Shown: positions 1 through 64,000, counted from the first letter of the stretch. The stretch: DNA of 64,000 bases from Candidatus Omnitrophota bacterium (GCA_028717245.1 JAQUOD010000009.1:228-64227); one strand, 5' to 3'. The notes: generated from the sequence alone by a model not told the origin. Numbers and translations: made by a program.

Positions 1-225
1 GCTGTGGTAAACAATAACCGGAAAAAAGAAAGGGAGGTAGCTGCCGTGGATAACGAAAATCAGGGTTGTATAGTTGAACGCGGGGAATATAAAGGTAAAC
101 CGCTGCTTATTTTAAAGAGGAGCGAAGAGGATAAATATCCGTTTTCCTTTGGCATAAGTAAAGCCAAACTTATCCTGGATAATCTGGATGAAATAAGGAA
201 ATTTGTCCAGGAGAACGGCGGGTGA
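1..225 (+). CDS. hypothetical small protein (possibly 5'-truncated by window edge)
   Basis: ORF open from position 1; no recognisable motif. Confidence 0.3.
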   Translation, partial: AVVNNNRKKEREVAAVDNENQGCIVERGEYKGKPLLILKRSEEDKYPFSFGISKAKLILDNLDEIRKFVQENGG

Positions 226-232
226 TAGAGAT

Positions 233-889
233 ATGAATATCTTTGTAGGGAATCTGGCCTTTGAGGCAAAAGAGGCGGATGTGTATAAACTCTTTATGGG
301 TTTCGGAAGAGTGGCTTCTGTATCCATCGTAATGGATAAGAAGGGAAAAAATTCCCGCGGGTTTGCTTTTTTGGAGATGCCCGAGGAAGAAGAAGCGCAG
401 GCTGCCATAACTGCTTTAAATAAAAAAGTATTTATGGCCAGGCCCATTAATGTTGAACCAGCGCGTTCTAAAATAGAGGCAGGTAGGGATAGCAGAAATA
501 TAGATAGCGGGAGTAAAAACCAGGCAGCTTTGGGGTTTAATCCGGGTTTAAAAAGAACCGGCAGATATAAGCAAGGCAGGCGTACGCTTAGCTTTTTGAA
601 AAAGCGTGCTCAAGCCGGAATTGAAGGGCCGGTAGTGTCTCCTAAGAAACACCTTGATAATCCCATGCGTTGGCGTAAAAAACGAGAGCAACTAAAGGCT
701 TGGCAAAGAAAGCAGGAAGAATCTAAGCCTTGGCAAAAAAGCCAGGGAGGGCCTAAGCCTTGGAGAAAAACCGAGGGAGAGCCCAGGCATAAAAGCCAGG
801 GAGAGGCTAAGCCCTGGCGGAAAATCAAAAAAAATCAGGCGAGCACGGGATCAAAGAGGTTTAAGGGGCCTGCACATGAAAAGAAATAA
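233..889 (+). CDS. RRM-type RNA-binding protein with C-terminal K/R/W-rich 'KPW(Q/R)K' repeat tail
   Basis: RNP-1 motif RGFAFLEM and RNP-2 IFVGNL at N-terminus; start moved to ATG 233 (MNIFVGNL). Confidence 0.7.
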   Translation: MNIFVGNLAFEAKEADVYKLFMGFGRVASVSIVMDKKGKNSRGFAFLEMPEEEEAQAAITALNKKVFMARPINVEPARSKIEAGRDSRNIDSGSKNQAALGFNPGLKRTGRYKQGRRTLSFLKKRAQAGIEGPVVSPKKHLDNPMRWRKKREQLKAWQRKQEESKPWQKSQGGPKPWRKTEGEPRHKSQGEAKPWRKIKKNQASTGSKRFKGPAHEKK

Positions 890-1244
890 GAAGGTTGAAT
901 GCCGCGCCTGTAAGAACCAAGAGAAGTGTTGCCGGCTGGGGGCATGGGTAGATTTGGGAGAGGCAAAGAAGATACTGGCGCTGGGGATAAAGGGCGGAGA
1001 TTTTTTTCATCTGGAGAAAGATGATGATTATCCTTCCGGCTACAGGGTCGGCACGAGCGTAGAGGATGAACCGTGTTCTTTTATCACTCGCGACGGCCTC
1101 TGCGCTATCCATAAGATTGATTACAACCTCAAGCCCGCTCATTGCAGGGAGTTCCCCTACGAAAAAGGCAGGCTATCCAGCATTGCCAAGTATCTGTGCG
1201 TTGTGGTAAGGGCAAGGCGTAAAAAAAGTAAGGAGGGTAAATGA
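876..1244 (+). CDS. YkgJ/UPF0153-family putative zinc/iron-chelating cysteine-cluster protein
   Basis: CxxCxxxxxCC motif (CRACKNQEKCC) plus downstream Cys/His; family assignment from memory of motif. Confidence 0.4.
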   Translation: MKRNKKVECRACKNQEKCCRLGAWVDLGEAKKILALGIKGGDFFHLEKDDDYPSGYRVGTSVEDEPCSFITRDGLCAIHKIDYNLKPAHCREFPYEKGRLSSIAKYLCVVVRARRKKSKEGK

Positions 1245-1669
1245 AGAATAGAATAAAACCAGCTCTCTTAATTTATCTTATATTCCTTTCTATCATATTT
1301 ATTTTTACTCCCTATTCTTATAGCCGTATGCCTATGGGCAGGAATTCCGAATTTATTGCCGCAGTAACGCTGCTTTATCCTACTACTGATAATGTTGTTT
1401 TGACGGGAAAAGATTACCTGGAATTCAGGTGGGAGAGGATCAATACGGCGAACATAGACCATTACGATTTTCGCTTGTATAAAGGATACAATACTACCGC
1501 AGAGGGCCTGATTCTAAAACAAAAATTTCCCTCGAATACCTACCCGGTTAAAATCCCCGTTTCGCAATTTGAAGAGGGCCAGGCATACAGCTGGTCTTTG
1601 ATGCAGGTGCTTTACGGGGGAGCAAAGAGCGACCGCAGCTTCGCTTCTTTTAAAATAATAAAAAAATGA
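1241..1669 (+). CDS. hypothetical secreted/membrane-anchored protein
   Basis: N-terminal hydrophobic segment LLIYLIFLSIIFIF; 4-nt overlap with upstream ORF. Confidence 0.4.
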   Translation: MKNRIKPALLIYLIFLSIIFIFTPYSYSRMPMGRNSEFIAAVTLLYPTTDNVVLTGKDYLEFRWERINTANIDHYDFRLYKGYNTTAEGLILKQKFPSNTYPVKIPVSQFEEGQAYSWSLMQVLYGGAKSDRSFASFKIIKK

Positions 1670-1706
1670 CGGGCGCAGGAGCCATTATTATAAAAGAGGA
1701 TGGTAT

Positions 1707-2177
1707 ATGGACGAAGTATATCTGACCAGAAGCGGTTATGAAAAATTAATGGCAGAACTGGAATTTTTAAAAGGGGAAAAACGCAGGCAGCTCAGTAAAG
1801 CTATAGGAGAGGCCAGGGCGCACGGCGATATCAGCGAGAACGCCGAATACGACGCGGCAAAAGAAGCGCAGGGAATGAACGAAAAGCAGATCGCGGAGTT
1901 GGAATATAAATTGGCAAACGCCCGGATTATTGATGATGAGAATATGCCTAAAGATGAGGTTCTCATAGGAGCAAAAGTCACGCTTAAGGACATGGATTCG
2001 GAGAAAACCTTAGAATACACCCTGGTTTCAGAGGTGGAGGCAGATTACGCCGAGGGGAAAATCTCCGTTACCTCTCCCATAGGAGCAGCTTTATTAGGCC
2101 ATAGGAAAAAAGAGATAGTAAAGGTTGATGTCCCGGCGGGGGCTTTAAGATACGAAATATTAGAAATATCGCGATAG
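1707..2177 (+). CDS. greA: transcription elongation factor GreA
   Basis: N-terminal coiled-coil with conserved DISENAEY acidic tip, C-terminal FKBP-like domain, 156 aa. Confidence 0.9.
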   Translation: MDEVYLTRSGYEKLMAELEFLKGEKRRQLSKAIGEARAHGDISENAEYDAAKEAQGMNEKQIAELEYKLANARIIDDENMPKDEVLIGAKVTLKDMDSEKTLEYTLVSEVEADYAEGKISVTSPIGAALLGHRKKEIVKVDVPAGALRYEILEISR

Positions 2178-2197
2178 CCGCACCAGGAGATAAAGAG

Positions 2198-2554
2198 ATG
2201 AAAAGGTTCCTGTTGTATTTGTTCAGGTGGCAGTTGAGCACGCCGATATTATGGCTGGTGGTCAGGCGCTTAGGGGCAGGCCTGTGGTCCACGGTCTTAG
2301 CCAATCTTATCGGAGGAGCGATATTTTTCTGGGTGGACAGGTTTATCTTTACCTCAAAGGCCCTGGAGGTCTGGCATATAAAAGAAGGCAGGTGCGATAA
2401 ATGCGGGGCTACGTCGCATCTGTGGAGGCTGGTGAAGGCCGCAGGTTATGATAAAAGCGATGCCCGCCCGGTTTTTCTTTGTATGAAGTGTTCCAAGGAG
2501 AAGACCGATGAGTTAAGGGCCATGGGTATACCGGTAAGAGGCAGAAGCAAATAG
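2198..2554 (+). CDS. hypothetical membrane protein (GtrA-like TM segments) with C-terminal CxxC...CxxC zinc ribbon
   Basis: two TM helices then CDKCG...CMKC. Confidence 0.35.
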   Translation: MKRFLLYLFRWQLSTPILWLVVRRLGAGLWSTVLANLIGGAIFFWVDRFIFTSKALEVWHIKEGRCDKCGATSHLWRLVKAAGYDKSDARPVFLCMKCSKEKTDELRAMGIPVRGRSK

Positions 2555-2588
2555 GGGCGGGCTATTGAAGCACGCAAAAGGAGTGAAG

Positions 2589-3137
2589 ATGATAAAGAGG
2601 ATTTTAGGAATTATATTTTTTATCTTTTTTATGAACAATATTGCGCAAGGAGCCTCGGATATGGAGAATAAAATTATGGTACTGGAAACAAACCAGGGGA
2701 TAATCGAAATCAAGCTGATGCCGCAGGCAGCGCCAAAGGCCTGCGAAAATTTTACCAAGTTGGCGCAGGAAGGTTATTATGATGGCCTGATTTTTCACCG
2801 GGTCATAAAAAACTTTATGATTCAGGGGGGAGACCCCACGGGGACAGGCTCAGGCGGGGAATCCGTCTGGCGCGCCCCTTTTAAAGATGAAGTAAGCACA
2901 GATGTCAAATTTGACCGGCCCGGCATACTGGCCATGGCGAACGCCGGCCCGAATACCAACGGGAGCCAGTTTTTTATTACCACAGCGGCGACCCCCTGGT
3001 TAAATATGCATCATACGATTTTCGGCGAAGTCATCTCGGGTTTTGACGTGGTGCAGAAGATTGAAAACGCGCCCACCGGAGCCAACGACCGGCCGCAGTC
3101 AGAACAAAAAATCATCAAGGCGTATTTGAAAAAGTAA
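2589..3137 (+). CDS. cyclophilin-type peptidyl-prolyl cis-trans isomerase (secreted)
   Basis: HRVIKNFMIQGGDP and GILAMANAGPNTNGSQFFIT motifs; signal peptide; SD AAGGAG 6 nt before ATG 2589. Confidence 0.85.
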   Translation: MIKRILGIIFFIFFMNNIAQGASDMENKIMVLETNQGIIEIKLMPQAAPKACENFTKLAQEGYYDGLIFHRVIKNFMIQGGDPTGTGSGGESVWRAPFKDEVSTDVKFDRPGILAMANAGPNTNGSQFFITTAATPWLNMHHTIFGEVISGFDVVQKIENAPTGANDRPQSEQKIIKAYLKK

Positions 3138-3154
3138 TAGTATGATAAAGGATA

Positions 3155-3315
3155 TTAGCGGGTGGCTTGGGTGTTTTCGAACAGCATCTTGAAGATGCGA
3201 GCGGCCAGGGTTCACCCGCTAATACGAAGTTAGTGAGAGCGAGCAGAAACTTCAAGCGATCCGCCGTAGGCGGAGAGCGGTGCTGGGAGAAAATACCCAA
3301 GACAGGACCCGCTAA
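3155..3315 (+). repeat. palindromic repeated element, family A copy 1 (TTAGCGGGTGG...GACAGGACCCGCTAA)
   Basis: near-identical to the reverse-strand copy at 19455-19690 and shares termini with 19741-19910, 21680-21750 and 30283-30427. Confidence 0.8.
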
Positions 3316-3386
3316 TAGTTTAATCTATATCCCGAGTTGGTTTTACTTGGGATTTTTATTTTAAGGCAGTATAATTTTTTTAAAAT

Positions 3387-4355
3387 ATGTTAAAAATCGG
3401 CACCTTAAAACTCAATTCCAACCTTATCCTTGCGCCTATGGCGGGAATAAGCGATCTGCCTTTTCGCATGCTCAACCGTAAATTCGGCTGCGAGCTGGCT
3501 TTTGTAGAGATGATTAATTCCCGTTCGGTCAGCTACAAAAGCAAACGCACGCAAAAGATGCTCTCCTCAAATAAAGACGACCAGCCTCTGGGGGTGCAGC
3601 TTCTGGGTTGTGAAATAAAATTTGTGCAAAAGGCCATAGATGTGCTCAATAAATACAAATTTGACCTTTTAGATTTTAACGCTGCCTGTCCGGCAAAAAA
3701 GGTTATCCGCCGCGGCGAAGGTTCAGGCTTGCTGAAAAACCCCAAGAAATTAAGTGAGATTTTAAAGATCCTGGTGAAGAAAGCCAGGGTTCCTGTGACC
3801 GTAAAGATCCGTTCTGGCTGGGATAAGGATTGCGTAAATGCCAAAGAAGTCGCTTCCTATTGCCAGGATGCCGGGGTATCCGCGCTTTTTATCCACGGCA
3901 GGACCATGACACAGGGTTATAGCAGCGTAGTGGATTATTGCGCCATCGGGGAAGTCAAAAAGACATTAAAGATTCCTGTGATTGCCAGCGGCAATATCCT
4001 TAGCCCCCAGCTGGCCAGGAAGATGTTTGAGGAGACAGGTTGTGACGCTATCATTATTGCCAGGGGCGCTTTGGGTAATCCCTGGATATTTAAAGAGATA
4101 AACGAATTCCTGAAAAACGGAAAAATTATTGCCAGGCCTCCTGTAGAAAAGATTGTTCAGGTGATGCTTGAGCATCTGGTTGCGGTGATTGATTTTTACG
4201 GAGAGAGGAATGGCGTAGTTATTTTCCGTAAATTCTTCAGCTGGTATACCCGGGGATTCCGTAAGATCAGGCCTTTAAGAGAACTCATCAGCCGGACAAA
4301 GACGAGGCAAGAGATGCAGGAAGCTATCCAGAAATGCGTTGGCCTACAGCCATAA
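3387..4355 (+). CDS. dusB: tRNA-dihydrouridine synthase (DusB-like)
   Basis: APMAGISDLPFR N-terminus, TIM-barrel Dus motifs, 322 aa. Confidence 0.85.
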   Translation: MLKIGTLKLNSNLILAPMAGISDLPFRMLNRKFGCELAFVEMINSRSVSYKSKRTQKMLSSNKDDQPLGVQLLGCEIKFVQKAIDVLNKYKFDLLDFNAACPAKKVIRRGEGSGLLKNPKKLSEILKILVKKARVPVTVKIRSGWDKDCVNAKEVASYCQDAGVSALFIHGRTMTQGYSSVVDYCAIGEVKKTLKIPVIASGNILSPQLARKMFEETGCDAIIIARGALGNPWIFKEINEFLKNGKIIARPPVEKIVQVMLEHLVAVIDFYGERNGVVIFRKFFSWYTRGFRKIRPLRELISRTKTRQEMQEAIQKCVGLQP

Positions 4356-4364
4356 ACAAAAAAA

Positions 4365-4390
4365 CCCCCGAAATCCCGGGGGTAATTTTG
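4365..4390 (+). terminator. putative intrinsic terminator hairpin CCCCCG-loop-CGGGGG followed by T-rich run
   Basis: seen directly after dusB stop. Confidence 0.4.
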
Positions 4391-4543
4391 TAGGTGATAG
4401 GCCTATGTTAGCTTAGCGCTATCCTCGCCCACCTCCTGTTACAAGTAAAGAGTAAACGCTTATATTAAAATATGTAATATATTTTAGTAAAAATCAAGGC
4501 TAAATCAACACTTTTGAGAAAGCGTTTCCTCATAAATTCACCC

Positions 4544-4572
4544 TTGATTTATGGCTTCCCATGAGGTAAAAT
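4544..4572 (+). promoter_or_regulatory. candidate sigma70 promoter TTGATT-17-TAAAAT
   Basis: spacing 17 nt, in AT-rich 260-bp gap upstream of 4621 CDS. Confidence 0.35.
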
Positions 4573-4620
4573 AGCTTATATATGGCATGTTTTTTAAGTT
4601 ATGGCGAAAAGGAGGCAATA

Positions 4621-4959
4621 ATGCCTGAAAAAGATTTAGGTAAGACCTCAATCGGGATGAATGCGAACATTGCTGCGGTTTTAAGCTATCTATTAGGGTT
4701 TGCCAGCGGGATTATTTTTTATCTCCTGGAAAAAGAGAATAAGTTTGTGCGTTTCCATGCTATGCAATCTATAGTCACCTTTGGGTTCTTATGGGTGCTG
4801 AGCTTTGTGATTATGGTTGTGCCTTCCTTGGGCTGGGTCATTGCGCGGTTTATTTATCTGATAGAGGTCATCCTTTGGGTTATCCTTATGTTCAAGGCCT
4901 ATCAGGGCGAATATTTCAAGCTACCTGTTGCTGGAGATATAGCTGAAAAAAATTCTTAA
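4621..4959 (+). CDS. DUF4870-like small integral membrane protein
   Basis: FVRFHAMQS motif between TM helices; GGAGG SD before ATG 4621. Confidence 0.5.
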   Translation: MPEKDLGKTSIGMNANIAAVLSYLLGFASGIIFYLLEKENKFVRFHAMQSIVTFGFLWVLSFVIMVVPSLGWVIARFIYLIEVILWVILMFKAYQGEYFKLPVAGDIAEKNS

Positions 4960-4970
4960 AGGAGACTACT

Positions 4971-5291
4971 GTGGATTTTAAAGAGGCAAGAAAAGAAATC
5001 AATAGCATTAATTTTGATACGCTGCGTACGGATGATAAGGATTATCTCGAGGCCGTGCTGGTCAAGGAAGAGATAGATAAACTGAAAGAAAGGCTGAAGA
5101 AGATCTTTGGCGACCCCCAGGCTGAAATATCCCCTAAGATGGAGGATACCGTAAAAGGTTTCGGCGGAATCATGCGCGGCCAGACCCTGTATTTCTGGAA
5201 TGAGGGGCAGAGCGCATTATTTGCCATGCTCTGGCCCTGGCAGGACGGTTCTCACACCACGCTAAAGATGGGAAGAAAGAAAATAGCTTAA
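4971..5291 (+). CDS. hypothetical protein
   Basis: ORF only; GTG start. Confidence 0.3.
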   Translation: MDFKEARKEINSINFDTLRTDDKDYLEAVLVKEEIDKLKERLKKIFGDPQAEISPKMEDTVKGFGGIMRGQTLYFWNEGQSALFAMLWPWQDGSHTTLKMGRKKIA

Positions 5292-5317
5292 AGACCCCGC
5301 CCCTTCAAAATTAAAAG

Positions 5318-5794
5318 ATGAGGAAAATAGAATTTTTATCACTAATATTCATTCCCCTGTTTTTATTTACCGTAGCAAACCAGGTAGAGACTTTCTTCAG
5401 GGCAGAGGTAGATAAGACCAGCTTAACTACGGACGAAGCCCTTACCTATAAATTGGCGGTTACTTCTTCGGCCAAGATAATCCCGCAGCCTAAATTACCT
5501 GCTTTTGAAGGGTTCTCTGTTTTATCTAATGCCCAGACTTCCCAAGTCTCTATTTCACAGGGAATACAGAAAATAACAGCAAACTACGTGTTTGTTTTAG
5601 TGCCTGCCGATACAGGTAAATTCAAGATCGGGCCGAGCGAAATTGAAATAGAAGGCAAAAGATATTCCAGCGATGCCTTTGAAATAGAGGTAAAACAGGG
5701 TAAGGCCAGGACCAAGGGCGAGAAGCCCGGATTAAAATCACCCCTTCCTCAGAAATCCCAGCCAGAAACAGATAGCCCGCAGTTTACTATTTAA
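5318..5794 (+). CDS. hypothetical secreted protein (BatD-like N-terminal domain?)
   Basis: signal peptide; weak resemblance only. Confidence 0.3.
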   Translation: MRKIEFLSLIFIPLFLFTVANQVETFFRAEVDKTSLTTDEALTYKLAVTSSAKIIPQPKLPAFEGFSVLSNAQTSQVSISQGIQKITANYVFVLVPADTGKFKIGPSEIEIEGKRYSSDAFEIEVKQGKARTKGEKPGLKSPLPQKSQPETDSPQFTI

Positions 5795-5797
5795 TCC

Positions 5798-7888
5798 GTG
5801 ATGGAGAAAGCCCTCAATGCATCCATTCAATACCTAAAAGGCATAGGCCCCAAGAGGGCTAAGGTATTTAGTGGGGCCGGGATAAATACCATAGAGGACC
5901 TCCTGTATTATTTCCCCAGGCGTTATGAAGACCGCACCAACTTTATCAGTATTTCCAAGTTACAGGAAGGCTCTACCTACACCATAAAAGCCGAGGTCTT
6001 GGCCAAAGGAGAACGCCATTCTTATAGGCGCAGGGGATTTGGTATTACTGAAGTAGCTGTAGGGGATGCTACCGGAAAGATATTCTGCGTCTGGTTTAAC
6101 CGGCCATATCTGAATGAATATTTTAAGGTAGGCCAGACCCTGGTTTTATACGGTAAGATAGAAAAATATGACGCTAGGCTGCAGATGAATTCTCCGGAGT
6201 TTGAGATTGTCTCCGCAGGGCCTGACAAATCTTTGAACATAGGCAGGATTGTCCCTATTTATTCTTTACCGCAAAGACTGACCCAGCGCAGTTTGCGGCA
6301 GCTGATAAAATATGCGTTGGATGAATACCTGCCTAAGATTAATGATACCCTGCCTTATGATATCCGCTCCCGCAATAACCTGCTTAATTTAGCTAAGGCC
6401 CTGCTCAATATTCATTTTCCCGAAAGCCCAGAGATGCAGAAGGAGGCTTACAACCGGCTCTCTTTTGAGGAATTCTTTCTTTTCCAACTGCCCCTGGCCT
6501 TAAGAAAATTAAAAAAGAAAGAAAAACCCGGTATTGCCCATCAAGTAGACGGTGAACCGGCCCGGATTTTTATGGAAAATCTCCCCTTTAGTCTGACTTC
6601 CAGCCAGCAGAGGGTGGTTGCCGAGATTAAATACGATATGGCCCGGCCAACTGCTATGCAGCGGCTACTGCAAGGCGATGTGGGTTCAGGTAAAACCGTG
6701 GTAGCTACTATTGCGAGCTTGATGGCCATTCAGGGAGGATACCAGGTGGCCTTTATGGTGCCCACGGAAATTTTAGCCAGACAGCATTATGAAAAAATCA
6801 GGTGTCAGGTGTCAGGTGTCAGGTGTCAGGAAAAAGAAATAAGAATCGGGCTGCTTACCAGCAGCCTGGAGAATAAAGAAAAGGTTTATAAAGAGATAAA
6901 AGAAGGGGATATAGATTTAGTAATCGGCACGCATGCTTTGATAGAAGAGGCGGTAAAATTTAAAAAATTAGGCTTAATCGTGATTGATGAACAACATAAG
7001 TTTGGCGTGGGCCAAAGGGCATTATTACCGGCAAAAGGGCCTAATGCCGATATTTTGATTATGACTGCCACGCCTATTCCGCGCACCCTGGCAATTACTC
7101 TATATGGGGACCTGGATATTTCAGTCATTAACGAAATGCCTAGCGGCCGCGGCTCAATCAAGACGCTGCTTTTCACCCAAGAGGAACAAGCGCAAGCCTA
7201 TCATATTGCCCGGGAGCAGATAAAACAGGGTAACCAGGCCTACATTGTTTATCCGGTGATTGAGGAATCTTATTCTCTGGATATAGCCGGCGCCAAGAAG
7301 ATGTATGAAGAATTTAAGAAAAGCGAATTCAAGGATTTCAGGTTAGGGCTCATCCATGGCAGGTTAAAACAGGCAGAGCAGAACGCGGTAATGTCTAAGT
7401 TTAAGAATAAGGAGTTGGATATCCTGGTTTCTACTACGGTGTTGGAGGTGGGCATTGATATACCTGCGGCAACCTGCATGATTGTCCAGCATGCCCAGCG
7501 TTTTGGCCTGAGCCAGTTGCATCAGCTGCGCGGGCGCATAGGCCGGGGCCCCCGCGAATCATTTTGTATACTCATTTCTAACACGGATACGCCGCAGGCT
7601 AAGGCGCGGCTGGATGCCATGGTGAAATATAATGACGGATTCCGTATTGCTGAAGAAGATTTGAAGATCAGGGGCCCGGGTGAATTCTTCGGCAGGCGGC
7701 AGCACGGATTAAGCGAATTAAAGATCGCTAATCCTCTATCACAGATGCAATTACTGAAAAAGGCCAGAGAAGAGGCGATAAGACTGGTTTCTCTTGATCC
7801 CAAGTTAGGCCTGCGGCCGAATATTCCTTTACGGGAAAAACTCTTGCAAAGGTTCCCGGAATATGAGAAGTTGATGGTTGTAGGGTAG
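5798..7888 (+). CDS. recG: ATP-dependent DNA helicase RecG
   Basis: wedge domain, Walker A GDVGSGKT, DEQH box, helicase C motifs, 696 aa. Confidence 0.9.
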   Translation: MMEKALNASIQYLKGIGPKRAKVFSGAGINTIEDLLYYFPRRYEDRTNFISISKLQEGSTYTIKAEVLAKGERHSYRRRGFGITEVAVGDATGKIFCVWFNRPYLNEYFKVGQTLVLYGKIEKYDARLQMNSPEFEIVSAGPDKSLNIGRIVPIYSLPQRLTQRSLRQLIKYALDEYLPKINDTLPYDIRSRNNLLNLAKALLNIHFPESPEMQKEAYNRLSFEEFFLFQLPLALRKLKKKEKPGIAHQVDGEPARIFMENLPFSLTSSQQRVVAEIKYDMARPTAMQRLLQGDVGSGKTVVATIASLMAIQGGYQVAFMVPTEILARQHYEKIRCQVSGVRCQEKEIRIGLLTSSLENKEKVYKEIKEGDIDLVIGTHALIEEAVKFKKLGLIVIDEQHKFGVGQRALLPAKGPNADILIMTATPIPRTLAITLYGDLDISVINEMPSGRGSIKTLLFTQEEQAQAYHIAREQIKQGNQAYIVYPVIEESYSLDIAGAKKMYEEFKKSEFKDFRLGLIHGRLKQAEQNAVMSKFKNKELDILVSTTVLEVGIDIPAATCMIVQHAQRFGLSQLHQLRGRIGRGPRESFCILISNTDTPQAKARLDAMVKYNDGFRIAEEDLKIRGPGEFFGRRQHGLSELKIANPLSQMQLLKKAREEAIRLVSLDPKLGLRPNIPLREKLLQRFPEYEKLMVVG
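6789..6820 (+). repeat. in-frame heptamer tandem repeat (CAGGTGT)x4 inside recG
   Basis: encodes RCQVSGVRCQ between helicase motifs. Confidence 0.9.
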
Positions 7889-7893
7889 TTTGA

Positions 7894-8478
7894 ATGTTTG
7901 AAAGTTTGAATGTTAAAAAAAGGGTGGGGAGCTTGCGTATAACTACAGGACAATATAAAGGCAGGGTAATCCGGATGCCCAAAGGTATCCGGCCGACGCA
8001 GGATAAGGTGCGTAAGGCTATCTTTGATATTTTAGGCGATATAGAGGGCTTATCATTCTTGGAGTTGTTCGCTGGCTCAGGGGCAGTCGGTTTTGAGGCT
8101 GCATCGCGGGGCGTTAAAGATTTAATCCTGGTAGAATACAACCAGGATTGCCGTCTGGCCATCAATAAGAACATAGAGTCCCTGAAGCTAAGGGCCTGTA
8201 CCTTATACCCCAAAGAGGTAGAGGTTGCTATCAAGCAGTTCCACCGGGATGGCAGGAATTTCGATATTATCTTCCTCGATCCGCCCTATTATCAGGGCCT
8301 TTCAAAAAAAACCTTGCAAACCCTATCTCTTTATGATATATTAGCGCCCGTTGGTTTAATAGTAGTGCAGCATTTTAAAAAAGACATTCTCCCGGATACG
8401 CAGGGAGAATTAACTTTATTTAAGCAATCAACTTACGGCGACACGCTATTGTCGTTTTACAGAAAAAGGGAGAGTTAA
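7894..8478 (+). CDS. rsmD: 16S rRNA (guanine966-N2)-methyltransferase RsmD
   Basis: RITTGQYKGR...IRPT N-terminus and DPPY motif. Confidence 0.8.
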   Translation: MFESLNVKKRVGSLRITTGQYKGRVIRMPKGIRPTQDKVRKAIFDILGDIEGLSFLELFAGSGAVGFEAASRGVKDLILVEYNQDCRLAINKNIESLKLRACTLYPKEVEVAIKQFHRDGRNFDIIFLDPPYYQGLSKKTLQTLSLYDILAPVGLIVVQHFKKDILPDTQGELTLFKQSTYGDTLLSFYRKRES

Positions 8479-8479
8479 G

Positions 8480-8965
8480 GTGTGCCAGAAAGCGATTTAC
8501 CCGGGCAGTTTTGACCCGGTTACCTACGGCCATATTGACCTGATCAAGCGGGCGCAGGAGATATTCTCGGAAGTTATCGTAGCCGTGGCACACAACCCCC
8601 ATAAAAAGCCGCTCTTTAGCGTGAAAGAAAGAATAGATATGCTTAAAGAGGCAACTAAGGGCCTGAAAAATATCGTCATTGACGATTTTGACGGTTTAGT
8701 GGTGGATTATGCGGCCAAGCATAAAGCGCGCGTGTTAATCCGCGGGTTGCGTATGATTTCTGACTTTGAATACGAATTCCAGATGGCCTTGACCAACAGA
8801 AAGCTTAATCCTCATATAGAGACCATCTTTTTGATGCCCCATGAGTCCTACAGTTACCTTTCCTCAAAACTTTTAAAGGAGGCATCCTCTTTGGGCGCAG
8901 ACTTATCCTCTTTTGTCCCGGATTTCATAGAGAAGGCCCTGAAAGAGAAGCTGCGTAAGGTTTAG
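8480..8965 (+). CDS. coaD: phosphopantetheine adenylyltransferase
   Basis: AIYPGSFDPVTYGHIDLI (H/TxGH) motif, 161 aa. Confidence 0.9.
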   Translation: MCQKAIYPGSFDPVTYGHIDLIKRAQEIFSEVIVAVAHNPHKKPLFSVKERIDMLKEATKGLKNIVIDDFDGLVVDYAAKHKARVLIRGLRMISDFEYEFQMALTNRKLNPHIETIFLMPHESYSYLSSKLLKEASSLGADLSSFVPDFIEKALKEKLRKV

Positions 8966-9372
8966 TGAAGATAGATATAAATAAAATACCTCTAGAGGGA
9001 CTAATCATAGAGGAAGAAGTTAGCCCCGCGAAGTTAGATCTGGATACAGACAGCATCAAGTTTCAAAGGCCCATAAAGGTCAGGGCAGATATCTCCAAGA
9101 TTACTAACGCTGTTACTGCCCGGTTGAGTTTAGAGGGCACAATGCATTTAATCTGCGGCCGTTGCCTGAGCGAATTTGAAATTGAACTAAAGAAAGATTT
9201 CGAGTTAGGTTATCAGGCGGATAAGTTTAAGCCTCTGATTGACCTGGACCAGGATATAAAAGAGGAGATAATTTTAGATTACCCGCTAAAGCCTTTATGC
9301 AGGCCGGATTGCAAGGGGCTCTGTCCTAAATGCGGCAAGGATCTTAATGAAGGAGCATGCAATTGTCGATAG
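8965..9372 (+). CDS. yceD: YceD/DUF177 family protein (large ribosomal subunit accumulation)
   Basis: C-terminal CxxxC...CPKCGxxLN...C motif; conserved position directly upstream of rpmF-plsX. Confidence 0.7.
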   Translation: MKIDINKIPLEGLIIEEEVSPAKLDLDTDSIKFQRPIKVRADISKITNAVTARLSLEGTMHLICGRCLSEFEIELKKDFELGYQADKFKPLIDLDQDIKEEIILDYPLKPLCRPDCKGLCPKCGKDLNEGACNCR

Positions 9373-9407
9373 TTTAAATAATGTTTTGGTAACTAACGGA
9401 GGAAAAA

Positions 9408-9611
9408 GTGCCATTACCTAAGAAAAGACATTCTAAGGCGCGCGGTAGGAAGCGCCGTACGCACTGGAAAATAAGCCAGGCTGATCTTATGCTCTGCCCG
9501 CAATGTAAACAGCCAAAACTTTCGCATAGGGTTTGCGGCGTGTGCGGCTATTATGGCGGCAAGCAAGTCATTGAGATAAAGGTAAAAGAGAAGAAAAAGA
9601 AAAAACAATAA
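9408..9611 (+). CDS. rpmF: 50S ribosomal protein L32
   Basis: PKKRHSKARGRKRR N-terminus, CxxC...CxxC; GGAGG SD; GTG start. Confidence 0.9.
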   Translation: MPLPKKRHSKARGRKRRTHWKISQADLMLCPQCKQPKLSHRVCGVCGYYGGKQVIEIKVKEKKKKKQ

Positions 9612-9616
9612 AAAAT

Positions 9617-9696
9617 CGTTATAGCGTTATAGGGTTATAGCGTTATAGCGTTTGTCAACGCAAGTAACCCAATAACGCAAGTAACGCAATAACGAA
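9617..9696. repeat. inverted arrays of ~8-nt tandem repeats (CGTTATAG x4 / GCAAGTAAC-CAATAACG)
   Basis: intergenic between rpmF and plsX. Confidence 0.85.
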
Positions 9697-9699
9697 AAT

Positions 9700-10686
9700 A
9701 TGAAAATAGTAGTTGACGCCATGGGCGGAGATCATGCGCCCAGGGTGGTGATTGAGGGGGCGATAGCTGCGGTTAAGGAATACGGCGTGGAGATTATCCT
9801 GACCGGAAACGAGGCCCAAATAGCGCCCCTGCTTAAGAAAACAAGGTATAGAGGCAGCGCCATCACTATAGTACATACCGAGGAAGTGATCGGTATGTCT
9901 GAATCCGCGGCTACCAGCGTGCGCAGGAAGAGAAATTCTTCTATTGTCGTGGGTTTGGAATTAGTAAAAGAGGGCAAGGCAGAGGCTTTTTTCAGCGCCG
10001 GTAATACCGGGGCAGTAGTCTGTGCCGCAGCCTTAGGCTTAGGTTTATTGCCGGGCATTGAACGGCCGGGCATTGCCTTAGTTATCCCTACCTTAAAAGG
10101 CATATCCCTGGTGATAGATGTAGGCGCTAATATTGATTCTAAGCCTTCGCAATTATTACAGTACGGGATCATGTCCGACGTCTACTCGCGTTGTATATTA
10201 AATAAACCCAATCCCAGCGTAGGCCTATTAAATATCGGAGAAGAAGAAACTAAGGGAACGGAGTTTATGAAAGAGACGCACGAACTTTTTGAGAAGAGCA
10301 GGCTTAATTTCATCGGCAACGTGGAAGGCAAAGATTTATTTTCCGGTAAGAGCGATATTATTGTCTGCGACGGCTTTATAGGTAATATAGCCTTGAAGGT
10401 TTCAGAGAGCGCTGCCGAGGCCATGGGTGTTTTTTTGAAGCGCCACCTGATGAATAATCCTTTAGGGAAATTAGGTTTACTTTTATTAAGGGGCAGCCTC
10501 ATGCGTTTTAAGAAAGAAATGGATTATTCGGAATACGGCGGGGCGCCCTTATTGGGAGTCAACGGCGTAGTGATTATCGGCCATGGCCGCTCTAATACCA
10601 AGGCCATAAAGAACGCTGTTCGCGTAGCTAAGGAAGAGGTTGAGCGTCAGTTCAACGAAAAGGTCTTGGAAGCGATAAAGCCTTAA
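9700..10686 (+). CDS. plsX: phosphate acyltransferase PlsX
   Basis: MKIVVDAMGGDHAP N-terminus, 328 aa. Confidence 0.9.
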   Translation: MKIVVDAMGGDHAPRVVIEGAIAAVKEYGVEIILTGNEAQIAPLLKKTRYRGSAITIVHTEEVIGMSESAATSVRRKRNSSIVVGLELVKEGKAEAFFSAGNTGAVVCAAALGLGLLPGIERPGIALVIPTLKGISLVIDVGANIDSKPSQLLQYGIMSDVYSRCILNKPNPSVGLLNIGEEETKGTEFMKETHELFEKSRLNFIGNVEGKDLFSGKSDIIVCDGFIGNIALKVSESAAEAMGVFLKRHLMNNPLGKLGLLLLRGSLMRFKKEMDYSEYGGAPLLGVNGVVIIGHGRSNTKAIKNAVRVAKEEVERQFNEKVLEAIKP

Positions 10687-10744
10687 AAATGAACCTTTTG
10701 ACTACGCTCGGGGTTCATACTGAGCGAACGAAGTGAGTCGAAGT

Positions 10745-11722
10745 ATGAAAAAAGTAGGCATAATAGGTGTTGGGGAATATTTACCAAAGAAAGTCCTGAC
10801 CAATAAGGATTTAGAGAAGATGGTCGATACCTCTGATGAATGGATTACCACGCGCACGGGTATAAAACAGAGGCGCCTTGTTTCCAGCAGCGAAGCAGCT
10901 TCGGATTTGGCGATAAATGCGGCCAGGGGGGCGTTGAGGGATGCCAGGATAAAAGCGCAGGATTTGGATTTAATTATTATAGCCACCATTAGCCCGGATA
11001 TGCAGTTTCCTTCCACTGCTTGTTTGGTACAGGCTGCTCTAGGCGCAAAGAACGCCGCCTGTTTTGATATCTCTGCTGCCTGCGCAGGATTTATTTACGG
11101 TATCATTATCGCCCAGCAGTTTATTGCCCGCGGCAGCTATAAGAATGTTTTAGTAGTAGGCACAGAGGTTTTATCCTCCATAACCGACTGGCAGGACAGG
11201 AATACCTGTGTTTTATTCGGAGACGGCGCAGGTGCTGCTGTTCTTTCGGAAGTCAAGTCCGGCGGTATCATTTCTACTTATTTAGGCAGTGACGGCGCCT
11301 TGGCGGATTTATTAAAGCTCCCCGCAGGCGGTTCGCGTAATCCGGCTACCCATAAGACCATAGATAAAAGGCTGCACTATTTAAAAATGGAGGGCAATGA
11401 ACTCTTTAAGTTAGCAGTGAAGATTATGACCAATGCAGCACAGATCGCCTTAAAGAAAGCAGGATTAGAGTGCAAGGATATAGATTTAGTTATTCCGCAT
11501 CAGGCCAATATCCGGATTATCATGGCTATGGCCAGGAGACTGGGTCTGCCCGAAGATAGGATCTATCTGAATATAGAAAAATACGGCAATATGTCTTCTG
11601 CTTCTACTGCTACCGCGCTTTGTGAAGCGGTCAGGGGAGGCAGGATTAAAAAGGGCGATATCGTTCTTTTGGATGCTTTTGGCGCGGGTTTGGTCTGGGG
11701 CGCCTGCCTGATTAAATGGTGA
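10745..11722 (+). CDS. fabH: 3-oxoacyl-ACP synthase III
   Basis: active-site Cys in AACAGF, His and Asn in C-terminal half; start moved to MKKVGIIG. Confidence 0.9.
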   Translation: MKKVGIIGVGEYLPKKVLTNKDLEKMVDTSDEWITTRTGIKQRRLVSSSEAASDLAINAARGALRDARIKAQDLDLIIIATISPDMQFPSTACLVQAALGAKNAACFDISAACAGFIYGIIIAQQFIARGSYKNVLVVGTEVLSSITDWQDRNTCVLFGDGAGAAVLSEVKSGGIISTYLGSDGALADLLKLPAGGSRNPATHKTIDKRLHYLKMEGNELFKLAVKIMTNAAQIALKKAGLECKDIDLVIPHQANIRIIMAMARRLGLPEDRIYLNIEKYGNMSSASTATALCEAVRGGRIKKGDIVLLDAFGAGLVWGACLIKW

Positions 11723-12648
11723 TGGATAAGTCCGCTCTTTTATTTGCCGGACAGGGCGCTCAATATATCGGTATGGGAAAGGATTTATACGAATCTTTTC
11801 CTGAAAGTAAATCGGTCTTTGATAAGGCAGATGAGGTTTTGGGTTTTTCTCTTTCCCAACTCTGTTTTGAGGGGCCACAGGAAGAACTGATACGGACCCA
11901 GAATTGCCAACCCGCGATATTAACCGTGAGCGTGGCTGCATGGGAAGCCTTTAAAAATAGTGTCAAAGTGTCAGAGTGTCAAAGTGTCAGTTATGTGGCA
12001 GGTCTGAGCTTGGGCGAATATTCGGCGTTGGTAGCAGCAGAGGCAATAAGTTTTAGAGATGCCGCGTATCTGGTGAGAAAACGCGGGGAGTTTATGGAGC
12101 AAGAGGCCCAGTCCCGGGCGGGTAGTATGGCTTCTATTATAGGATTGGATATCACGGCAGTAAGAGATATCTGCCGTAAGACTAAGACAGAGTTAGCTAA
12201 TATCAATTGCCCTGGCCAAATCGTTATTTCCGGCGGTAAACCGGAAATTTCCGAAGCCCAGAGATTAGCCGAAGAAAGTGGCGCAAAAAAAGTAATCTTA
12301 TTGGAAGTAAGTGGGGCGTTCCATTCTTCTTTTATGCAGGGCGCCTCTTTAAAATTAGCCGGGGAATTGGAGAAAATTAAAATAGAGACGCCCCGGATAC
12401 CGCTGGTGAGTAATGTTACGGCTAGGCCCATGATTAATCCCGCGGAAATCAAGGATAGCTTGATTAAGCAGGTTACGGCCAGCGTCCTTTGGGAAGATTC
12501 AATGGAGTTCATTCTCTCTGAGGGTATAAATCAATTTTTTGAGTTCGGGCCAGGTAAAGTCTTAAAAGGCCTGATGCGCCGTATTGATGATAAGGCGCAG
12601 GTTGTTAATATAGAAAAGAAAGCAGATATTTTAAGTTTTAAGCCGTAA
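11719..12648 (+). CDS. fabD: malonyl CoA-ACP transacylase
   Basis: FAGQGAQ and GLSLGEYSA motifs; ATGA overlap with fabH stop. Confidence 0.9.
   Translation: MMDKSALLFAGQGAQYIGMGKDLYESFPESKSVFDKADEVLGFSLSQLCFEGPQEELIRTQNCQPAILTVSVAAWEAFKNSVKVSECQSVSYVAGLSLGEYSALVAAEAISFRDAAYLVRKRGEFMEQEAQSRAGSMASIIGLDITAVRDICRKTKTELANINCPGQIVISGGKPEISEAQRLAEESGAKKVILLEVSGAFHSSFMQGASLKLAGELEKIKIETPRIPLVSNVTARPMINPAEIKDSLIKQVTASVLWEDSMEFILSEGINQFFEFGPGKVLKGLMRRIDDKAQVVNIEKKADILSFKP
11959..11990 (+). repeat. in-frame octamer tandem repeat (AGTGTCAA/G)x4 inside fabD
   Basis: encodes SVKVSECQSVS just before GLSLGEY active site. Confidence 0.9.
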
Positions 12649-12730
12649 GTTATAAGCTTTAAGCTAAAAAATCAAAAGCACAGGGATTTTTTTAAAAAGC
12701 TTACAACTTAAAGCTTACAGCTTACAGCTG
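12641..12730. repeat. inverted arrays of TTACAGC-type heptamer repeats
   Basis: intergenic between fabD and fabG. Confidence 0.85.
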
Positions 12731-12740
12731 AGGAGAAACA

Positions 12741-13484
12741 ATGAGATTAAAAGACAGGGTAGCTTTTATCACCGGTGGCGCTCAGGGTATCGGCAGGGAG
12801 ATTGCCTTGAAGCTGGCTGATGAGGGGGCGGACATTGCGGTAGGAGACATAAATCTGGCCAAGGCAACCCAGACTCAAGCTGATATCCAAGCAAAAGGCA
12901 GACAGGCCATGGCTATAGAGCTGGATGTTACCGATTCCATGAAAGTCACCGAAGCGGTAAACAAAATTCTTGACAAATTCGGGAAGGTTGATATATTAGT
13001 TAACAACGCCGGCATCACAAAAGACGGCCTGATTCTCCGTATGGGAGATACCGAGTGGGATGCGGTCATCAGCGTCAACCTTAAAGGCACTTTTAACTGT
13101 ACTAAGGCCGTATCCAAGGTGATGATAAAACAGCGTTACGGCAGGATCATAAATATTGCTTCAATCATCGGCATAATAGGCAATATCGGCCAGGCAAATT
13201 ACTCTGCTTCCAAGGCAGGGATAATCGCTCTTACAAAAACCACGGCTCGTGAATTAGCCAGCCGTAATGTGAATGTTAATGCTATCGCTCCGGGTTTTAT
13301 CCAGACGGAGATGACCGCCAAGCTTCCCGAGGACCTTAAAGCAAAGATGCTGGGGGTAATACCGCTGGGGAGGTTCGGTAGCCCGGTAGATGTTGCAGCT
13401 GTCTGCGTATTTCTGGCATCCGAAGAAGCCAATTATATTACAGGCCAGACTATAATCGTAGACGGCGGCATGGTAATGGTATAA
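12741..13484 (+). CDS. fabG: 3-oxoacyl-ACP reductase
   Basis: TGGAQGIG Rossmann motif, YSASK catalytic motif, 247 aa. Confidence 0.9.
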   Translation: MRLKDRVAFITGGAQGIGREIALKLADEGADIAVGDINLAKATQTQADIQAKGRQAMAIELDVTDSMKVTEAVNKILDKFGKVDILVNNAGITKDGLILRMGDTEWDAVISVNLKGTFNCTKAVSKVMIKQRYGRIINIASIIGIIGNIGQANYSASKAGIIALTKTTARELASRNVNVNAIAPGFIQTEMTAKLPEDLKAKMLGVIPLGRFGSPVDVAAVCVFLASEEANYITGQTIIVDGGMVMV

Positions 13485-13487
13485 GTG

Positions 13488-13607
13488 AAGACATAAGTTA
13501 TGGAGCGTAAGCGACATAACTTATGAGTCTGAACTTATCCGCCTTCGGCGGATTTAATTCGCACCTATAACTTACTCGCACTCCGTGCTCGTAAGTTATG
13601 TGCTCAT
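13488..13607. repeat. inverted short-repeat arrays (CATAAGTTATG / CATAACTTATG) plus GC hairpin
   Basis: intergenic between fabG and acpP. Confidence 0.8.
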
Positions 13608-13624
13608 TTAAGGAGGAGAAAAGA

Positions 13625-13864
13625 ATGGCAGTACAAGATAAAGTCAAGGCTATAATAGCAGAGCAGCTGGGGGTAAAACCCGAAGAAGTAACTCCTGAGG
13701 CATCGTTTATTGATGACTTGGGCGCAGATTCCTTGGACACGGTAGAGTTGGTCATGGCGTTAGAAGAGGAGTTCGGCATTGAAATATCCGACGAAGACGC
13801 GGAAAAGATCGCTACCGTAGGCGACGCAGTCAAGTATATCGAGGAAAAAGCCGGAAATAAATAA
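13625..13864 (+). CDS. acpP: acyl carrier protein
   Basis: [20 protein letters not shown] phosphopantetheine site; GGAGG SD before ATG 13625. Confidence 0.9.
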
Positions 13865-13887
13865 TTTTTAATATAGATATGTACTTT

Positions 13888-13917
13888 ATGCCCCGCCCCT
13901 TGCTTTCGGCGGGGCAT
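13888..13917 (+). terminator. GC-rich hairpin ATGCCCCGCC...GGCGGGGCAT after acpP
   Basis: 10-bp stem; weak U-tract. Confidence 0.4.
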
Positions 13918-13920
13918 TTA

Positions 13921-14012
13921 TACGTTCGCGGCCAAAAAACCGCGCCATTCATGGCGCGGATGAACAATTGAGCCGCTTCAGTATTCCGCCCAATGAACCT
14001 CGGGCTTAAGAC
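13921..14012 (+). repeat. repeated element family C copy 1 (CGCGGCCAAAAAACCGCGCCATTCATGGCGCGG...)
   Basis: similar to 50610-50708 and the reverse-strand copy at 55280-55385. Confidence 0.7.
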
Positions 14013-14039
14013 CGGGTGGGCTCCATTATCGTTAAACTT

Positions 14040-15284
14040 ATGCCAGAAAATAGAGTAGTCATTACAGGTATGGGGATAATTTCTCCGGTGGGTAATAGTG
14101 TCCCGGATTTTTGGGGGGCCGTGAAGACCGGAAAGAGCGGTGTAGGTATGCTTACGTCTTTTGATGCTACCGGCTTTGATTCGCGTATCGCCGCTGAAGT
14201 CAAGGGTTTTGACTCGGCCTTATACGGTATATCTGCTAAAGACTCAAGGCGCATGGAGAAGTTTGTGCAATACGCTATTGCTTGCGGCCATCAAGCCCTG
14301 CATGATTCCGGTATGGACTTGAATAAAGAAGACCGGCATAGAATGGGCGTTTTAATCGGCTCAGGCATAGGCGGTTTATACACCATAGAAGAGCAGCATA
14401 AGATTTATATGAATAAGGGGCCTTCCCGTTTGTCTCCGTTTCTTATACCGATGTTAATTGTTAATGAGGCCGCAGGACAGGTGGCCATCAGTTTTGGGTT
14501 AAAGGGCCCGAATTCCTGCGTGGCTACTGCCTGCGCTTCGGGAGCGCATGCCATAGGTGATGCCTACCGGATTATTCAGCGCCAAGATGCGGACGTAATG
14601 GTTTGCGGTGGGTCAGAGAGTTGCATCGTGCCTACGGGCGTAGGCGGTTTTTGTGCCTTGAGGGCGCTTTCTACCAGGAATGATGAACCAGAGAGGGCCA
14701 GCCGTCCTTTTGACTTAGAGCGCGACGGTTTTGTTATGGCTGAAGGTTGCGGCCTGGTAGTCTTGGAAAATTTAGAACACGCCAGGAAGAGAAAAGCCCA
14801 TATATATGCAGAGTTCTGCGGTTATGGCATGTCTTGTGACGCGTACCATATTACCGCGCCTGACCCCGATGGAGAGGGCGCTGCCCAGGCAATAAATATG
14901 GCGTTAAAAGACGCCAAACTTTCTCCGCAGGAGGTAAATTACATTAATGCGCACGGGACATCTACCAAGCTTAATGATAAAATCGAGACGCTGGCAATAA
15001 AGAAGGCCTTAGGCAGTTATGCCAAAAAGGTCATGGTTTCTTCTACTAAATCCATGACCGGGCATTTATTGGGAGCATCCGGCGGAGTAGAATTTGTGGT
15101 TTGCGTTTTAGCGATAAAAGATGGCGTGATACCCCCCACCATAAATTATGAACATCCTGACCCCGAATGTGACCTGGATTACGTGCCTAATACTGCCCGC
15201 GAAATAAAGGTTGAAGCCTGCCTTTCTAATTCGCTGGGTTTTGGCGGGCACAATGCTACGCTTGTAGTAAAAAGATTTAGATAA
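14040..15284 (+). CDS. fabF: 3-oxoacyl-ACP synthase II
   Basis: RVVITGMGI N-terminus, active-site Cys in ATACASG, HGTST, GHLLGASG; start chosen downstream of element C. Confidence 0.9.
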   Translation: MPENRVVITGMGIISPVGNSVPDFWGAVKTGKSGVGMLTSFDATGFDSRIAAEVKGFDSALYGISAKDSRRMEKFVQYAIACGHQALHDSGMDLNKEDRHRMGVLIGSGIGGLYTIEEQHKIYMNKGPSRLSPFLIPMLIVNEAAGQVAISFGLKGPNSCVATACASGAHAIGDAYRIIQRQDADVMVCGGSESCIVPTGVGGFCALRALSTRNDEPERASRPFDLERDGFVMAEGCGLVVLENLEHARKRKAHIYAEFCGYGMSCDAYHITAPDPDGEGAAQAINMALKDAKLSPQEVNYINAHGTSTKLNDKIETLAIKKALGSYAKKVMVSSTKSMTGHLLGASGGVEFVVCVLAIKDGVIPPTINYEHPDPECDLDYVPNTAREIKVEACLSNSLGFGGHNATLVVKRFR

Positions 15285-15383
15285 TTAAAGTTCCATAATG
15301 TTCCATAAGGTTTCATAACGTTACATAAGGTTACCTCAAAAAAAAGCAACCTTATGGAACATTAGGTAACCTTAGGCAACCTT
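15285..15383. repeat. inverted arrays of 10-nt tandem repeats (GTTCCATAAT... / AACCTTATGG...)
   Basis: intergenic between fabF and leuC. Confidence 0.85.
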
Positions 15384-16676
15384 ATGGAATTTGATAATAA
15401 AATGCCTCATACTATCGCAGAAAAAATATTGATGGCTCATACCGGCAAAAAAGACATCCAGCCGGGAGAATTCGTCGAGGCCAGAGTAGACCTGGCCTTA
15501 GGCAATGATATCACCGCGCCCTTTGCTATAGAAGAATTCAGGAAATCGGGCGCAAAAAAAGTCTTTGACAATAAAAAGATAGCGCTTGTCCCTGATCATT
15601 TTGCCCCGGCCAAAGATTTAAAGAGCGCAAATCAATGCAGGATACTGGCAGATTTTGCCCGTGAACAAAAAATAAAAAATTATTTTGAAATAGGCTGTAT
15701 GGGAATTGAACATGCCCTGTTGCCGGAGATGGGTCTGGTTTCGCCCGGGGATTTAGTCATCGGCGCGGATTCCCACACCTGTACCTACGGCGCGTTAGGC
15801 GCTTTTGCCACGGGTGTCGGCTCCACGGATTTAGCCCGCGCCTTTATAGACGGTAAATGTTGGTTCAGGGCGCCGGCTACCATAAAATTCATATATAAAG
15901 GTAAGCCAAAGCCATGGGTGGCTGGTAAAGATTTAATCCTTTATACCATAGGCCAAATCGGCGTGGACGGCGCGTTAGAGAAGGTGATGGAATTTAGCGG
16001 GCCGTTGATGGGTAAATTAAGCATGGATGATAGATTTACTATGTCCAATATGGCTATTGAGGCAGGAGGAGTTACTGGTTTGATTGAACCAGATGGAATT
16101 ACGTTAAGATATATAAAAGAAGTTTCAAAGTTTAAAAGTTTAAAAGTTCCAAAGTTAAAATTTAAAAATTTGAAATCAGATAGAGATGTGCAGTATGAAA
16201 AAATATACGAATGGGACATTTCTAAATTAGAACCGCAGGTGGCCTGTCCGCATTTACCCGGTAACGTGAAAGCTGTTTCCGGCTTGGGAAAGATAAAACT
16301 TGATCAGGTGGTGATTGGCTCCTGCACTAACGGAAGGATCTCGGACTTACGGATTGCGGCTAGGCTATTAAAAGGCAAGAAAGTAAAGGCCGGATTAAGG
16401 CTGATTATTATTCCCGCAACCCAAAAGATTTATCTTCAGGCGGTAAAAGAAGGCCTGGCGGAAATATTTGTGGAAGCAGGCGGCGTCTTTTCTACCCCTA
16501 CCTGCGGCCCGTGCCTCGGCGGGCATATGGGGATACTTACAGAAGGGGAGACATGCCTGGCCACTACCAACAGGAATTTCATCGGCAGGATGGGCAGCCC
16601 CAAGTCATTCGTTTATCTGGCTAGCCCGGCAGTAGCCGCAGCTTCGGCAATAAAAGGGAGAATATCTCATCCTTAA
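15384..16676 (+). CDS. leuC: 3-isopropylmalate dehydratase large subunit (short, archaeal-type LeuC)
   Basis: aconitase-family Cys ligands (CTNGR, TCGPCLG), 430 aa. Confidence 0.85.
   Translation: MEFDNKMPHTIAEKILMAHTGKKDIQPGEFVEARVDLALGNDITAPFAIEEFRKSGAKKVFDNKKIALVPDHFAPAKDLKSANQCRILADFAREQKIKNYFEIGCMGIEHALLPEMGLVSPGDLVIGADSHTCTYGALGAFATGVGSTDLARAFIDGKCWFRAPATIKFIYKGKPKPWVAGKDLILYTIGQIGVDGALEKVMEFSGPLMGKLSMDDRFTMSNMAIEAGGVTGLIEPDGITLRYIKEVSKFKSLKVPKLKFKNLKSDRDVQYEKIYEWDISKLEPQVACPHLPGNVKAVSGLGKIKLDQVVIGSCTNGRISDLRIAARLLKGKKVKAGLRLIIIPATQKIYLQAVKEGLAEIFVEAGGVFSTPTCGPCLGGHMGILTEGETCLATTNRNFIGRMGSPKSFVYLASPAVAAASAIKGRISHP
16121..16176 (+). repeat. in-frame octamer tandem repeat (AGTTTMAA)x7 inside leuC
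   Basis: encodes VSKFKSLKVPKLKFKNLKS. Confidence 0.9.
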
Positions 16677-16685
16677 AGAAGCATT

Positions 16686-17240
16686 ATGATTATAAAAGGT
16701 AAAGTTCATAAATTCGGAAATGATGTAAATACCGACGACATCATCGCTGCCAAATACCTGGTTTCTACCGATGAAAAAGAGCTGGGCAGGCATTGTATGG
16801 AAAATATCGCGCCTGAATTTTGCAGTAAAGTAAATAAAGGCGATATCATCGTAGCCGGGAAAAACTTTGGTTGCGGTTCGTCGCGGGAACACGCCCCCCG
16901 GGCATTAAAAGGCTGCGGGATTGCCGCGGTGATTGCCCGTAGTTTTGCCGGAATATTTTTCAGGAATTCCATAAATGTAGGTTTGCCGTTTTTGCAATTA
17001 GATGAGACAGAAAAAATAAATGACGGCGATTCGCTTGAAATAGATTTGGCAGGTGGTATAATAAAAAATCTGAGCCAAAATCAAACTTATAAAACCACGC
17101 CCTTCCCCGGGTTTTTACAGGCGATTATTAAGCGGGGCGGTTTAATGAATTATATAAAAAACCACAGCCGTAGGGACTGTCCCCGTAGGTATCGAACCCG
17201 ATTAGAAATCAAGGGGACTGTCCCTACTAAACGAGATTAG
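16686..17240 (+). CDS. leuD: 3-isopropylmalate dehydratase small subunit; C-terminal ~25 codons read through repeated element D
   Basis: aconitase swivel domain GCGSSREHA motif; stop lies inside element D. Confidence 0.8.
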
Positions 17241-17265
17241 TCAGGATTGTAAGATGAGCCAAAAA
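17162..17265 (+). repeat. repeated element family D copy 1 (15-bp-stem hairpin GTAGGGACTGTCCCC...GGGGACTGTCCCTAC plus SD+ATGAGCCAAA)
   Basis: ~97-nt near-identical to 18319-18420. Confidence 0.85.
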
Positions 17266-18318
17266 ACGTACAGAATAGCAGTAATCCCCGGAGATGGGAC
17301 CGGCCCGGAGGTAGTAAACGAAGGCCTTAAGGTCTTAGGGGCAGTTAGTGGTAAGTGTAATTTTAAGTATGAGACCAAGGTCTTTGATTTTAGCGGCGAG
17401 CGTTACCTCAAAACCGGAAAGACCCCGGAAGATAAAGATATTGAGGAGCTGAAAAAATATTCTGCGATTTATCTGGGCGCAGTAGGGCACCCTGATGTTA
17501 AGCCCGGAATTCTGGAGACAGGGGTGCTGTTAAAATTGAGGTTTTCTCTGGACCAGTATATCAACTTACGGCCGGTAAAACTTTATAATGCTACATTCTG
17601 CCCCCTGAAGGACAAAAAGCCTGAAGATATTGATTTTGTCGTCGTGCGTGAAAATTCCGAGGGGCTTTATAAAGGCATGGGAGAATTCAAAGATAAAGGC
17701 ACTAAAGATGAGGTAGCGATTCAGATTTCTTACAATACACGTAAAGGGGTAGAACGCTGCCTGCGTTATGCCTTTGAATATTGCCGCAAACGCAATAGAA
17801 AAAAGAAGCTTACTCTTTGCGGGAAAACCAATGTCCTGACCTTTGCCTGGGATCTGTGGCAAAGAATGTTTAATGAAGTTGCTACAGAATACCCTGACAT
17901 TACCACGGATTATGCCCATGTGGATGCTACGACCATGTGGTTTGTGAAGAACCCGGAGTGGTTTGACGTGATTGTTACGGATAATATGTTCGGGGATATC
18001 ATTACAGATTTAGGCGCCATGATTCAAGGCGGTATGGGTATTGCTGCCGGAGGTAATATCAACCCGCAGGGCGTATCCATGTTTGAGCCTATCGGCGGAA
18101 GCGCGCCTAAATATACGGGTAAGAATGTAATTAATCCCCTGGCTGCGATTTGCGCGCTGGGGATGTTATTGGAGAACTTAGGCGAAGCCAAGGCCGGTAA
18201 GGCAGTTGAGGATGCCGTGATAAAGACAGCGAATAAAAAACTAAAATCCCTCGCTGCCGGGAAGATGGGTTATTCTACGACTGAAGTCGGAGATTTAGTT
18301 ATTAAATATCTAAAATAG
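17254..18318 (+). CDS. leuB: 3-isopropylmalate dehydrogenase
   Basis: [14 protein letters not shown]-terminus, NMFGDIITD motif. Confidence 0.9.
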
Positions 18319-18420
18319 CACAGCAGTAGGGACTGTCCCCGCAGATATCGAACCCAATTAGAAATCAAGGGGACTGTCCCTACTAAACGAGATTAGTCAG
18401 GATTGTAAGATGAGCCAAAG
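18319..18420 (+). repeat. repeated element family D copy 2
   Basis: carries the SD, ATG and first three codons (MSQ) of asd. Confidence 0.85.
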
Positions 18421-19432
18421 AAAATATAATGTCGCAGTAGTGGGTGTGGGTGCAGTAGGCATTGAGATGCTGCGTTGTTTAAGACGGCGTAATTTCGCTA
18501 TCGGAGAATTACGCGTGTTTGCGCGTTCCGGAAGGGCAATACAGGTTGACGGACAGAATTATTCCGTGCAGGCTATTTCACCGGAAGGTTTTCAGGGTAT
18601 AGATATAGCTTTATTCGCCGGCACCGAAGGCGAAAAAGGCGCAGCTGTTATTTATGCTGTTGAGGCGATCAAAAGAGGGGCGGTGGTAATTGATAATGGC
18701 GCGGATTTTCGTATGGACCCCAAAGTCCCTCTGGTAGTCCCTGAAATAAATGCCCAGGACATCAAGAAACATAAAGGGATTATTGCTAATCCGAATTGTT
18801 CGACTATCCAGATGGTGATGGCCCTCTGGCCGATTTATAAAAAAGCCGGTATAAAAAGAGTCGTGGTAACAACTTTGCAGGCGTCTTCGGGCGCGGGTAA
18901 GGGGGCGGTGGAGCAATTAAGAGAAGAAAATTCTTTGATCGCTTCGGGTGGATACCAGGATCTGCATGTCAAAGCGGGAAATAAAAGTATGCCGCAGCAA
19001 TTGGCCTATAATGTTTTTCCGCATATCGGCAGTTTCGCCGAAGAAGGCTATACCAACGAGGAATGGAAATTAGTCAAGGAGACCCATAAGATTATGCATG
19101 ACGCGAAAATAAAAATCTCTGCCACTACTGTTCGAGTTCCGGTCAGGGCCGGGCATTCAGAGGCAGTTTATATCGAAACCGCTAAACCTCTGGCGCCGGA
19201 AAAGGCAAGAGATATTCTTTCCCGCTCAGCGGGTATAATCGTGATAGATGATCCCAAAAACAACCTTTATCCCATGCCTAAAGATATAGAAGGTAAAGAT
19301 GAAGTCTTCGTCGGCCGCATCAGGCGCGACCCCTTCGTTAAGTGCGGCCTTTGGCTGTGGGTAGTCTCGGATAATCTCCTCAAAGGCGCTGCCTTAAACG
19401 CCGTCCAGATCGCCGAGTTATTAATAAAATAG
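18410..19432 (+). CDS. asd: aspartate-semialdehyde dehydrogenase
   Basis: VAVVGVGAVG N-terminus, active-site NPNCSTI. Confidence 0.9.
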   Translation: MSQRKYNVAVVGVGAVGIEMLRCLRRRNFAIGELRVFARSGRAIQVDGQNYSVQAISPEGFQGIDIALFAGTEGEKGAAVIYAVEAIKRGAVVIDNGADFRMDPKVPLVVPEINAQDIKKHKGIIANPNCSTIQMVMALWPIYKKAGIKRVVVTTLQASSGAGKGAVEQLREENSLIASGGYQDLHVKAGNKSMPQQLAYNVFPHIGSFAEEGYTNEEWKLVKETHKIMHDAKIKISATTVRVPVRAGHSEAVYIETAKPLAPEKARDILSRSAGIIVIDDPKNNLYPMPKDIEGKDEVFVGRIRRDPFVKCGLWLWVVSDNLLKGAALNAVQIAELLIK

Positions 19433-19454
19433 CCCTAAAATGAATCTGTTGCTT

Positions 19455-19690
19455 TTCTCGCTTGTAAGGTAGTGGGGCCTGTCAAGGCTATTTTCTCACA
19501 GCACCGCTCGATTTTCCCCACCGAGGAAAATCTCGTCCTTCGGCAAGCTCAGGACGAGCCCTGAGCGAAGTCGAATGGGCTCGCTTGAAGTTTCTGCTCG
19601 CTCTCACTGACTACGTATTAGCGGGTGAGCCCTGGCCGCTCGCATAAACTACATGCTGTTCGAAAACAGCCTTGCCACCCACTAAACCCT
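19455..19690 (-). repeat. family A element copy 2 (reverse orientation, full length)
   Basis: reverse complement aligns with 3155-3315 over its whole length. Confidence 0.8.
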
Positions 19691-19740
19691 TACGTTAGCT
19701 AGAAACCGCCAGAGTCATTTGTAAAGTAATAGATTCATTT

Positions 19741-19910
19741 TTAGCGGGTGACGAGGCATGTTTTGAGCAGCATCTTGAAAATTCGAGCGGGCACGGTTCG
19801 TTTCGTCATTTAGTTGTTTCCGAGAGCGAGAATTTTCACCGAAGTGCAGCGAGCCACGCTGGGGCGAGCAAACGGTGCAGCGAAAAATATGCCTCGGCAG
19901 GACCCGCTAA
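19741..19910 (+). repeat. family A element copy 3
   Basis: termini TTAGCGGGTGACGAGGCAT...ATGCCTCGGCAGGACCCGCTAA with compensatory stem changes. Confidence 0.8.
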
Positions 19911-19930
19911 AAGAGTTATCTATATAATAT

Positions 19931-20707
19931 ATGCGTAATATCAAATTAACTATAGAGTACGCCGGCACTAAATACGCCGGATGGCAGGTCCAGGGCAGAA
20001 GGCACAGGACTATCCAGGGAACGTTAGAAAAAGCCCTCCAGAAAATACTTCGGGAAAAAATACATTTAATCGGTTCAGGCAGGACTGATGCCGGGGTGCA
20101 TGCCTTTGGACAAGTAGCTAACTTTAAGACCGATTCCGGCGTGCCTGTTTGGAAAATACAAAAGGCCTTAAATGCGAACTTGCCAGGCGATATTGTAATA
20201 ACTAGCGTAGAGGACGTAAATTTTGATTTTCATAGCCGCTTTGACGCCAAATCAAAAGTATACCGTTACACTGTTTTAAACAGGGCTTATCCCCCGGCAA
20301 TATTGAAAGATAAAGTTTATTTTTATCCTTACCCTTTAGATGTGGAGTTAATGCGTAAAGAAACAAAGTCTCTTTTAGGCCGGCATGATTTTAAATCATT
20401 CTGTGCCAGCTCAAGCAGCGTTAAAGACACCATACGCACAATAAAAAATATAACTATTAAAAAATCGGCTTACAGCTTACAGCTTACAGTTTACAGTTTA
20501 AAAAAGCCCTCTTTGATTACCATTGAGATAGAGGCAGACGGCTTTCTCTACAATATGGTCAGGAATATTACAGGTACGCTGCTTGAGATAGGCAGGGGTA
20601 AACTTCCCGCAGGCAGCCTTAAGAGGATATTACTGGCAAAAAACAGAAGGCTCGCCGGCCCTACGGCCCCTGCCCAAGGATTATGCCTACTTGAGGTTAA
20701 GTATTGA
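19931..20707 (+). CDS. truA: tRNA pseudouridine(38-40) synthase TruA
   Basis: catalytic GSGRTDAGVHA motif. Confidence 0.85.
   Translation: MRNIKLTIEYAGTKYAGWQVQGRRHRTIQGTLEKALQKILREKIHLIGSGRTDAGVHAFGQVANFKTDSGVPVWKIQKALNANLPGDIVITSVEDVNFDFHSRFDAKSKVYRYTVLNRAYPPAILKDKVYFYPYPLDVELMRKETKSLLGRHDFKSFCASSSSVKDTIRTIKNITIKKSAYSLQLTVYSLKKPSLITIEIEADGFLYNMVRNITGTLLEIGRGKLPAGSLKRILLAKNRRLAGPTAPAQGLCLLEVKY
20469..20500 (+). repeat. in-frame heptamer tandem repeat (TTACAGC)x4-5 inside truA
   Basis: encodes AYSLQLTVYSL. Confidence 0.9.
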
Positions 20708-20757
20708 GGATAAAATTTATTTGACTTAACTGATAAATATGTTATACTTTATGTCTT

Positions 20758-21189
20758 ATGAATAAGACATACGTAGCCAAGAAAGAAGATATTAAAAGGC
20801 GCTGGTACCTGGTAGATGCCAAGGATAAGATATTAGGTAGGCTTGCCGCGAAAGTCGCTGTAATTTTAAGGGGCAAGCACAAGGCCATATTTACCCCGCA
20901 TCTGGACACCGGAGACGGCGTCATTGTCATAAATGCGGCCCAGATCAAGGTAACAGGCAGGAAGCCGCAACAGAAGGTTTATCGGCGCTTCTCGGGCTAT
21001 CCCGGCGGTTTAAAAGAAATACCCCTGGAGACTATGCTTAAAAATAAACCGGTAACCGTGATTAGGTTGGCAGTAAGCCGTATGTTACCCGGCGGGTCTT
21101 TAGGGAGTGACACTATAAAGAAATTGAAGATTTACGCAGACGATAAACATCCCCATAAGTCGCAGAATCCGGTTCCTTTGGAGGTTTAG
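20758..21189 (+). CDS. rplM: 50S ribosomal protein L13
   Basis: conserved L13 N-terminus WYLVDA...LGRLA. Confidence 0.9.
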   Translation: MNKTYVAKKEDIKRRWYLVDAKDKILGRLAAKVAVILRGKHKAIFTPHLDTGDGVIVINAAQIKVTGRKPQQKVYRRFSGYPGGLKEIPLETMLKNKPVTVIRLAVSRMLPGGSLGSDTIKKLKIYADDKHPHKSQNPVPLEV

Positions 21190-21195
21190 TTAGAT

Positions 21196-21591
21196 ATGGA
21201 TGAAGTTATCAAGCATACGGCGATAGGCAGACGTAAAGAAGCAACCGCCAGGATTTGGCTTTTACCCGGTAACGGGAATATTATAGTGAATGAGAAGCCG
21301 TACGATAAGTATTTTCTCCGGGAGACAGACCGGATTATCATAAAACAACCTTTGGAAATGACCAATACCTTAACTAAATACGATATCAAAGCTAATATCA
21401 CAGGCGGCGGTCTTACCGGACAGGCAGGCGCTTTCCGGCAGGGCCTTGCCCGCGTCTTAGTTCTGGCTGAACCGGAATTGAAGGATGCATTGCGTAAGCA
21501 GGGTTTTCTTACCCGCGACCCGCGCATGAAGGAACGCAAGAAGTATGGCCAGAAGGGCGCGCGTAAACGCTTCCAGTGGACAAAGAGGTAG
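21196..21591 (+). CDS. rpsI: 30S ribosomal protein S9
   Basis: conserved C-terminus ...[11 protein letters not shown]. Confidence 0.9.
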
Positions 21592-21637
21592 GTTATGAGT
21601 TAGAAAGTTAAAAAGTTCAAATGTTCAAATGTGAAAG

Positions 21638-21664
21638 TCCCGCTGGAAGAGCGGGATTTTTTAT
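21638..21664 (+). terminator. intrinsic terminator TCCCGCTGGAAGAGCGGGA + T6
   Basis: 7-bp GC stem with U-tract after rpsI. Confidence 0.7.
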
Positions 21665-21679
21665 TGATGGTCTTATCGT

Positions 21680-21750
21680 TTTTCTCGCTTACGAGGTAGC
21701 GGGTCCTGTCCCGCCATGAATCGTGGCGGGCCACCCGCTAAATTCTTACG
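21680..21750 (-). repeat. family A element copy 4 (short form, reverse orientation)
   Basis: termini AGCGGGTGG / GACAGGACCCGCT joined by a small hairpin. Confidence 0.7.
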
Positions 21751-21865
21751 TCAGCTCGAAAAACGCCAAGCCCATTTTGTTTAGTGATATCTCGACGAGA
21801 AAATGCTTGACTACGCTGAGTTTTTATCTTAATATGAGCGTATAAAAAAATAAGAGGAGAGGCGC

Positions 21866-22888
21866 ATGGTAAGGGTAGGGATTGTAGGGGCGACGGGTTA
21901 TGCGGGCGAGGAATTAATCGGTATACTTTTAAGGCACTCGCAGGTAAGAATAACGAGCGTATCTGCCAAAATCGATAAGCCCGAGGGTATAGAAAAGATA
22001 TTCCCTAAATTCAAAAATAAGATTTCCTTGGTTTGCAAAGAGCCGGATATAAAAGAGATCGTCGCTGAATGCGACCTGGTATTTTTGGCATTACCCCATA
22101 CCGTCTCCATGGAGATTGCGCCTAAATTATTGGGCGCCGGTAAAAAGGTAATTGATTTAAGCGCCGATTACAGGTTAAAGAATACCGCAACCTATACGCA
22201 GTTCTATAAGGCAAAACATAAGGATAAGGTAAGCCTCGTTAAGGCAGTATACGGCCTGCCGGAACTGTATAGGGCTAAAATCAAGAATGCCCAGCTTATT
22301 GCTAATCCCGGATGTTATCCGACGGCAGCGATATTATCCCTGGCGCCGCTGGTAGCTTTTAATCTGGCCGATTCAGGTTCTATAATTATCGATGCCAAGT
22401 CCGGGGTAACCGGCGCCGGTAAAAAGGTAGCAGAGAGTTTTCTCTTTTCAGAAATCAACGGGGATTTCAAGGCCTATAAGGTCAATGTGCATCAGCATAT
22501 GCCGGAGATTAATCAGGAGCTGTCAAAGCTGGCGGCTAAAGGGATAAAAGTAATCTTTGTGCCGCATTTGTTGCCTCTGAACAGGGGGATATTAGAGACG
22601 ATATATGTTAAAAAAGGGCAAAGGGCAAAGGGCAAAGGGCAAAAGTTAATAAGTTTATACAAAAAATTCTATAAGAAAGAGCCGTTTGTGAGAATAAAAG
22701 ACGAGGGCGATTTTCCAAGAATAAAAGACGTGGTGGGGACGAATTTCTGCGATATCGGGATTAAAGAAAGCGCAGATTCCATAATTATCATTTCTGCCAT
22801 AGATAATTTATTGAAAGGCGCTTCGGGCCAGGCAGTGCAGAATATGAATATTATGTATAAGTTTCCGGAATACAGCGCGTTAATATGA
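21866..22888 (+). CDS. argC: N-acetyl-gamma-glutamyl-phosphate reductase
   Basis: VGIVGATGYAG N-terminus, active-site Cys in NPGCYPT. Confidence 0.9.
   Translation: MVRVGIVGATGYAGEELIGILLRHSQVRITSVSAKIDKPEGIEKIFPKFKNKISLVCKEPDIKEIVAECDLVFLALPHTVSMEIAPKLLGAGKKVIDLSADYRLKNTATYTQFYKAKHKDKVSLVKAVYGLPELYRAKIKNAQLIANPGCYPTAAILSLAPLVAFNLADSGSIIIDAKSGVTGAGKKVAESFLFSEINGDFKAYKVNVHQHMPEINQELSKLAAKGIKVIFVPHLLPLNRGILETIYVKKGQRAKGKGQKLISLYKKFYKKEPFVRIKDEGDFPRIKDVVGTNFCDIGIKESADSIIIISAIDNLLKGASGQAVQNMNIMYKFPEYSALI
22611..22645 (+). repeat. in-frame heptamer tandem repeat (AAAGGGC)x4.5 inside argC
   Basis: encodes KGQRAKGKGQK. Confidence 0.9.
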
Positions 22889-24024
22889 AAGTATATAAAA
22901 AAGCAATTTTGCCTCTGGGTTTTAAAGCTAATGGCGTGGCCTCAGGCATAAAAGAATCCGGAAAGTTAGACCTGGCGCTGTTTTATTCTGATATCCCTGC
23001 CAAGGCCGCTTGCCTTTTTACTACTAATAGAATCCAGGCTGCGCCTATACAGGTAAATAAAATCCACCTTAAGAGGGGTAAGGGATATCGGGCAATAATC
23101 GTCAATAGCGGCAATGCGAATTGTTTTACCGGAGAATCCGGTTTAAGGGATGCCCAGGCAACAGCTAAAAGTTTAGCCGCCGCCTTAAAGATTAAAAAAG
23201 AGAATACCCTGGTTGCCTCTACCGGTATTATCGGCAGGAGATTGCCTTTGATAAAGATTGAAAAAGCCGTGCCCGCCTTAGTAAAAGGATTATCCGGGAC
23301 TGGCATAGATAAGGCAAAAAGAGCAATCATGACTACGGATACGTTCAGTAAAGAGGCTACTGTGAAACTGGCTATCGGTAAAAATATAGTTACGATTTGC
23401 GGTATTGCTAAGGGCGCTGGAATGATTGCGCCGGATATGGCGACCATGCTGGTATTTATTTTTACCGATGCCTTAATTTCACAAATGGCTTTAACCCGGG
23501 CCTTAGGGGCATCTACGGATAATTCTTTCCACTGCATTACCGTTGACGGGTGTATGAGCACAAACGATAGCGTTATGATGTTAGCCAACGGCCGGGCAAA
23601 GAATACCCTTATAGATAAAAATGGCAGGAATTTTACTGTTTTTGTCCAGGGTTTACAGGCGATCTGTATTGAGTTAGCTAAGATGATTGTCAGGGATGCC
23701 GAAGGCGCAAGTAAATTTATTCAAATACAGGTAACTGGGGCAAAAAATTTTAAACAGGCAAGGCAAGCAGCTTTAAGCATTGCTAATTCCAATCTCTTTA
23801 AGACTGCCGTTTACGGCCAGAATCCTAATTTCGGCAGGATTATCGCCGCTGTCGGCGCAAGCGGGATAGATGTCAGAGAGGAAGAGATCAGGATAAGGGT
23901 AAGCCCCTTGGATAGGAAAGAAATAAAAGTGGACGTGTCTCTTAACAGGGGTAGTGCCTGCGCTACGGTTTATACTTCGGACTTGACACCCGAATATATC
24001 AGGATAAACGCAGAGTATAACTAA
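22885..24024 (+). CDS. argJ: bifunctional ornithine acetyltransferase/N-acetylglutamate synthase
   Basis: autoproteolytic ATML site and downstream Thr nucleophile. Confidence 0.9.
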   Translation: MKVYKKAILPLGFKANGVASGIKESGKLDLALFYSDIPAKAACLFTTNRIQAAPIQVNKIHLKRGKGYRAIIVNSGNANCFTGESGLRDAQATAKSLAAALKIKKENTLVASTGIIGRRLPLIKIEKAVPALVKGLSGTGIDKAKRAIMTTDTFSKEATVKLAIGKNIVTICGIAKGAGMIAPDMATMLVFIFTDALISQMALTRALGASTDNSFHCITVDGCMSTNDSVMMLANGRAKNTLIDKNGRNFTVFVQGLQAICIELAKMIVRDAEGASKFIQIQVTGAKNFKQARQAALSIANSNLFKTAVYGQNPNFGRIIAAVGASGIDVREEEIRIRVSPLDRKEIKVDVSLNRGSACATVYTSDLTPEYIRINAEYN

Positions 24025-24035
24025 GGAAGAGGAAA

Positions 24036-24890
24036 ATGGAAGAAGCAATCAAGAAAGCGGATGTATTGATTGAGGCATTGCCTTATATCAAGAGGTTCCA
24101 TAAGAAGGCGATTGTCATTAAATACGGCGGGAGCATCCTGGGAGAAGAAAAAATCAGGAGAGGAGTCCTGGAGGATATTGTTTTTTTAAGTTTTATGGGT
24201 TTAAAGCCGGTATTGGTACATGGGGGAGGCCCGAATATAAGCGAGCGTATTCGTTCAGAAGGGAAGAAGGCGGAATTCGTAGACGGTATACGCGTCACCG
24301 ATGCAAAGACACTGACTGTTGTGGAAGAGGAGTTGCAGAAATTAAACGATATTATTGTCAATGAGATAACTGAATTAGGCGCAAACGCCGTGGGTTTGAA
24401 CGGCCAGGATAAAAAGATAATCCAGGTAAAGAAGAAGAAAGCAGAGGTAGACCTGGGGTTAGTCGGCCATATTACTGAAATAAATGCCGAACCGATACTG
24501 GAAGAATTTAAGTCTGATACAGTAGTCGTTGTGCTGCCGATGGGCAAAGGCCAGGATAAAAAGGCGTACAATGTCAATGCCGATGAGGCAGCCGCCAATA
24601 TTGCCGCTGCCCTTAAGGCGGAGAAATTAGTTTTGCTTACTAATGTAAAAGGCATTATGCGTAATCCTGATGACCCGAATTCTTTTTTATCTACTTTAAC
24701 GGTAGATGAGGCAAAGGGGTTAATTGAAAATAACATTGTCCAGCAGGGGATGATCCCCAAAGTGATGGCCTGCGTTGAGGCATTAGAGAAGGGCGTAAAA
24801 AAGACGCATATTATTGATGCGCGCACGCCGCACGGTTTGCTTTTAGAGATATTTACGGATATGGGAGTAGGGACGGAGATTGTAAGATAG
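24036..24890 (+). CDS. argB: acetylglutamate kinase
   Basis: VIKYGGS and VLVHGGGP motifs. Confidence 0.9.
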   Translation: MEEAIKKADVLIEALPYIKRFHKKAIVIKYGGSILGEEKIRRGVLEDIVFLSFMGLKPVLVHGGGPNISERIRSEGKKAEFVDGIRVTDAKTLTVVEEELQKLNDIIVNEITELGANAVGLNGQDKKIIQVKKKKAEVDLGLVGHITEINAEPILEEFKSDTVVVVLPMGKGQDKKAYNVNADEAAANIAAALKAEKLVLLTNVKGIMRNPDDPNSFLSTLTVDEAKGLIENNIVQQGMIPKVMACVEALEKGVKKTHIIDARTPHGLLLEIFTDMGVGTEIVR

Positions 24891-24925
24891 TTTAAATGTT
24901 AGAATGTTAAAATGTTTAAAAGTTT

Positions 24926-26170
24926 ATGAAAAAAGAAGAGATATTGCAGGCATATAAAGATTACATCATGCCGACCTATACCAAGGTTCCTTTGATTTTT
25001 GTCAAAGGCAAAGGCAGCCGGCTCTGGGATATCCATAATAAAGCTTATCTGGATTTTTTCCCGGGTTGGGGAGTAGGTAACCTGGGGCATTGCCATCCTA
25101 AGGTGGTAGCGGCAGTGCGGGACCAGATTTCCAAATTGATATTTATACCTAATAATTATTACCATATTGCCCAGGCAAAATTAGCCAAGGAGATAGTCTA
25201 TTGGACTCACCCCGCTAAGGTTTTTTTCTGCAATTCCGGGGCAGAGGCAAATGAGGCAGCCATAAAGTTTAGCCGGAAATTCGGCACTTCGACTCAGCCT
25301 TCGGCTTCGCTCAGTGCCGATGGTGAGCGTAGTCGAACCATCGGAAACGGCAGGTATGAAATTATTACTTTCGAAAACTCATTCCACGGCAGGACCCTGG
25401 CTGCTTTGGCTGCTACCGGACAGAAAAAATACCAGAACGGGTTTGCGCCTCTACCGGAAGGTTTTAAGACAGTAAAATTTAACGATATTGAGGAAGTCAA
25501 AAAGGCCATAACCGAAAAGACAGTAGGCATAATGCTGGAGTTGATCCAGGGGGAAGGCGGGATTAATGTCGCCAGCCGGGATTTTGTTTCGGCGTTAAGT
25601 AAGATTTGCGCTGAGAAGAACCTGCTTTTAATCGTAGATGAAGTGCAGACCGGTATCGGCAGGACCGGGAAATTATTCTGCTATCAGCATTACGGCATAA
25701 CCCCGGATATAGTGACGCTGGCCAAGTCCTTAGGCGGAGGCTTGCCTATCGGCGTGATGTTAGTCAAGAAAGAGATTGCCGATACCTTAGGGCCAGGGAT
25801 GCATGCCTCTACTTTTGGGGGAGGGCCGGTAATCTGCAAAGCAGCATTGGCAGTATTCAGGGCCATACAAAAGGAAAAGATGCTTACCAATGCCTCCAGG
25901 ATGGGAGAATATTTATTTACGCGACTGAATGATTTAAAAAATAAGTATCCGGCGATAAAGGAAACAAGGGGTTTGGGCCTGATGGCCGGCGTAGAATTAA
26001 ATATTGAGGGGAAAGCCATCGTGGAAAAATGCATAGAAAATGGGCTTTTGATTAACTGCACTCACGATAAAGTTTTGCGGCTTATGCCGGCATTAAATAT
26101 CAGCAAAAAAGAAATTGATAAAGCGATTAAAATACTGGATAGTGTGTTTGAAAGTTTTTCCGCTTTATAA
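24926..26170 (+). CDS. argD: acetylornithine aminotransferase
   Basis: class III aminotransferase with PLP-lysine in TLAKSLGGG. Confidence 0.85.
   Translation: MKKEEILQAYKDYIMPTYTKVPLIFVKGKGSRLWDIHNKAYLDFFPGWGVGNLGHCHPKVVAAVRDQISKLIFIPNNYYHIAQAKLAKEIVYWTHPAKVFFCNSGAEANEAAIKFSRKFGTSTQPSASLSADGERSRTIGNGRYEIITFENSFHGRTLAALAATGQKKYQNGFAPLPEGFKTVKFNDIEEVKKAITEKTVGIMLELIQGEGGINVASRDFVSALSKICAEKNLLLIVDEVQTGIGRTGKLFCYQHYGITPDIVTLAKSLGGGLPIGVMLVKKEIADTLGPGMHASTFGGGPVICKAALAVFRAIQKEKMLTNASRMGEYLFTRLNDLKNKYPAIKETRGLGLMAGVELNIEGKAIVEKCIENGLLINCTHDKVLRLMPALNISKKEIDKAIKILDSVFESFSAL
25283..25340 (+). repeat. palindromic mini-insertion inside argD (hairpins AGCCTTCGGCT and CCGATGGTGAGCGTAGTCGAACCATCGG)
   Basis: encodes ~20 extra residues TSTQPSASLSADGERSRTIGNG between ARKF and YEIITF. 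Confidence 0.7.
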
Positions 26171-26274
26171 TCTAATTGCGCTAGCGGGATCCCGCTTTAG
26201 TATAAGAAGGTCAAGCGGGAAAATGTTTGAATGTTGTAATGTTAGAATGTTTTAATGTTTAAAAGAAGGATGCT

Positions 26275-27189
26275 ATGAAAAAAGATTTTATTTGTATTAA
26301 AGACCTGGCCTCAGGAGATATTACGGATATCTTTACCCTTACTGATGGTTTAAAGCAGGATAAGAATAAATACAGCAGGGTATTGGCAGGCAAGGCCCTG
26401 GCCCTAATCTTTCAAAAACCTTCGAACCGCACGCGGGTTTCTTTTGAAGTAGGCATGTATCAGCTGGGAGGATATTCCATATATTTAGGGCCTGATGAAA
26501 TCAATCTGGGGGTAAGGGAATCTATTAAAGATGTAGCCAGGACTCTTTCCAGGTACGTAGACGGCATAGTATTAAGGACCTTTGAGCATAAAAATATTTT
26601 AGAGCTGGCTAAATTTTCCGCTCTGCCGGTAATAAACGGTTTGTCAGACTTGTTGCATCCTTGTCAGGCCCTGGCTGATATTTATACCGTCAGGGAAAAG
26701 TTGAAGAATATTAAAGGCGTAACCTTAGCCTATGTAGGAGACGGCAATAATGTCTGCAATTCTTTATTGTATGCCTGTGCCAGCGTAGGTATGAATATGC
26801 ATGTGGCTACACCTAAAGGATATGAACCGGATAAAGCGGTTTTAAGAGAAGCGCAGATAATCGCTAAAGAAAACGGTTCAACCATAAATCTATTTATCAA
26901 ACCCCAGGAGGCAGCCAGGGGTGCGGATGTCATTTATACTGATGTCTGGACGAGCATGGGCCAGGAAAAAGAAGCCCAAATTAGAAAGAAGGTATTTAAG
27001 GAATACCAGGTGAATAAGAGACTCATGCAGTCAGCCAAAAAGGGTGTTTTAATTATGCATTGCCTGCCGGCGCACAGGGGCGATGAGATCACGGATGAGG
27101 CCATTGACAGTGAGAATTCCGTGGTTTTTGATCAGGCAGAGAACAGGATGCATATACAGAAGGCGATCCTTATTAAGTTGCTAAAGTGA
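26275..27189 (+). CDS. argF: ornithine carbamoyltransferase
   Basis: STRTR and HCLP motifs. Confidence 0.85.
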   Translation: MKKDFICIKDLASGDITDIFTLTDGLKQDKNKYSRVLAGKALALIFQKPSNRTRVSFEVGMYQLGGYSIYLGPDEINLGVRESIKDVARTLSRYVDGIVLRTFEHKNILELAKFSALPVINGLSDLLHPCQALADIYTVREKLKNIKGVTLAYVGDGNNVCNSLLYACASVGMNMHVATPKGYEPDKAVLREAQIIAKENGSTINLFIKPQEAARGADVIYTDVWTSMGQEKEAQIRKKVFKEYQVNKRLMQSAKKGVLIMHCLPAHRGDEITDEAIDSENSVVFDQAENRMHIQKAILIKLLK

Positions 27190-27256
27190 TTTTATAAAAC
27201 GTTAAATAAGAATAGGCTAAGGATTTAAAGACGCGTTAATAAGAAAGGAAAAACAG

Positions 27257-27682
27257 ATGAAAAAAGGTTTTACTTTAATTGAGGTCATTGTTGTCGTTAT
27301 TATTATTGGCATCATCGCCTCCTTGTATCTTTCATCTTTCGGCACTACGAAGGAAGGCGTCTTAGATAAAGAGGCCATTTCAAATTTAAAATTACTCCAA
27401 GTTATGGAAAAGACATATGAGATGGATACGGATACTTATTATCCTGCCTCAGAAGGTTCAGTATCGGATATAGTCACTATCAACAATAACCTGCATCTTT
27501 CTTTGCCTGCAGGTTCCGGACGTAGTTGGGACTACGAAGTCTGGAGCACGGGTTGTGTCCAGGCCACGCGAAAGGGCGATGATGAAAGGTCTTGGTATTT
27601 TAAGATTGAAGATGACGGGTCTACGGCTAATTGCGCGACCGATGGAGAGCCGAATAAAGATGATTGTTATACCTGTCCATAA
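27257..27682 (+). CDS. type IV pilin-like protein (prepilin N-terminus MKKGF|TLIEV)
   Basis: G-1/E+5 prepilin signal and C-terminal Cys pair; embedded between argF and argG. Confidence 0.6.
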   Translation: MKKGFTLIEVIVVVIIIGIIASLYLSSFGTTKEGVLDKEAISNLKLLQVMEKTYEMDTDTYYPASEGSVSDIVTINNNLHLSLPAGSGRSWDYEVWSTGCVQATRKGDDERSWYFKIEDDGSTANCATDGEPNKDDCYTCP

Positions 27683-27699
27683 GAAATAGGAGTTTTTAA

Positions 27700-28890
27700 A
27701 TGACGGATAAGAAAAAGATAGTTCTTGCTTATTCCGGGGGGCTAGATACCTCCTGCGCAGTAAGGTGGCTTAAGGATCAAGGATACGAAGTAATCTGTTT
27801 TGCCGCGGATTTAGGCCAGGGTTTAGGAGGGGGTGAGGATTTTGCGGCAATAGAGGCACGGGCCTTAGCTGCCGGCGCTTCCAAAATATATATTAAAGAC
27901 CTTCAGGATGAATTTGTAGAGGATTTTGTTATCCCGGCTTTAAAGGCAGGCGCTATTTATGAAGGTAAATACCTGCTCGCTACAGCATTGGGCAGGCCTT
28001 TGATTGCCAAATATCTGGTAGAAATAGCGCATAAAGAAAAGGCCGAGGCCGTAGCCCATGGTTGTACCGGTAAAGGTAATGATCAAGTCAGGTTTGAGGT
28101 GACTACGGGAATATTAGACCCAAAATTAGAGATTGTCGCTCCGGTGAGGGCCTGGGATTTTAAGTCGCGGGAAGAAGAAATAGAATACGCGCATACGTAT
28201 AATATCCCTATAGATGTCAGCAAAAAGAAGCCTTACAGCATTGATAGGAATATCTGGGGTATTAGCATTGAAGCGGGCATCCTGGAAAATCTGGAGCAGG
28301 AACCGCCTGAGGACGCTTACCTGATTACCAAGAGCCCGACGGGTGCCTCTACATACCCTAAATATATAGAAATTTCTTTTGAAAAAGGCGTGCCTAAAAA
28401 AATAGACGGCAAGATTTATAAACCGAAGAATTTAATCAACCATCTGAATGAGATAGGCGGGCTTTACGGCGTCGGCAGGAGTGACCTGGTTGAAAATAGA
28501 TTAGTAGGCATTAAATCCAGGGAGATTTACGAAGCGCCTGCGGCGACCATATTGCATATTGCCCATAAAGAATTAGAGAGTATAGTTTTAGACAGGGAAC
28601 TAGCGCATTTTAAAGAGATAGTTTCGCTTAAATATGCGGAGCTGGTTTATTATGGGCTCTGGTATTCTCCTTTAAAAGAGGCGCTGGATGGCTTTGTGGA
28701 TTCTACGCAAAAGTATGCCAGCGGTTCGATAAAAATGAAATTATTCAAGGGTAACTGTGTGGCTGTGGGTAGAAAGTCACATCATTCGTTGTATAAAAAG
28801 GAATTGAGCACTTACGGCAAAGAAGACAAATTCGACCAGAAATTAGCCGAAGGGTTTATTAAGATATGGGGAATGCCTTATAGGAAATAA
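27700..28890 (+). CDS. argG: argininosuccinate synthase
   Basis: AYSGGLDTS P-loop. Confidence 0.9.
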   Translation: MTDKKKIVLAYSGGLDTSCAVRWLKDQGYEVICFAADLGQGLGGGEDFAAIEARALAAGASKIYIKDLQDEFVEDFVIPALKAGAIYEGKYLLATALGRPLIAKYLVEIAHKEKAEAVAHGCTGKGNDQVRFEVTTGILDPKLEIVAPVRAWDFKSREEEIEYAHTYNIPIDVSKKKPYSIDRNIWGISIEAGILENLEQEPPEDAYLITKSPTGASTYPKYIEISFEKGVPKKIDGKIYKPKNLINHLNEIGGLYGVGRSDLVENRLVGIKSREIYEAPAATILHIAHKELESIVLDRELAHFKEIVSLKYAELVYYGLWYSPLKEALDGFVDSTQKYASGSIKMKLFKGNCVAVGRKSHHSLYKKELSTYGKEDKFDQKLAEGFIKIWGMPYRK

Positions 28891-28933
28891 GCCGTAAGCT
28901 GTAAGCCGTAAGTTATAAGATCAAGGAGATGAA

Positions 28934-30277
28934 ATGGCGAAGAAATTATGGGGCGGAAGATTCAGCAAAAAAACAGACCCATTAGTAGAGGAGTTTACTA
29001 AGTCGATACAATTTGACTATAAGCTAGCTAACTGGGATTTAGTTGGTTCAAAATTACATGTAATTATATTAGAAAAAGCCGGATTGTTAACGTCAACTGA
29101 GGCATTAAAACTAAAAGAGGGATTGGGGGCTATTCATGCTCAGCTAAGAAATAAGGAGTTTAAAAAGACAGATAGAAACGAAGATATCCATACTTATATT
29201 CAGAATGCACTGCAAAATAGAATTGGAGATTTGGCTTTGAAACTACATACTGCAAGATCCAGGAATGATCAAGTTGTATTCGCAACTAAATTATACTGTA
29301 GAGAATGCATTCTTTGTTCTTGTAAACTCATCTTGGAGCTTACAAAAGAGATTATAAGTTTAGCAGAGAAAAATTCGGATATTGTTATTCCTGGGTTTAC
29401 ACATCTACAGCATGCTCAGCCGGTATTATTGCAGGATTACTTAGAAGCATATGAAGACATGCTTATCAGGGATACAGAGAGGTTAACATCTATTGCTAAG
29501 AATATGAAGGCTATTATGGGCGCAGGAGCGCTTGCAGGTACGCCTATTAGTTCCAATGAATATAAAATTAAGGCAGGAGAACAATTAAAAAAGATAGGCA
29601 TTGATTTTATAGAAGCGATTGAAAATTCACTTGATTCGGTCAGCGATAGGGATTTTGTTATTGAAACCATCAGTGCTCTATCGATCCTTGCAATGCACCT
29701 ATCTAGATTAGCTGAAGATTTAATTATCTGGTCAACAAAAGAATTTGATTTTGTGGAAATCAATGAATCTTTCTGCACCGGTAGTTCGCTGATGCCACAG
29801 AAGAAAAATCCTGACGTATTAGAACTAATTAGGGGCTATGCTGGCAGGTTGTATGGTAATTTAGTGAGCGTATTAACGATGATGAAAGGTCTGCCTCTGA
29901 CATACAATAGAGATATGCAGTTAGATAAAGAACCGCTATTTAATTCTTTTGAAATAGTCTCCAGCGAATTGAAAGTATTAAGCGGTTTAATTAAAACGTT
30001 GAAATTCAATAAGCCCAAGATAGAAGAGCACCTGAAAGATGAAGGCCTCTATGCAACTGACATTGTGTATTACCTTGTAGATAAGAAGATTCCTTTTAAG
30101 GAAGCGCATACTATTATAGGAAAACTAATAAAATATTCGCTTGGTAATGAGATCAAAATTAAAGATATGCCGGAGAATTTATTAAGGAAGTTTTCCAATA
30201 AATTTGTTAAGAAAGAAATAGTTAAGTTATTTGATCCTTTGGTTTCGGTAAAGTCTAAGAAGTCAATTAAGAGGTAA
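28934..30277 (+). CDS. argH: argininosuccinate lyase (markedly AT-rich relative to neighbours)
   Basis: fumarase/lyase signature GSSLMPQKKNPD; WGGRF N-terminus. Confidence 0.9.
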   Translation: MAKKLWGGRFSKKTDPLVEEFTKSIQFDYKLANWDLVGSKLHVIILEKAGLLTSTEALKLKEGLGAIHAQLRNKEFKKTDRNEDIHTYIQNALQNRIGDLALKLHTARSRNDQVVFATKLYCRECILCSCKLILELTKEIISLAEKNSDIVIPGFTHLQHAQPVLLQDYLEAYEDMLIRDTERLTSIAKNMKAIMGAGALAGTPISSNEYKIKAGEQLKKIGIDFIEAIENSLDSVSDRDFVIETISALSILAMHLSRLAEDLIIWSTKEFDFVEINESFCTGSSLMPQKKNPDVLELIRGYAGRLYGNLVSVLTMMKGLPLTYNRDMQLDKEPLFNSFEIVSSELKVLSGLIKTLKFNKPKIEEHLKDEGLYATDIVYYLVDKKIPFKEAHTIIGKLIKYSLGNEIKIKDMPENLLRKFSNKFVKKEIVKLFDPLVSVKSKKSIKR

Positions 30278-30282
30278 TATTT

Positions 30283-30427
30283 TTAGCGGGTGGCTTGGTT
30301 TGATTTCGAGCAGCTTGAAAGGGGACCCCGCGAGTGGGTGTGGGCGAGGAAAATTTGACGAGCACACACCCTAAAAGCAGGGGATAATTTGAATCCCTGC
30401 GAGAAAGCAAGGCAAGGTAGCCGCTAA
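30283..30427 (+). repeat. family A element copy 5
   Basis: starts TTAGCGGGTGGCTTGG, ends CCGCTAA. Confidence 0.7.
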
Positions 30428-30441
30428 TAAGGATAAACTAA

Positions 30442-31734
30442 ATGCACGAATTCAAATATAAAGGAAGCCATCTTTACTGTGAGAATGTTAGGGTTGAGGA
30501 TTTAGCCAGGCGTTTCGGCACGCCGCTTTATATCTACAGCTACCATACTCTCATCGGCCATTTTCTGAAGCTGAAAACTGCCTTCGCTCCTATACAACCG
30601 CTCATTTGTTATTCGGTGAAGGCGAATTCCAACTTAGCTATTTTAAAAGCTTTAGTAGATAAAGGCGCGGGATTAGATATCGTTTCCGGCGGAGAGCTCT
30701 TCCGCGCATCGCAAGCCGGTTGTCCGGCAGATAAAATTGTCTATGCCTCAGTGGGTAAAACAGGCCGGGAGATAGAGGACGCCATAAAAAAAAGAATCCT
30801 CTTTTTCAATGTGGAGTCTATCCCTGAATTAGAGAATATTAACCGCATATCTAAAAGGCTAAGCAGGGTTACTCGGGTGGCCATACGCATCAATCCTGAC
30901 GTGGAGCCCAAGACCCACAAATTCATTACTACGGGTAAAATTACCAATAAATTCGGCATAGATTTTAAAAATGCCTATAGAATACTGCTTGCGCGCGATA
31001 AATTCGCCAATTTAAATATCTGCGGTTTGCACATACATATCGGTTCGCAGATTACCGAGAGCGCGCCTTACCTCGCCGCCATAACCAAGATAGCGGATTT
31101 CATCTGGCAGTTAAGGCGAAAAGGCATAGAATTGGAATATCTGAATATAGGAGGAGGCCTGGGGATTATCTATAATAAAGAAACCCCTCAGACCGCTCAG
31201 ATATTTGCCAAAAGGATTACACCCTCATTAGAAAAAACAGGGCTAAAAATAATTCTGGAGCCCGGAAGGTTTATCGTAGGTAATGCCGGCATCCTGGTGG
31301 CTAAAGTTCTGTATATTAAAAATACGCCCAAAAAGAAATTTGTGATTATTGACGCAGGGATGAATGATTTAATCCGGCCCGCTTTATACGATGCTTATCA
31401 TCAAATTTTACCATTACGAGTTACGAGTTACCTGCCTGTCCGGCATGCAGGTGAGTTACGAGTTACGAGTAAAGTAGATGTAGTCGGCCCTATTTGCGAA
31501 AGCGCAGATTTCATCGCCAAGGATAGAAAATTGCCCCGCGTTAGAGAAGGGGATCACCTGGCGGTAATGGGCGCGGGTGCCTACGGCTTTAGCATGTCTT
31601 CTAACTATAACTCCCGGCTGAGGGCACAGGAAGTTTTGGTAGTTAAAGATAAAGTTTTTACAATCAGAAAAAGAGAATCTTACGCGGATTTGGTCCAGAA
31701 TGAGGTAATTCCGCCTTTTCTTTTTGGTTTGTAA
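30442..31734 (+). CDS. lysA: diaminopimelate decarboxylase
   Basis: PLP-lysine in YSVKAN, EPGR motif, 430 aa. Confidence 0.9.
   Translation: MHEFKYKGSHLYCENVRVEDLARRFGTPLYIYSYHTLIGHFLKLKTAFAPIQPLICYSVKANSNLAILKALVDKGAGLDIVSGGELFRASQAGCPADKIVYASVGKTGREIEDAIKKRILFFNVESIPELENINRISKRLSRVTRVAIRINPDVEPKTHKFITTGKITNKFGIDFKNAYRILLARDKFANLNICGLHIHIGSQITESAPYLAAITKIADFIWQLRRKGIELEYLNIGGGLGIIYNKETPQTAQIFAKRITPSLEKTGLKIILEPGRFIVGNAGILVAKVLYIKNTPKKKFVIIDAGMNDLIRPALYDAYHQILPLRVTSYLPVRHAGELRVTSKVDVVGPICESADFIAKDRKLPRVREGDHLAVMGAGAYGFSMSSNYNSRLRAQEVLVVKDKVFTIRKRESYADLVQNEVIPPFLFGL
31412..31473 (+). repeat. in-frame palindromic insertion in lysA: (TTACGAG)x2 - hairpin - (TTACGAG)x2
   Basis: encodes LPLRVTSYLPVRHAGELRVTSK. 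Confidence 0.9.
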
Positions 31735-31735
31735 T

Positions 31736-32536
31736 ATGCGAAAGATTGATTTTACCAAAATAGTGGCATCAGGAAACGACTTCGCGGTTATTGAGAACAG
31801 TCGTCAGTTGTCAGTTTTTAGCTTTCAGTCTTTAGCCAAAAAAATATGTGAACGGAAATACGGAGTAGGCGCTGACGGGTTACTTATTTTAGAAAAATCC
31901 AGGGTTGCCGATGTAAGAATGCGCATTTTTAATCCCGATGGTTCGGAGGCCCAAATGTGCGGCAATGGGGCCAGGGCAACCGCGCTCTATAAAAAATCCA
32001 GTAAAGTAAAAATCGAAACCAAAGCAGGGATAATCGAATCCGAGGTAAAGCGGGATAACGTAAAAATAAAACTCACTGAACCAAAAGAAATAAAGTTGGA
32101 TTTACCCGTTAGGCTCAGGAATAGAACTTTACGCGTAAATTTTATCAATACCGGTGTTCCGCATGCCGTAATCTTCGTCGCAGATTTAGACAAGATAGAT
32201 GTGACAGATTTGGGTAGGCAGGTACGTTACCATAAACAATTCGCTCCGCAAGGGACCAATGCCGATTTTATAGAGGTGTTGGATAAAAGGAATATAAAAC
32301 TTAGGACTTATGAAAGAGGCGTAGAAAATGAGACCCTAGCTTGCGGGACAGGGGCGGTCGCCTCAGCTTTAATTACAGCTTACAGCTTACAGCTTACAGC
32401 TTACAGCAGGATAAATATACATACCAAGAGTGGAGAAATATTAAAGGTCTATTTTGAAAAAACAGGCCGGAAATTCAGCGATGTCTGGTTAGAAGGTAAG
32501 GCCAGGATAGTTTACAAAGGAGCGTATTATGTTTAG
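31736..32536 (+). CDS. dapF: diaminopimelate epimerase
   Basis: GNDF N-terminus, catalytic Cys in MCGNGAR and ACGTGA. Confidence 0.85.
   Translation: MRKIDFTKIVASGNDFAVIENSRQLSVFSFQSLAKKICERKYGVGADGLLILEKSRVADVRMRIFNPDGSEAQMCGNGARATALYKKSSKVKIETKAGIIESEVKRDNVKIKLTEPKEIKLDLPVRLRNRTLRVNFINTGVPHAVIFVADLDKIDVTDLGRQVRYHKQFAPQGTNADFIEVLDKRNIKLRTYERGVENETLACGTGAVASALITAYSLQLTAYSRINIHTKSGEILKVYFEKTGRKFSDVWLEGKARIVYKGAYYV
31797..31836 (+). repeat. in-frame ~7-nt tandem repeat (CAGTYGT-like) inside dapF
   Basis: encodes SRQLSVFSFQSLAK. Confidence 0.8.
32383..32407 (+). repeat. in-frame heptamer tandem repeat (TTACAGC)x3.5 inside dapF
   Basis: encodes AYSLQLTAYS immediately after the catalytic ACGTGA motif. 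Confidence 0.9.
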
Positions 32537-33404
32537 GGGCTCAATTGTAGCAATAGTCACCCCATTTAACAATGGAAAAGTCGATGAAAAGAAGCTGAGG
32601 GGCCTGATAGAGTTCCAGATTAAAAACGGGACATCCGGCATCGTGCCCTGTGGGACAACAGGCGAGTCTGCGACTTTATCTTTTGAAGAACATGACCGTG
32701 TCATTGAAATTACCATAGAACAAGTAAAGAAAAGAGTCCTGGTTATTGCCGGCACAGGTTCAAATTCTACGGAAGAAGCAGTGATGTTAACTAAACATGC
32801 TGCCAAGGCCGGGGCAGACGCGTCTTTACAGGTTTCGCCTTATTATAATCGGCCTACGCAAAGAGGCCTTTATGCGCATTTTAAGGCCATTGCTGATTCT
32901 GTTGATATACCCATCATACTTTATAACATCGCTTCGCGCACCGGCGTAAACATAGAGCCGGAGACGATCGCCCGATTAAGCTGCGATTGCAAAAATATAG
33001 TAGGAGTCAAAGAGGCTTCGGGGAACCTTGACCAGATGTCATGCATAAAAGCATTATGCGGGCAAAATTTTGCCTTGATTTCAGGAGACGACAGCCTGAC
33101 GTTACCGGTATTAAGTATCGGCGGCACAGGTATTATCTCGGTAGTGGCTAATATTGCCCCTAAAGATGTAGCGGATATGGTCAGTGAATTCGAGAAAGGA
33201 AATATCCAGAAAGCCCGCGCATTACACTATAAATTATTACCTTTGATAAAGGCGGTCTTTCTGGAAACTAACCCCATACCGGTAAAAACAGCCATGGGAT
33301 TAATGAAACTCTGCGAGCCGGATTTAAGGTTGCCGATGTGCCCCATGTCCGAAGAGAATTTGGGAAAACTAAAAAAGGCATTAAAAGACTACGGTCTATT
33401 GTAG
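32529..33404 (+). CDS. dapA: 4-hydroxy-tetrahydrodipicolinate synthase
   Basis: GTTGE motif, Schiff-base lysine in VGVKEASG. Confidence 0.9.
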   Translation: MFRGSIVAIVTPFNNGKVDEKKLRGLIEFQIKNGTSGIVPCGTTGESATLSFEEHDRVIEITIEQVKKRVLVIAGTGSNSTEEAVMLTKHAAKAGADASLQVSPYYNRPTQRGLYAHFKAIADSVDIPIILYNIASRTGVNIEPETIARLSCDCKNIVGVKEASGNLDQMSCIKALCGQNFALISGDDSLTLPVLSIGGTGIISVVANIAPKDVADMVSEFEKGNIQKARALHYKLLPLIKAVFLETNPIPVKTAMGLMKLCEPDLRLPMCPMSEENLGKLKKALKDYGLL

Positions 33405-33500
33405 TTTTTCGCACCAGGTGCAAATCCAATCGGGCACCTGGTGCGGAATTGAGATTGTACCTGTCCCGTTATTAGCTTTACACCAGGTGCAAGATGGAGG
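33405..33500 (+). repeat. repeated element family E copy 1 (CGCACCAGGTGCAAATCCAATCGGGCACCTGGTGCG hairpin + GAGATTGTACCTGTCCC)
   Basis: matches 61867-61925. Confidence 0.8.
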
Positions 33501-33504
33501 GGAG

Positions 33505-34215
33505 ATGATTAAACTTGGTATTGCCGGTGTCTGCGGGAAAATGGGCCGGCGGATATTTAAATTAGCATCCGCGGATAAAGATTTTGAAGTTACCTTTGCG
33601 CTGGAAAAAAAAGGTACGCCCGCCATCGGTAAGGAATTGGGTAAATTAAAAATCTCATCTACTCAGGATGGCCTGTTTCTGGTGGACGTGTTCATTGATT
33701 TCACTACGCCGGAAGCTACTGAAATGAATTTGGATTATGTCGCCAGGCACAAAAAAGCCCTGGTATTAGGCACTACCGGATTAAGCGAGGCGCAGATTAA
33801 CAAAGTAGAAGAGGCCTCCAAAGTTGTCCCGGTAGTATTCTCTCCGAATATGTCGGTAGGCGTGAATGTGTTATTTTCCATACTTGCGGAAATAGCCAAA
33901 AAACTGGGGCCGGAGTATAGCATTGAGATAGTCGAGGCGCACCACAAGGCCAAGAAGGACGCGCCTTCGGGGACAGCCAAAAAATTTGCCCAGATTTTAG
34001 CGGATACCACTAGGAAAGAAATTCCTACGCACGCCATCAGGTTAGGTGATATTGTAGGCGACCATACAATTATCTTCTGCGGCAATTCCGAACGCATTGA
34101 GATAAAGCATCAGGCGCATTCCCGCGATTTATTTGCCTTAGGGGCATTGAAAGCTGCTAAATGGGTAATGGGTAAACCCGCAGGCCTGTATTCCATGCAG
34201 GATGTCCTGAAATAA
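33505..34215 (+). CDS. dapB: 4-hydroxy-tetrahydrodipicolinate reductase
   Basis: IKLGIAGVCGKMGRRI N-terminus, EAHHKAKKDAPSGTA motif; start placed after element E. Confidence 0.85.
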   Translation: MIKLGIAGVCGKMGRRIFKLASADKDFEVTFALEKKGTPAIGKELGKLKISSTQDGLFLVDVFIDFTTPEATEMNLDYVARHKKALVLGTTGLSEAQINKVEEASKVVPVVFSPNMSVGVNVLFSILAEIAKKLGPEYSIEIVEAHHKAKKDAPSGTAKKFAQILADTTRKEIPTHAIRLGDIVGDHTIIFCGNSERIEIKHQAHSRDLFALGALKAAKWVMGKPAGLYSMQDVLK

Positions 34216-34255
34216 CAGGCCCGGCACTGCGCTAAGGGAACTTTACGGATAGAAA

Positions 34256-35758
34256 ATGAATTATTTTAGAATAATAAATAATGAGAAATGGCTGTCTAAT
34301 TTTGCTTTGGTTTTAGTCTTGGCCTCTATTATTATTTATTCTATATTCATCCAGTTTCTGCTACCGACCTTCCACGAAGCGGATGAATATTACCATATAG
34401 CCGCTTCAAGCTTTTTAAAAGACCTCGGGCCGCGTTATGATTTCCATTGGGCTCAATTCTCCACATTTAAAAGGTTCTTTTCAGACAAAGAGTTTTTGTT
34501 CCATCTTCTGACCATCCCATTTTTGTCGCTTTCCCAAAATCTTGTTTTAGATGGTAAATACGCCATTATTTTCTTTGATATTCTGTTCATTCTTACCTAC
34601 GCCTTTATATTAAAAAGGTATCTTCCGACATTTTTGGCAGCCTGTTGTCTATTATTGCCTTTCGTAAATTTTACTTTTATTACCTATTTTGTGCGCCTTC
34701 GGCCCGTTATTTTAGCTAATATATTAACTATTCTGGGTATTTACTTTTTGATTAACAAGAAATGGATAAGGGTGTTTATCGTGTCTTTTCTTTATCCCCT
34801 TACCCATATCTCGTTCCTTACGCTCTTGATATTTGCTTTAGCCTGTGAATTGATAAGGTATATTCTCAATAAGGATTTTTTTATCAGGAATATTTACGCC
34901 ACAGTTATTGGGGTTCTCTTAGGTTGCGCACTTCATCCCAACAACCCCAATAATTGGCTTTCTATGCATTTAAACGCGATACTGGTGCCTTTTTATACCA
35001 CCGTCGGCGGCATAGGGGGGTTTGGCAGGGAATTATATTCTGCTTCTTCCAAGGCCGCGCTTGTTTTTAATTTCTCCATATTTTTGGCCTTTTACCTGGT
35101 TATATGGATGGCTTTTTTATCAAGAGTAAAATTAAGCCTGGCTACCCTTGTCTGGTGGTTTTGCAGTAGTTTCTACTTAGCCCTTTCGTTTCTCGGTTTT
35201 AGGTATTGGCATGTGGCAAATGTCTTATTTTTTATTTTTTTCGCCTCTTATATAAAGGACTGGCTGATAGATAAGCCAAAAGGGTTAGTCATATCGAGGG
35301 CGCGCATTTTTATTATCGCCTCTTCATTGATTCTCGGTATATTTTTCTTTCCTAATATACAAACGCAAGCAAACACTATGTTGGCTTCTACAATAAGAAA
35401 TACCGCTTATGAAAAGGTAGCAATATGGATGAATAAAAATATCCCCCCCGGAGAAACCGTCTACCATACGAGTTGGTCTGCTTCGCCTTATTTTATCTGT
35501 TTAAACCCCAAAGATAACTATTTGGTCGTCCTCGACCCTATATATATGTTTTATAAGTACCCCAAAATATACAAACTTTACCTTGATTTAAATACGGGGA
35601 ATATTAAGAGGCCTTATAAATTTTTAAAACATATCTTTAAAACGGCTTACGGGTATGCCGATAAAAACGGAGGATTATATCGCCAGATCAAGAAGCAGAA
35701 AAGTTATTTCAAAATTATTTATGAAAATGATTTTGGTATCGTATTTAAAGTTCTTTAG
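34256..35758 (+). CDS. polytopic membrane protein, possibly a GT-C glycosyltransferase (ArnT/PMT-like)
   Basis: ~11 predicted TM segments; acidic HEADEYYH motif in first loop. Confidence 0.35.
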   Translation: MNYFRIINNEKWLSNFALVLVLASIIIYSIFIQFLLPTFHEADEYYHIAASSFLKDLGPRYDFHWAQFSTFKRFFSDKEFLFHLLTIPFLSLSQNLVLDGKYAIIFFDILFILTYAFILKRYLPTFLAACCLLLPFVNFTFITYFVRLRPVILANILTILGIYFLINKKWIRVFIVSFLYPLTHISFLTLLIFALACELIRYILNKDFFIRNIYATVIGVLLGCALHPNNPNNWLSMHLNAILVPFYTTVGGIGGFGRELYSASSKAALVFNFSIFLAFYLVIWMAFLSRVKLSLATLVWWFCSSFYLALSFLGFRYWHVANVLFFIFFASYIKDWLIDKPKGLVISRARIFIIASSLILGIFFFPNIQTQANTMLASTIRNTAYEKVAIWMNKNIPPGETVYHTSWSASPYFICLNPKDNYLVVLDPIYMFYKYPKIYKLYLDLNTGNIKRPYKFLKHIFKTAYGYADKNGGLYRQIKKQKSYFKIIYENDFGIVFKVL

Positions 35759-35823
35759 GGTTTAAAATAACAACGGTTCATCAGGAAAATTCAGTAATTG
35801 TTTTTTAATTTTAAGGGGCAGAT

Positions 35824-36984
35824 ATGTTTAAACTCTCTAAAAAGTTAGAAAATTTACCGCCTTATTTGTTTCTTGAGATAGATAAGGCTAAAAGGATAGC
35901 TAAACAAAAAGGCAAAGATATCATTGACCTGGGTATAGGCGACCCTGACCTGCCGACACCCAACCACATCATTGACAGGTTGTATCAGGCTGCCTGCGAC
36001 CCCCTGACCCACCGTTATGCCTTAGACCAGGGCCTGTTAGGCCTACGCCAGTCTATCGCCAAATGGTATAAAAACCGTTTTCAGGTCAATCTCGAACCGG
36101 AAACCGAAATCCTGCCTTTGATCGGCTCCAAAGAGGGCATTGCCCATTTTCCTTTGGCATTTCTGGATGAGGGCGATTATGCGCTCATTCCTGATCCCTG
36201 CTATCCTCCTTATAAAGGAGGGACAATCTTTGCCGGAGGCAAACCTTATCTTATGCCGCTTTTAAAAGAGAATGAATTCTTGCCTGATTTAAAAAAGATA
36301 CCTTTAAATATACGCAAAAAAGCAAAATTAATTTATATTAATTATCCGAATAATCCCACTTCTGCCGTAGCGGATGAGGATTTTTATAAAGAGGCCGTTG
36401 AATTCGCCGGCAAAAATAAAATTATCCTTCTTTCGGATTTGGCCTATTCTGAATTGGCTTATGACGGATACAGGCCGCATAGCCTACTGGAGACCGAGGG
36501 TTCAAGGGGCGTGGCTATAGAATTCCACTCTTTATCCAAGACGTATAATATGACGGGTTGGCGTATAGGATGGGCCTGCGGTAACGCACAGTTAATTTCA
36601 GCATTGGCCAAAGTTAAATCCAACATTGATTCCGGTATATTTTCTGCGCTTCAGTTAGCAGGTGTGGCTGCCTTAGAAGGCCCCGAACAGCATATCCAAG
36701 AGATGTGCCAGATTTATCAACAGAGGCGGGATGCTTTAGTTAAAGGCTTGAATACTCTGGGTTGGCAGGTAACTCCACCCAAAGCCACTTTCTATGCCTG
36801 GTTGAAGATACCCAAAAAGACAGATTCCCTGAAGTTTTCTGCGTTATTATTGGAGAAGGCCGATATCGTAGTGACACCCGGCGTAGGTTTCGGTAAATAC
36901 GGCGAAGGATATATCAGGATGGCATTGACCGTATCCAAAGAAAGGATCCAGGAGGCAACCCAACGTCTAAGAAAAATCCTATAG
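35824..36984 (+). CDS. class I/II aminotransferase, probably LL-diaminopimelate aminotransferase (DapL-like)
   Basis: PLP-lysine context SLSKTYNMTGWRIG; dap gene neighbourhood. Confidence 0.65.
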   Translation: MFKLSKKLENLPPYLFLEIDKAKRIAKQKGKDIIDLGIGDPDLPTPNHIIDRLYQAACDPLTHRYALDQGLLGLRQSIAKWYKNRFQVNLEPETEILPLIGSKEGIAHFPLAFLDEGDYALIPDPCYPPYKGGTIFAGGKPYLMPLLKENEFLPDLKKIPLNIRKKAKLIYINYPNNPTSAVADEDFYKEAVEFAGKNKIILLSDLAYSELAYDGYRPHSLLETEGSRGVAIEFHSLSKTYNMTGWRIGWACGNAQLISALAKVKSNIDSGIFSALQLAGVAALEGPEQHIQEMCQIYQQRRDALVKGLNTLGWQVTPPKATFYAWLKIPKKTDSLKFSALLLEKADIVVTPGVGFGKYGEGYIRMALTVSKERIQEATQRLRKIL

Positions 36985-37074
36985 TTGGTTCTTTGAGTTA
37001 CTTGAGTTCATTGAGTTGTTTGAGTTAGAAACTCAATAACTCTATAAACTCAACAAACTCTATAAACTAAATAA
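36985..37074. repeat. inverted arrays of 9-nt tandem repeats (GAGTTNNTT x4 / AAACTCNAT x5)
   Basis: intergenic between the dapL-like gene and folK. Confidence 0.85.
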
Positions 37075-37473
37075 ATGGTAGTTTGTTTTCTGGGGGTAGG
37101 TTCTAATTTAGGAAACAGAAGGAAAAATATCGAGAAGGCATTGGATTATTTGGTAAAGACCAAGGGTATAAAAATAGAAAAAATCTCGCGGATTTATGAA
37201 ACCGAACCTGTGGGCGCAGTCCCTCAGGGAAAATTCTTGAACGCTGCCCTAAAAATCAGGACTTCGCTTGCACCTCTGCCGCTTCTTAAAACCCTTAAAA
37301 AAATAGAAAAGGCCTTAGGCCGCAAGAAGGGTATCCGTTTTGGCCCGCGCCCCATAGATTTAGATATCCTGCTTTACGCAGACAAGGCGATAAAGACAAA
37401 GGAACTTATGATCCCGCATCCTGAGATGTTCAGGAGGGAATTTGTCCTGAAACCCTTAAGAGACCTGTTATGA
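37075..37473 (+). CDS. folK: 2-amino-4-hydroxy-6-hydroxymethyldihydropteridine pyrophosphokinase
   Basis: LGSNLGNR, EPVG and DLDIL motifs. Confidence 0.8.
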   Translation: MVVCFLGVGSNLGNRRKNIEKALDYLVKTKGIKIEKISRIYETEPVGAVPQGKFLNAALKIRTSLAPLPLLKTLKKIEKALGRKKGIRFGPRPIDLDILLYADKAIKTKELMIPHPEMFRREFVLKPLRDLL

Positions 37474-38330
37474 AAGTTATCCGCAGCCTAAAACAAATGT
37501 CTGCTTTTTCCCGCAGCGTGCATCTTAAGAAGCAGACTATTGGTTTTGTGCCGACGATGGGCGCATTGCACGCCGGGCACCTTAGCCTTATCAGGGCAGC
37601 GCGCCGGGAAAACCATAAAGCCGTGGTAAGCGTATTCGTCAATCCCATTCAATTCGCACCCCAAGAAGACTACAAAAAATATCCCAGAGACTTTAAGCTC
37701 GATGCCCGCTTATGCAGTAAGGAAGGCGCGGATGTCATATTTTATCCTGATAGCCGCCGGATGTATCCTGATAATTACAAGACCTATGTAGTTGTTCGGG
37801 ATTTAAGTGATTGCCTATGCGGAAAATCCCGGCCGGGGCATTTTAAAGGCGTGGCTACGGTTGTGGCTAAGCTTTTGAATATAGTTAACCCCGATATCGC
37901 CTATTTCGGCCAAAAGGATGCCCAGCAAGCGTTCATTATAAAAAAGATGGCCCAGGATTTAAATATGCCGGTTAAAATTAAGATTATGCCTACGGTACGC
38001 GATAAGGACGGCTTGGCCTTAAGTTCGCGGAATATTTATCTTAGTAGAAGCGAAAGAAGAGATGCCGTAATTTTATCTCAAGCGCTGAATTTAGCTAAAG
38101 AAATGGTGAGGCAAGGCAAAAAAAAATCTACGCAGATTATCGGCAGGATGAGGCGGTTAATCAGCGCAAAAAAGAGTGTTTCTATCCAGTATATCTCTAT
38201 CGTAGATTTAGAAAATTTAAGGCCTTTAGATAAAATAAAGGATAAGGCATTGATTGCGCTGGCGGTATATATAGGAAAGACAAGGTTGATAGATAATATT
38301 ATCGTAAATCGTAATTTACAATTTAGATAA
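37470..38330 (+). CDS. panC: pantoate--beta-alanine ligase
   Basis: VPTMGALHAGHLSLI HIGH-type motif. Confidence 0.9.
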   Translation: MKVIRSLKQMSAFSRSVHLKKQTIGFVPTMGALHAGHLSLIRAARRENHKAVVSVFVNPIQFAPQEDYKKYPRDFKLDARLCSKEGADVIFYPDSRRMYPDNYKTYVVVRDLSDCLCGKSRPGHFKGVATVVAKLLNIVNPDIAYFGQKDAQQAFIIKKMAQDLNMPVKIKIMPTVRDKDGLALSSRNIYLSRSERRDAVILSQALNLAKEMVRQGKKKSTQIIGRMRRLISAKKSVSIQYISIVDLENLRPLDKIKDKALIALAVYIGKTRLIDNIIVNRNLQFR

Positions 38331-38375
38331 AAATTACGAGTTACCAATTACGAATTACCGATTACGGATTTTAGC

Positions 38376-39194
38376 ATGGCTAAATTATTGAAGATTGGGA
38401 TAGCAGGTTGTGGCGCCATCGGTTCTTCTTTGGCTGCATCCATATTATCTGATTTCTCCGACAGGGCAGAATTAGCGAGCTTATATGACGTTGATATAGA
38501 AAAGGCTTATAGTTTATCGAGTAAACTTGGCAAGAAATTAGCCGCCCTGAACTTGGAAGATTTAATAAATAGGGTAGATTTAGTTATTGAGGCTACCAAA
38601 GCGGACTCTAGTTTCGATATCGCCAGAAAGACAATTTCGGCAGGGCGCGATATCATGGTGATGAGCGTCGGCGGCATAATTAAACAGTATGAAGAGTTAA
38701 GGCTATTGGCCAAAGAAAAGAACGCGCGCATATTCATACCTTCCGGAGCGATATGCGGCATAGACGGCCTTAAGGCAGCAGCCTGCGGAAAAATAAATAA
38801 AGTTACCTTAACTACCAAAAAACCTCCTAAGGCATTTTTAGGCGTTCCTTATGTGGTTAAAAAACAGATACGCCTGGATAATATTGATAAAGATACGGTT
38901 ATCTTTGAAGGCAGCGCCTCCTCTGCTATAAAGAATTTTCCTCAGAACATAAACGTGGCGGCGACTCTAAGCCTGGCAGGCATAGGAGCAGATAATACCC
39001 TGGTGCGTATCGTAGCTTCTCCTCATCTTGAAAAGAATGTGCATGAAGTAGAAATAGAATCAGAGGCAGGCAGGATCACTACCCGTACGGAAAATCTGAT
39101 TCATCCTGATAATCCTAAGACAAGTTATCTGGCAGTGCTTTCAGCAGTAGCGACCTTAAAACAGATTTTAGAGCCGATTAAAATTGGAACTTAA
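38376..39194 (+). CDS. L-aspartate dehydrogenase-like (NadX family)
   Basis: GIAGCGAIG Rossmann N-terminus, ~270 aa. Confidence 0.55.
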   Translation: MAKLLKIGIAGCGAIGSSLAASILSDFSDRAELASLYDVDIEKAYSLSSKLGKKLAALNLEDLINRVDLVIEATKADSSFDIARKTISAGRDIMVMSVGGIIKQYEELRLLAKEKNARIFIPSGAICGIDGLKAAACGKINKVTLTTKKPPKAFLGVPYVVKKQIRLDNIDKDTVIFEGSASSAIKNFPQNINVAATLSLAGIGADNTLVRIVASPHLEKNVHEVEIESEAGRITTRTENLIHPDNPKTSYLAVLSAVATLKQILEPIKIGT

Positions 39195-39300
39195 TAGATA
39201 AGTTAGTGTCAAGGTGCCAAGTATCAATGTGTCAAAGGAAAAGCAATAAAAGATTTTATACTTTGATACTCTGACACTATGATACTTTGATACATAATCG
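39195..39300. repeat. inverted arrays of ~8-9-nt repeats (GTGTCAAAG... / CTTTGATAC...)
   Basis: intergenic after the nadX-like gene. Confidence 0.85.
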
Positions 39301-39323
39301 AAACGAAAGGGGGTGAACAAGGT

Positions 39324-39566
39324 ATGGCACAGAAATTAGTGAAAGTAGGAGTAAAGAGACAGAAGGGTTACCTCTATTATATTGACAAGCACGGCGATGT
39401 TTCCTGCGCTAAGATGGCTAGAGGTACGAAAAAGGGAGGCAGCCCCAAGAAAGTAGCAAAATGCGGCATCAAGAGGAAAGAGGGCTACCTTTATTTTGTT
39501 GATAAACAAGGCGATGTTTCTTGCGCCAAGATGAAAAGAGGCGGCAAGAAAAAGAAAAAAAGATAA
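39324..39566 (+). CDS. small lysine-rich protein made of two tandem ~33-aa repeats (KRxxGYLYxxDKxGDVSCAKMxRG)
   Basis: internal duplication visible in translation; very basic. Confidence 0.4.
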   Translation: MAQKLVKVGVKRQKGYLYYIDKHGDVSCAKMARGTKKGGSPKKVAKCGIKRKEGYLYFVDKQGDVSCAKMKRGGKKKKKR

Positions 39567-39582
39567 GTATCAAGGCAAAGAA

Positions 39583-39630
39583 GCCCCTGTAAAATGGTCT
39601 CATCTCTAATTTACAGGGGCTTTCTTTTTT
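39583..39630 (+). terminator. intrinsic terminator GCCCCTGTAAA-loop-TTTACAGGGGC + TTTCTTTTTT
   Basis: 11-bp stem then U-tract; a TATAAT box follows 10 nt before the uvrA ATG. Confidence 0.65.
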
Positions 39631-39647
39631 GGTATAATCTTACTTCT

Positions 39648-42491
39648 ATGGAAGACGCTATTATTATCAAAGGCGCTAAAGAGCACAACCTTAAAAATAT
39701 AAACCTAAGATTACCCCGGAATAAACTTATCGTTATTACGGGCCTCTCCGGTTCGGGTAAATCCAGCCTGGCCTTTGATACTATTTATGCCGAGGGCCAG
39801 AGGCGTTACGTAGAGAGCCTCTCCAGCTATGCCCGCCAGTTTTTAGAGCAACTGCAGAAACCCGACGTAGAATATATCGAAGGATTATCCCCTGCCATAG
39901 CTATTGAACAGAGGACTGCCGGAGGCAATCCCCGTTCTACCGTAGGGACCCAGACTGAAATCTACGACTATTTGAGGATCCTTTTTGCGCGTATCGGTAA
40001 GGTCTTGTGTTATCAGTGCGGACAACCCATAGAGAGGCAGAGCGCACAGGAGATAGTAGAGAGAGTTATGGCCTCATCACAGGGTTCTGATATCCAGATA
40101 TTGGCGCCGTTAGTCAGAGGCAGAAAAGGAGAATATAAAGACATATTTGCCCAGATTCAGAAAGCCGGTTTTGTCAGGGCGCGGGTAGACGGCGAAATTT
40201 ACGATTTACCTCAAAAGATTAAACTCAAGAAATACAATATCCATAATATCGAAGTAGTGGTAGACAGGCTTATCATCAAACCCGAAGTAAAAAACAGGCT
40301 CACCGATTCCATAGAAACAGCGCTTAAGGTAGGTAAAGGCATTGCGATAGTTAGTCAGTTAGCTAGTCCGCCGGTTGGCCGGTTGAACCGACAAACCGGC
40401 GAACCGACAAACCGGCAAACTGATATAGTTTTTAGCGAACAATATGCCTGTACCAAATGCGGCATCAGTTATCCTGAGGTTGAGCCGCGGATGTTTTCTT
40501 TTAATTCACCCTATGGCGCCTGCCCTGCCTGCCATGGCTTAGGCACTAAGTTAGAATTTGACCCGGATTTAATCATCCCTGATAGGAATAAATCCATAAA
40601 CGAAGGCGCCATCGAGGCCTGGAAGAGGGGCGGCAGGGGCTATATTCTTTATTACCGCTGGCTCATCCGAGAACTTTCATTTACAATGGGTTTTGATTTG
40701 GATACGCCGTTTAAGAAATTAGGCAAGCATGTGCAGAAGGCCATACTTTACGGGGCTGATATAAATGCCGGCGGAAAACCTTTTGAGGGGGTAATCCCTA
40801 ACCTGGAAAGATTATTCCATCAGACCGAAAGCGATTACCTGAAAGAAGAGATATCTAAGTTTATGTCTAGCCTCCCCTGTCCGGTTTGCCGGGGCGCAAG
40901 GTTAAAAAAAGAAAGCCTGGCCGTTACGATTAGCGGCAAGAATATCTGGGAAGTCACGGCGATGTCCATTAAAGAAGCGCGCCAATTTTTTGGAACGTTG
41001 GAATTGACACAAAGGCAGAAGATAATCGCGCATCAGGCTTTAAAAGAGATAATCCGGAAATTGCAATTCTGTATTGATGTGGGTTTAGAATATATCACTT
41101 TAGACAGAAAGAGCGCCACTCTCTCCGGCGGCGAAGCGCAGCGTATCCGTTTGGCTACGCAGGTAGGCTCGGCCTTAGTAGGTGTATTATATATATTGGA
41201 TGAGCCCAGTATCGGCCTGCACCAGAGGGATAACGCCAGATTAATTTCTACCCTGAAGACCTTAAGGGACCTGGGTAATACCCTGATTATCGTAGAACAC
41301 GATGAAGCTACGATACTGGCAGCTGACTATATTGTAGATTTAGGCCCGGGCGCAGGCAGGCACGGCGGAGAAATAGTTTTCTCAGGGGACAGGGAGGATT
41401 TATTAAAACGTTCAGATTCTCTTACTGCAAAATATCTTAGAGGTGAACTCAGGGCGTGTAAAATTATACAGAGGAGGCCCTGGCAGAAAAGGAAGTTCTT
41501 GGAGATTAAGGGTGCCAGGGAGCACAACCTGAAAAATATAGATGTAAAATTCCCCTTAGGTGTCTTTATCTGCGTTACGGGGGTATCCGGTTCGGGTAAG
41601 TCTACTCTCATCGATGAGATATTGTATCGCAGCCTCGCACAAAAATTATATAAATCCAGGGAAAAACCCGGGCTGCATCAGAAGATTACGGGCGTAGAAT
41701 ACGTTGACAAGGTTATTGTCGTTGATCAGTCTCCTATCGGCAGGACCCCGCGCTCAAATCCGGCCACCTATGCCGGAGTCTTTAGCCATATCCGGGATAT
41801 ATTCAGCAGGCTCCCCGAAGCGCGCATTAAGGGGTATAAACCGGGCAGGTTTTCTTTTAATGTTAAAGGCGGCCGTTGCGAGGCCTGCGCAGGAGACGGC
41901 ATAAAAAAGATTGAGATGCATTTTCTCCCCGATGTCTATGTAAAATGCGATGTCTGTAAAGGCAGGCGTTTTAATGAGGCGACCCTGGGGGTGAAATATA
42001 AGGGTAAATCTATTGCCGAAGTCTTGGATATGACCGTGGAGGAGGCGCTGGATTTATTCGCCAATATCCCAAAGATAAAGGGCATCTTGAGCTATCTTTT
42101 TGAAGTGGGCTTAGGTTATATACAACTTGGCCAGAGCGCAACCACTTTATCGGGCGGTGAAGCGCAGCGGGTTAAACTTGCCTCAGAACTTAGCAAGCGT
42201 TCGACAGGCAAAACCCTTTATCTTTTGGATGAGCCTACTACCGGATTACACTTTGCTGACGTAGAAAAACTTCTTTCTGTCCTGCAGAGATTAGTGGATA
42301 AAGGCAACACTATTTGCGTGATTGAGCATAATCTGGAGGTAATAAAGTGCGCTGATTACATCATTGACTTGGGCCCTGAAGGCGGAGAAAAAGGAGGCGA
42401 GGTCGTAGCCAGCGGCAGCCCCGAGGAATTGCTTAATAACCACAAGTCATACACGGCGCAATTTTTGAGAAAAGTATTGAAGAAAGAATAA
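39648..42491 (+). CDS. uvrA: excinuclease ABC subunit A
   Basis: two ABC ATPase modules ([18 protein letters not shown]), zinc-finger Cys clusters, LSGGE signatures. Confidence 0.9.
40370..40420 (+). repeat. in-frame octamer repeat/palindrome (CCGGTTGR x2 / ACCGRCRA x4) inside uvrA
   Basis: encodes [17 protein letters not shown]. Confidence 0.9.
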
Positions 42492-42512
42492 AGAAGTGAT
42501 ATAGTTTTAATC

Positions 42513-45011
42513 ATGAATAAACTCAAAAATCAATTTTTTAAATCTCTTAGAATTCTTTTACCTTTTCTTTTTATTTTCGCTTACAGCTTACAGCTTACAG
42601 CTTACAGCTTACATGCCCAGGATTCCTCCAAGGAAGAAGAGGCGCTCTTTGTCGCCGAGAAGGCCTTTGAAGACGGCTTCTATGACGTAGCCTTGGGGCT
42701 CTTTGAGCGTTTCTTAAAGAATTACCCTGCTTCTTCCAGGGCAGCAGAAGCGAACCTTTTAATCGGGCAGTGCTATTATCACCAGAATAGGTTCTTAGAT
42801 GCCCTAGCCAAGTTTGAAGGGCTCCTTACTTGGCCTCCCGCGCAGAATATCAAGGACGAAGTCCTCTATTGGATCGCCGAAGTGCATTTTAAAGGCAATA
42901 ATTTTACCAAGGCAGGCCAGTATTACAGGATGATAATTGAGGGTTACCCGAAATCTTCTTATTCCGTTTATGCCTATTATTCCTTAGGCTGGTGTTTGTT
43001 CCAGGAATCCGATTTTACCGAGGCCGTGAAATACTTTAAAATCACACAGGAGAAATTCCCCAAGGAGCCTCAGGCGCAGGATTCCGCGTTTAAAATAGCG
43101 GAGTGCCTCTATAATCTGAAGGATTACACCGGCACCAAAGACAGGCTGCAATCTTATATGAAGGCCTACCCTAAGGATAGCGCGCGCACCGCTTATATTT
43201 ATTTTTATCTGGCCGAAGCAGATTATTATTTGAACAATTTCAGTGAGGCCATTGATGAATATTCCAAGGCCATAGCCAATACTAATGACGAAAGAATACA
43301 GGCGCTCTCTAAGTTAGGCATAGGCTGGGCCTACCTGAAATCAAAAAAATATAAGGAAGCCCAGGATACGTTTTCAGGCATCGTACCCGATAAACTGGAG
43401 AAAAAGGGGCAGGATATCCTGTTATTAGGCAAAGCGCTTTTATCCGCAGAGACTAAGAGATTTACCCAGGCCAAAGATACGTATGATGAATTATTAAAGG
43501 TATCTTCTGACCCGCTTATTTTAATTCAGGGTTATCTGGGCAAGGCTGAAACGCTTTATAATATTTCCGAATATAAAGAGGCAATAGGCGTATACGAAGA
43601 GGCATTAGACAAGATATCGGCATCCATACCCCAGGAGAGCATTGACAAGCTGCATTACGGCCTGGCCTGGGCATTTTTAAAAGAGGGGGAATTCAAAGAA
43701 GCAATAGACGAATTCCAGAAGATTGCCAGGCACACTGAAGATAAGATGATTAAGGTAGCCGCGCTCTGCCAGATAGGCGATGCCTACCAGGACTCGGGAG
43801 AATACGTCAAGGCAATTGAGGCATACGATACCATATTAAAGGATTATCCGGATACGTTATATAACGATTACGTGCAATATCAGTTAGGCAACAGTTTACT
43901 GAAGACCTATAATTACGACGGAGCGATCATGGCTTTCCAGAGCCTGAAAAACAATTTCCCTAATTCGAAATTATCCGATGAGGCAGCTTATGCCTTGGGG
44001 ATAACTTATTTTCAAAAACAGGACTATAACTCCAGCAAGGAAATCTTCGAAAATTTTAAGGATGAATTTAAAGAGAGCGCCTTAAGGCCCCAAGGCATGT
44101 ATCTTTTAGGGAGCAGCCTCTATAATTTAGGTGAATTTGCGCAGGCTATCGAGGTCTTTAAAGATATCATCAGGAACTACAACCAGGATACGGAGTCAGT
44201 CCAGAAGGCCGAATACGAGATAGCCGATTGCTACTACCAGCTTGGGAATGAAAAAGAGGCCATGGACAGGTTTAAGGTATTGCGCTCCAAATATCCCGAT
44301 TCCCGGCTCACCCCGGAAGTGATGTGGTGGCTGGGGGAGTACTATTACAGGCATGATGACCTGGGCCTGGCGCGCCGGTATTTCTCCTCGCTAATACAGG
44401 ACTTTCCCAAGAGTAATTTAATCCCCGATGCCTACTATATTTTAGGTTCTACTTACGCAGAGGAAGGCAAGTATGAAGAAGCCATAGCAAATTTCAAGAA
44501 GGCAGCAGAATTAGGTAAATCCGACCTCACCGGCACATCCGGTATTGCCATAGCGGATATATATGCCAAACAAGGCAAAACCGATTTGGCCCTGAAGATG
44601 TATAAGGACGTAGCCAGGGAATACGCTAATCTCGCAACTTTGATTTATCCGAAGATCGCAGGCCTCTACCGTAAGTCAGGTAATTATAATGAAGCAATAA
44701 ATTTTTATAACCAGAGCCTGGATGTAGTCCCGGCGAGAGAAATGGCGGATATCCAATTTAAGATAGCAGAGACTAAAGAGGCGCAGGGTGAATACAGCGA
44801 GGCTATCGAAGAGTACTTGAAAGTTACCTACCTTTATGCGGAAAATAACAACTTAGCGGTAAAATCGCTTCTAAGGATAGCCGCGATTTATGAAGATAAA
44901 GAGAATTTTAAAGAAGCGGTTAATATTTACAAAAGAATCCGGGCCATGGATGTAGAAGAGGCAAAATACGCCCAAGAGAGGATGGACTGGATAAAGGCGC
45001 ACGCAAAATAA
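42513..45011 (+). CDS. secreted tetratricopeptide-repeat protein (832 aa)
   Basis: signal peptide followed by many TPR-like A/Y/L repeats. Confidence 0.7.
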   Translation: MNKLKNQFFKSLRILLPFLFIFAYSLQLTAYSLHAQDSSKEEEALFVAEKAFEDGFYDVALGLFERFLKNYPASSRAAEANLLIGQCYYHQNRFLDALAKFEGLLTWPPAQNIKDEVLYWIAEVHFKGNNFTKAGQYYRMIIEGYPKSSYSVYAYYSLGWCLFQESDFTEAVKYFKITQEKFPKEPQAQDSAFKIAECLYNLKDYTGTKDRLQSYMKAYPKDSARTAYIYFYLAEADYYLNNFSEAIDEYSKAIANTNDERIQALSKLGIGWAYLKSKKYKEAQDTFSGIVPDKLEKKGQDILLLGKALLSAETKRFTQAKDTYDELLKVSSDPLILIQGYLGKAETLYNISEYKEAIGVYEEALDKISASIPQESIDKLHYGLAWAFLKEGEFKEAIDEFQKIARHTEDKMIKVAALCQIGDAYQDSGEYVKAIEAYDTILKDYPDTLYNDYVQYQLGNSLLKTYNYDGAIMAFQSLKNNFPNSKLSDEAAYALGITYFQKQDYNSSKEIFENFKDEFKESALRPQGMYLLGSSLYNLGEFAQAIEVFKDIIRNYNQDTESVQKAEYEIADCYYQLGNEKEAMDRFKVLRSKYPDSRLTPEVMWWLGEYYYRHDDLGLARRYFSSLIQDFPKSNLIPDAYYILGSTYAEEGKYEEAIANFKKAAELGKSDLTGTSGIAIADIYAKQGKTDLALKMYKDVAREYANLATLIYPKIAGLYRKSGNYNEAINFYNQSLDVVPAREMADIQFKIAETKEAQGEYSEAIEEYLKVTYLYAENNNLAVKSLLRIAAIYEDKENFKEAVNIYKRIRAMDVEEAKYAQERMDWIKAHAK
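42580..42612 (+). repeat. in-frame heptamer repeat (TTACAGC)x4.5 in the signal peptide of the TPR protein
   Basis: encodes AYSLQLTAYSLHA. Confidence 0.9.
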
Positions 45012-45100
45012 TTGTGTCAAAGTGTCAGTGTATCAAAGTGTCAAAGAAGAAACTTTGATACTTGATACCTTGATACTTTGATACAACCATCGCTATATTA
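45012..45100. repeat. inverted arrays of 8-9-nt repeats (GTGTCAAAG / CTTTGATAC)
   Basis: same repeat unit as at 39195-39300. Confidence 0.85.
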
Positions 45101-45111
45101 AGGAGGTAGAT

Positions 45112-45744
45112 ATGGATTTGTACAAGATGGGTTTGTGGGAGGTGTTTTCAGCGGGAGGCCCGGTGATGTGGCCGATACTCTTATGTTCCATTTTTGCTTT
45201 AGCCATAATCCTGGAGAAGGCCTGGCACCTGCATAAAATAAAAATAGATACCCAGGAATTTTTAAGCAGTATTTTAGAAAAGATGAAACACCACCAGGTC
45301 AAGGAGGCCTTGGAGATATGCGATAATACCAAAAGCCCCATTGCGCATATACTAAAGGCGGGGATTTTAAAATATGACCGCTCCCGGCCTCAGATTAAAG
45401 AAGCTATAGAAGATGCGTCTTTGTACGAGATCCCCCGTTTGGAGAAGAATCTTTCTATGCTGGCTACTATAGCGCATATCTCCCCGCTTCTGGGCCTTTT
45501 AGGGACAGTCACGGGAATGGTGCGTTGTTTTCAGACCATTCAGGCCAAGGCTACGGCCTTTCATCCTGTTTCTCCCGGCGACTTAGCCGGCGGCATCTGG
45601 GAGGCGTTGCTTACTACCGTGGCGGGTTTAATCGTAGCCATACCGACGTTCATTGCCTATAATTATCTGGTTAACCGGATAAATAATTTTATCCTGGAGA
45701 TGGAGAAGGCATCTACGGAGCTGGTTAATTTTCTTACTGAATAA
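45112..45744 (+). CDS. MotA/TolQ/ExbB family proton-channel protein
   Basis: three TM helices with GLLGTVTGM motif. Confidence 0.8.
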   Translation: MDLYKMGLWEVFSAGGPVMWPILLCSIFALAIILEKAWHLHKIKIDTQEFLSSILEKMKHHQVKEALEICDNTKSPIAHILKAGILKYDRSRPQIKEAIEDASLYEIPRLEKNLSMLATIAHISPLLGLLGTVTGMVRCFQTIQAKATAFHPVSPGDLAGGIWEALLTTVAGLIVAIPTFIAYNYLVNRINNFILEMEKASTELVNFLTE

Positions 45745-45755
45745 GGAGATTAAAT

Positions 45756-46157
45756 ATGCATTTTAGACGCCATATGGAATTAGAGCACGGGCTCAAGCAG
45801 ATAGATATCGCTCCCTTAATAGATATAGTATTTCAGTTATTGATATTCTTTATGCTCACCTCCAGTTTTGTCATGCAGCCCGGCATAAAGGTAAACCTGC
45901 CTAAAGCAGTAACCAGCGAAGCAGTCAAGTACGAGAATACGGAAATAATCATATCCAGCGAAAATATCGTTTACTTAAACGGCAAGGTTGTAAACAGCGC
46001 CGAATTAAAGACGCTGCTTAAGCAAGTAGCAAAAGCAAAGCAGGGGATTATGATTAAGGCAGATAGAAGGGCATCTTTAGGCAGGATAGTTGAGATCTGG
46101 GATTTATGCCGGGATTTAGGCGTGGCCCAGGTTAATATTGCCACAAACCAGGAATGA
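45756..46157 (+). CDS. ExbD/TolR family biopolymer transport protein
   Basis: IDIAPLIDIVFQLLIFFM N-terminal TM with conserved Asp. Confidence 0.8.
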   Translation: MHFRRHMELEHGLKQIDIAPLIDIVFQLLIFFMLTSSFVMQPGIKVNLPKAVTSEAVKYENTEIIISSENIVYLNGKVVNSAELKTLLKQVAKAKQGIMIKADRRASLGRIVEIWDLCRDLGVAQVNIATNQE

Positions 46158-46789
46158 CGGAATATTTTTTAAAACAGGCCATACTTATCTCGTTTGCGGG
46201 GCACCTCACCTTATTCAGCCTGTTTAGTTTTTCCTTCGGGCCAAAGGTTCCCCAGGCGGATTTTACGAATATTTCTTTCAGGGGGGCCATCTTGCGCGTT
46301 CGTGATTTAACGGATAGCCCTAATCCTCTGATAAGCAACAGGAGGGCCATAGCAGCGGCCCAAAAAACCGAGATGCTGCTGTTAGATAAAATAAACCATG
46401 AATCGTTTCCAGAGGCCAGGGATTATGCAAAACCGCAGGTAACCTTAACTTCTTCTGAAGATAAGGCAGTATTTATAAAGGAATTGAAACCGCGCATAAC
46501 CTTAACCCCCAGGAAAGAACCCCCAATTATATTTTATCCAAAGCTGCCATATAATTTCGCCCTTTATTTTAAAGACAGGCAGGTAGCACACATTGAACTC
46601 ATGTTTGCGATAATCCCCGCCGCCGAAAGAAATTCGGTGTTGATTAAGAGAAAAATTTCCTCCGGGAACCTGGAAGTAGACCTTTTGACTATGCGTTATA
46701 TCGGGCATTACCTTTTTATACAAGAGGCGGCATTTGCCCCTGCTAACTGGCAGACGGCCAAAATAGACCTGTCTACGTTGAATGATTAA
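46154..46789 (+). CDS. hypothetical membrane-anchored protein (possible TonB/TolA-like partner)
   Basis: single N-terminal TM; position after exbB/exbD. Confidence 0.3.
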   Translation: MTEYFLKQAILISFAGHLTLFSLFSFSFGPKVPQADFTNISFRGAILRVRDLTDSPNPLISNRRAIAAAQKTEMLLLDKINHESFPEARDYAKPQVTLTSSEDKAVFIKELKPRITLTPRKEPPIIFYPKLPYNFALYFKDRQVAHIELMFAIIPAAERNSVLIKRKISSGNLEVDLLTMRYIGHYLFIQEAAFAPANWQTAKIDLSTLND

Positions 46790-47009
46790 CCTTGATTTTT
46801 CTTTAGCCGTATCATTATATATCTTTTTTGTCTTGAATATAACTTTGCTTATTTGGTTATTCAGCAGGAAGCAAAAGGACAAGGATTTATCTTTAGACCA
46901 TAAGTTTATCTGGTTTTGTTCGGTTTGCACCTATACCTACGTTAACACTAAAGAAGACCTGATTTCTCTTTGTCCCCGTTGCGGCAGTTATAATAAAAAA
47001 AGTAGTTGA
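46782..47009 (+). CDS. small membrane protein with C-terminal zinc ribbon (CSVC...CPRC)
   Basis: ORF features only. Confidence 0.3.
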   Translation: MINLDFSLAVSLYIFFVLNITLLIWLFSRKQKDKDLSLDHKFIWFCSVCTYTYVNTKEDLISLCPRCGSYNKKSS

Positions 47010-47053
47010 CACCGGCGTCATTTACCTTACAATAAATAGAGAGGACAAAACAT

Positions 47054-47260
47054 ATGATTACTGAAATAGGCATAGTCGCAGGCGATATCTGGCATTATTT
47101 AGACCAGCACGGAGAAGCGAAACTTTCGGACTTAGCCAGGGGTATTGATAAGCCCAGGGATAATATTTTGATGAGCTTAGGCTGGCTTGCCCGCGAAGGC
47201 CATGTGATCGTCCAGCAATTTGGGCACGATTACAAGGTAAGTCTAAAAAATAAGTTTTAA
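47054..47260 (+). CDS. small winged-helix-like protein
   Basis: 68 aa; weak. Confidence 0.3.
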   Translation: MITEIGIVAGDIWHYLDQHGEAKLSDLARGIDKPRDNILMSLGWLAREGHVIVQQFGHDYKVSLKNKF

Positions 47261-47267
47261 ACTTAGA

Positions 47268-47642
47268 ATGGGTAAAAAAAGAGGAGTAGTTTTATTCCTG
47301 GTTTTAGCTACTGTTTTAGTAGCGGTAATTTTAGCTAATATTATCCTGAGCTTTGTTTTAAGCCAATACAAGCTTACCCACCATCAGACCAGCCGGATAC
47401 GGGCTTACTATGCTGCTTTAGCAGGGATGAATCTGGCTAGGGAAAATATAAGATTGGGAACTTCGGGTTGGGTACCTGCCGCAGGCAGCGTTACTAAAAC
47501 CTTATGCAGTTCTGGTTGTGATGTAATTGATAATGATATACCCTATAAGGTCTCAATAACTATAGGAGCTCCGGGTACTTCCATTGACAGGATAGGCCGT
47601 AAAATCAGCATCAAGACTACTTACACCTACGCTGCCCCTTAA
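47268..47642 (+). CDS. PilX N-terminal-domain-like pilus assembly protein
   Basis: N-terminal TM then RAYYAALAGMNLA motif typical of PilX_N. Confidence 0.45.
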   Translation: MGKKRGVVLFLVLATVLVAVILANIILSFVLSQYKLTHHQTSRIRAYYAALAGMNLARENIRLGTSGWVPAAGSVTKTLCSSGCDVIDNDIPYKVSITIGAPGTSIDRIGRKISIKTTYTYAAP

Positions 47643-47777
47643 TTCCTTCCTAAAAATCTATTATAATCTAAGTAAATCTATTATAATCTAAGTAAATAAA
47701 TTATTATCTTATTAGGCCTTAATTTAAGACTAATTTTAAACATAAGTAAGTTTGAGTAAGTCTATATAAAAAAACAC

Positions 47778-47806
47778 TTGACAAAATAAGTATTTTATGT
47801 TTTAAT
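47778..47806 (+). promoter_or_regulatory. candidate sigma70 promoter TTGACA-17-TTTAAT upstream of the pilus operon
   Basis: in 200-bp AT-rich gap; a 23-nt direct repeat AAATCTATTATAATCTAAGTAAA x2 lies upstream. Confidence 0.35.
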
Positions 47807-47843
47807 TAAGTCGTTTATTATTTATGGAAGAATAAGGAAAAAG

Positions 47844-48041
47844 ATGATGACCAGGCTGATGGATATTGATGAATTAGCGGATTACCTGAAGCTAAAAAGG
47901 CAAACCCTTTATAACTGGTTGCACGAGGGGAAGTTTTCCGGGATTAAAGTGGGCGGGGTCTGGCGGTTTGACCGCCGCGAAATTGATTCCTGGTTAAAGA
48001 GCAGAAGGCGCGTATCTAAGTTATCAGGAGAGAACATATGA
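47844..48041 (+). CDS. excisionase/MerR-type helix-turn-helix DNA-binding protein
   Basis: IDELADYLKLKRQTLYNWLHEGKFSGIKVGGVWRF HTH_17-like. Confidence 0.5.
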   Translation: MMTRLMDIDELADYLKLKRQTLYNWLHEGKFSGIKVGGVWRFDRREIDSWLKSRRRVSKLSGENI

Positions 48042-49585
48042 GTACCTTAGGCGTATATTTTGGCCCTCAAGTAATTAGTCTGGTAGAAAGCGCGGGGAAA
48101 CGGCCGCTAAAGAATATCCAAATTTCTCAGTCGCTTGTTTCTGTAGCTAAAGGGTTAGAGGAGAAAGTCCCGGAAGAAGTAAAGTTAGTTGCCCTGCTTA
48201 AAGAGGGATTGGTTAAAAATGCGTTTGATTCAAGGGAAGCGGCGGTGAGCCTTTCCGGCAAAGATTTAATTGTACGCACTTTTGAAATGCCTATCCTGCC
48301 TGCCCATGAACTAAATAGTGCCATCCTTTTCGAAGTAAAAAAATACATTCCCTTTAAGACCGAAGACCTTATCTCGGATTTCCAGTGGCAATTGGATAAG
48401 ACTATCCAAAGGACGCGGGTCCTCTATGTGGGTATCAAAAAAGAAGCCCTGGATAAGTATATTTATATCCTTAAACAGGCCGGCCTGAAAATAAGTTCCA
48501 TAGATTATTCCGCTTTTAGTATATTAAGATTATTCAACTTAGCCAACATCAGGGAAAAAGGCATTATTTCGCTTATCGCCGTGGATGTAGCTAAAGATGA
48601 TGAAGCTAACTTCATAGTCATGGAGAAGGGGTTTCCTTTATTCAGCCGGGATATAACCTTTGCCGCAGGATACAAAGAGGCTGCTAAAGAAGAAAAAGAA
48701 GAGCCCGGCATAATCTTAGGCAGGTTGAAAAGAGAAATTCAGATATCCCTGGATTATTATGAACGTAAATTTCCGGGTAAAAATATCAGCAAAATATTCT
48801 TTGTTACCAGCCCGGATTATAAAAATGATTTGGAAGCCTTTATGAAAGAAGCGGGTTTTGGCATTCAATTTATTGATATAAATAAGATTACGGCCAGCCC
48901 GGATCATTTTTCCCTGGCTTTTGTCAAGGCCTACAGCGCTTCTTTATCCAAAGTGGCTACGGGAGTCAAGATTAATCTCTTATCGGCAAAAGAAAAGACA
49001 GAACAAAAAGCAATCCCGGAACAATTCACTTTCGCCTATCTGGAGCACCTATTCAGGATAAATACCAGGTTAATTATGGCCTCTATTTTTGTCTGTGCTG
49101 CTGTTTTCTTATTTAGCGTATCCCGCCGGATCCCCCTGCAAAAGGAATTAAAAAATATAATAAATACGCGGCCGCCTGTTTCTACCGTTTCGCCGGACTT
49201 AGGTTATGAGGAACTGGCAGCCGTAGATTTTGATTATAAACAGAGAATAACAAATATGGATAACTTCCTTAAACAACGGCCTTACCTGACGCCGCTATTG
49301 GACGTGATACCTTCTCTTGTGCCTGACGGTATATGGCTGGTTAATTTATCTTCTAAGGAGGGGACAGAAGGGATTGAACTGACCTTAGAGGGCATGGCTT
49401 ATCTGGGTGATAGCAAAAAAGAAAGGGAACTCGTGAATGCATTCGTTTCAGCTTTAAAGAAGGATCCCACCTTTGCCCAATATTTTAAGGAAGTATCCCT
49501 TGTTTCTGCGGTAAGCATGCAGAGCGGGAAAGCAAACGTCACTAATTTTACTATTTCCTGTCAGTATATAAAAAAAGCAGGCTAA
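48038..49585 (+). CDS. pilMN: type IV pilus assembly protein PilM fused to PilN
   Basis: actin-like PilM ~340 aa, TM helix LIMASIFVCAAVFLF, then periplasmic PilN-like domain. Confidence 0.7.
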   Translation: MSTLGVYFGPQVISLVESAGKRPLKNIQISQSLVSVAKGLEEKVPEEVKLVALLKEGLVKNAFDSREAAVSLSGKDLIVRTFEMPILPAHELNSAILFEVKKYIPFKTEDLISDFQWQLDKTIQRTRVLYVGIKKEALDKYIYILKQAGLKISSIDYSAFSILRLFNLANIREKGIISLIAVDVAKDDEANFIVMEKGFPLFSRDITFAAGYKEAAKEEKEEPGIILGRLKREIQISLDYYERKFPGKNISKIFFVTSPDYKNDLEAFMKEAGFGIQFIDINKITASPDHFSLAFVKAYSASLSKVATGVKINLLSAKEKTEQKAIPEQFTFAYLEHLFRINTRLIMASIFVCAAVFLFSVSRRIPLQKELKNIINTRPPVSTVSPDLGYEELAAVDFDYKQRITNMDNFLKQRPYLTPLLDVIPSLVPDGIWLVNLSSKEGTEGIELTLEGMAYLGDSKKERELVNAFVSALKKDPTFAQYFKEVSLVSAVSMQSGKANVTNFTISCQYIKKAG

Positions 49586-49589
49586 CGAA

Positions 49590-50168
49590 ATGAAAATAGA
49601 ATATCCTAAGGGAGAATTAATCAGTTTATTCAAACAATATAAGGGTAAGATCCCCGCTATTGTTATAATTATATTTACTTTGTTTGCCGCCGCGGGTATT
49701 TATAAAAGCCAGGCCAATATCCTTAGATCAATGAACCTGCGCAAGGATAGAGAACTAAACAAAAACAGGGTGTTAGGCGAGATTAGCCAATCAGAGAAAA
49801 AGATTGAGTCCTACCAGGGCATGCTTATGGAAAAAAATGCGCCTGCGATTATAGATAAGATAACTAAACTCGCCAAAGATTCTAATATAAAAATTATTTC
49901 TATTGAGCCGGGCCCGCAAGAGAAACATCCGTTATATACCAGATACCCTTTTATTTTGGCTATCAATGCGGGCAGTTATCATGCCGTAGGAAAATTTATC
50001 AGTAAAATAGAAAATTACTCTGACCTCTATTTTGTAAACGCAGCAACTATAAAACCGGCAGAGGGAAGCGGGGCATCTGGCCAGAAGTCAGATAAAGGTG
50101 GGCCGGCAACGGATAAACTAAGGGTTAATTTAACCTTAAGCATAATCGCGTTTACGGGCGAAAAATGA
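49590..50168 (+). CDS. PilO-like pilus assembly protein
   Basis: N-terminal TM plus coiled coil; operon position. Confidence 0.5.
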   Translation: MKIEYPKGELISLFKQYKGKIPAIVIIIFTLFAAAGIYKSQANILRSMNLRKDRELNKNRVLGEISQSEKKIESYQGMLMEKNAPAIIDKITKLAKDSNIKIISIEPGPQEKHPLYTRYPFILAINAGSYHAVGKFISKIENYSDLYFVNAATIKPAEGSGASGQKSDKGGPATDKLRVNLTLSIIAFTGEK

Positions 50169-50572
50169 TTTGCCTCAGAAAAAAAACAGCAATTTGCCTT
50201 TTCATCGGCGTATTTATTTTTCTCCTTAGCGAGGCAGGCTCGGTAGAGGAGAAAAAGGAGCCGGCTAAGAAAATAGAGTATAAAGCAGAAAAGTTAAAAG
50301 ACCCCTTTCAGGAGGAAAACATAGGAGCGGAAGGAGGAGCCGAAGCCGCGCAAAAACCCTTACCGGCTTTAGCTATCCAGGGAATGGTCTGGGGAGGTAC
50401 CTTTCCTCAGGCGATTATCAACGCTAAGGTAGTAAAAATAGGGGATACCATAGCAGGGGCCAGGATTATAGATATTTCTAAAAGCGGGGTAACGGTATTA
50501 TATGAGGATAAAAAATATAATTTAGGGGCGCCTTTGGCAACAGCCCAGGACAATTCTCAAAAGAAACAGTAA
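50165..50572 (+). CDS. PilP-like pilus assembly lipoprotein
   Basis: signal peptide, C-terminal beta domain; precedes the secretin. Confidence 0.4.
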   Translation: MICLRKKTAICLFIGVFIFLLSEAGSVEEKKEPAKKIEYKAEKLKDPFQEENIGAEGGAEAAQKPLPALAIQGMVWGGTFPQAIINAKVVKIGDTIAGARIIDISKSGVTVLYEDKKYNLGAPLATAQDNSQKKQ

Positions 50573-50585
50573 GGAGGGATAGCAT

Positions 50586-52235
50586 ATGAAAAAAAACAGA
50601 TTATTTTTATACATTCGCGGCAACAAAACCGCGCCATTTATGGCGTGGATGGAGTTTGGCCGCTCAGTATTTCGCTCCAGGAAATCGCGGGCTTTAGTTC
50701 GCGGAGCTTCATTTTTCCTTATTTTTTATTTATTGTCTATAGAATCAAGCGCTACCCAGGAAGTTGCCGATAAAGGAGGCATAGCTTCCGCTGCCGGCGT
50801 AACCATATCCATGGATTTTCAGGACGCCAGCCTCAAGGACATATTAAAAATACTTTCTATCCAGTCAGGCCTGAATTTCATTGCTTCCGAGGCAGTGCAA
50901 GACAGAAAAATAACCTTGTTTTTAGATAAAGTGCCGCTTGAGGGGGTAATGGATAAGTTATTTACGGCAAATAATCTTTCTTACGAGCTGGACAACAAAT
51001 CAAATATATTTTTGGTAAAAGACTGGGGCAAGCCCCAGACTGAAACCATTACTAAGGTGTTTTACCTTAAATATGCTACGGTTTCCTCCTCTTCCTTAAA
51101 AGCAGAGATGTCCGATCAGATAGGCAGCAGCAGTTCATCCGGAGGCACAAGTAGTAGCAGCGGCAGTAGTTCAAGCGGAGGGAGCAGTTCCAGTAGCGAT
51201 GGCAAATGGGCAGTAGAAGAGGATGTAGGTATTACTAAGGCGGTAAAAAAGAACCTTTCAGAGAGCGGTTATGTAGTAGAAGATTACCGTACAAATAGTC
51301 TTATTGTTACTGATCTGCCTAGCCGTATACCGGTTATTGATAAAGTCATTGCCTCTTTGGATGTGCCTATACCTCAGGTGATGCTTGAGGTAGAGATGCT
51401 GGATGTGAGTAAAGCTAGTACCGAGAAGTTAGGGCTTAAATTCGGCCAGACGCCTTTGACCTTTGTATTAACCGGCGCTAAGCGAAGCACGGATTTTCCC
51501 TTCAGCTCTACTGTCCTGCCATACGCGGCAGCAAAACAAATGACACCCGGCAGTATGAGTTTTGCTACCGCATATCAAGTGACCTTAGATTTTTTAAAAA
51601 CCCAGACTGATACAAAATTTTTAGCCCGGCCGCGCTTATTGACTTTAAATAATGAAACCGCAGAGATAAAGATTACCACCCAGGAGGCAGTAGGAGAAAT
51701 ACTAACTGTTTCCGGAGAGAGCGGTAATCTGAGCACTACTACTGAAGCAGAAAGATATGAGACCGGTGTTTCTCTGCGGGTTACCCCGCAGATTAATCTA
51801 GAAACCGGAGAGATAACTATGTTTATCGTACCGGCAGTAGCCGAGGCAACTGCCAGCGGTATTACCAGCAGTTCGGGCGTCAAATTTTATAATCCTGAAA
51901 CCAGGACTACCAAATCCATTGTCTGCGTCAAAGATAATGAAACAGTAGTGTTAGGAGGGTTAATACGCAATAAAAGAACCCAGACCATTACCAAATTACC
52001 CTTTTTGGGCGATCTGCCTTTCATCGGGAAATTATTTACCCATAAAGACGTAGACCCGGGCCAGGAACGCGAATTGCTGGTGTTTATTACTCCGCATATA
52101 GTAAAAGATACAAGCATAGAATTTGCCAGCGTAAAAAAAATAGAGCCTCTTAATCTTAAGCGGGAACAAAGCATTGGTTCCGCACTCAACCGTCAGATGA
52201 CCATAGATTCAAGCCTGAATAGCCTGGAAAAATAA
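50586..52235 (+). CDS. pilQ: type IV pilus secretin PilQ (with Ser/Gly-rich linker and element C inserted in the N-terminal coding region)
   Basis: C-terminal secretin motif VVLGGLIRNKRTQTITKLPFLGDLPFIGKLF; GGAGG SD at 50572; alternative in-frame ATG at 50640. Confidence 0.8.
   Translation: MKKNRLFLYIRGNKTAPFMAWMEFGRSVFRSRKSRALVRGASFFLIFYLLSIESSATQEVADKGGIASAAGVTISMDFQDASLKDILKILSIQSGLNFIASEAVQDRKITLFLDKVPLEGVMDKLFTANNLSYELDNKSNIFLVKDWGKPQTETITKVFYLKYATVSSSSLKAEMSDQIGSSSSSGGTSSSSGSSSSGGSSSSSDGKWAVEEDVGITKAVKKNLSESGYVVEDYRTNSLIVTDLPSRIPVIDKVIASLDVPIPQVMLEVEMLDVSKASTEKLGLKFGQTPLTFVLTGAKRSTDFPFSSTVLPYAAAKQMTPGSMSFATAYQVTLDFLKTQTDTKFLARPRLLTLNNETAEIKITTQEAVGEILTVSGESGNLSTTTEAERYETGVSLRVTPQINLETGEITMFIVPAVAEATASGITSSSGVKFYNPETRTTKSIVCVKDNETVVLGGLIRNKRTQTITKLPFLGDLPFIGKLFTHKDVDPGQERELLVFITPHIVKDTSIEFASVKKIEPLNLKREQSIGSALNRQMTIDSSLNSLEK
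50610..50708 (+). repeat. repeated element family C copy 2, in-frame inside the pilQ 5' coding region
   Basis: ~95% identical to the reverse complement of 55280-55385. Confidence 0.85.
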
Positions 52236-52247
52236 TAAGGTAAAATT

Positions 52248-53969
52248 ATGCCTGCCAGAGAAAAATATCTAAGATTAGGCGAGCTCCTCCTTAAAGAGGG
52301 CATTATCACCGAGGCGCAATTAGAAAAGGCCATCACTGTGCAGAGGCAGGAGGGCGGGCGCTTAGGCGAAATTTTAGTGAAGTTAGGCATACTCAAAGAA
52401 GACCAGACCGTCGCCATCTTAAGCAAGCAGCTGAATATCCCCTATTATGGTATGGGTAGCGACTTAAAACCGACCATGGGAGAGAATTTAGAGCAGCTTA
52501 TCCCTAAAGATTTTGCGCTAAGGAATATGGTGCTTCCTTTATCGCGCACCTTAAGGTCGCTGACCATAGCCATGGCTGACCCCTTGGACCTTATCCTTAT
52601 TGATAACTTAAGAAAACTTACGGATTGCGAAATTAATCCGGTAATTGCCACCAGAACTGATATTACCAAGGGTATTGAGGGTTTTTACGGCAAGTCTAAA
52701 ATGTTTGAGGAAGCAGTAGAGGCCTCTTATGGCGGGGCCAGGGAGATTTCGGAAACCGAAGCAGAAGAAGCTACGGACCAGGAGTTGAGCCTGGATAGGC
52801 TGATTGCCCGCGCAGAAGAAGCGCCGGTAGTCAAGCTCGTAGATTTGATTATCCGCCAGGCCATTGATGAGCGCGCTTCCGATATCCACATAGAACCCTT
52901 TAAGGAAAGGATCTCTTTACGTTACCGTATCGACGGAAAATTATATGAGATCCCGCCGCCGGCCAAGCAGCTGCACTTACCGATTATCTCGCGTATCAAG
53001 ATATTGAGTAAATTAGATATTGCCGAGAAGCGCCTTCCCCAGGACGGGGCATTCTTAGTGAAGTTAGAGGACCGGCCTATAGACATCAGGGTATCTACGG
53101 TCCCTACGATATACGGGGAAAAAATAGTAATGAGATTATTAGATAGAAGCGTTGTGGTTTTAAACCTGGACCAGATGGGTTTTGAGGCCAAGCAATTAGA
53201 ACTCATCCGCCGCGCCATAAATTTGCCTTATGGCCTGGTTTTGATCACCGGCCCCACCGGCAGCGGAAAGACCACCACCTTATACGCTATCTTAAGCGAG
53301 ATAAAAAGCCCGAGCAAGAATATTGTGACCGTTGAGGACCCGGTAGAATACAAATTAGACGGGATTAACCAGGTCCAGGTAAAGCCCGAGATAGGGCTTA
53401 CCTTTGCTAATGCCCTGCGCAGTTTCTTAAGGCAGGACCCGGATATAATGTTAGTGGGCGAGACCCGCGATTTGGAAACCGCCCAGATTTGCATCCGTTC
53501 GGCCTTAACCGGGCATATGGTATTTAGTACCCTGCATACTAATGACGCGCCTTCGGCAATAACCCGGCTTATTGATATCGGCATTGAGCCTTATATGGTC
53601 GCGCCATCGCTTTTAGCAGTATTCGCCCAACGTTTAGTCAGAAAATTATGCCCGGATTGTAAGGAGGCATATGAGCCTACTTTAGAAGCAACCGGAGGCG
53701 TAAAAATCAAGGCGGATTTAATCTATAAGCCCAGGGGTTGCAGTAAATGCGGCCAAATCGGCTATAAAGGCAGGACCTGCGTTTGCGAGGTAATGGTAAT
53801 CAATGAGCAGATCAGGAATTTGATTAGCCAGGCTGCTTCCTTTCAGAAGATCAGGGATGCGGCTAAGGAAGCAGGCATGTTCACCCTTTATGACTCAGCC
53901 ATAAAAAAAATTGAAGACGGAATTACTTCTTTAGAGGAAGGCCTCGCCGTGACCCTGGGGGCAGAATAA
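52248..53969 (+). CDS. pilB: type IV pilus assembly ATPase PilB (GspE family)
   Basis: GSPII_E N-domain, Walker A GPTGSGKTTT, Asp and His boxes, CxxC...CxxC. Confidence 0.9.
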   Translation: MPAREKYLRLGELLLKEGIITEAQLEKAITVQRQEGGRLGEILVKLGILKEDQTVAILSKQLNIPYYGMGSDLKPTMGENLEQLIPKDFALRNMVLPLSRTLRSLTIAMADPLDLILIDNLRKLTDCEINPVIATRTDITKGIEGFYGKSKMFEEAVEASYGGAREISETEAEEATDQELSLDRLIARAEEAPVVKLVDLIIRQAIDERASDIHIEPFKERISLRYRIDGKLYEIPPPAKQLHLPIISRIKILSKLDIAEKRLPQDGAFLVKLEDRPIDIRVSTVPTIYGEKIVMRLLDRSVVVLNLDQMGFEAKQLELIRRAINLPYGLVLITGPTGSGKTTTLYAILSEIKSPSKNIVTVEDPVEYKLDGINQVQVKPEIGLTFANALRSFLRQDPDIMLVGETRDLETAQICIRSALTGHMVFSTLHTNDAPSAITRLIDIGIEPYMVAPSLLAVFAQRLVRKLCPDCKEAYEPTLEATGGVKIKADLIYKPRGCSKCGQIGYKGRTCVCEVMVINEQIRNLISQAASFQKIRDAAKEAGMFTLYDSAIKKIEDGITSLEEGLAVTLGAE

Positions 53970-55207
53970 TGGCAAGGTTTACTTATACGGCCAGAGACAA
54001 TAAAGGTGAACGGCTTAGCGGTTCGGAAGAAGCGGTATCTTTAGATGAACTCACCAGCCGCCTTCAGGCAAAAGGTTTAACAGTAATAAATATAAATATC
54101 CTGCCCGAAGCCAAAGAAGAAAAATCTGCTCTTAAGCCGGAAGCAAAAGAAAAAAAACGCCGGTACCGCCATAGCCGCGTTAGCAGCGATGATTTGGTTA
54201 TTTTTTCCCGGCAATTAGCCGCTCTTTTAGGTTCAGGGGTAACGATTCTAAAGAGCATAGATATCATTTCTAAACAGGTATACAGCCGTAAATTATATAA
54301 TACGCTTAAAGAAATAGAAGGCAATTTAGAAGGAGGCTTAAGTTTTCACGAAGCCATAGCCAAACAATCGGACGTATTTGCCGATTTATGGGTTAATCTG
54401 GCAGAAAGCGGTGAAGCCAGCGGAAACTTAGCCGTAGTTTTAGGCCGTTTAGCTACTTATTTGGAGGTAAGGGCTGCCTTTAAGAAGAAGATTGTCTCTG
54501 CTTTGGTTTATCCGGTTATCCTGATGTTTGCCGGAATCGGCGCGTTGCTTTTTTTGACCTTAAAAATCATCCCTACCTTTGCCGAATTGTTCAAGTCCTT
54601 TAATGTCACCCTGCCCACGCTCACCAGGATAATTATCTCCTTTAGCAACTTTCTTCAGAAATATTTTCTGGTTATTATAGGTATCATTGTTGTGTTTTCT
54701 TTTATATTCAAAAGGTATATCAAGACCAAAGAAGGGAGAAGGAACTTTGAACGGTTCCAATTGAGTTTGCCGGTGTTTGGCGAGTTTTTCCGCGCCCTTA
54801 TCGTAGAGAGGTTTTCTTCGGAGATGTCCACCCTGATTGAAAGCGGGGTGCCCCTCTTGTATTCGCTGGAGATCACCGAACACAGCGTAAGCAGTTTAAC
54901 CATGGAAGAAATCGTGCGCCAGATAAAAGAGGATGTGCGTGAAGGCAAACCCTTAAACAGCAGTTTAGATAAGAGCGGTTTTTTTGAGCCGATGGTCATC
55001 CAGATGGTCGCTATCGGGGAGGAAATCGGGGAATTGCCCCAGATGTTCAAGCGTATTAATACCTTTTATATGGAATACACCGAGACCTTTTTGACCCGCT
55101 TTACCGCGATGTTTGAGCCGCTGATGTTGATATTTATGGGCGGGGTAATCGGGCTGATGGTCGCCGGGATATTTTTGCCCATATTCCAGCTCACCCAGAT
55201 GAGATAG
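53969..55207 (+). CDS. pilC: type IV pilus platform protein PilC (GspF family)
   Basis: duplicated T2SS_F domains, three TM regions. Confidence 0.85.
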   Translation: MARFTYTARDNKGERLSGSEEAVSLDELTSRLQAKGLTVININILPEAKEEKSALKPEAKEKKRRYRHSRVSSDDLVIFSRQLAALLGSGVTILKSIDIISKQVYSRKLYNTLKEIEGNLEGGLSFHEAIAKQSDVFADLWVNLAESGEASGNLAVVLGRLATYLEVRAAFKKKIVSALVYPVILMFAGIGALLFLTLKIIPTFAELFKSFNVTLPTLTRIIISFSNFLQKYFLVIIGIIVVFSFIFKRYIKTKEGRRNFERFQLSLPVFGEFFRALIVERFSSEMSTLIESGVPLLYSLEITEHSVSSLTMEEIVRQIKEDVREGKPLNSSLDKSGFFEPMVIQMVAIGEEIGELPQMFKRINTFYMEYTETFLTRFTAMFEPLMLIFMGGVIGLMVAGIFLPIFQLTQMR

Positions 55208-55218
55208 GAAAGAAATCA

Positions 55219-55247
55219 TTGACATCGGATTAAATTATTGATAAAAT
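55219..55247 (+). promoter_or_regulatory. candidate sigma70 promoter TTGACA-17-TAAAAT upstream of the pilin array
   Basis: consensus -35 and near-consensus -10 with 17-nt spacer. Confidence 0.4.
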
Positions 55248-55279
55248 TAAAAAACATAAAGGAGGTGGGATAAAAAAAT

Positions 55280-55385
55280 GAAGCTCCACGAGCTAAAGCC
55301 CGCGGTTTCCTGGAGCGAAATACTGAGCGGCCAAACTCCATCCGCGCCATAAATGGCGCGGTTTTGTGGCCGCGAATGTATAAAG
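55280..55385 (-). repeat. repeated element family C copy 3 (inverted relative to copy 2)
   Basis: with copy 2 it brackets pilQ-pilB-pilC. Confidence 0.85.
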
Positions 55386-55457
55386 ATAAGCAGGTAGCAG
55401 GCACCTAAAACAAAGAAATTAATATTTAGTTAAGTTTATTATACAAGGAGGCTCAAG

Positions 55458-55892
55458 ATGAAAAAAGGTTTTACGCTCTTAGAACTAATCGTAGTCATGA
55501 TCATCATCGGTATCCTGGCTACCTTAGGTATCCAGCAATACGCCCGGGCAACAGAGAGGGCAAGAGGCGCTGAGGCCAGGCAGGTTTTAGGCCAGATCCG
55601 CACTACTGCCGCAGGATTTCGCTTACAGAATGGAAATAGTTGTGCAGGGTTTGGGAATGACCAGGCTGGTATTGGCACTGAGACTGACCGGATTCCCATA
55701 GATTGCACCAGAGCGACACACTATTTCAGGTATGGGGTTACAGCCGCTACCGCAGATGCTATTATTCTTACTGCTACACGTTGCACAGGAACTAACGGCA
55801 AACAACCGGGCGCTTCAACAGCTTTTCAACTCACTCTAAATACTGACTTTGTATTGGGCACTGATACCTGGGCCGGAAACGGCGGGTATTAA
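55458..55892 (+). CDS. type IVa pilin paralog 1 (MKKGF|TLLELI)
   Basis: prepilin leader, E+5, Cys pair, C-terminal TWAGNGGY; GGAGG SD. Confidence 0.85.
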   Translation: MKKGFTLLELIVVMIIIGILATLGIQQYARATERARGAEARQVLGQIRTTAAGFRLQNGNSCAGFGNDQAGIGTETDRIPIDCTRATHYFRYGVTAATADAIILTATRCTGTNGKQPGASTAFQLTLNTDFVLGTDTWAGNGGY

Positions 55893-55904
55893 TTTAGGCT
55901 CAAG

Positions 55905-56339
55905 ATGAAAAAAGGTTTTACGCTCTTAGAGTTAATCGTGGTCATGATCATTATTGGTATCCTGGCTACTTTAGGTATCCAGCAATACGCCCGGGCAACA
56001 GAGAGGGCCAGAGGCGCTGAAGCCAGGCAGATTTTAGGCCAGATCCGCAGCACTGCCGCAGGGTATTATTTACAGAATGGAACTTGCGTAGGGTTTAATG
56101 ATACATTAGCGGGTATTGGCGGGAATCCTGACCAGATCCCTACCGGATGCAGGGCAACACACTATTTTAATTATTATATTAATATCGGATATCTGACTAC
56201 GGACGTTATGCGGGCTACTGCTACCCGTTGCATAGGAGGTAGGGGTAAACCGCCGAGCGCTTCAACAGCTTTTCAACTCACTCTGACTACTAATTTTGCT
56301 AATGGCAATGACACCTGGGGCGGAAACGGCGGGTATTAA
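55905..56339 (+). CDS. type IVa pilin paralog 2
   Basis: N-terminal 55 aa and last ~25 aa shared with paralogs 1, 3 and 4. Confidence 0.85.
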   Translation: MKKGFTLLELIVVMIIIGILATLGIQQYARATERARGAEARQILGQIRSTAAGYYLQNGTCVGFNDTLAGIGGNPDQIPTGCRATHYFNYYINIGYLTTDVMRATATRCIGGRGKPPSASTAFQLTLTTNFANGNDTWGGNGGY

Positions 56340-56351
56340 TTTAGGCTCAAG

Positions 56352-56786
56352 ATGAAAAAAGGTTTTACGCTCTTAGAGTTAATCGTGGTCATGATCATTA
56401 TTGGTATCCTGGCTACTTTAGGTATCCAGCAATACGCCCGGGCAACAGAGAGGGCCAGAGGCGCTGAAGCCAGGCAGATTTTAGGCCAGATCCGCAGCAC
56501 TGCCGCAGGGTATTATTTACAGAATAGAACTTGCGTAGGGTTTAATGATGCAGCAGCTGGTCTTGGCGGGAATCCTGACCAGATCCCCAGGGCATGCAGG
56601 GCAACCCACTATTTTTATTATTTCATTAATACTGTAAATGCGGACGGTATTTTTGTTGCTGCTGTGCGTTGCTCAGGAACTGATAACGGTAAACAGCCGG
56701 GTGCTGCTTCTGTTGATCGCGTCCTTACTCTAACTACTAACTTTGCTAATGGTGTTGATACCTGGTCCGGAAACGGCGGGTATTAA
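56352..56786 (+). CDS. type IVa pilin paralog 3
   Basis: as paralog 2. Confidence 0.85.
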   Translation: MKKGFTLLELIVVMIIIGILATLGIQQYARATERARGAEARQILGQIRSTAAGYYLQNRTCVGFNDAAAGLGGNPDQIPRACRATHYFYYFINTVNADGIFVAAVRCSGTDNGKQPGAASVDRVLTLTTNFANGVDTWSGNGGY

Positions 56787-56798
56787 TTTAGGCTCAAG

Positions 56799-57233
56799 AT
56801 GAAAAAAGGTTTTACGCTCTTAGAACTAATCGTAGTCATGATCATCATCGGTATCCTGGCTACCTTAGGTATCCAGCAATACGCCCGGGCAACAGAGAGG
56901 GCCAGAGGCGCTGAAGCTAGGCAGATTTTAGGCCAGATCCGCGCTACTGCCGCAGGGTATCGCTTACAGAATGGAACTTGCACAGGGTTTAATGATGCAG
57001 CAGCTGGTATTGGCAGGAACCCTGACCAGATTCCCAGGGTATGCGCGTCAACGCACTATTTTTATTATTGGCTTCATCCTGATACTGGGGGTGATACTTT
57101 TCGGGCTATTGCTACGCGTTGCACGGCAGCAGAAAGCGGTAAGTCACCAGGAGCTTCAGCAGCCCTTTTCCTCTCACTAACTACTAATTTTGCTAATGGC
57201 ACTGATACCTGGTCCGGAAACGGCGGGTATTAA
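56799..57233 (+). CDS. type IVa pilin paralog 4
   Basis: as paralog 2. Confidence 0.85.
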   Translation: MKKGFTLLELIVVMIIIGILATLGIQQYARATERARGAEARQILGQIRATAAGYRLQNGTCTGFNDAAAGIGRNPDQIPRVCASTHYFYYWLHPDTGGDTFRAIATRCTAAESGKSPGASAALFLSLTTNFANGTDTWSGNGGY

Positions 57234-57274
57234 TCTTTAGGGAGCATTGATACATTCGTAAAAGGAGGCTCAAG

Positions 57275-57676
57275 ATGAAGAAAGGTTTTACGCTCTTAGA
57301 GTTAATCGTAGTGATCATTATCATCGGTATTTTGGCTACTTTAGGCATTACCCAGTATGCTTCCACTGTTGAAAGAAGCCGCGTTGCCGAAGCCAAGGCT
57401 AATTTGGGGTCGTTACGTACCCTACAGCTTGCTTATTTTCAGGATAAAGATGAGTATGCTTCAGTAGCTAATTTGGAAGCAAATCTGCCTACTGATACTT
57501 GCACTAGCCAGTACTATTTTAAGTATAGTTGCGACGCTGGGGGGAATGGAACTGGAGAGTGTACTGCTACCAGATGTGGATCTGCCGAGAATGGCAAATC
57601 TCCAGGCTATACAGGGAACGCATATAATATCAGACTCGAGATAAATGGCGAATGGAACAGTGATGCGGGCTGGTAG
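57275..57676 (+). CDS. type IV pilin (divergent fifth pilin)
   Basis: MKKGF|TLLELIVV leader; GGAGG SD; four Cys. Confidence 0.8.
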   Translation: MKKGFTLLELIVVIIIIGILATLGITQYASTVERSRVAEAKANLGSLRTLQLAYFQDKDEYASVANLEANLPTDTCTSQYYFKYSCDAGGNGTGECTATRCGSAENGKSPGYTGNAYNIRLEINGEWNSDAGW

Positions 57677-58124
57677 TAAAATATACCGGAAATCTCGCCA
57701 GAAATACCCCGGGGTTACCTTATTAGAGCTCCTGCTGGTAACTCTGGTGGTAGCTATTTTAGCCGCCTTAGGCGTGATGCATTATGGCGCCAGCCCCGGA
57801 GAACGCACCAGAAGTAAAGAAGTAATTGCTAACCTTAAACTCATTGCCGCTGCCGAAAAAATCTACCGTATGGAAACAGAAAGTTATTATGCTTCAACAG
57901 GCGCGACCCCCCAGGAGCACATTCAAAATATTAATAAGTATTTGAAATTGTCTTTAAGTATAAGCAGTTCGCGGAATTGGGATTATTCCGTTACTGCTGA
58001 TGCAGACGATTTTACCGCCTACGGGGACAGGGTGGAATCGGCTCCGAGCCCATACAATACCTGTCAATATTCCATTGATGATAACCTGGATGAACCGAAG
58101 CCAGTTGGCGGTAACTGCCCTTAG
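57663..58124 (+). CDS. pilin-like protein with long (17-23 aa) leader ...RQKYPG|VTLLELL
   Basis: G-1 and E+5 present; start uncertain (57645 or 57663). Confidence 0.55.
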   Translation: MRAGSKIYRKSRQKYPGVTLLELLLVTLVVAILAALGVMHYGASPGERTRSKEVIANLKLIAAAEKIYRMETESYYASTGATPQEHIQNINKYLKLSLSISSSRNWDYSVTADADDFTAYGDRVESAPSPYNTCQYSIDDNLDEPKPVGGNCP

Positions 58125-58147
58125 GGAGATTTAATCAGTAAGATACT

Positions 58148-58525
58148 TTGATTTCCGGTATGCATAATAAAAGTTTAACCCTCCTGGAGATTCTGGTAGC
58201 TGTGCTTATCCTGGCCTTAGTCATGGCCGGTATCGCCAATGTTTTTATTGCCAGCAGAAGGCGTTTAGGGCAGAGCCGCTCGAAAATCCAGGCTGCGGAA
58301 TTGGGGAGATTGTTTTTAGCCCCTCTGCAGAATCAAGTAAGACAAGACCTGTGGGGAAAGAATTGTTTGAGCGGTAAAACCGAAGAATGCCCGGGCCCAG
58401 AAAAGCTTGGCTTTACCACCTACAAACCTGCCTATGAAATTACTCCGGTTGTAATTGCGGGAAATACTCTACCTTTGCAGAGAGTAAAGGTTACTATCAC
58501 CTGGGATGAGCCCCAATCAAAATAA
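58148..58525 (+). CDS. minor pilin-like protein (NKS|LTLLEIL; no Gly at -1)
   Basis: hydrophobic N-terminal helix with E+5. Confidence 0.5.
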   Translation: MISGMHNKSLTLLEILVAVLILALVMAGIANVFIASRRRLGQSRSKIQAAELGRLFLAPLQNQVRQDLWGKNCLSGKTEECPGPEKLGFTTYKPAYEITPVVIAGNTLPLQRVKVTITWDEPQSK

Positions 58526-59114
58526 GTCACTTACCCTCCTGGAGTTATTAATCTCTATCAGTATCTTAGGCCTTCTAGTTTTGGGATTTTCCAACCTGGA
58601 TACCTTTACCCGTTACCATGTGGCTACTTCAGACAGGCAGGCGAAACTCCAGAATGACGCTAGCTATGTCTTAGAGCATATGGCAAAAGAGATCAGTAAG
58701 GCAATTGGCAATGTTCAGGACGATAAACCCCCCATCACCATCACTGCTATTCGCGGCGATCCAGCCATAAAAGTATGGATAGATTCTAATGGTTCAGGCC
58801 AGCGCGATACCGGTGACAAGCAAATTGCTTATCGGTATCACATAACACAAGCTTCAGCTGGAAGATGCCAGGTTTGGTACTGCCCTTATTGTAGGGATGA
58901 ACAACTCTGTGAATCTTGTGACCCCTGGTGGAGTGTTTCTAATAATGTCTTGAGTAAAAAAATATCTGGTTTTGATGCCGTCTATGATGCTGACGGCAAT
59001 TGTATTGATATTGAAATCACTGCCTGTTGGGATCCCCTGGCCGCTTCTTCGCCGGATAACCCTTGCGTTACCCTGCGCAACTGCATCAACCTGCCTAGTG
59101 TTTCTAGCAATTAA
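58506..59114 (+). CDS. minor pilin-like protein, Cys-rich C-terminus (NKS|LTLLELL)
   Basis: same leader type; 20-nt overlap with upstream gene. Confidence 0.5.
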   Translation: MSPNQNKSLTLLELLISISILGLLVLGFSNLDTFTRYHVATSDRQAKLQNDASYVLEHMAKEISKAIGNVQDDKPPITITAIRGDPAIKVWIDSNGSGQRDTGDKQIAYRYHITQASAGRCQVWYCPYCRDEQLCESCDPWWSVSNNVLSKKISGFDAVYDADGNCIDIEITACWDPLAASSPDNPCVTLRNCINLPSVSSN

Positions 59115-59183
59115 AAAAGCAAGATACTTTTTGTTTGCTAAATCACCCAAGTTGTGCTAAATTTAAGCTTAAATTAATCTTAT

Positions 59184-59259
59184 GGGGCGATAGTTCAGTT
59201 GGGAGAACGCTACATTCGCATTGTAGAGGTCGCGGGTTCAAATCCCGCTCGCTCCACCA
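59184..59259 (+). tRNA. tRNA-Ala (anticodon CGC), CCA encoded
   Basis: cloverleaf folded by hand: 7-bp acceptor with G3:U70, D-stem GTTC/GAAC, anticodon loop TTCGCAT, T-loop TTCAAAT. Confidence 0.85.
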
Positions 59260-59264
59260 AATAT

Positions 59265-60377
59265 ATGAAAAGCCCGAATAAGTTATTCGCAGGTTTATTT
59301 TTCTTGTCTGTATTAATCATCGCTAGCCTTTATTTACCTTCTATCGTAGATATCCATTCCCAGGATAAATTAAAAGAGGCCCTTTTTTACGAAAAATTAG
59401 AGAATAAAACCGTGCAGTGCCAATTGTGCCCCAGAAGATGCACAATCCCCGACGGCAGGCGCGGTTTTTGCGGCGTCAGGGAGAACCAGGACGGCACGCT
59501 GTATACTTTAGTCTATGCAAAGCCCGTAGCCATACACATTGACCCTATTGAAAAAAAGCCTCTTTTTCATTTCCTGCCCGCAACAGGCGCGTTCTCTATT
59601 GCTACTGCCGGCTGTAATTTAAAGTGCAAGTTTTGCCAGAATTGGGAGATTTCCCAGCGAAAACCCGAAGAATTAGAGTATGTTTATCTTGAGCCGCAGG
59701 ATTTAATAAGGCAGGTTTTGGAATCAGGTTCGCCTACCATTGCCTATACTTATTCTGAACCCACTATATTCTATGAATATATGCTGGAGACCGCCAAGAT
59801 AGCCAGAGAACACGGCATAAAGAATATTATGCATTCCTGCGGTTATATAAATGAGGCCCCTTTACGGCAATTAGCCAAATACCTGGATGCCGCTAACATA
59901 GATTTAAAGGCCTTTAACGATGATTTTTACGCTAAGATGTCCGAGGCCGCTTTAGGGCCGGTATTAGAGAGCCTGAAGATATTAAGGCAGGAGGGCGTGC
60001 ATGTAGAGATAACCAGTTTAATCCTTTCCGGCTACAATGACGACGAGGGCTCTATTACAAAGATGTGCCTTTGGATAAAAGAAAATTTAGGCAGCGATAC
60101 GCCCTTACATTTTTCCCGCGCCTTCCCGATGTATAAGCTTTTAAGCCTTAACCCCACGCCGGTAGAAACCCTGGAAAAAGCCAGGCGCATTGCCTTAGAT
60201 TGCGGCTTAAAATATGTCTACATAGGCAACGTAGCCGGCCACCCGGCAGAAAATACCTATTGCCCCAGGTGCAAGAAGACAGTAATAAAGCGGGCTGGCT
60301 ACATCATAGCCGAGAATAACTTAAAAAATGGGAAATGTAAATTCTGTGGAGAAAAAATTGCGGGTGTCTGGCAGTAG
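59265..60377 (+). CDS. AmmeMemoRadiSam-system radical SAM enzyme (AmrS-like) with extra N-terminal TM segment
   Basis: CQLCPRRC...GFCG cluster upstream of the radical-SAM CNLKCKFC motif; start moved out of the tRNA. Confidence 0.75.
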   Translation: MKSPNKLFAGLFFLSVLIIASLYLPSIVDIHSQDKLKEALFYEKLENKTVQCQLCPRRCTIPDGRRGFCGVRENQDGTLYTLVYAKPVAIHIDPIEKKPLFHFLPATGAFSIATAGCNLKCKFCQNWEISQRKPEELEYVYLEPQDLIRQVLESGSPTIAYTYSEPTIFYEYMLETAKIAREHGIKNIMHSCGYINEAPLRQLAKYLDAANIDLKAFNDDFYAKMSEAALGPVLESLKILRQEGVHVEITSLILSGYNDDEGSITKMCLWIKENLGSDTPLHFSRAFPMYKLLSLNPTPVETLEKARRIALDCGLKYVYIGNVAGHPAENTYCPRCKKTVIKRAGYIIAENNLKNGKCKFCGEKIAGVWQ

Positions 60378-61866
60378 AGCCACAAGTTGCAAGGCAAGAT
60401 TCCTAAAAATCATCTTGTTTCTTCTTTTTACTTACAGCTTACAGCTTACAGCTTACAGCTTATATGCTGATGATATCCAGGAACCCAATGCCGCAGGCAC
60501 TTTCTACCCGGACGACCCGCAGCAGTTATCCCAAATGATTGACGAATTTTTGAATCAGGCAAACCCAGAGGCAGTGCAGGGCGATATATTCGCTTTGATT
60601 TCCCCGCATGCGGGTTATGGTTTTTCAGGGGGAGTAGCTGCCTTTGGCTATAAGCTGATCAAAGATAAGCCATATAAGACGGTGATTATTATCGGACCCA
60701 GCCACCAGTATGGTTTTCAAGGCGTATCCGTGTATCCAAAAGGAATATTCCGCAGCCCCTTAGGAGATTTAGAGATAGATACGGAATTTACCAAGAATTT
60801 GCTTTATCAGGAGAATAATATCTTTTTTGAGCCGGCAGCTTTTGAAAAAGAACACTCAATAGAAGTACAGCTGCCCTTTTTGCAAAAAGTTCTTTCTAAT
60901 TTCAAAATCGTGCCCATTGTGATGGGGGATTGCAGTTTTTCTACCTGCCAAAAATTAGCAGGTTTACTGAAAGAGGCGATAGGCAGTCGCAGGGATGTTT
61001 TGGTAGTTGCTTCCACGGATATGTATCACGGTTATGATTATGCAGAGGCAGGGGTAGTTGACAATTTGACCCTTAGTTATCTTGAGGATATGGATGCCCG
61101 GGGTTTATATGATGGATTAAGAGAAGGCAAACTACAGCTTTGCGGAGGGTTTGGGGTTGTCTCTACCTTAATTTTAGCCAAAGAATTAGGCCACAATAAA
61201 TTGAAAGTATTAAAATATACGGATTCCAGCATAGTAACAGGAAAGAAGGCCAAGGGGGCCTGGACCGTAGGTTATGCCAGTTGTGTTATCGATCAGGAAA
61301 AGGGGGAGTTAAATATGTTAAATAAAGAGCAGAGAAAAAAGCTATTGGGTATTGCGCGTAAATCCATAGAGGCGTATTTAAAAGGCGGAAAAAAACTGCA
61401 ACTTAATGAAACAGATCCCGTATTGTTAAAAGAGATAGGCGCCTTTGTGACCTTGCATGAACGCGCTCAATTACGCGGCTGTATCGGAAATATAATAGGG
61501 CGGGGCCCCCTGTATCTTACCATTAGGGATATGGCTGTTGAGGCAGCGACAGGAGATCCGCGTTTTCAGCCTATGAAACCTGATGAACTCAAGGATGTTG
61601 AAATAGAGATATCCGTGCTTTCTCCTTTAAAAAGAATAACCTCCATAGATGAAATTCAATTAGGTACCCATGGTGTTTTGATCAGGAGGGATTTTGCCAG
61701 CGGCATATTCCTGCCTCAGGTAGCCACGGAGACCGGCTGGCCCAAAGAAGAATTCCTCTCTAATCTCTGCAGCCATAAAGCAGGATTGGAGCCGGATGCC
61801 TGGAAGGATAAGGCCACGGAAATTTATATTTTTAGCGCCGAAGTATTTTCTGAAAAAGATTTTTAG
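60328..61866 (+). CDS. fused MEMO1-family (AmrB-like) and AMMECR1-family (AmrA-like) protein with N-terminal signal-peptide-like segment
   Basis: AAGTFYPDDP MEMO1 N-terminus; C-terminal AMMECR1 motifs GAFVTLHE...LRGCIG; overlaps the AmrS gene by 50 nt. Confidence 0.75.
   Translation: MGNVNSVEKKLRVSGSRATSCKARFLKIILFLLFTYSLQLTAYSLYADDIQEPNAAGTFYPDDPQQLSQMIDEFLNQANPEAVQGDIFALISPHAGYGFSGGVAAFGYKLIKDKPYKTVIIIGPSHQYGFQGVSVYPKGIFRSPLGDLEIDTEFTKNLLYQENNIFFEPAAFEKEHSIEVQLPFLQKVLSNFKIVPIVMGDCSFSTCQKLAGLLKEAIGSRRDVLVVASTDMYHGYDYAEAGVVDNLTLSYLEDMDARGLYDGLREGKLQLCGGFGVVSTLILAKELGHNKLKVLKYTDSSIVTGKKAKGAWTVGYASCVIDQEKGELNMLNKEQRKKLLGIARKSIEAYLKGGKKLQLNETDPVLLKEIGAFVTLHERAQLRGCIGNIIGRGPLYLTIRDMAVEAATGDPRFQPMKPDELKDVEIEISVLSPLKRITSIDEIQLGTHGVLIRRDFASGIFLPQVATETGWPKEEFLSNLCSHKAGLEPDAWKDKATEIYIFSAEVFSEKDF
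60431..60466 (+). repeat. in-frame heptamer repeat (TTACAGC)x5 in the N-terminal hydrophobic segment of the MEMO1-AMMECR1 fusion
   Basis: encodes TYSLQLTAYSLYA. Confidence 0.9.
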
Positions 61867-62040
61867 CACCAGGTGCGAATTCAATCGGGCACCAGGTGCG
61901 AATTTGAGATTGTACCTGTCCCTTTTAATTAAAGATAATCAGGGGACAGGTACAAGATTAGATTCAGAAACGGTACAAGATTAACTTTGCACCCGGTACA
62001 AGATTAGATTGGCACCCGGTGCGAAATAGGCATTACTAAA
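61867..62040 (+). repeat. family E element copy 2, extended into a ~170-nt palindrome (...GTACCTGTCCC / GGGACAGGTAC...)
   Basis: left arm matches 33405-33465. Confidence 0.8.
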
Positions 62041-62043
62041 ATT

Positions 62044-62697
62044 ATGTTTAAAATAATGCTTTCTTTATTCCTTACTGGCCTAATATTCGGCTCTGGCCCG
62101 TGCTTAGCCAGTTGCGGGCCATTTCTCATCAGCTATATTGCCGGAACAAAAAAGAATGTCCCCGGCAGTATGATAACTTATCTTCTATTTTCTTTCTCCA
62201 GGATATGCGCATACCTGGTTTTAAGCCTGATGATCTTCTTTTTGAGCAGGTTTATGATAGAAAGATTATTGGGCAGCCTTTCTAAATACCTCTTCATATC
62301 GGGGGGAGTAATTATGGCGGTAATGGGTGTATTTCTGGCTTTAGGCAAAAAAATAGAATTACCTTTTTGGCGGCCTTTATATAAGAATATGCTGGAACAC
62401 GATAAAAAGAATATCGTCATTCTGGGTTTAATCATCGGCCTGCTGCCTTGCGCTCCGCTTCTGGCCATATTCTCTTATATAGGCTTGATTTCGCACCTTT
62501 GGTCTTCAAACCTTCTTTATACCTTATCCTTTGGCGCGGGTACATTTCTTTCGCCCCTGATATTATTAGTTATCCTTGCCGGTTTGATCCCGCGTTTCCT
62601 GGCGAATATAAAGGCATCCTATTCTTCTATATTTAATTTTATCTGCGGCCTGGTTATTGTGTTTTTGGGCCTGAATTTAATTATCAGGGCACTTTAA
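62044..62697 (+). CDS. hypothetical polytopic membrane protein with paired Cys motif GSGPCLASCGP
   Basis: six predicted TM helices. Confidence 0.35.
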   Translation: MFKIMLSLFLTGLIFGSGPCLASCGPFLISYIAGTKKNVPGSMITYLLFSFSRICAYLVLSLMIFFLSRFMIERLLGSLSKYLFISGGVIMAVMGVFLALGKKIELPFWRPLYKNMLEHDKKNIVILGLIIGLLPCAPLLAIFSYIGLISHLWSSNLLYTLSFGAGTFLSPLILLVILAGLIPRFLANIKASYSSIFNFICGLVIVFLGLNLIIRAL

Positions 62698-63438
62698 ATG
62701 CATCGGCTATACTCTCCTGCGCAAAATATTTCATCTGTTCAAATAATAGTTGATAACAAAGAACAGGTCCATCATGCCAGGGATGTTTTAAGGCTTAAAA
62801 TCAAAGAAAAAGTAATTATCTTTGATGATAAGGGAATTGAATATTGCTGTATTTTAGAGAAAATATTGCCCCAGAGTTTAGTTTTCGCTATATGGGAGAA
62901 AACCGCGCCCGGTTTAAAAGAGATGGAGAAAATAAGAATTACAGTGGCCTGCGCCATACCTAAAGCATCCCATATGGATGGGGTCATCGATAAGCTGACC
63001 CAGCTGGGAGTGGAGAGGATTATCCCTATGGAGACCGAGCGCGTGATTATAAAACTGGATAAGCGTAAAAAAATATTGCGGCTCAAACGCTGGGAAAAGA
63101 TCGCCCTTAATGCTAGCCTGCAGAGCCATAGGAACGGTTTTCCTGTGATAGGACCGGTAAAAGGCATAAGGGAAGTTTTATCCGATGCGCAGGGTTTTGA
63201 CTTGAAATTGATACCCGCTCTTATAGGAGAACGGGAATCATTAAGAGAAACTATCATTAAATCTAACCCTAAAAATATATTGGTGCTCATCGGGCCTGAA
63301 GGAGATTTTACGCAAGAGGAGCTTGATTTTGCTAAAAGCAGAGGCTGTTTACCCGTGTCATTAGGGGATTTGGTATTACGCGTGGAGACTGCTGCGGTAG
63401 CGGCAGTAAGTTTTATCAGATTATATGCCGACAGTTAG
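62698..63438 (+). CDS. rsmE: 16S rRNA (uracil1498-N3)-methyltransferase RsmE
   Basis: PUA-like N-domain and SPOUT C-terminus (LIGPEGDFT). Confidence 0.75.
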   Translation: MHRLYSPAQNISSVQIIVDNKEQVHHARDVLRLKIKEKVIIFDDKGIEYCCILEKILPQSLVFAIWEKTAPGLKEMEKIRITVACAIPKASHMDGVIDKLTQLGVERIIPMETERVIIKLDKRKKILRLKRWEKIALNASLQSHRNGFPVIGPVKGIREVLSDAQGFDLKLIPALIGERESLRETIIKSNPKNILVLIGPEGDFTQEELDFAKSRGCLPVSLGDLVLRVETAAVAAVSFIRLYADS

Positions 63439-64000
63439 GTTCTTTACTTTAGGTTGTAAGGTAAATCAATATGATACCCAGAGCATCAGGGAGAGTTTCC
63501 GTAAATCCGGCTTTAAAGAAATAGAAGATGGCCGCAGGGCCGATATCTACGTAATCAATACCTGCACGGTAACCTCCCGCGCTGACCGTAAATCCCGCCA
63601 GCTTATTCATTATAGCCATCGCCTAAACCCCGCAGCCAGAATCATAGTTACCGGTTGTTATGCCGAATTAGATAGCTCAAAAATCAATAAGATTCCCGGC
63701 GTAACCCATATTGTTAAAAATAAAGACAAAGATAGGATTCCTGAATTATTAGGCGGGCATAACAAACCTCACGGGCCTAACGGCGCGGGCATTACTAGTT
63801 TTAAAAATCATACCCGTGCCTTCTTAAAGATTCAGGATGGCTGCGATAATTTCTGTTCCTACTGTAAGGTCCCTTTGGTAAGAGGTATTTTAAAGAGCAA
63901 GCCTTTGGATGAAATTGCCCGGGAGGCTAAGGGGCTTATTAAAAATGGCTTCAAAGAGATAGTCCTGTGCGGTATCTGCCTGGGCGCATTTGGCAGGGAT
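63425..64000 (+). CDS. MiaB-family radical SAM methylthiotransferase (MtaB/RimO-like), 3'-truncated by window end
   Basis: frame translation gives FFTLGCKVNQYD...INTCTVT...GCYAE...DGCDNFCSYC; ATG 63425 overlaps the rsmE stop. Confidence 0.75.
   Translation, partial: MPTVRFFTLGCKVNQYDTQSIRESFRKSGFKEIEDGRRADIYVINTCTVTSRADRKSRQLIHYSHRLNPAARIIVTGCYAELDSSKINKIPGVTHIVKNKDKDRIPELLGGHNKPHGPNGAGITSFKNHTRAFLKIQDGCDNFCSYCKVPLVRGILKSKPLDEIAREAKGLIKNGFKEIVLCGICLGAFGRD

Follow-up and report, generated by a model that had tools for sequence, protein, structure and literature searches.

The window analyzed here, a stretch of 64,000 nucleotides from a Candidatus Omnitrophota bacterium, holds a complete copy of the known AmmeMemoRadiSam set (radical SAM enzyme, Memo and AMMECR1), and the evidence, read from sequence, supports the view that both of its proteins carry genuine export-type leaders, each with a basic tip, an 18-residue core and cleavage-like small residues. 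We propose, with what we judge to be an even chance of being correct, that the system acts on the outer membrane face and is fed by a trans-membrane redox protein. If so, these would be the first extracytoplasmic radical SAM enzymes, radical SAM chemistry could no longer be assumed to occur only in the cytoplasm, and the substrate of Memo and AMMECR1 would be part of the cell envelope. Conservation of MEMO1 and AMMECR1 extends from archaea to humans, and both proteins have links with disease. We know of no established chemistry for either, and the prokaryotic set of three enzymes offers the best way of finding it. The name AmmeMemoRadiSam is already attached to the window proteins in NCBI and JGI, and a literature search found no functional study among the papers that name 'AmmeMemoRadiSam'.

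The three components are encoded together on the plus strand, with genes adjacent and overlapping and with proteins B and A in one chain. Assignment to the system was proposed in the initial annotation, and each of the three AmmeMemoRadiSam models exceeds its cut-off by a wide margin, with 378.7 bits for the radical SAM enzyme (TIGR04337, profile search, cut-off 220), 255.7 bits for the Memo-like protein B (TIGR04336, cut-off 26) and 180.5 bits for the AMMECR1 protein A (TIGR04335, cut-off 99). The radical SAM enzyme (59265..60377, 370 aa; PF04055, 78.6 bits) has the same sequence as P0121, an NCBI protein of an Omnitrophica MAG. Motif search located its cluster motif CNLKCKFC (CX3CX2C, residues 117-124, 59613..59636), an extra 4-Cys motif nearer the N-terminus (CQLCPRRC-x9-C, 59418..59471) and a C-terminal CX2C...CX2C motif (CPRC...CKFC, 60261..60347). 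The first and last of these are invariant in homologue alignments, as are cysteines C58, C61 and C75 of the extra 4-Cys motif in alignment A1; the latter motif is likely an auxiliary Fe-S site. The closest characterized and solved relatives of the radical SAM core are glycyl-radical enzyme activases such as the pyruvate formate-lyase activating enzyme (PDB 3c8f), which share the CX3CX2C motif. However, the similarity to 3c8f is weak (33 bits), the window enzyme adds the N-terminal 4-Cys motif, the C-terminal CX2C...CX2C motif and a leader peptide, and there is no glycyl-radical enzyme partner near the window locus.

The second gene encodes both remaining components. Its longest ORF runs from ATG 60328 to 61866 (512 aa), and its likely start is TTG 60358, giving a protein of 502 aa (60358..61866). 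Both domains of the MEMO1-family and AMMECR1 fusion claimed for the 512-aa ORF are matched in this one chain, with TIGR04336/PF01875 (the latter at 207.8 bits) covering residues 52-321 and TIGR04335/PF01871 covering residues 338-507. Alignment to MEMO1 structure 3bcz indicates that the Memo domain (60481..61290) keeps the MEMO1 metal-site residues (PHAGY, GPSH, TDMYH, LCGG). The AMMECR1 domain (61339..61848) carries an LRGCIG motif at 61471-61488 and has relatives in the PDB (1vaj, 1zq7, 1wsc). The window thus has all three family members (TIGR04335 A, TIGR04336 B, TIGR04337 radical SAM) adjacent and with catalytic motifs intact, and differs from the typical system in that B and A are fused, that both polypeptides have export-type leaders ahead of the point where the family models begin to match, and that a DsbD_2 membrane protein follows the locus. 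The fusion itself, singled out earlier as notable, turns out to be the usual arrangement in Omnitrophota, as it is in the broader signal-bearing clade described below, with all 120 best hits fused, as are 52 of the 57 Memo ORFs that lie beside radical SAM genes of that clade. Signal-bearing B-A fusions do recur in related genomes, nearly all of those 120 hits having leaders.

Both leaders were read from hydropathy, charge counts and motifs, and compared with 120 radical SAM homologues, 120 fused Memo-AMMECR1 homologues (Omnitrophota) and about 165 related loci. The leader of the radical SAM enzyme (59265..59360) consists of MKSPNK, whose two lysines precede the hydrophobic residues 7-24 (LFAGLFFLSVLIIASLYL; Kyte-Doolittle 2.4 over 17 residues), followed by PSIVDIHS and then QD. 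The TIGR04337 match begins at residue 41, which leaves some 40 residues at the N-terminus that are not part of the family core, and the extra N-terminal hydrophobic segment previously described for this enzyme is present among them. The leader of the Memo-AMMECR1 protein (60358..60468) contains ..KARFLK as its basic tip and IILFLLFTYSLQLTAYSL as its hydrophobic stretch, with YA and then DD after it. On a heuristic reading both have a Sec-type layout, in which the 18-residue core leads to I-H-S before QD in the first and to L-Y-A before DD in the second. Neither leader fits the lipobox [LVI][ASTVI][GAS]C, the radical SAM leader having Ser where 100 of the 120 homologues have Cys and the Memo-AMMECR1 leader having no Cys after its core. 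Paired arginines (the Tat S/T-R-R-x-F-L-K motif) are absent from both window leaders, an observation that counts against export.

These leaders are conserved well beyond the source genome, in keeping with the notable targeting first ascribed to the locus. The layout is kept in 115 of the 120 radical SAM homologues, usually ending A-Q, with a charge of about +2 before the hydrophobic segment and about 0 after it, and in nearly all 120 fused homologues a basic tip leads into a hydrophobic stretch, after which an [FY]-A/Q-E-D junction directly adjoins the Memo domain. Both window N-termini have the character of export or anchor signals, and no outcome that had been set beforehand as refuting the initial annotation occurred. 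Among remote radical SAM representatives the N-terminal extension is absent in 79 of 150. Enzymes bearing leaders or membrane fusions form one clade that spans many phyla and includes the window enzyme, and on a neighbour-joining tree of radical SAM cores the distribution of leaders needs 4 state changes, against a shuffle mean of 39. The loci compared across genomes were found with a 6-sequence alignment as query. Tat leaders with a near-invariant RR occur in many phyla within the clade, and the ten Tat-leader enzymes tested all belong to TIGR04337, none scoring below 300 bits. Only one of these ten proteins passes the TIGR01409 Tat-signal model and the Pfam TAT_signal model hit one of the ten, below threshold; the Tat call thus rests on the motif and its conservation because the curated models mostly fall below threshold. 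N-terminal signals are also found in 54 of the 57 Memo-containing ORFs beside clade enzymes, 17 of them with a lipobox.

Further members of the clade are joined to modules associated with the membrane or with electron transfer. Eighteen enzymes have a CxxCH heme motif between leader and core, and eight of the CxxCH loci, from Anaerolineae, have ResB immediately upstream, five of them with CcsA as well. In P0254 and P0260 one N-terminal TM segment is followed by an FMN_bind domain and then the radical SAM domain, with no TM segment between. The NapH-like/NosR-like and FMN_bind modules are extracytosolic electron-transfer modules (Meheust et al. 2021, PMC8238504), and that paper mentions neither Memo nor AMMECR1; a full-text search of it for 'radical SAM' returned nothing. 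Relatives of the window enzyme have FMN_bind and Fer4_5 fused to them or encoded beside them. Such modules differ from the present case in that none occurs in the window, and in that the NapH-like radical SAM fusions have one extra TM segment past the last CX3CP loop. All three catalytic domains appear, from their architecture, to share one compartment, since the only hydrophobic segment of natural triple fusions (P0093, P0400, P0404) is N-terminal, and since the leader of Memo-radical SAM fusions is likewise single and N-terminal, and in P0410 and L110 includes a lipobox-like Cys. A spermidine-synthase-like membrane protein is a neighbour in some relatives; the number of TM segments before its domain is ambiguous by hydropathy, and the gene is absent from the window.

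The membrane protein that follows the window locus (62044..62697, plus strand) belongs to the DsbD_2 family (PF13386, 66 bits against a cut-off of 24.9) and is probably a fourth component of the system. The gene also follows the system in L002, L004, L086, L087, L089, L091 and L094, and in other lineages DsbD_2 is fused to the radical SAM enzyme. Using a neighbour profile built from four sequences, we found DsbD_2 adjoining 18 of 39 enzymes of the Sec-like/TM type against 1 of 104 of the Tat type, a comparison that ignores relatedness. In the window it lies 177 nt from the system, across a gap that holds repeats and a terminator-like hairpin. Hydropathy and charge indicate six TM segments with both termini outside, and conserved cysteines lie in TM1, as CX3C (PCLASC), and TM4, as PC (PC at residues 19-20 and 135-136, a further Cys at 24). 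The protein resembles the electron carriers DsbD and CcdA in its Pfam clan (PF13386 is a sister of PF02683), its six TM segments, the cysteines of TM1 and TM4 and the predicted outward termini. It differs from them in having CX3C rather than a single Cys in TM1, and in that its partner would be a radical SAM enzyme in place of a thioredoxin-like protein; any transfer of electrons by it is putative. A weak match to an efflux permease family means that it could be a transporter and not an electron carrier. Where DsbD_2 is fused to the radical SAM enzyme, 10 of 13 proteins have 6 TM segments with alternating K/R-rich loops, and both the N-terminus and the C-terminus are predicted to face outward. 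The linkers after the last TM segment are K/R-rich in both the DsbD_2 and the NapH-like fusions, so the positive-inside argument carries less weight for these proteins. The Lentisphaerae DsbD_2-radical SAM fusion P0395 has neither a Memo nor an AMMECR1 gene within 6 kb.

On the proposal of an outer-face system, one transcript would start just upstream of a tRNA-Ala(CGC) gene, cross the radical SAM gene and the Memo-AMMECR1 gene that overlaps it, and end near a hairpin at 61893-61918. Both proteins would be made with Sec-type leaders, and their catalytic domains would reach the outer face of the cytoplasmic membrane or the periplasm, as sequence and comparison with relatives suggest. DsbD_2 would carry reducing power across the membrane for the radical SAM enzyme, or keep its cysteine ligands reduced. 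The enzyme, by analogy with its family, would cleave S-adenosylmethionine to a 5'-deoxyadenosyl radical, whose target would be a substrate that the Memo metal site and the LRGCIG site of AMMECR1 hold or process. With such a location that substrate would belong to the cell envelope (for example a lipid, an isoprenoid or a protein) and would not be a cytoplasmic nucleotide. We extend the proposal to the whole signal-bearing clade of radical SAM enzymes and its Memo-AMMECR1 partners, with Tat, Sec or lipoprotein delivery and wiring by DsbD_2, NapH-like/FMN or heme c modules, at slightly less than an even chance. The export signals, lipoprotein anchors, heme c motifs and electron modules would narrow the search for the substrate to the envelope.

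The difficulty lies in the needs of radical SAM enzymes, which depend on SAM, [4Fe-4S] clusters and an electron donor of low potential. To our knowledge the cytoplasm is where all three are produced, and we know of no machinery for Fe-S cluster assembly outside the cell, which an Fe-S enzyme exported unfolded by Sec would need. An extracytoplasmic system would imply some unknown means of supplying or retaining SAM outside, together with Fe-S assembly outside for the Sec-type members. In the searchable literature, a scope that did not include Burroughs et al. 2019, we found no described periplasmic radical SAM enzyme; the papers found there that link radical SAM with Tat or the periplasm concern solely cytoplasmic maturases of exported substrates. 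The main alternative is that the leaders are uncleaved anchors holding both enzymes at the cytoplasmic face of the membrane, where their substrate would be a membrane lipid, for example an isoprenoid. This places SAM, reductant and Fe-S assembly at hand as radical SAM enzymes need, and is in line with the missing RR motif. It would also fit the motif C[FI]YLP, which ends the hydrophobic segment in 100 of the 120 radical SAM homologues, 40 of which misfit the lipobox, and is conserved beyond what is usual for a disposable signal peptide. Furthermore, the 2019 J Biol Chem abstract of Burroughs et al. reportedly links Memo systems to isoprenoid modification, and is said to name nucleotide-base modification too. 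We nevertheless consider cytoplasmic anchoring unlikely, if the most serious of the alternatives, because the charge balance around the segment predicts the N-terminus inside and the domain outside, and because the Memo domain follows the [FY]-A/Q-E-D junction directly, with no linker. Relatives in the clade have Tat leaders, lipoboxes, heme c motifs beside ResB/CcsA genes and in-chain FMN_bind, and the DsbD_2 fusions have a predicted outward C-terminus. Were the outer-face localization to fail, membrane-anchored enzymes coupled to DsbD_2 would point to a lipid substrate.

The tRNA-Ala gene upstream of the system has anticodon CGC and an encoded CCA end (59184..59259, plus strand; ARAGORN; Rfam RF00005, 70.1 bits), and the claim that it ends 5 nt before the radical SAM start proved exact, the spacer AATAT (59260..59264) being all A/T, without a Shine-Dalgarno sequence, and followed by ATG 59265. 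Short spacers without Shine-Dalgarno are also seen in L001 (TTCTA), L095 (TTTTTT), L091, L096 and L002. A tRNA-Ala(CGC) lies upstream of the system in all 14 evaluable loci of the Omnitrophota subclade, and given this constancy and the short spacers, co-transcription of tRNA and system is plausible. Co-transcripts of tRNA and mRNA are known from the E. coli tufB operon and from mitochondrial tRNA punctuation; there too the tRNA lies immediately 5' of the coding sequence on the same strand, with no space for a promoter between them, whereas the window leader is just 5 nt and lacks a Shine-Dalgarno sequence. By eye, a low-confidence candidate promoter (TTGCTA, 17 nt, TG-n-TAAATT with an extended -10; 59135..59163, plus strand) fits 8 of 12 consensus positions, a match below the threshold of the promoter scan, which for that reason reported nothing there. 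At the other end a hairpin followed by a T-rich tail (61893..61918, plus strand) is terminator-like by consensus match only. Promoter and terminator scan counts were not above shuffled expectation.

It could be asked whether the tRNA is more than a chance neighbour on the transcript and has a functional tie to the system, such as serving as substrate or regulator. The tRNA is directly upstream in 14 of 14 loci, even where the Memo-AMMECR1 fusion is the first gene (L001), and the nucleotide-base modification that the Burroughs abstract reportedly names would suit such a tie. Against this, none of about 150 other loci outside the subclade, of any leader type, has an adjacent tRNA-Ala, the spacer within the subclade spans 5 to about 220 nt with inserted palindromes in some loci, and a tRNA would be out of reach for exported enzymes. 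We consider a functional tie very unlikely; the adjacency is a lineage-specific arrangement and not a feature of the system.

The Memo-AMMECR1 leader also contains 4.6 exact copies of a TTACAGC tandem repeat (60431..60462, plus strand), within the hydrophobic stretch and at the signal-peptide-like start where it had been reported. As the unit is 7 nt and sits in the 5' coding region, gain or loss of one unit shifts the reading frame, and the array could be imagined as a slipped-strand switch for phase variation of Memo-AMMECR1, comparable to the CTCTT repeats found where Neisseria opa genes encode their leaders. Homologues from other genomes have leaders with a 7-residue period (SYQLSAIS, GYWLLVIGYWLLV, SYELRVTSYEL), which would imply other heptamer repeats at the equivalent place, their units back-inferred from the peptides. 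However, TTACAGC occurs at six sites in the window, five besides the leader and always with about 3.6-5 copies, including in-frame positions in ORFs named by eye as TruA-like and DapF-like as well as intergenic gaps, and further 7-10-nt arrays, dozens in all, fill the stretches between genes. Dispersal into housekeeping genes disfavours a gene-specific role, and we accord the switch only slight credence. TTACAGC looks like a dispersed repeat family, tolerated wherever the encoded peptide is harmless. It shares with the cyanobacterial STRR heptamers and the Neisseria opa repeats the form of short tandem arrays with units of 7 or 5 nt, some in leader-coding DNA, and differs from them in its spread to six sites, in-frame inside housekeeping genes.

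The idea that the N-terminal extensions merely reflect start codons placed too far upstream, as happens in some database homologues over-extended through the tRNA (MGERYIRIVEV...) or across the 3' end of the radical SAM gene (MENVNFAERKL...), is almost certainly wrong, since the segments recur in more than 200 homologues and no in-frame start exists past the hydrophobic segments. In the fused gene, no in-frame start codon occurs between 60415 and the Memo domain, so every candidate start keeps the whole leader. The 50-nt overlap with the radical SAM gene given in the initial annotation holds for the longest ORF, whose ATG 60328 falls within conserved Lys-Asn-Gly codons of the radical SAM gene, but not for the likelier TTG 60358, with which the overlap is probably 20 nt. 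The NCBI record of the window protein (P0001, 506 aa) begins at GTG 60346. The TTG is preceded by GGAG, 6 nt upstream, its position is kept in L004, L086 and L093, and in L004 it is the start of database protein P0029.

The window locus certainly encodes an AmmeMemoRadiSam system, since the family models match at the genes claimed in the initial annotation. The 370-aa radical SAM (rSAM) ORF at 59265-60377 scores 378.7 bits against TIGR04337 (cut-off 220), and the ORF that follows, 60328-61866 in its longest form, does carry both Memo (TIGR04336/PF01875, residues 52-321) and AMMECR1 (TIGR04335/PF01871, residues 338-507) in one chain, as had been proposed. The window proteins are present at NCBI (P0001 and P0121) with the AmmeMemoRadiSam label, from an Omnitrophica MAG. 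Motif searches showed that the rSAM enzyme retains CX3CX2C, an additional CX2CX3C-x9-C and a C-terminal CX2C...CX2C, and that LRGCIG is intact in the AMMECR1 domain; aligned to human MEMO1, the Memo domain keeps PHAGY, GPSH, TDMYH and LCGG. No solved structure of the rSAM family was found among known structures, the nearest being pyruvate formate-lyase activase.

The TIGR04337 alignment begins only at residue 41, leaving outside it the hydrophobic N-terminal segment to which the initial annotation had drawn attention. This leader is a family trait: 115 of the best 120 rSAM homologues (65-81% identity) share the layout MKNLLKL, some 18 hydrophobic residues and ..LP..xAQ ahead of a conserved core, LKEALFY, with a net charge of about +2 before the hydrophobic segment and about 0 behind it. 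Memo and AMMECR1 are fused in all 120 best homologues of the second protein, and in nearly all of them a hydrophobic core follows a basic tip and leads to [FY]-A then Q/E/D abutting the Memo domain; fusions with signal-peptide-like leaders, whose recurrence the initial annotation proposed to check, do recur. Judged by hand with the positive-inside and -3/-1 rules, established guides to signal peptides, both window-type leaders look like Sec-type signal peptides. A Cys ends the hydrophobic segment (C[FI]YLP) in 100 of the 120 Omnitrophota rSAM homologues (P0121-P0240), 30 of these fitting a strict lipobox and 30 a loose one, and in the window enzyme Ser takes its place; many of the relatives may thus be lipoproteins, and the window rSAM not.

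The start of the Memo-AMMECR1 gene does not alter this picture, since the window sequence has no in-frame start codon between 60415 and the Memo domain and any choice retains the hydrophobic leader. The 50-nt overlap with the rSAM gene described earlier holds for ATG 60328 only, which sits within conserved Lys-Asn-Gly codons of the rSAM gene. NCBI uses GTG 60346. TTG 60358, with GGAG 6 nt upstream, is the likelier start and reduces the overlap to 20 nt; a start codon at its position is also found in the related loci L004, L086 and L093, and in L004 it opens database protein P0029.

With the window rSAM as query we searched 1.84 billion representative proteins and grouped the best 150 matches by N-terminus. 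Roughly half lack any extension (330-350 aa, beginning MKEALFY). Twin-arginine leaders are clear in many (TRRDFL, SRREFL, KREFL and the like), Sec-like or transmembrane (TM) segments occur in some, and several are fusions. Pfam identified the partners ahead of the rSAM domain as DsbD_2; FMN_bind with Fer4_5 (NapH/NosR-like); DsbD_2, FMN_bind and Fer4_5 together in a single 1055-aa chain; a signal anchor with FMN_bind; and Memo with AMMECR1 behind one N-terminal signal. In a neighbour-joining tree of rSAM cores essentially one clade holds all leader-bearing and fused enzymes, that of the window included, and leader states require 4 changes on the tree, whereas 300 shuffles of the labels averaged 39 and never fell below 31. 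All ten Tat-type proteins tested score 300-377 bits with TIGR04337; short curated Tat-signal models mostly stay below threshold, TIGR01409 being passed by one of the ten.

To place these enzymes in context we used 80 loci from species-representative genomes (query: Tat-type alignment) and 80 metagenome loci (query: window rSAM), annotated with profiles built in this analysis. Tat-type hosts comprise Planctomycetota, Bacteroidota, Chloroflexota, Desulfobacterota, Acidobacteriota, KSB1, WOR-3, Omnitrophota and two archaeal MAGs. Among 57 Memo-containing ORFs adjoining leader-clade rSAM genes, AMMECR1 is fused in 52 and an N-terminal signal is present in 54 (17 with a lipobox). The natural triple fusions P0093, P0400 and P0404 have a single N-terminal hydrophobic segment and none between domains, so the three domains must share one side of the membrane.

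Which side this would be is indicated by several arrangements. Heme c is attached covalently outside the cytoplasm, and 18 rSAM enzymes have a CxxCH heme c motif between leader and core. In eight Anaerolineae loci ResB lies directly upstream of such an enzyme, in five together with CcsA, an arrangement implying that the putative product is an rSAM enzyme bearing heme c. The order there (L021, L031, L037, L039, L042, L063, L079, L084) is ResB, then CcsA in 5/8, then a Tat-leader rSAM with an inserted CxxCH...YCHxPxH; where the flank suffices, next comes a Memo-AMMECR1 fusion, mostly adjacent, whose signal is lipoprotein-like. Flavinylation of FMN_bind domains takes place mainly outside the cytoplasm (PMC8238504), and the fusions P0254 and P0260 run from FMN_bind to the rSAM domain without an intervening TM segment. 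Ten of 13 DsbD_2-rSAM fusions have six TM segments with loops alternately rich and poor in K/R, from which both termini, and hence the rSAM domain, are predicted to face outward; NapH-like fusions have one TM segment more, after the last CX3CP loop, again predicting an rSAM domain outside. For both kinds of fusion this predicted topology is weakened by K/R-rich linkers past the last TM segment.

Taken as a reading of the leaders, work on the outer side is the best supported for this branch of the family. For the window proteins themselves, we give about an even chance to activity at the outer face of the cytoplasmic membrane, where a dedicated system would supply electrons or redox power. Biochemistry provides the main objection to export: the cytoplasm is where SAM, low-potential electrons and Fe-S assembly are found, and neither window leader is a Tat leader. 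Both points favour the main rival, in which the window proteins are anchored on the cytoplasmic face and act on a membrane lipid, a possibility we rate as less likely. No account of radical SAM enzymes being exported emerged from the searchable literature, which did not include the likeliest source on such contexts, and the claim of novelty is provisional.

A further gene follows the system. At 62044-62697 the window encodes a DsbD_2 protein (PF13386, 66 bits) with six TM segments, of which TM1 carries PCLASC and TM4 carries PC, and in close relatives the DsbD_2 gene lies directly 3' of the system. Over all loci, DsbD_2 adjoins 18 of 39 Sec-like/TM-type rSAMs versus 1 of 104 Tat-type ones (Fisher p = 3e-11, kinship ignored; few sequences underlie the DsbD_2 profile). 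This pattern would be understandable if an rSAM translocated unfolded required reductant, or something else supplied by DsbD_2. A 177-nt gap, with repeats and a terminator-like hairpin, lies between the system and DsbD_2 in the window. Within 61867-62020 are a direct repeat, CACCAGGTGCGAA, in two copies, the hairpin (61893-61918) and 3.1 copies of a 23-nt unit (61949-62020); in relatives the Memo-AMMECR1 and DsbD_2 genes are 3-21 nt apart or overlap.

Other neighbours recur. The commonest extra one of leader-bearing rSAM genes, in 65 related loci, encodes a 700-800-aa polytopic membrane protein (e.g., L061 5776-7902, L023 8969-11374, L040 3019-5280, L099 2158-4446) with a central spermidine-synthase-like domain (PF01564; resembling PRK03612), a SAM/dcSAM-binding fold. 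Such a protein might handle SAM at the membrane; the window encodes none. A second, distinct radical SAM family, reaching only ~45 bits on our profile of the window rSAM family, adjoins Tat-type rSAMs in L114, L117, L118, L120, L123, L124, L126 and L129 (minus strand), with a twin-arginine leader (MK.TRR[DE]FIK...) in those whose N-terminus is visible (L117, L120, L124, L126, L129). DUF362 proteins occur in ten loci (L143 2997-3968, L029, L130, L152-L154, L157, L160, L162, L164), directly upstream of the Tat-type rSAM gene in at least eight and with DUF6599 close by in four; the representative inspected (L143) has a Tat-like leader. In three Omnitrophota loci (L019, L026, L033) a NapH-like/FMN_bind membrane protein gene directly precedes a leaderless rSAM gene, the pair that P0242 and P0243 have as a fusion.

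Upstream of the system ARAGORN and Rfam place a single tRNA, tRNA-Ala(CGC), on the + strand (59184-59259), ending 5 nt before the rSAM ATG (59265) with the spacer AATAT, as initially annotated. In the Omnitrophota subclade to which the window belongs, all 14 evaluable loci have the same tRNA ahead of the system's first gene, even L001, where that gene is the Memo-AMMECR1 fusion. Seven have spacers of 5-31 nt, none with a Shine-Dalgarno sequence, and seven have spacers of ~28-220 nt, several holding palindromes that pair with the tRNA CCACCA end. A shared transcript, as first suggested, is therefore likely in this lineage; no adjacent tRNA-Ala was found in the ~150 other loci fetched, so the tRNA is no part of the system. 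Long spacers (L004 3707-3808, L086 1520-1637, L089 2837-2980, L092 3857-3985, L094 2561-2588) open with a palindrome around TTTCATTAATGAAA and close with TGGTGG, forming one long hairpin with CCACCA; in L086 the palindrome element is present twice.

The TTACAGC array in the Memo-AMMECR1 leader (60431-60462) was considered as a switch specific to this gene, which is disfavoured by the dispersal of the unit over six window sites (12698, 20468, 28888, 32373, 42579, 60431), two in frame within ORFs judged by eye to be TruA-like and DapF-like and one within the leader of a different exported protein, and by dozens of further 7-10-nt arrays filling intergenic gaps. Such arrays (62 TRF rows, period 7-10 nt, ~4-5 copies), which resemble cyanobacterial STRR heptamers, are mostly intergenic, and several lie in frame within RecG-like, TruA-like and DapF-like ORFs, as read by eye; examples are 6798-6830, 9617-9708, 12630-12729, 15286-15384, 20468-20500, 24890-24926, 26222-26260, 28888-28912, 32373-32407, 36988-37075, 38332-38370, 39205-39293, 42579-42613, 45013-45084 and 47654-47709. 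Units recurring at distant sites are TTACAGC (six) and AGTGTCAA or a close variant (three). Finally, 55449-57234 holds four tandem copies (81% matches) of a 447-nt unit, each coding for a 144-aa type IV pilin-like protein (MKKGFTLLELIVV...), followed by further pseudopilin genes up to 59114; this same pilin/T2SS block also precedes the tRNA and system in related Omnitrophota.
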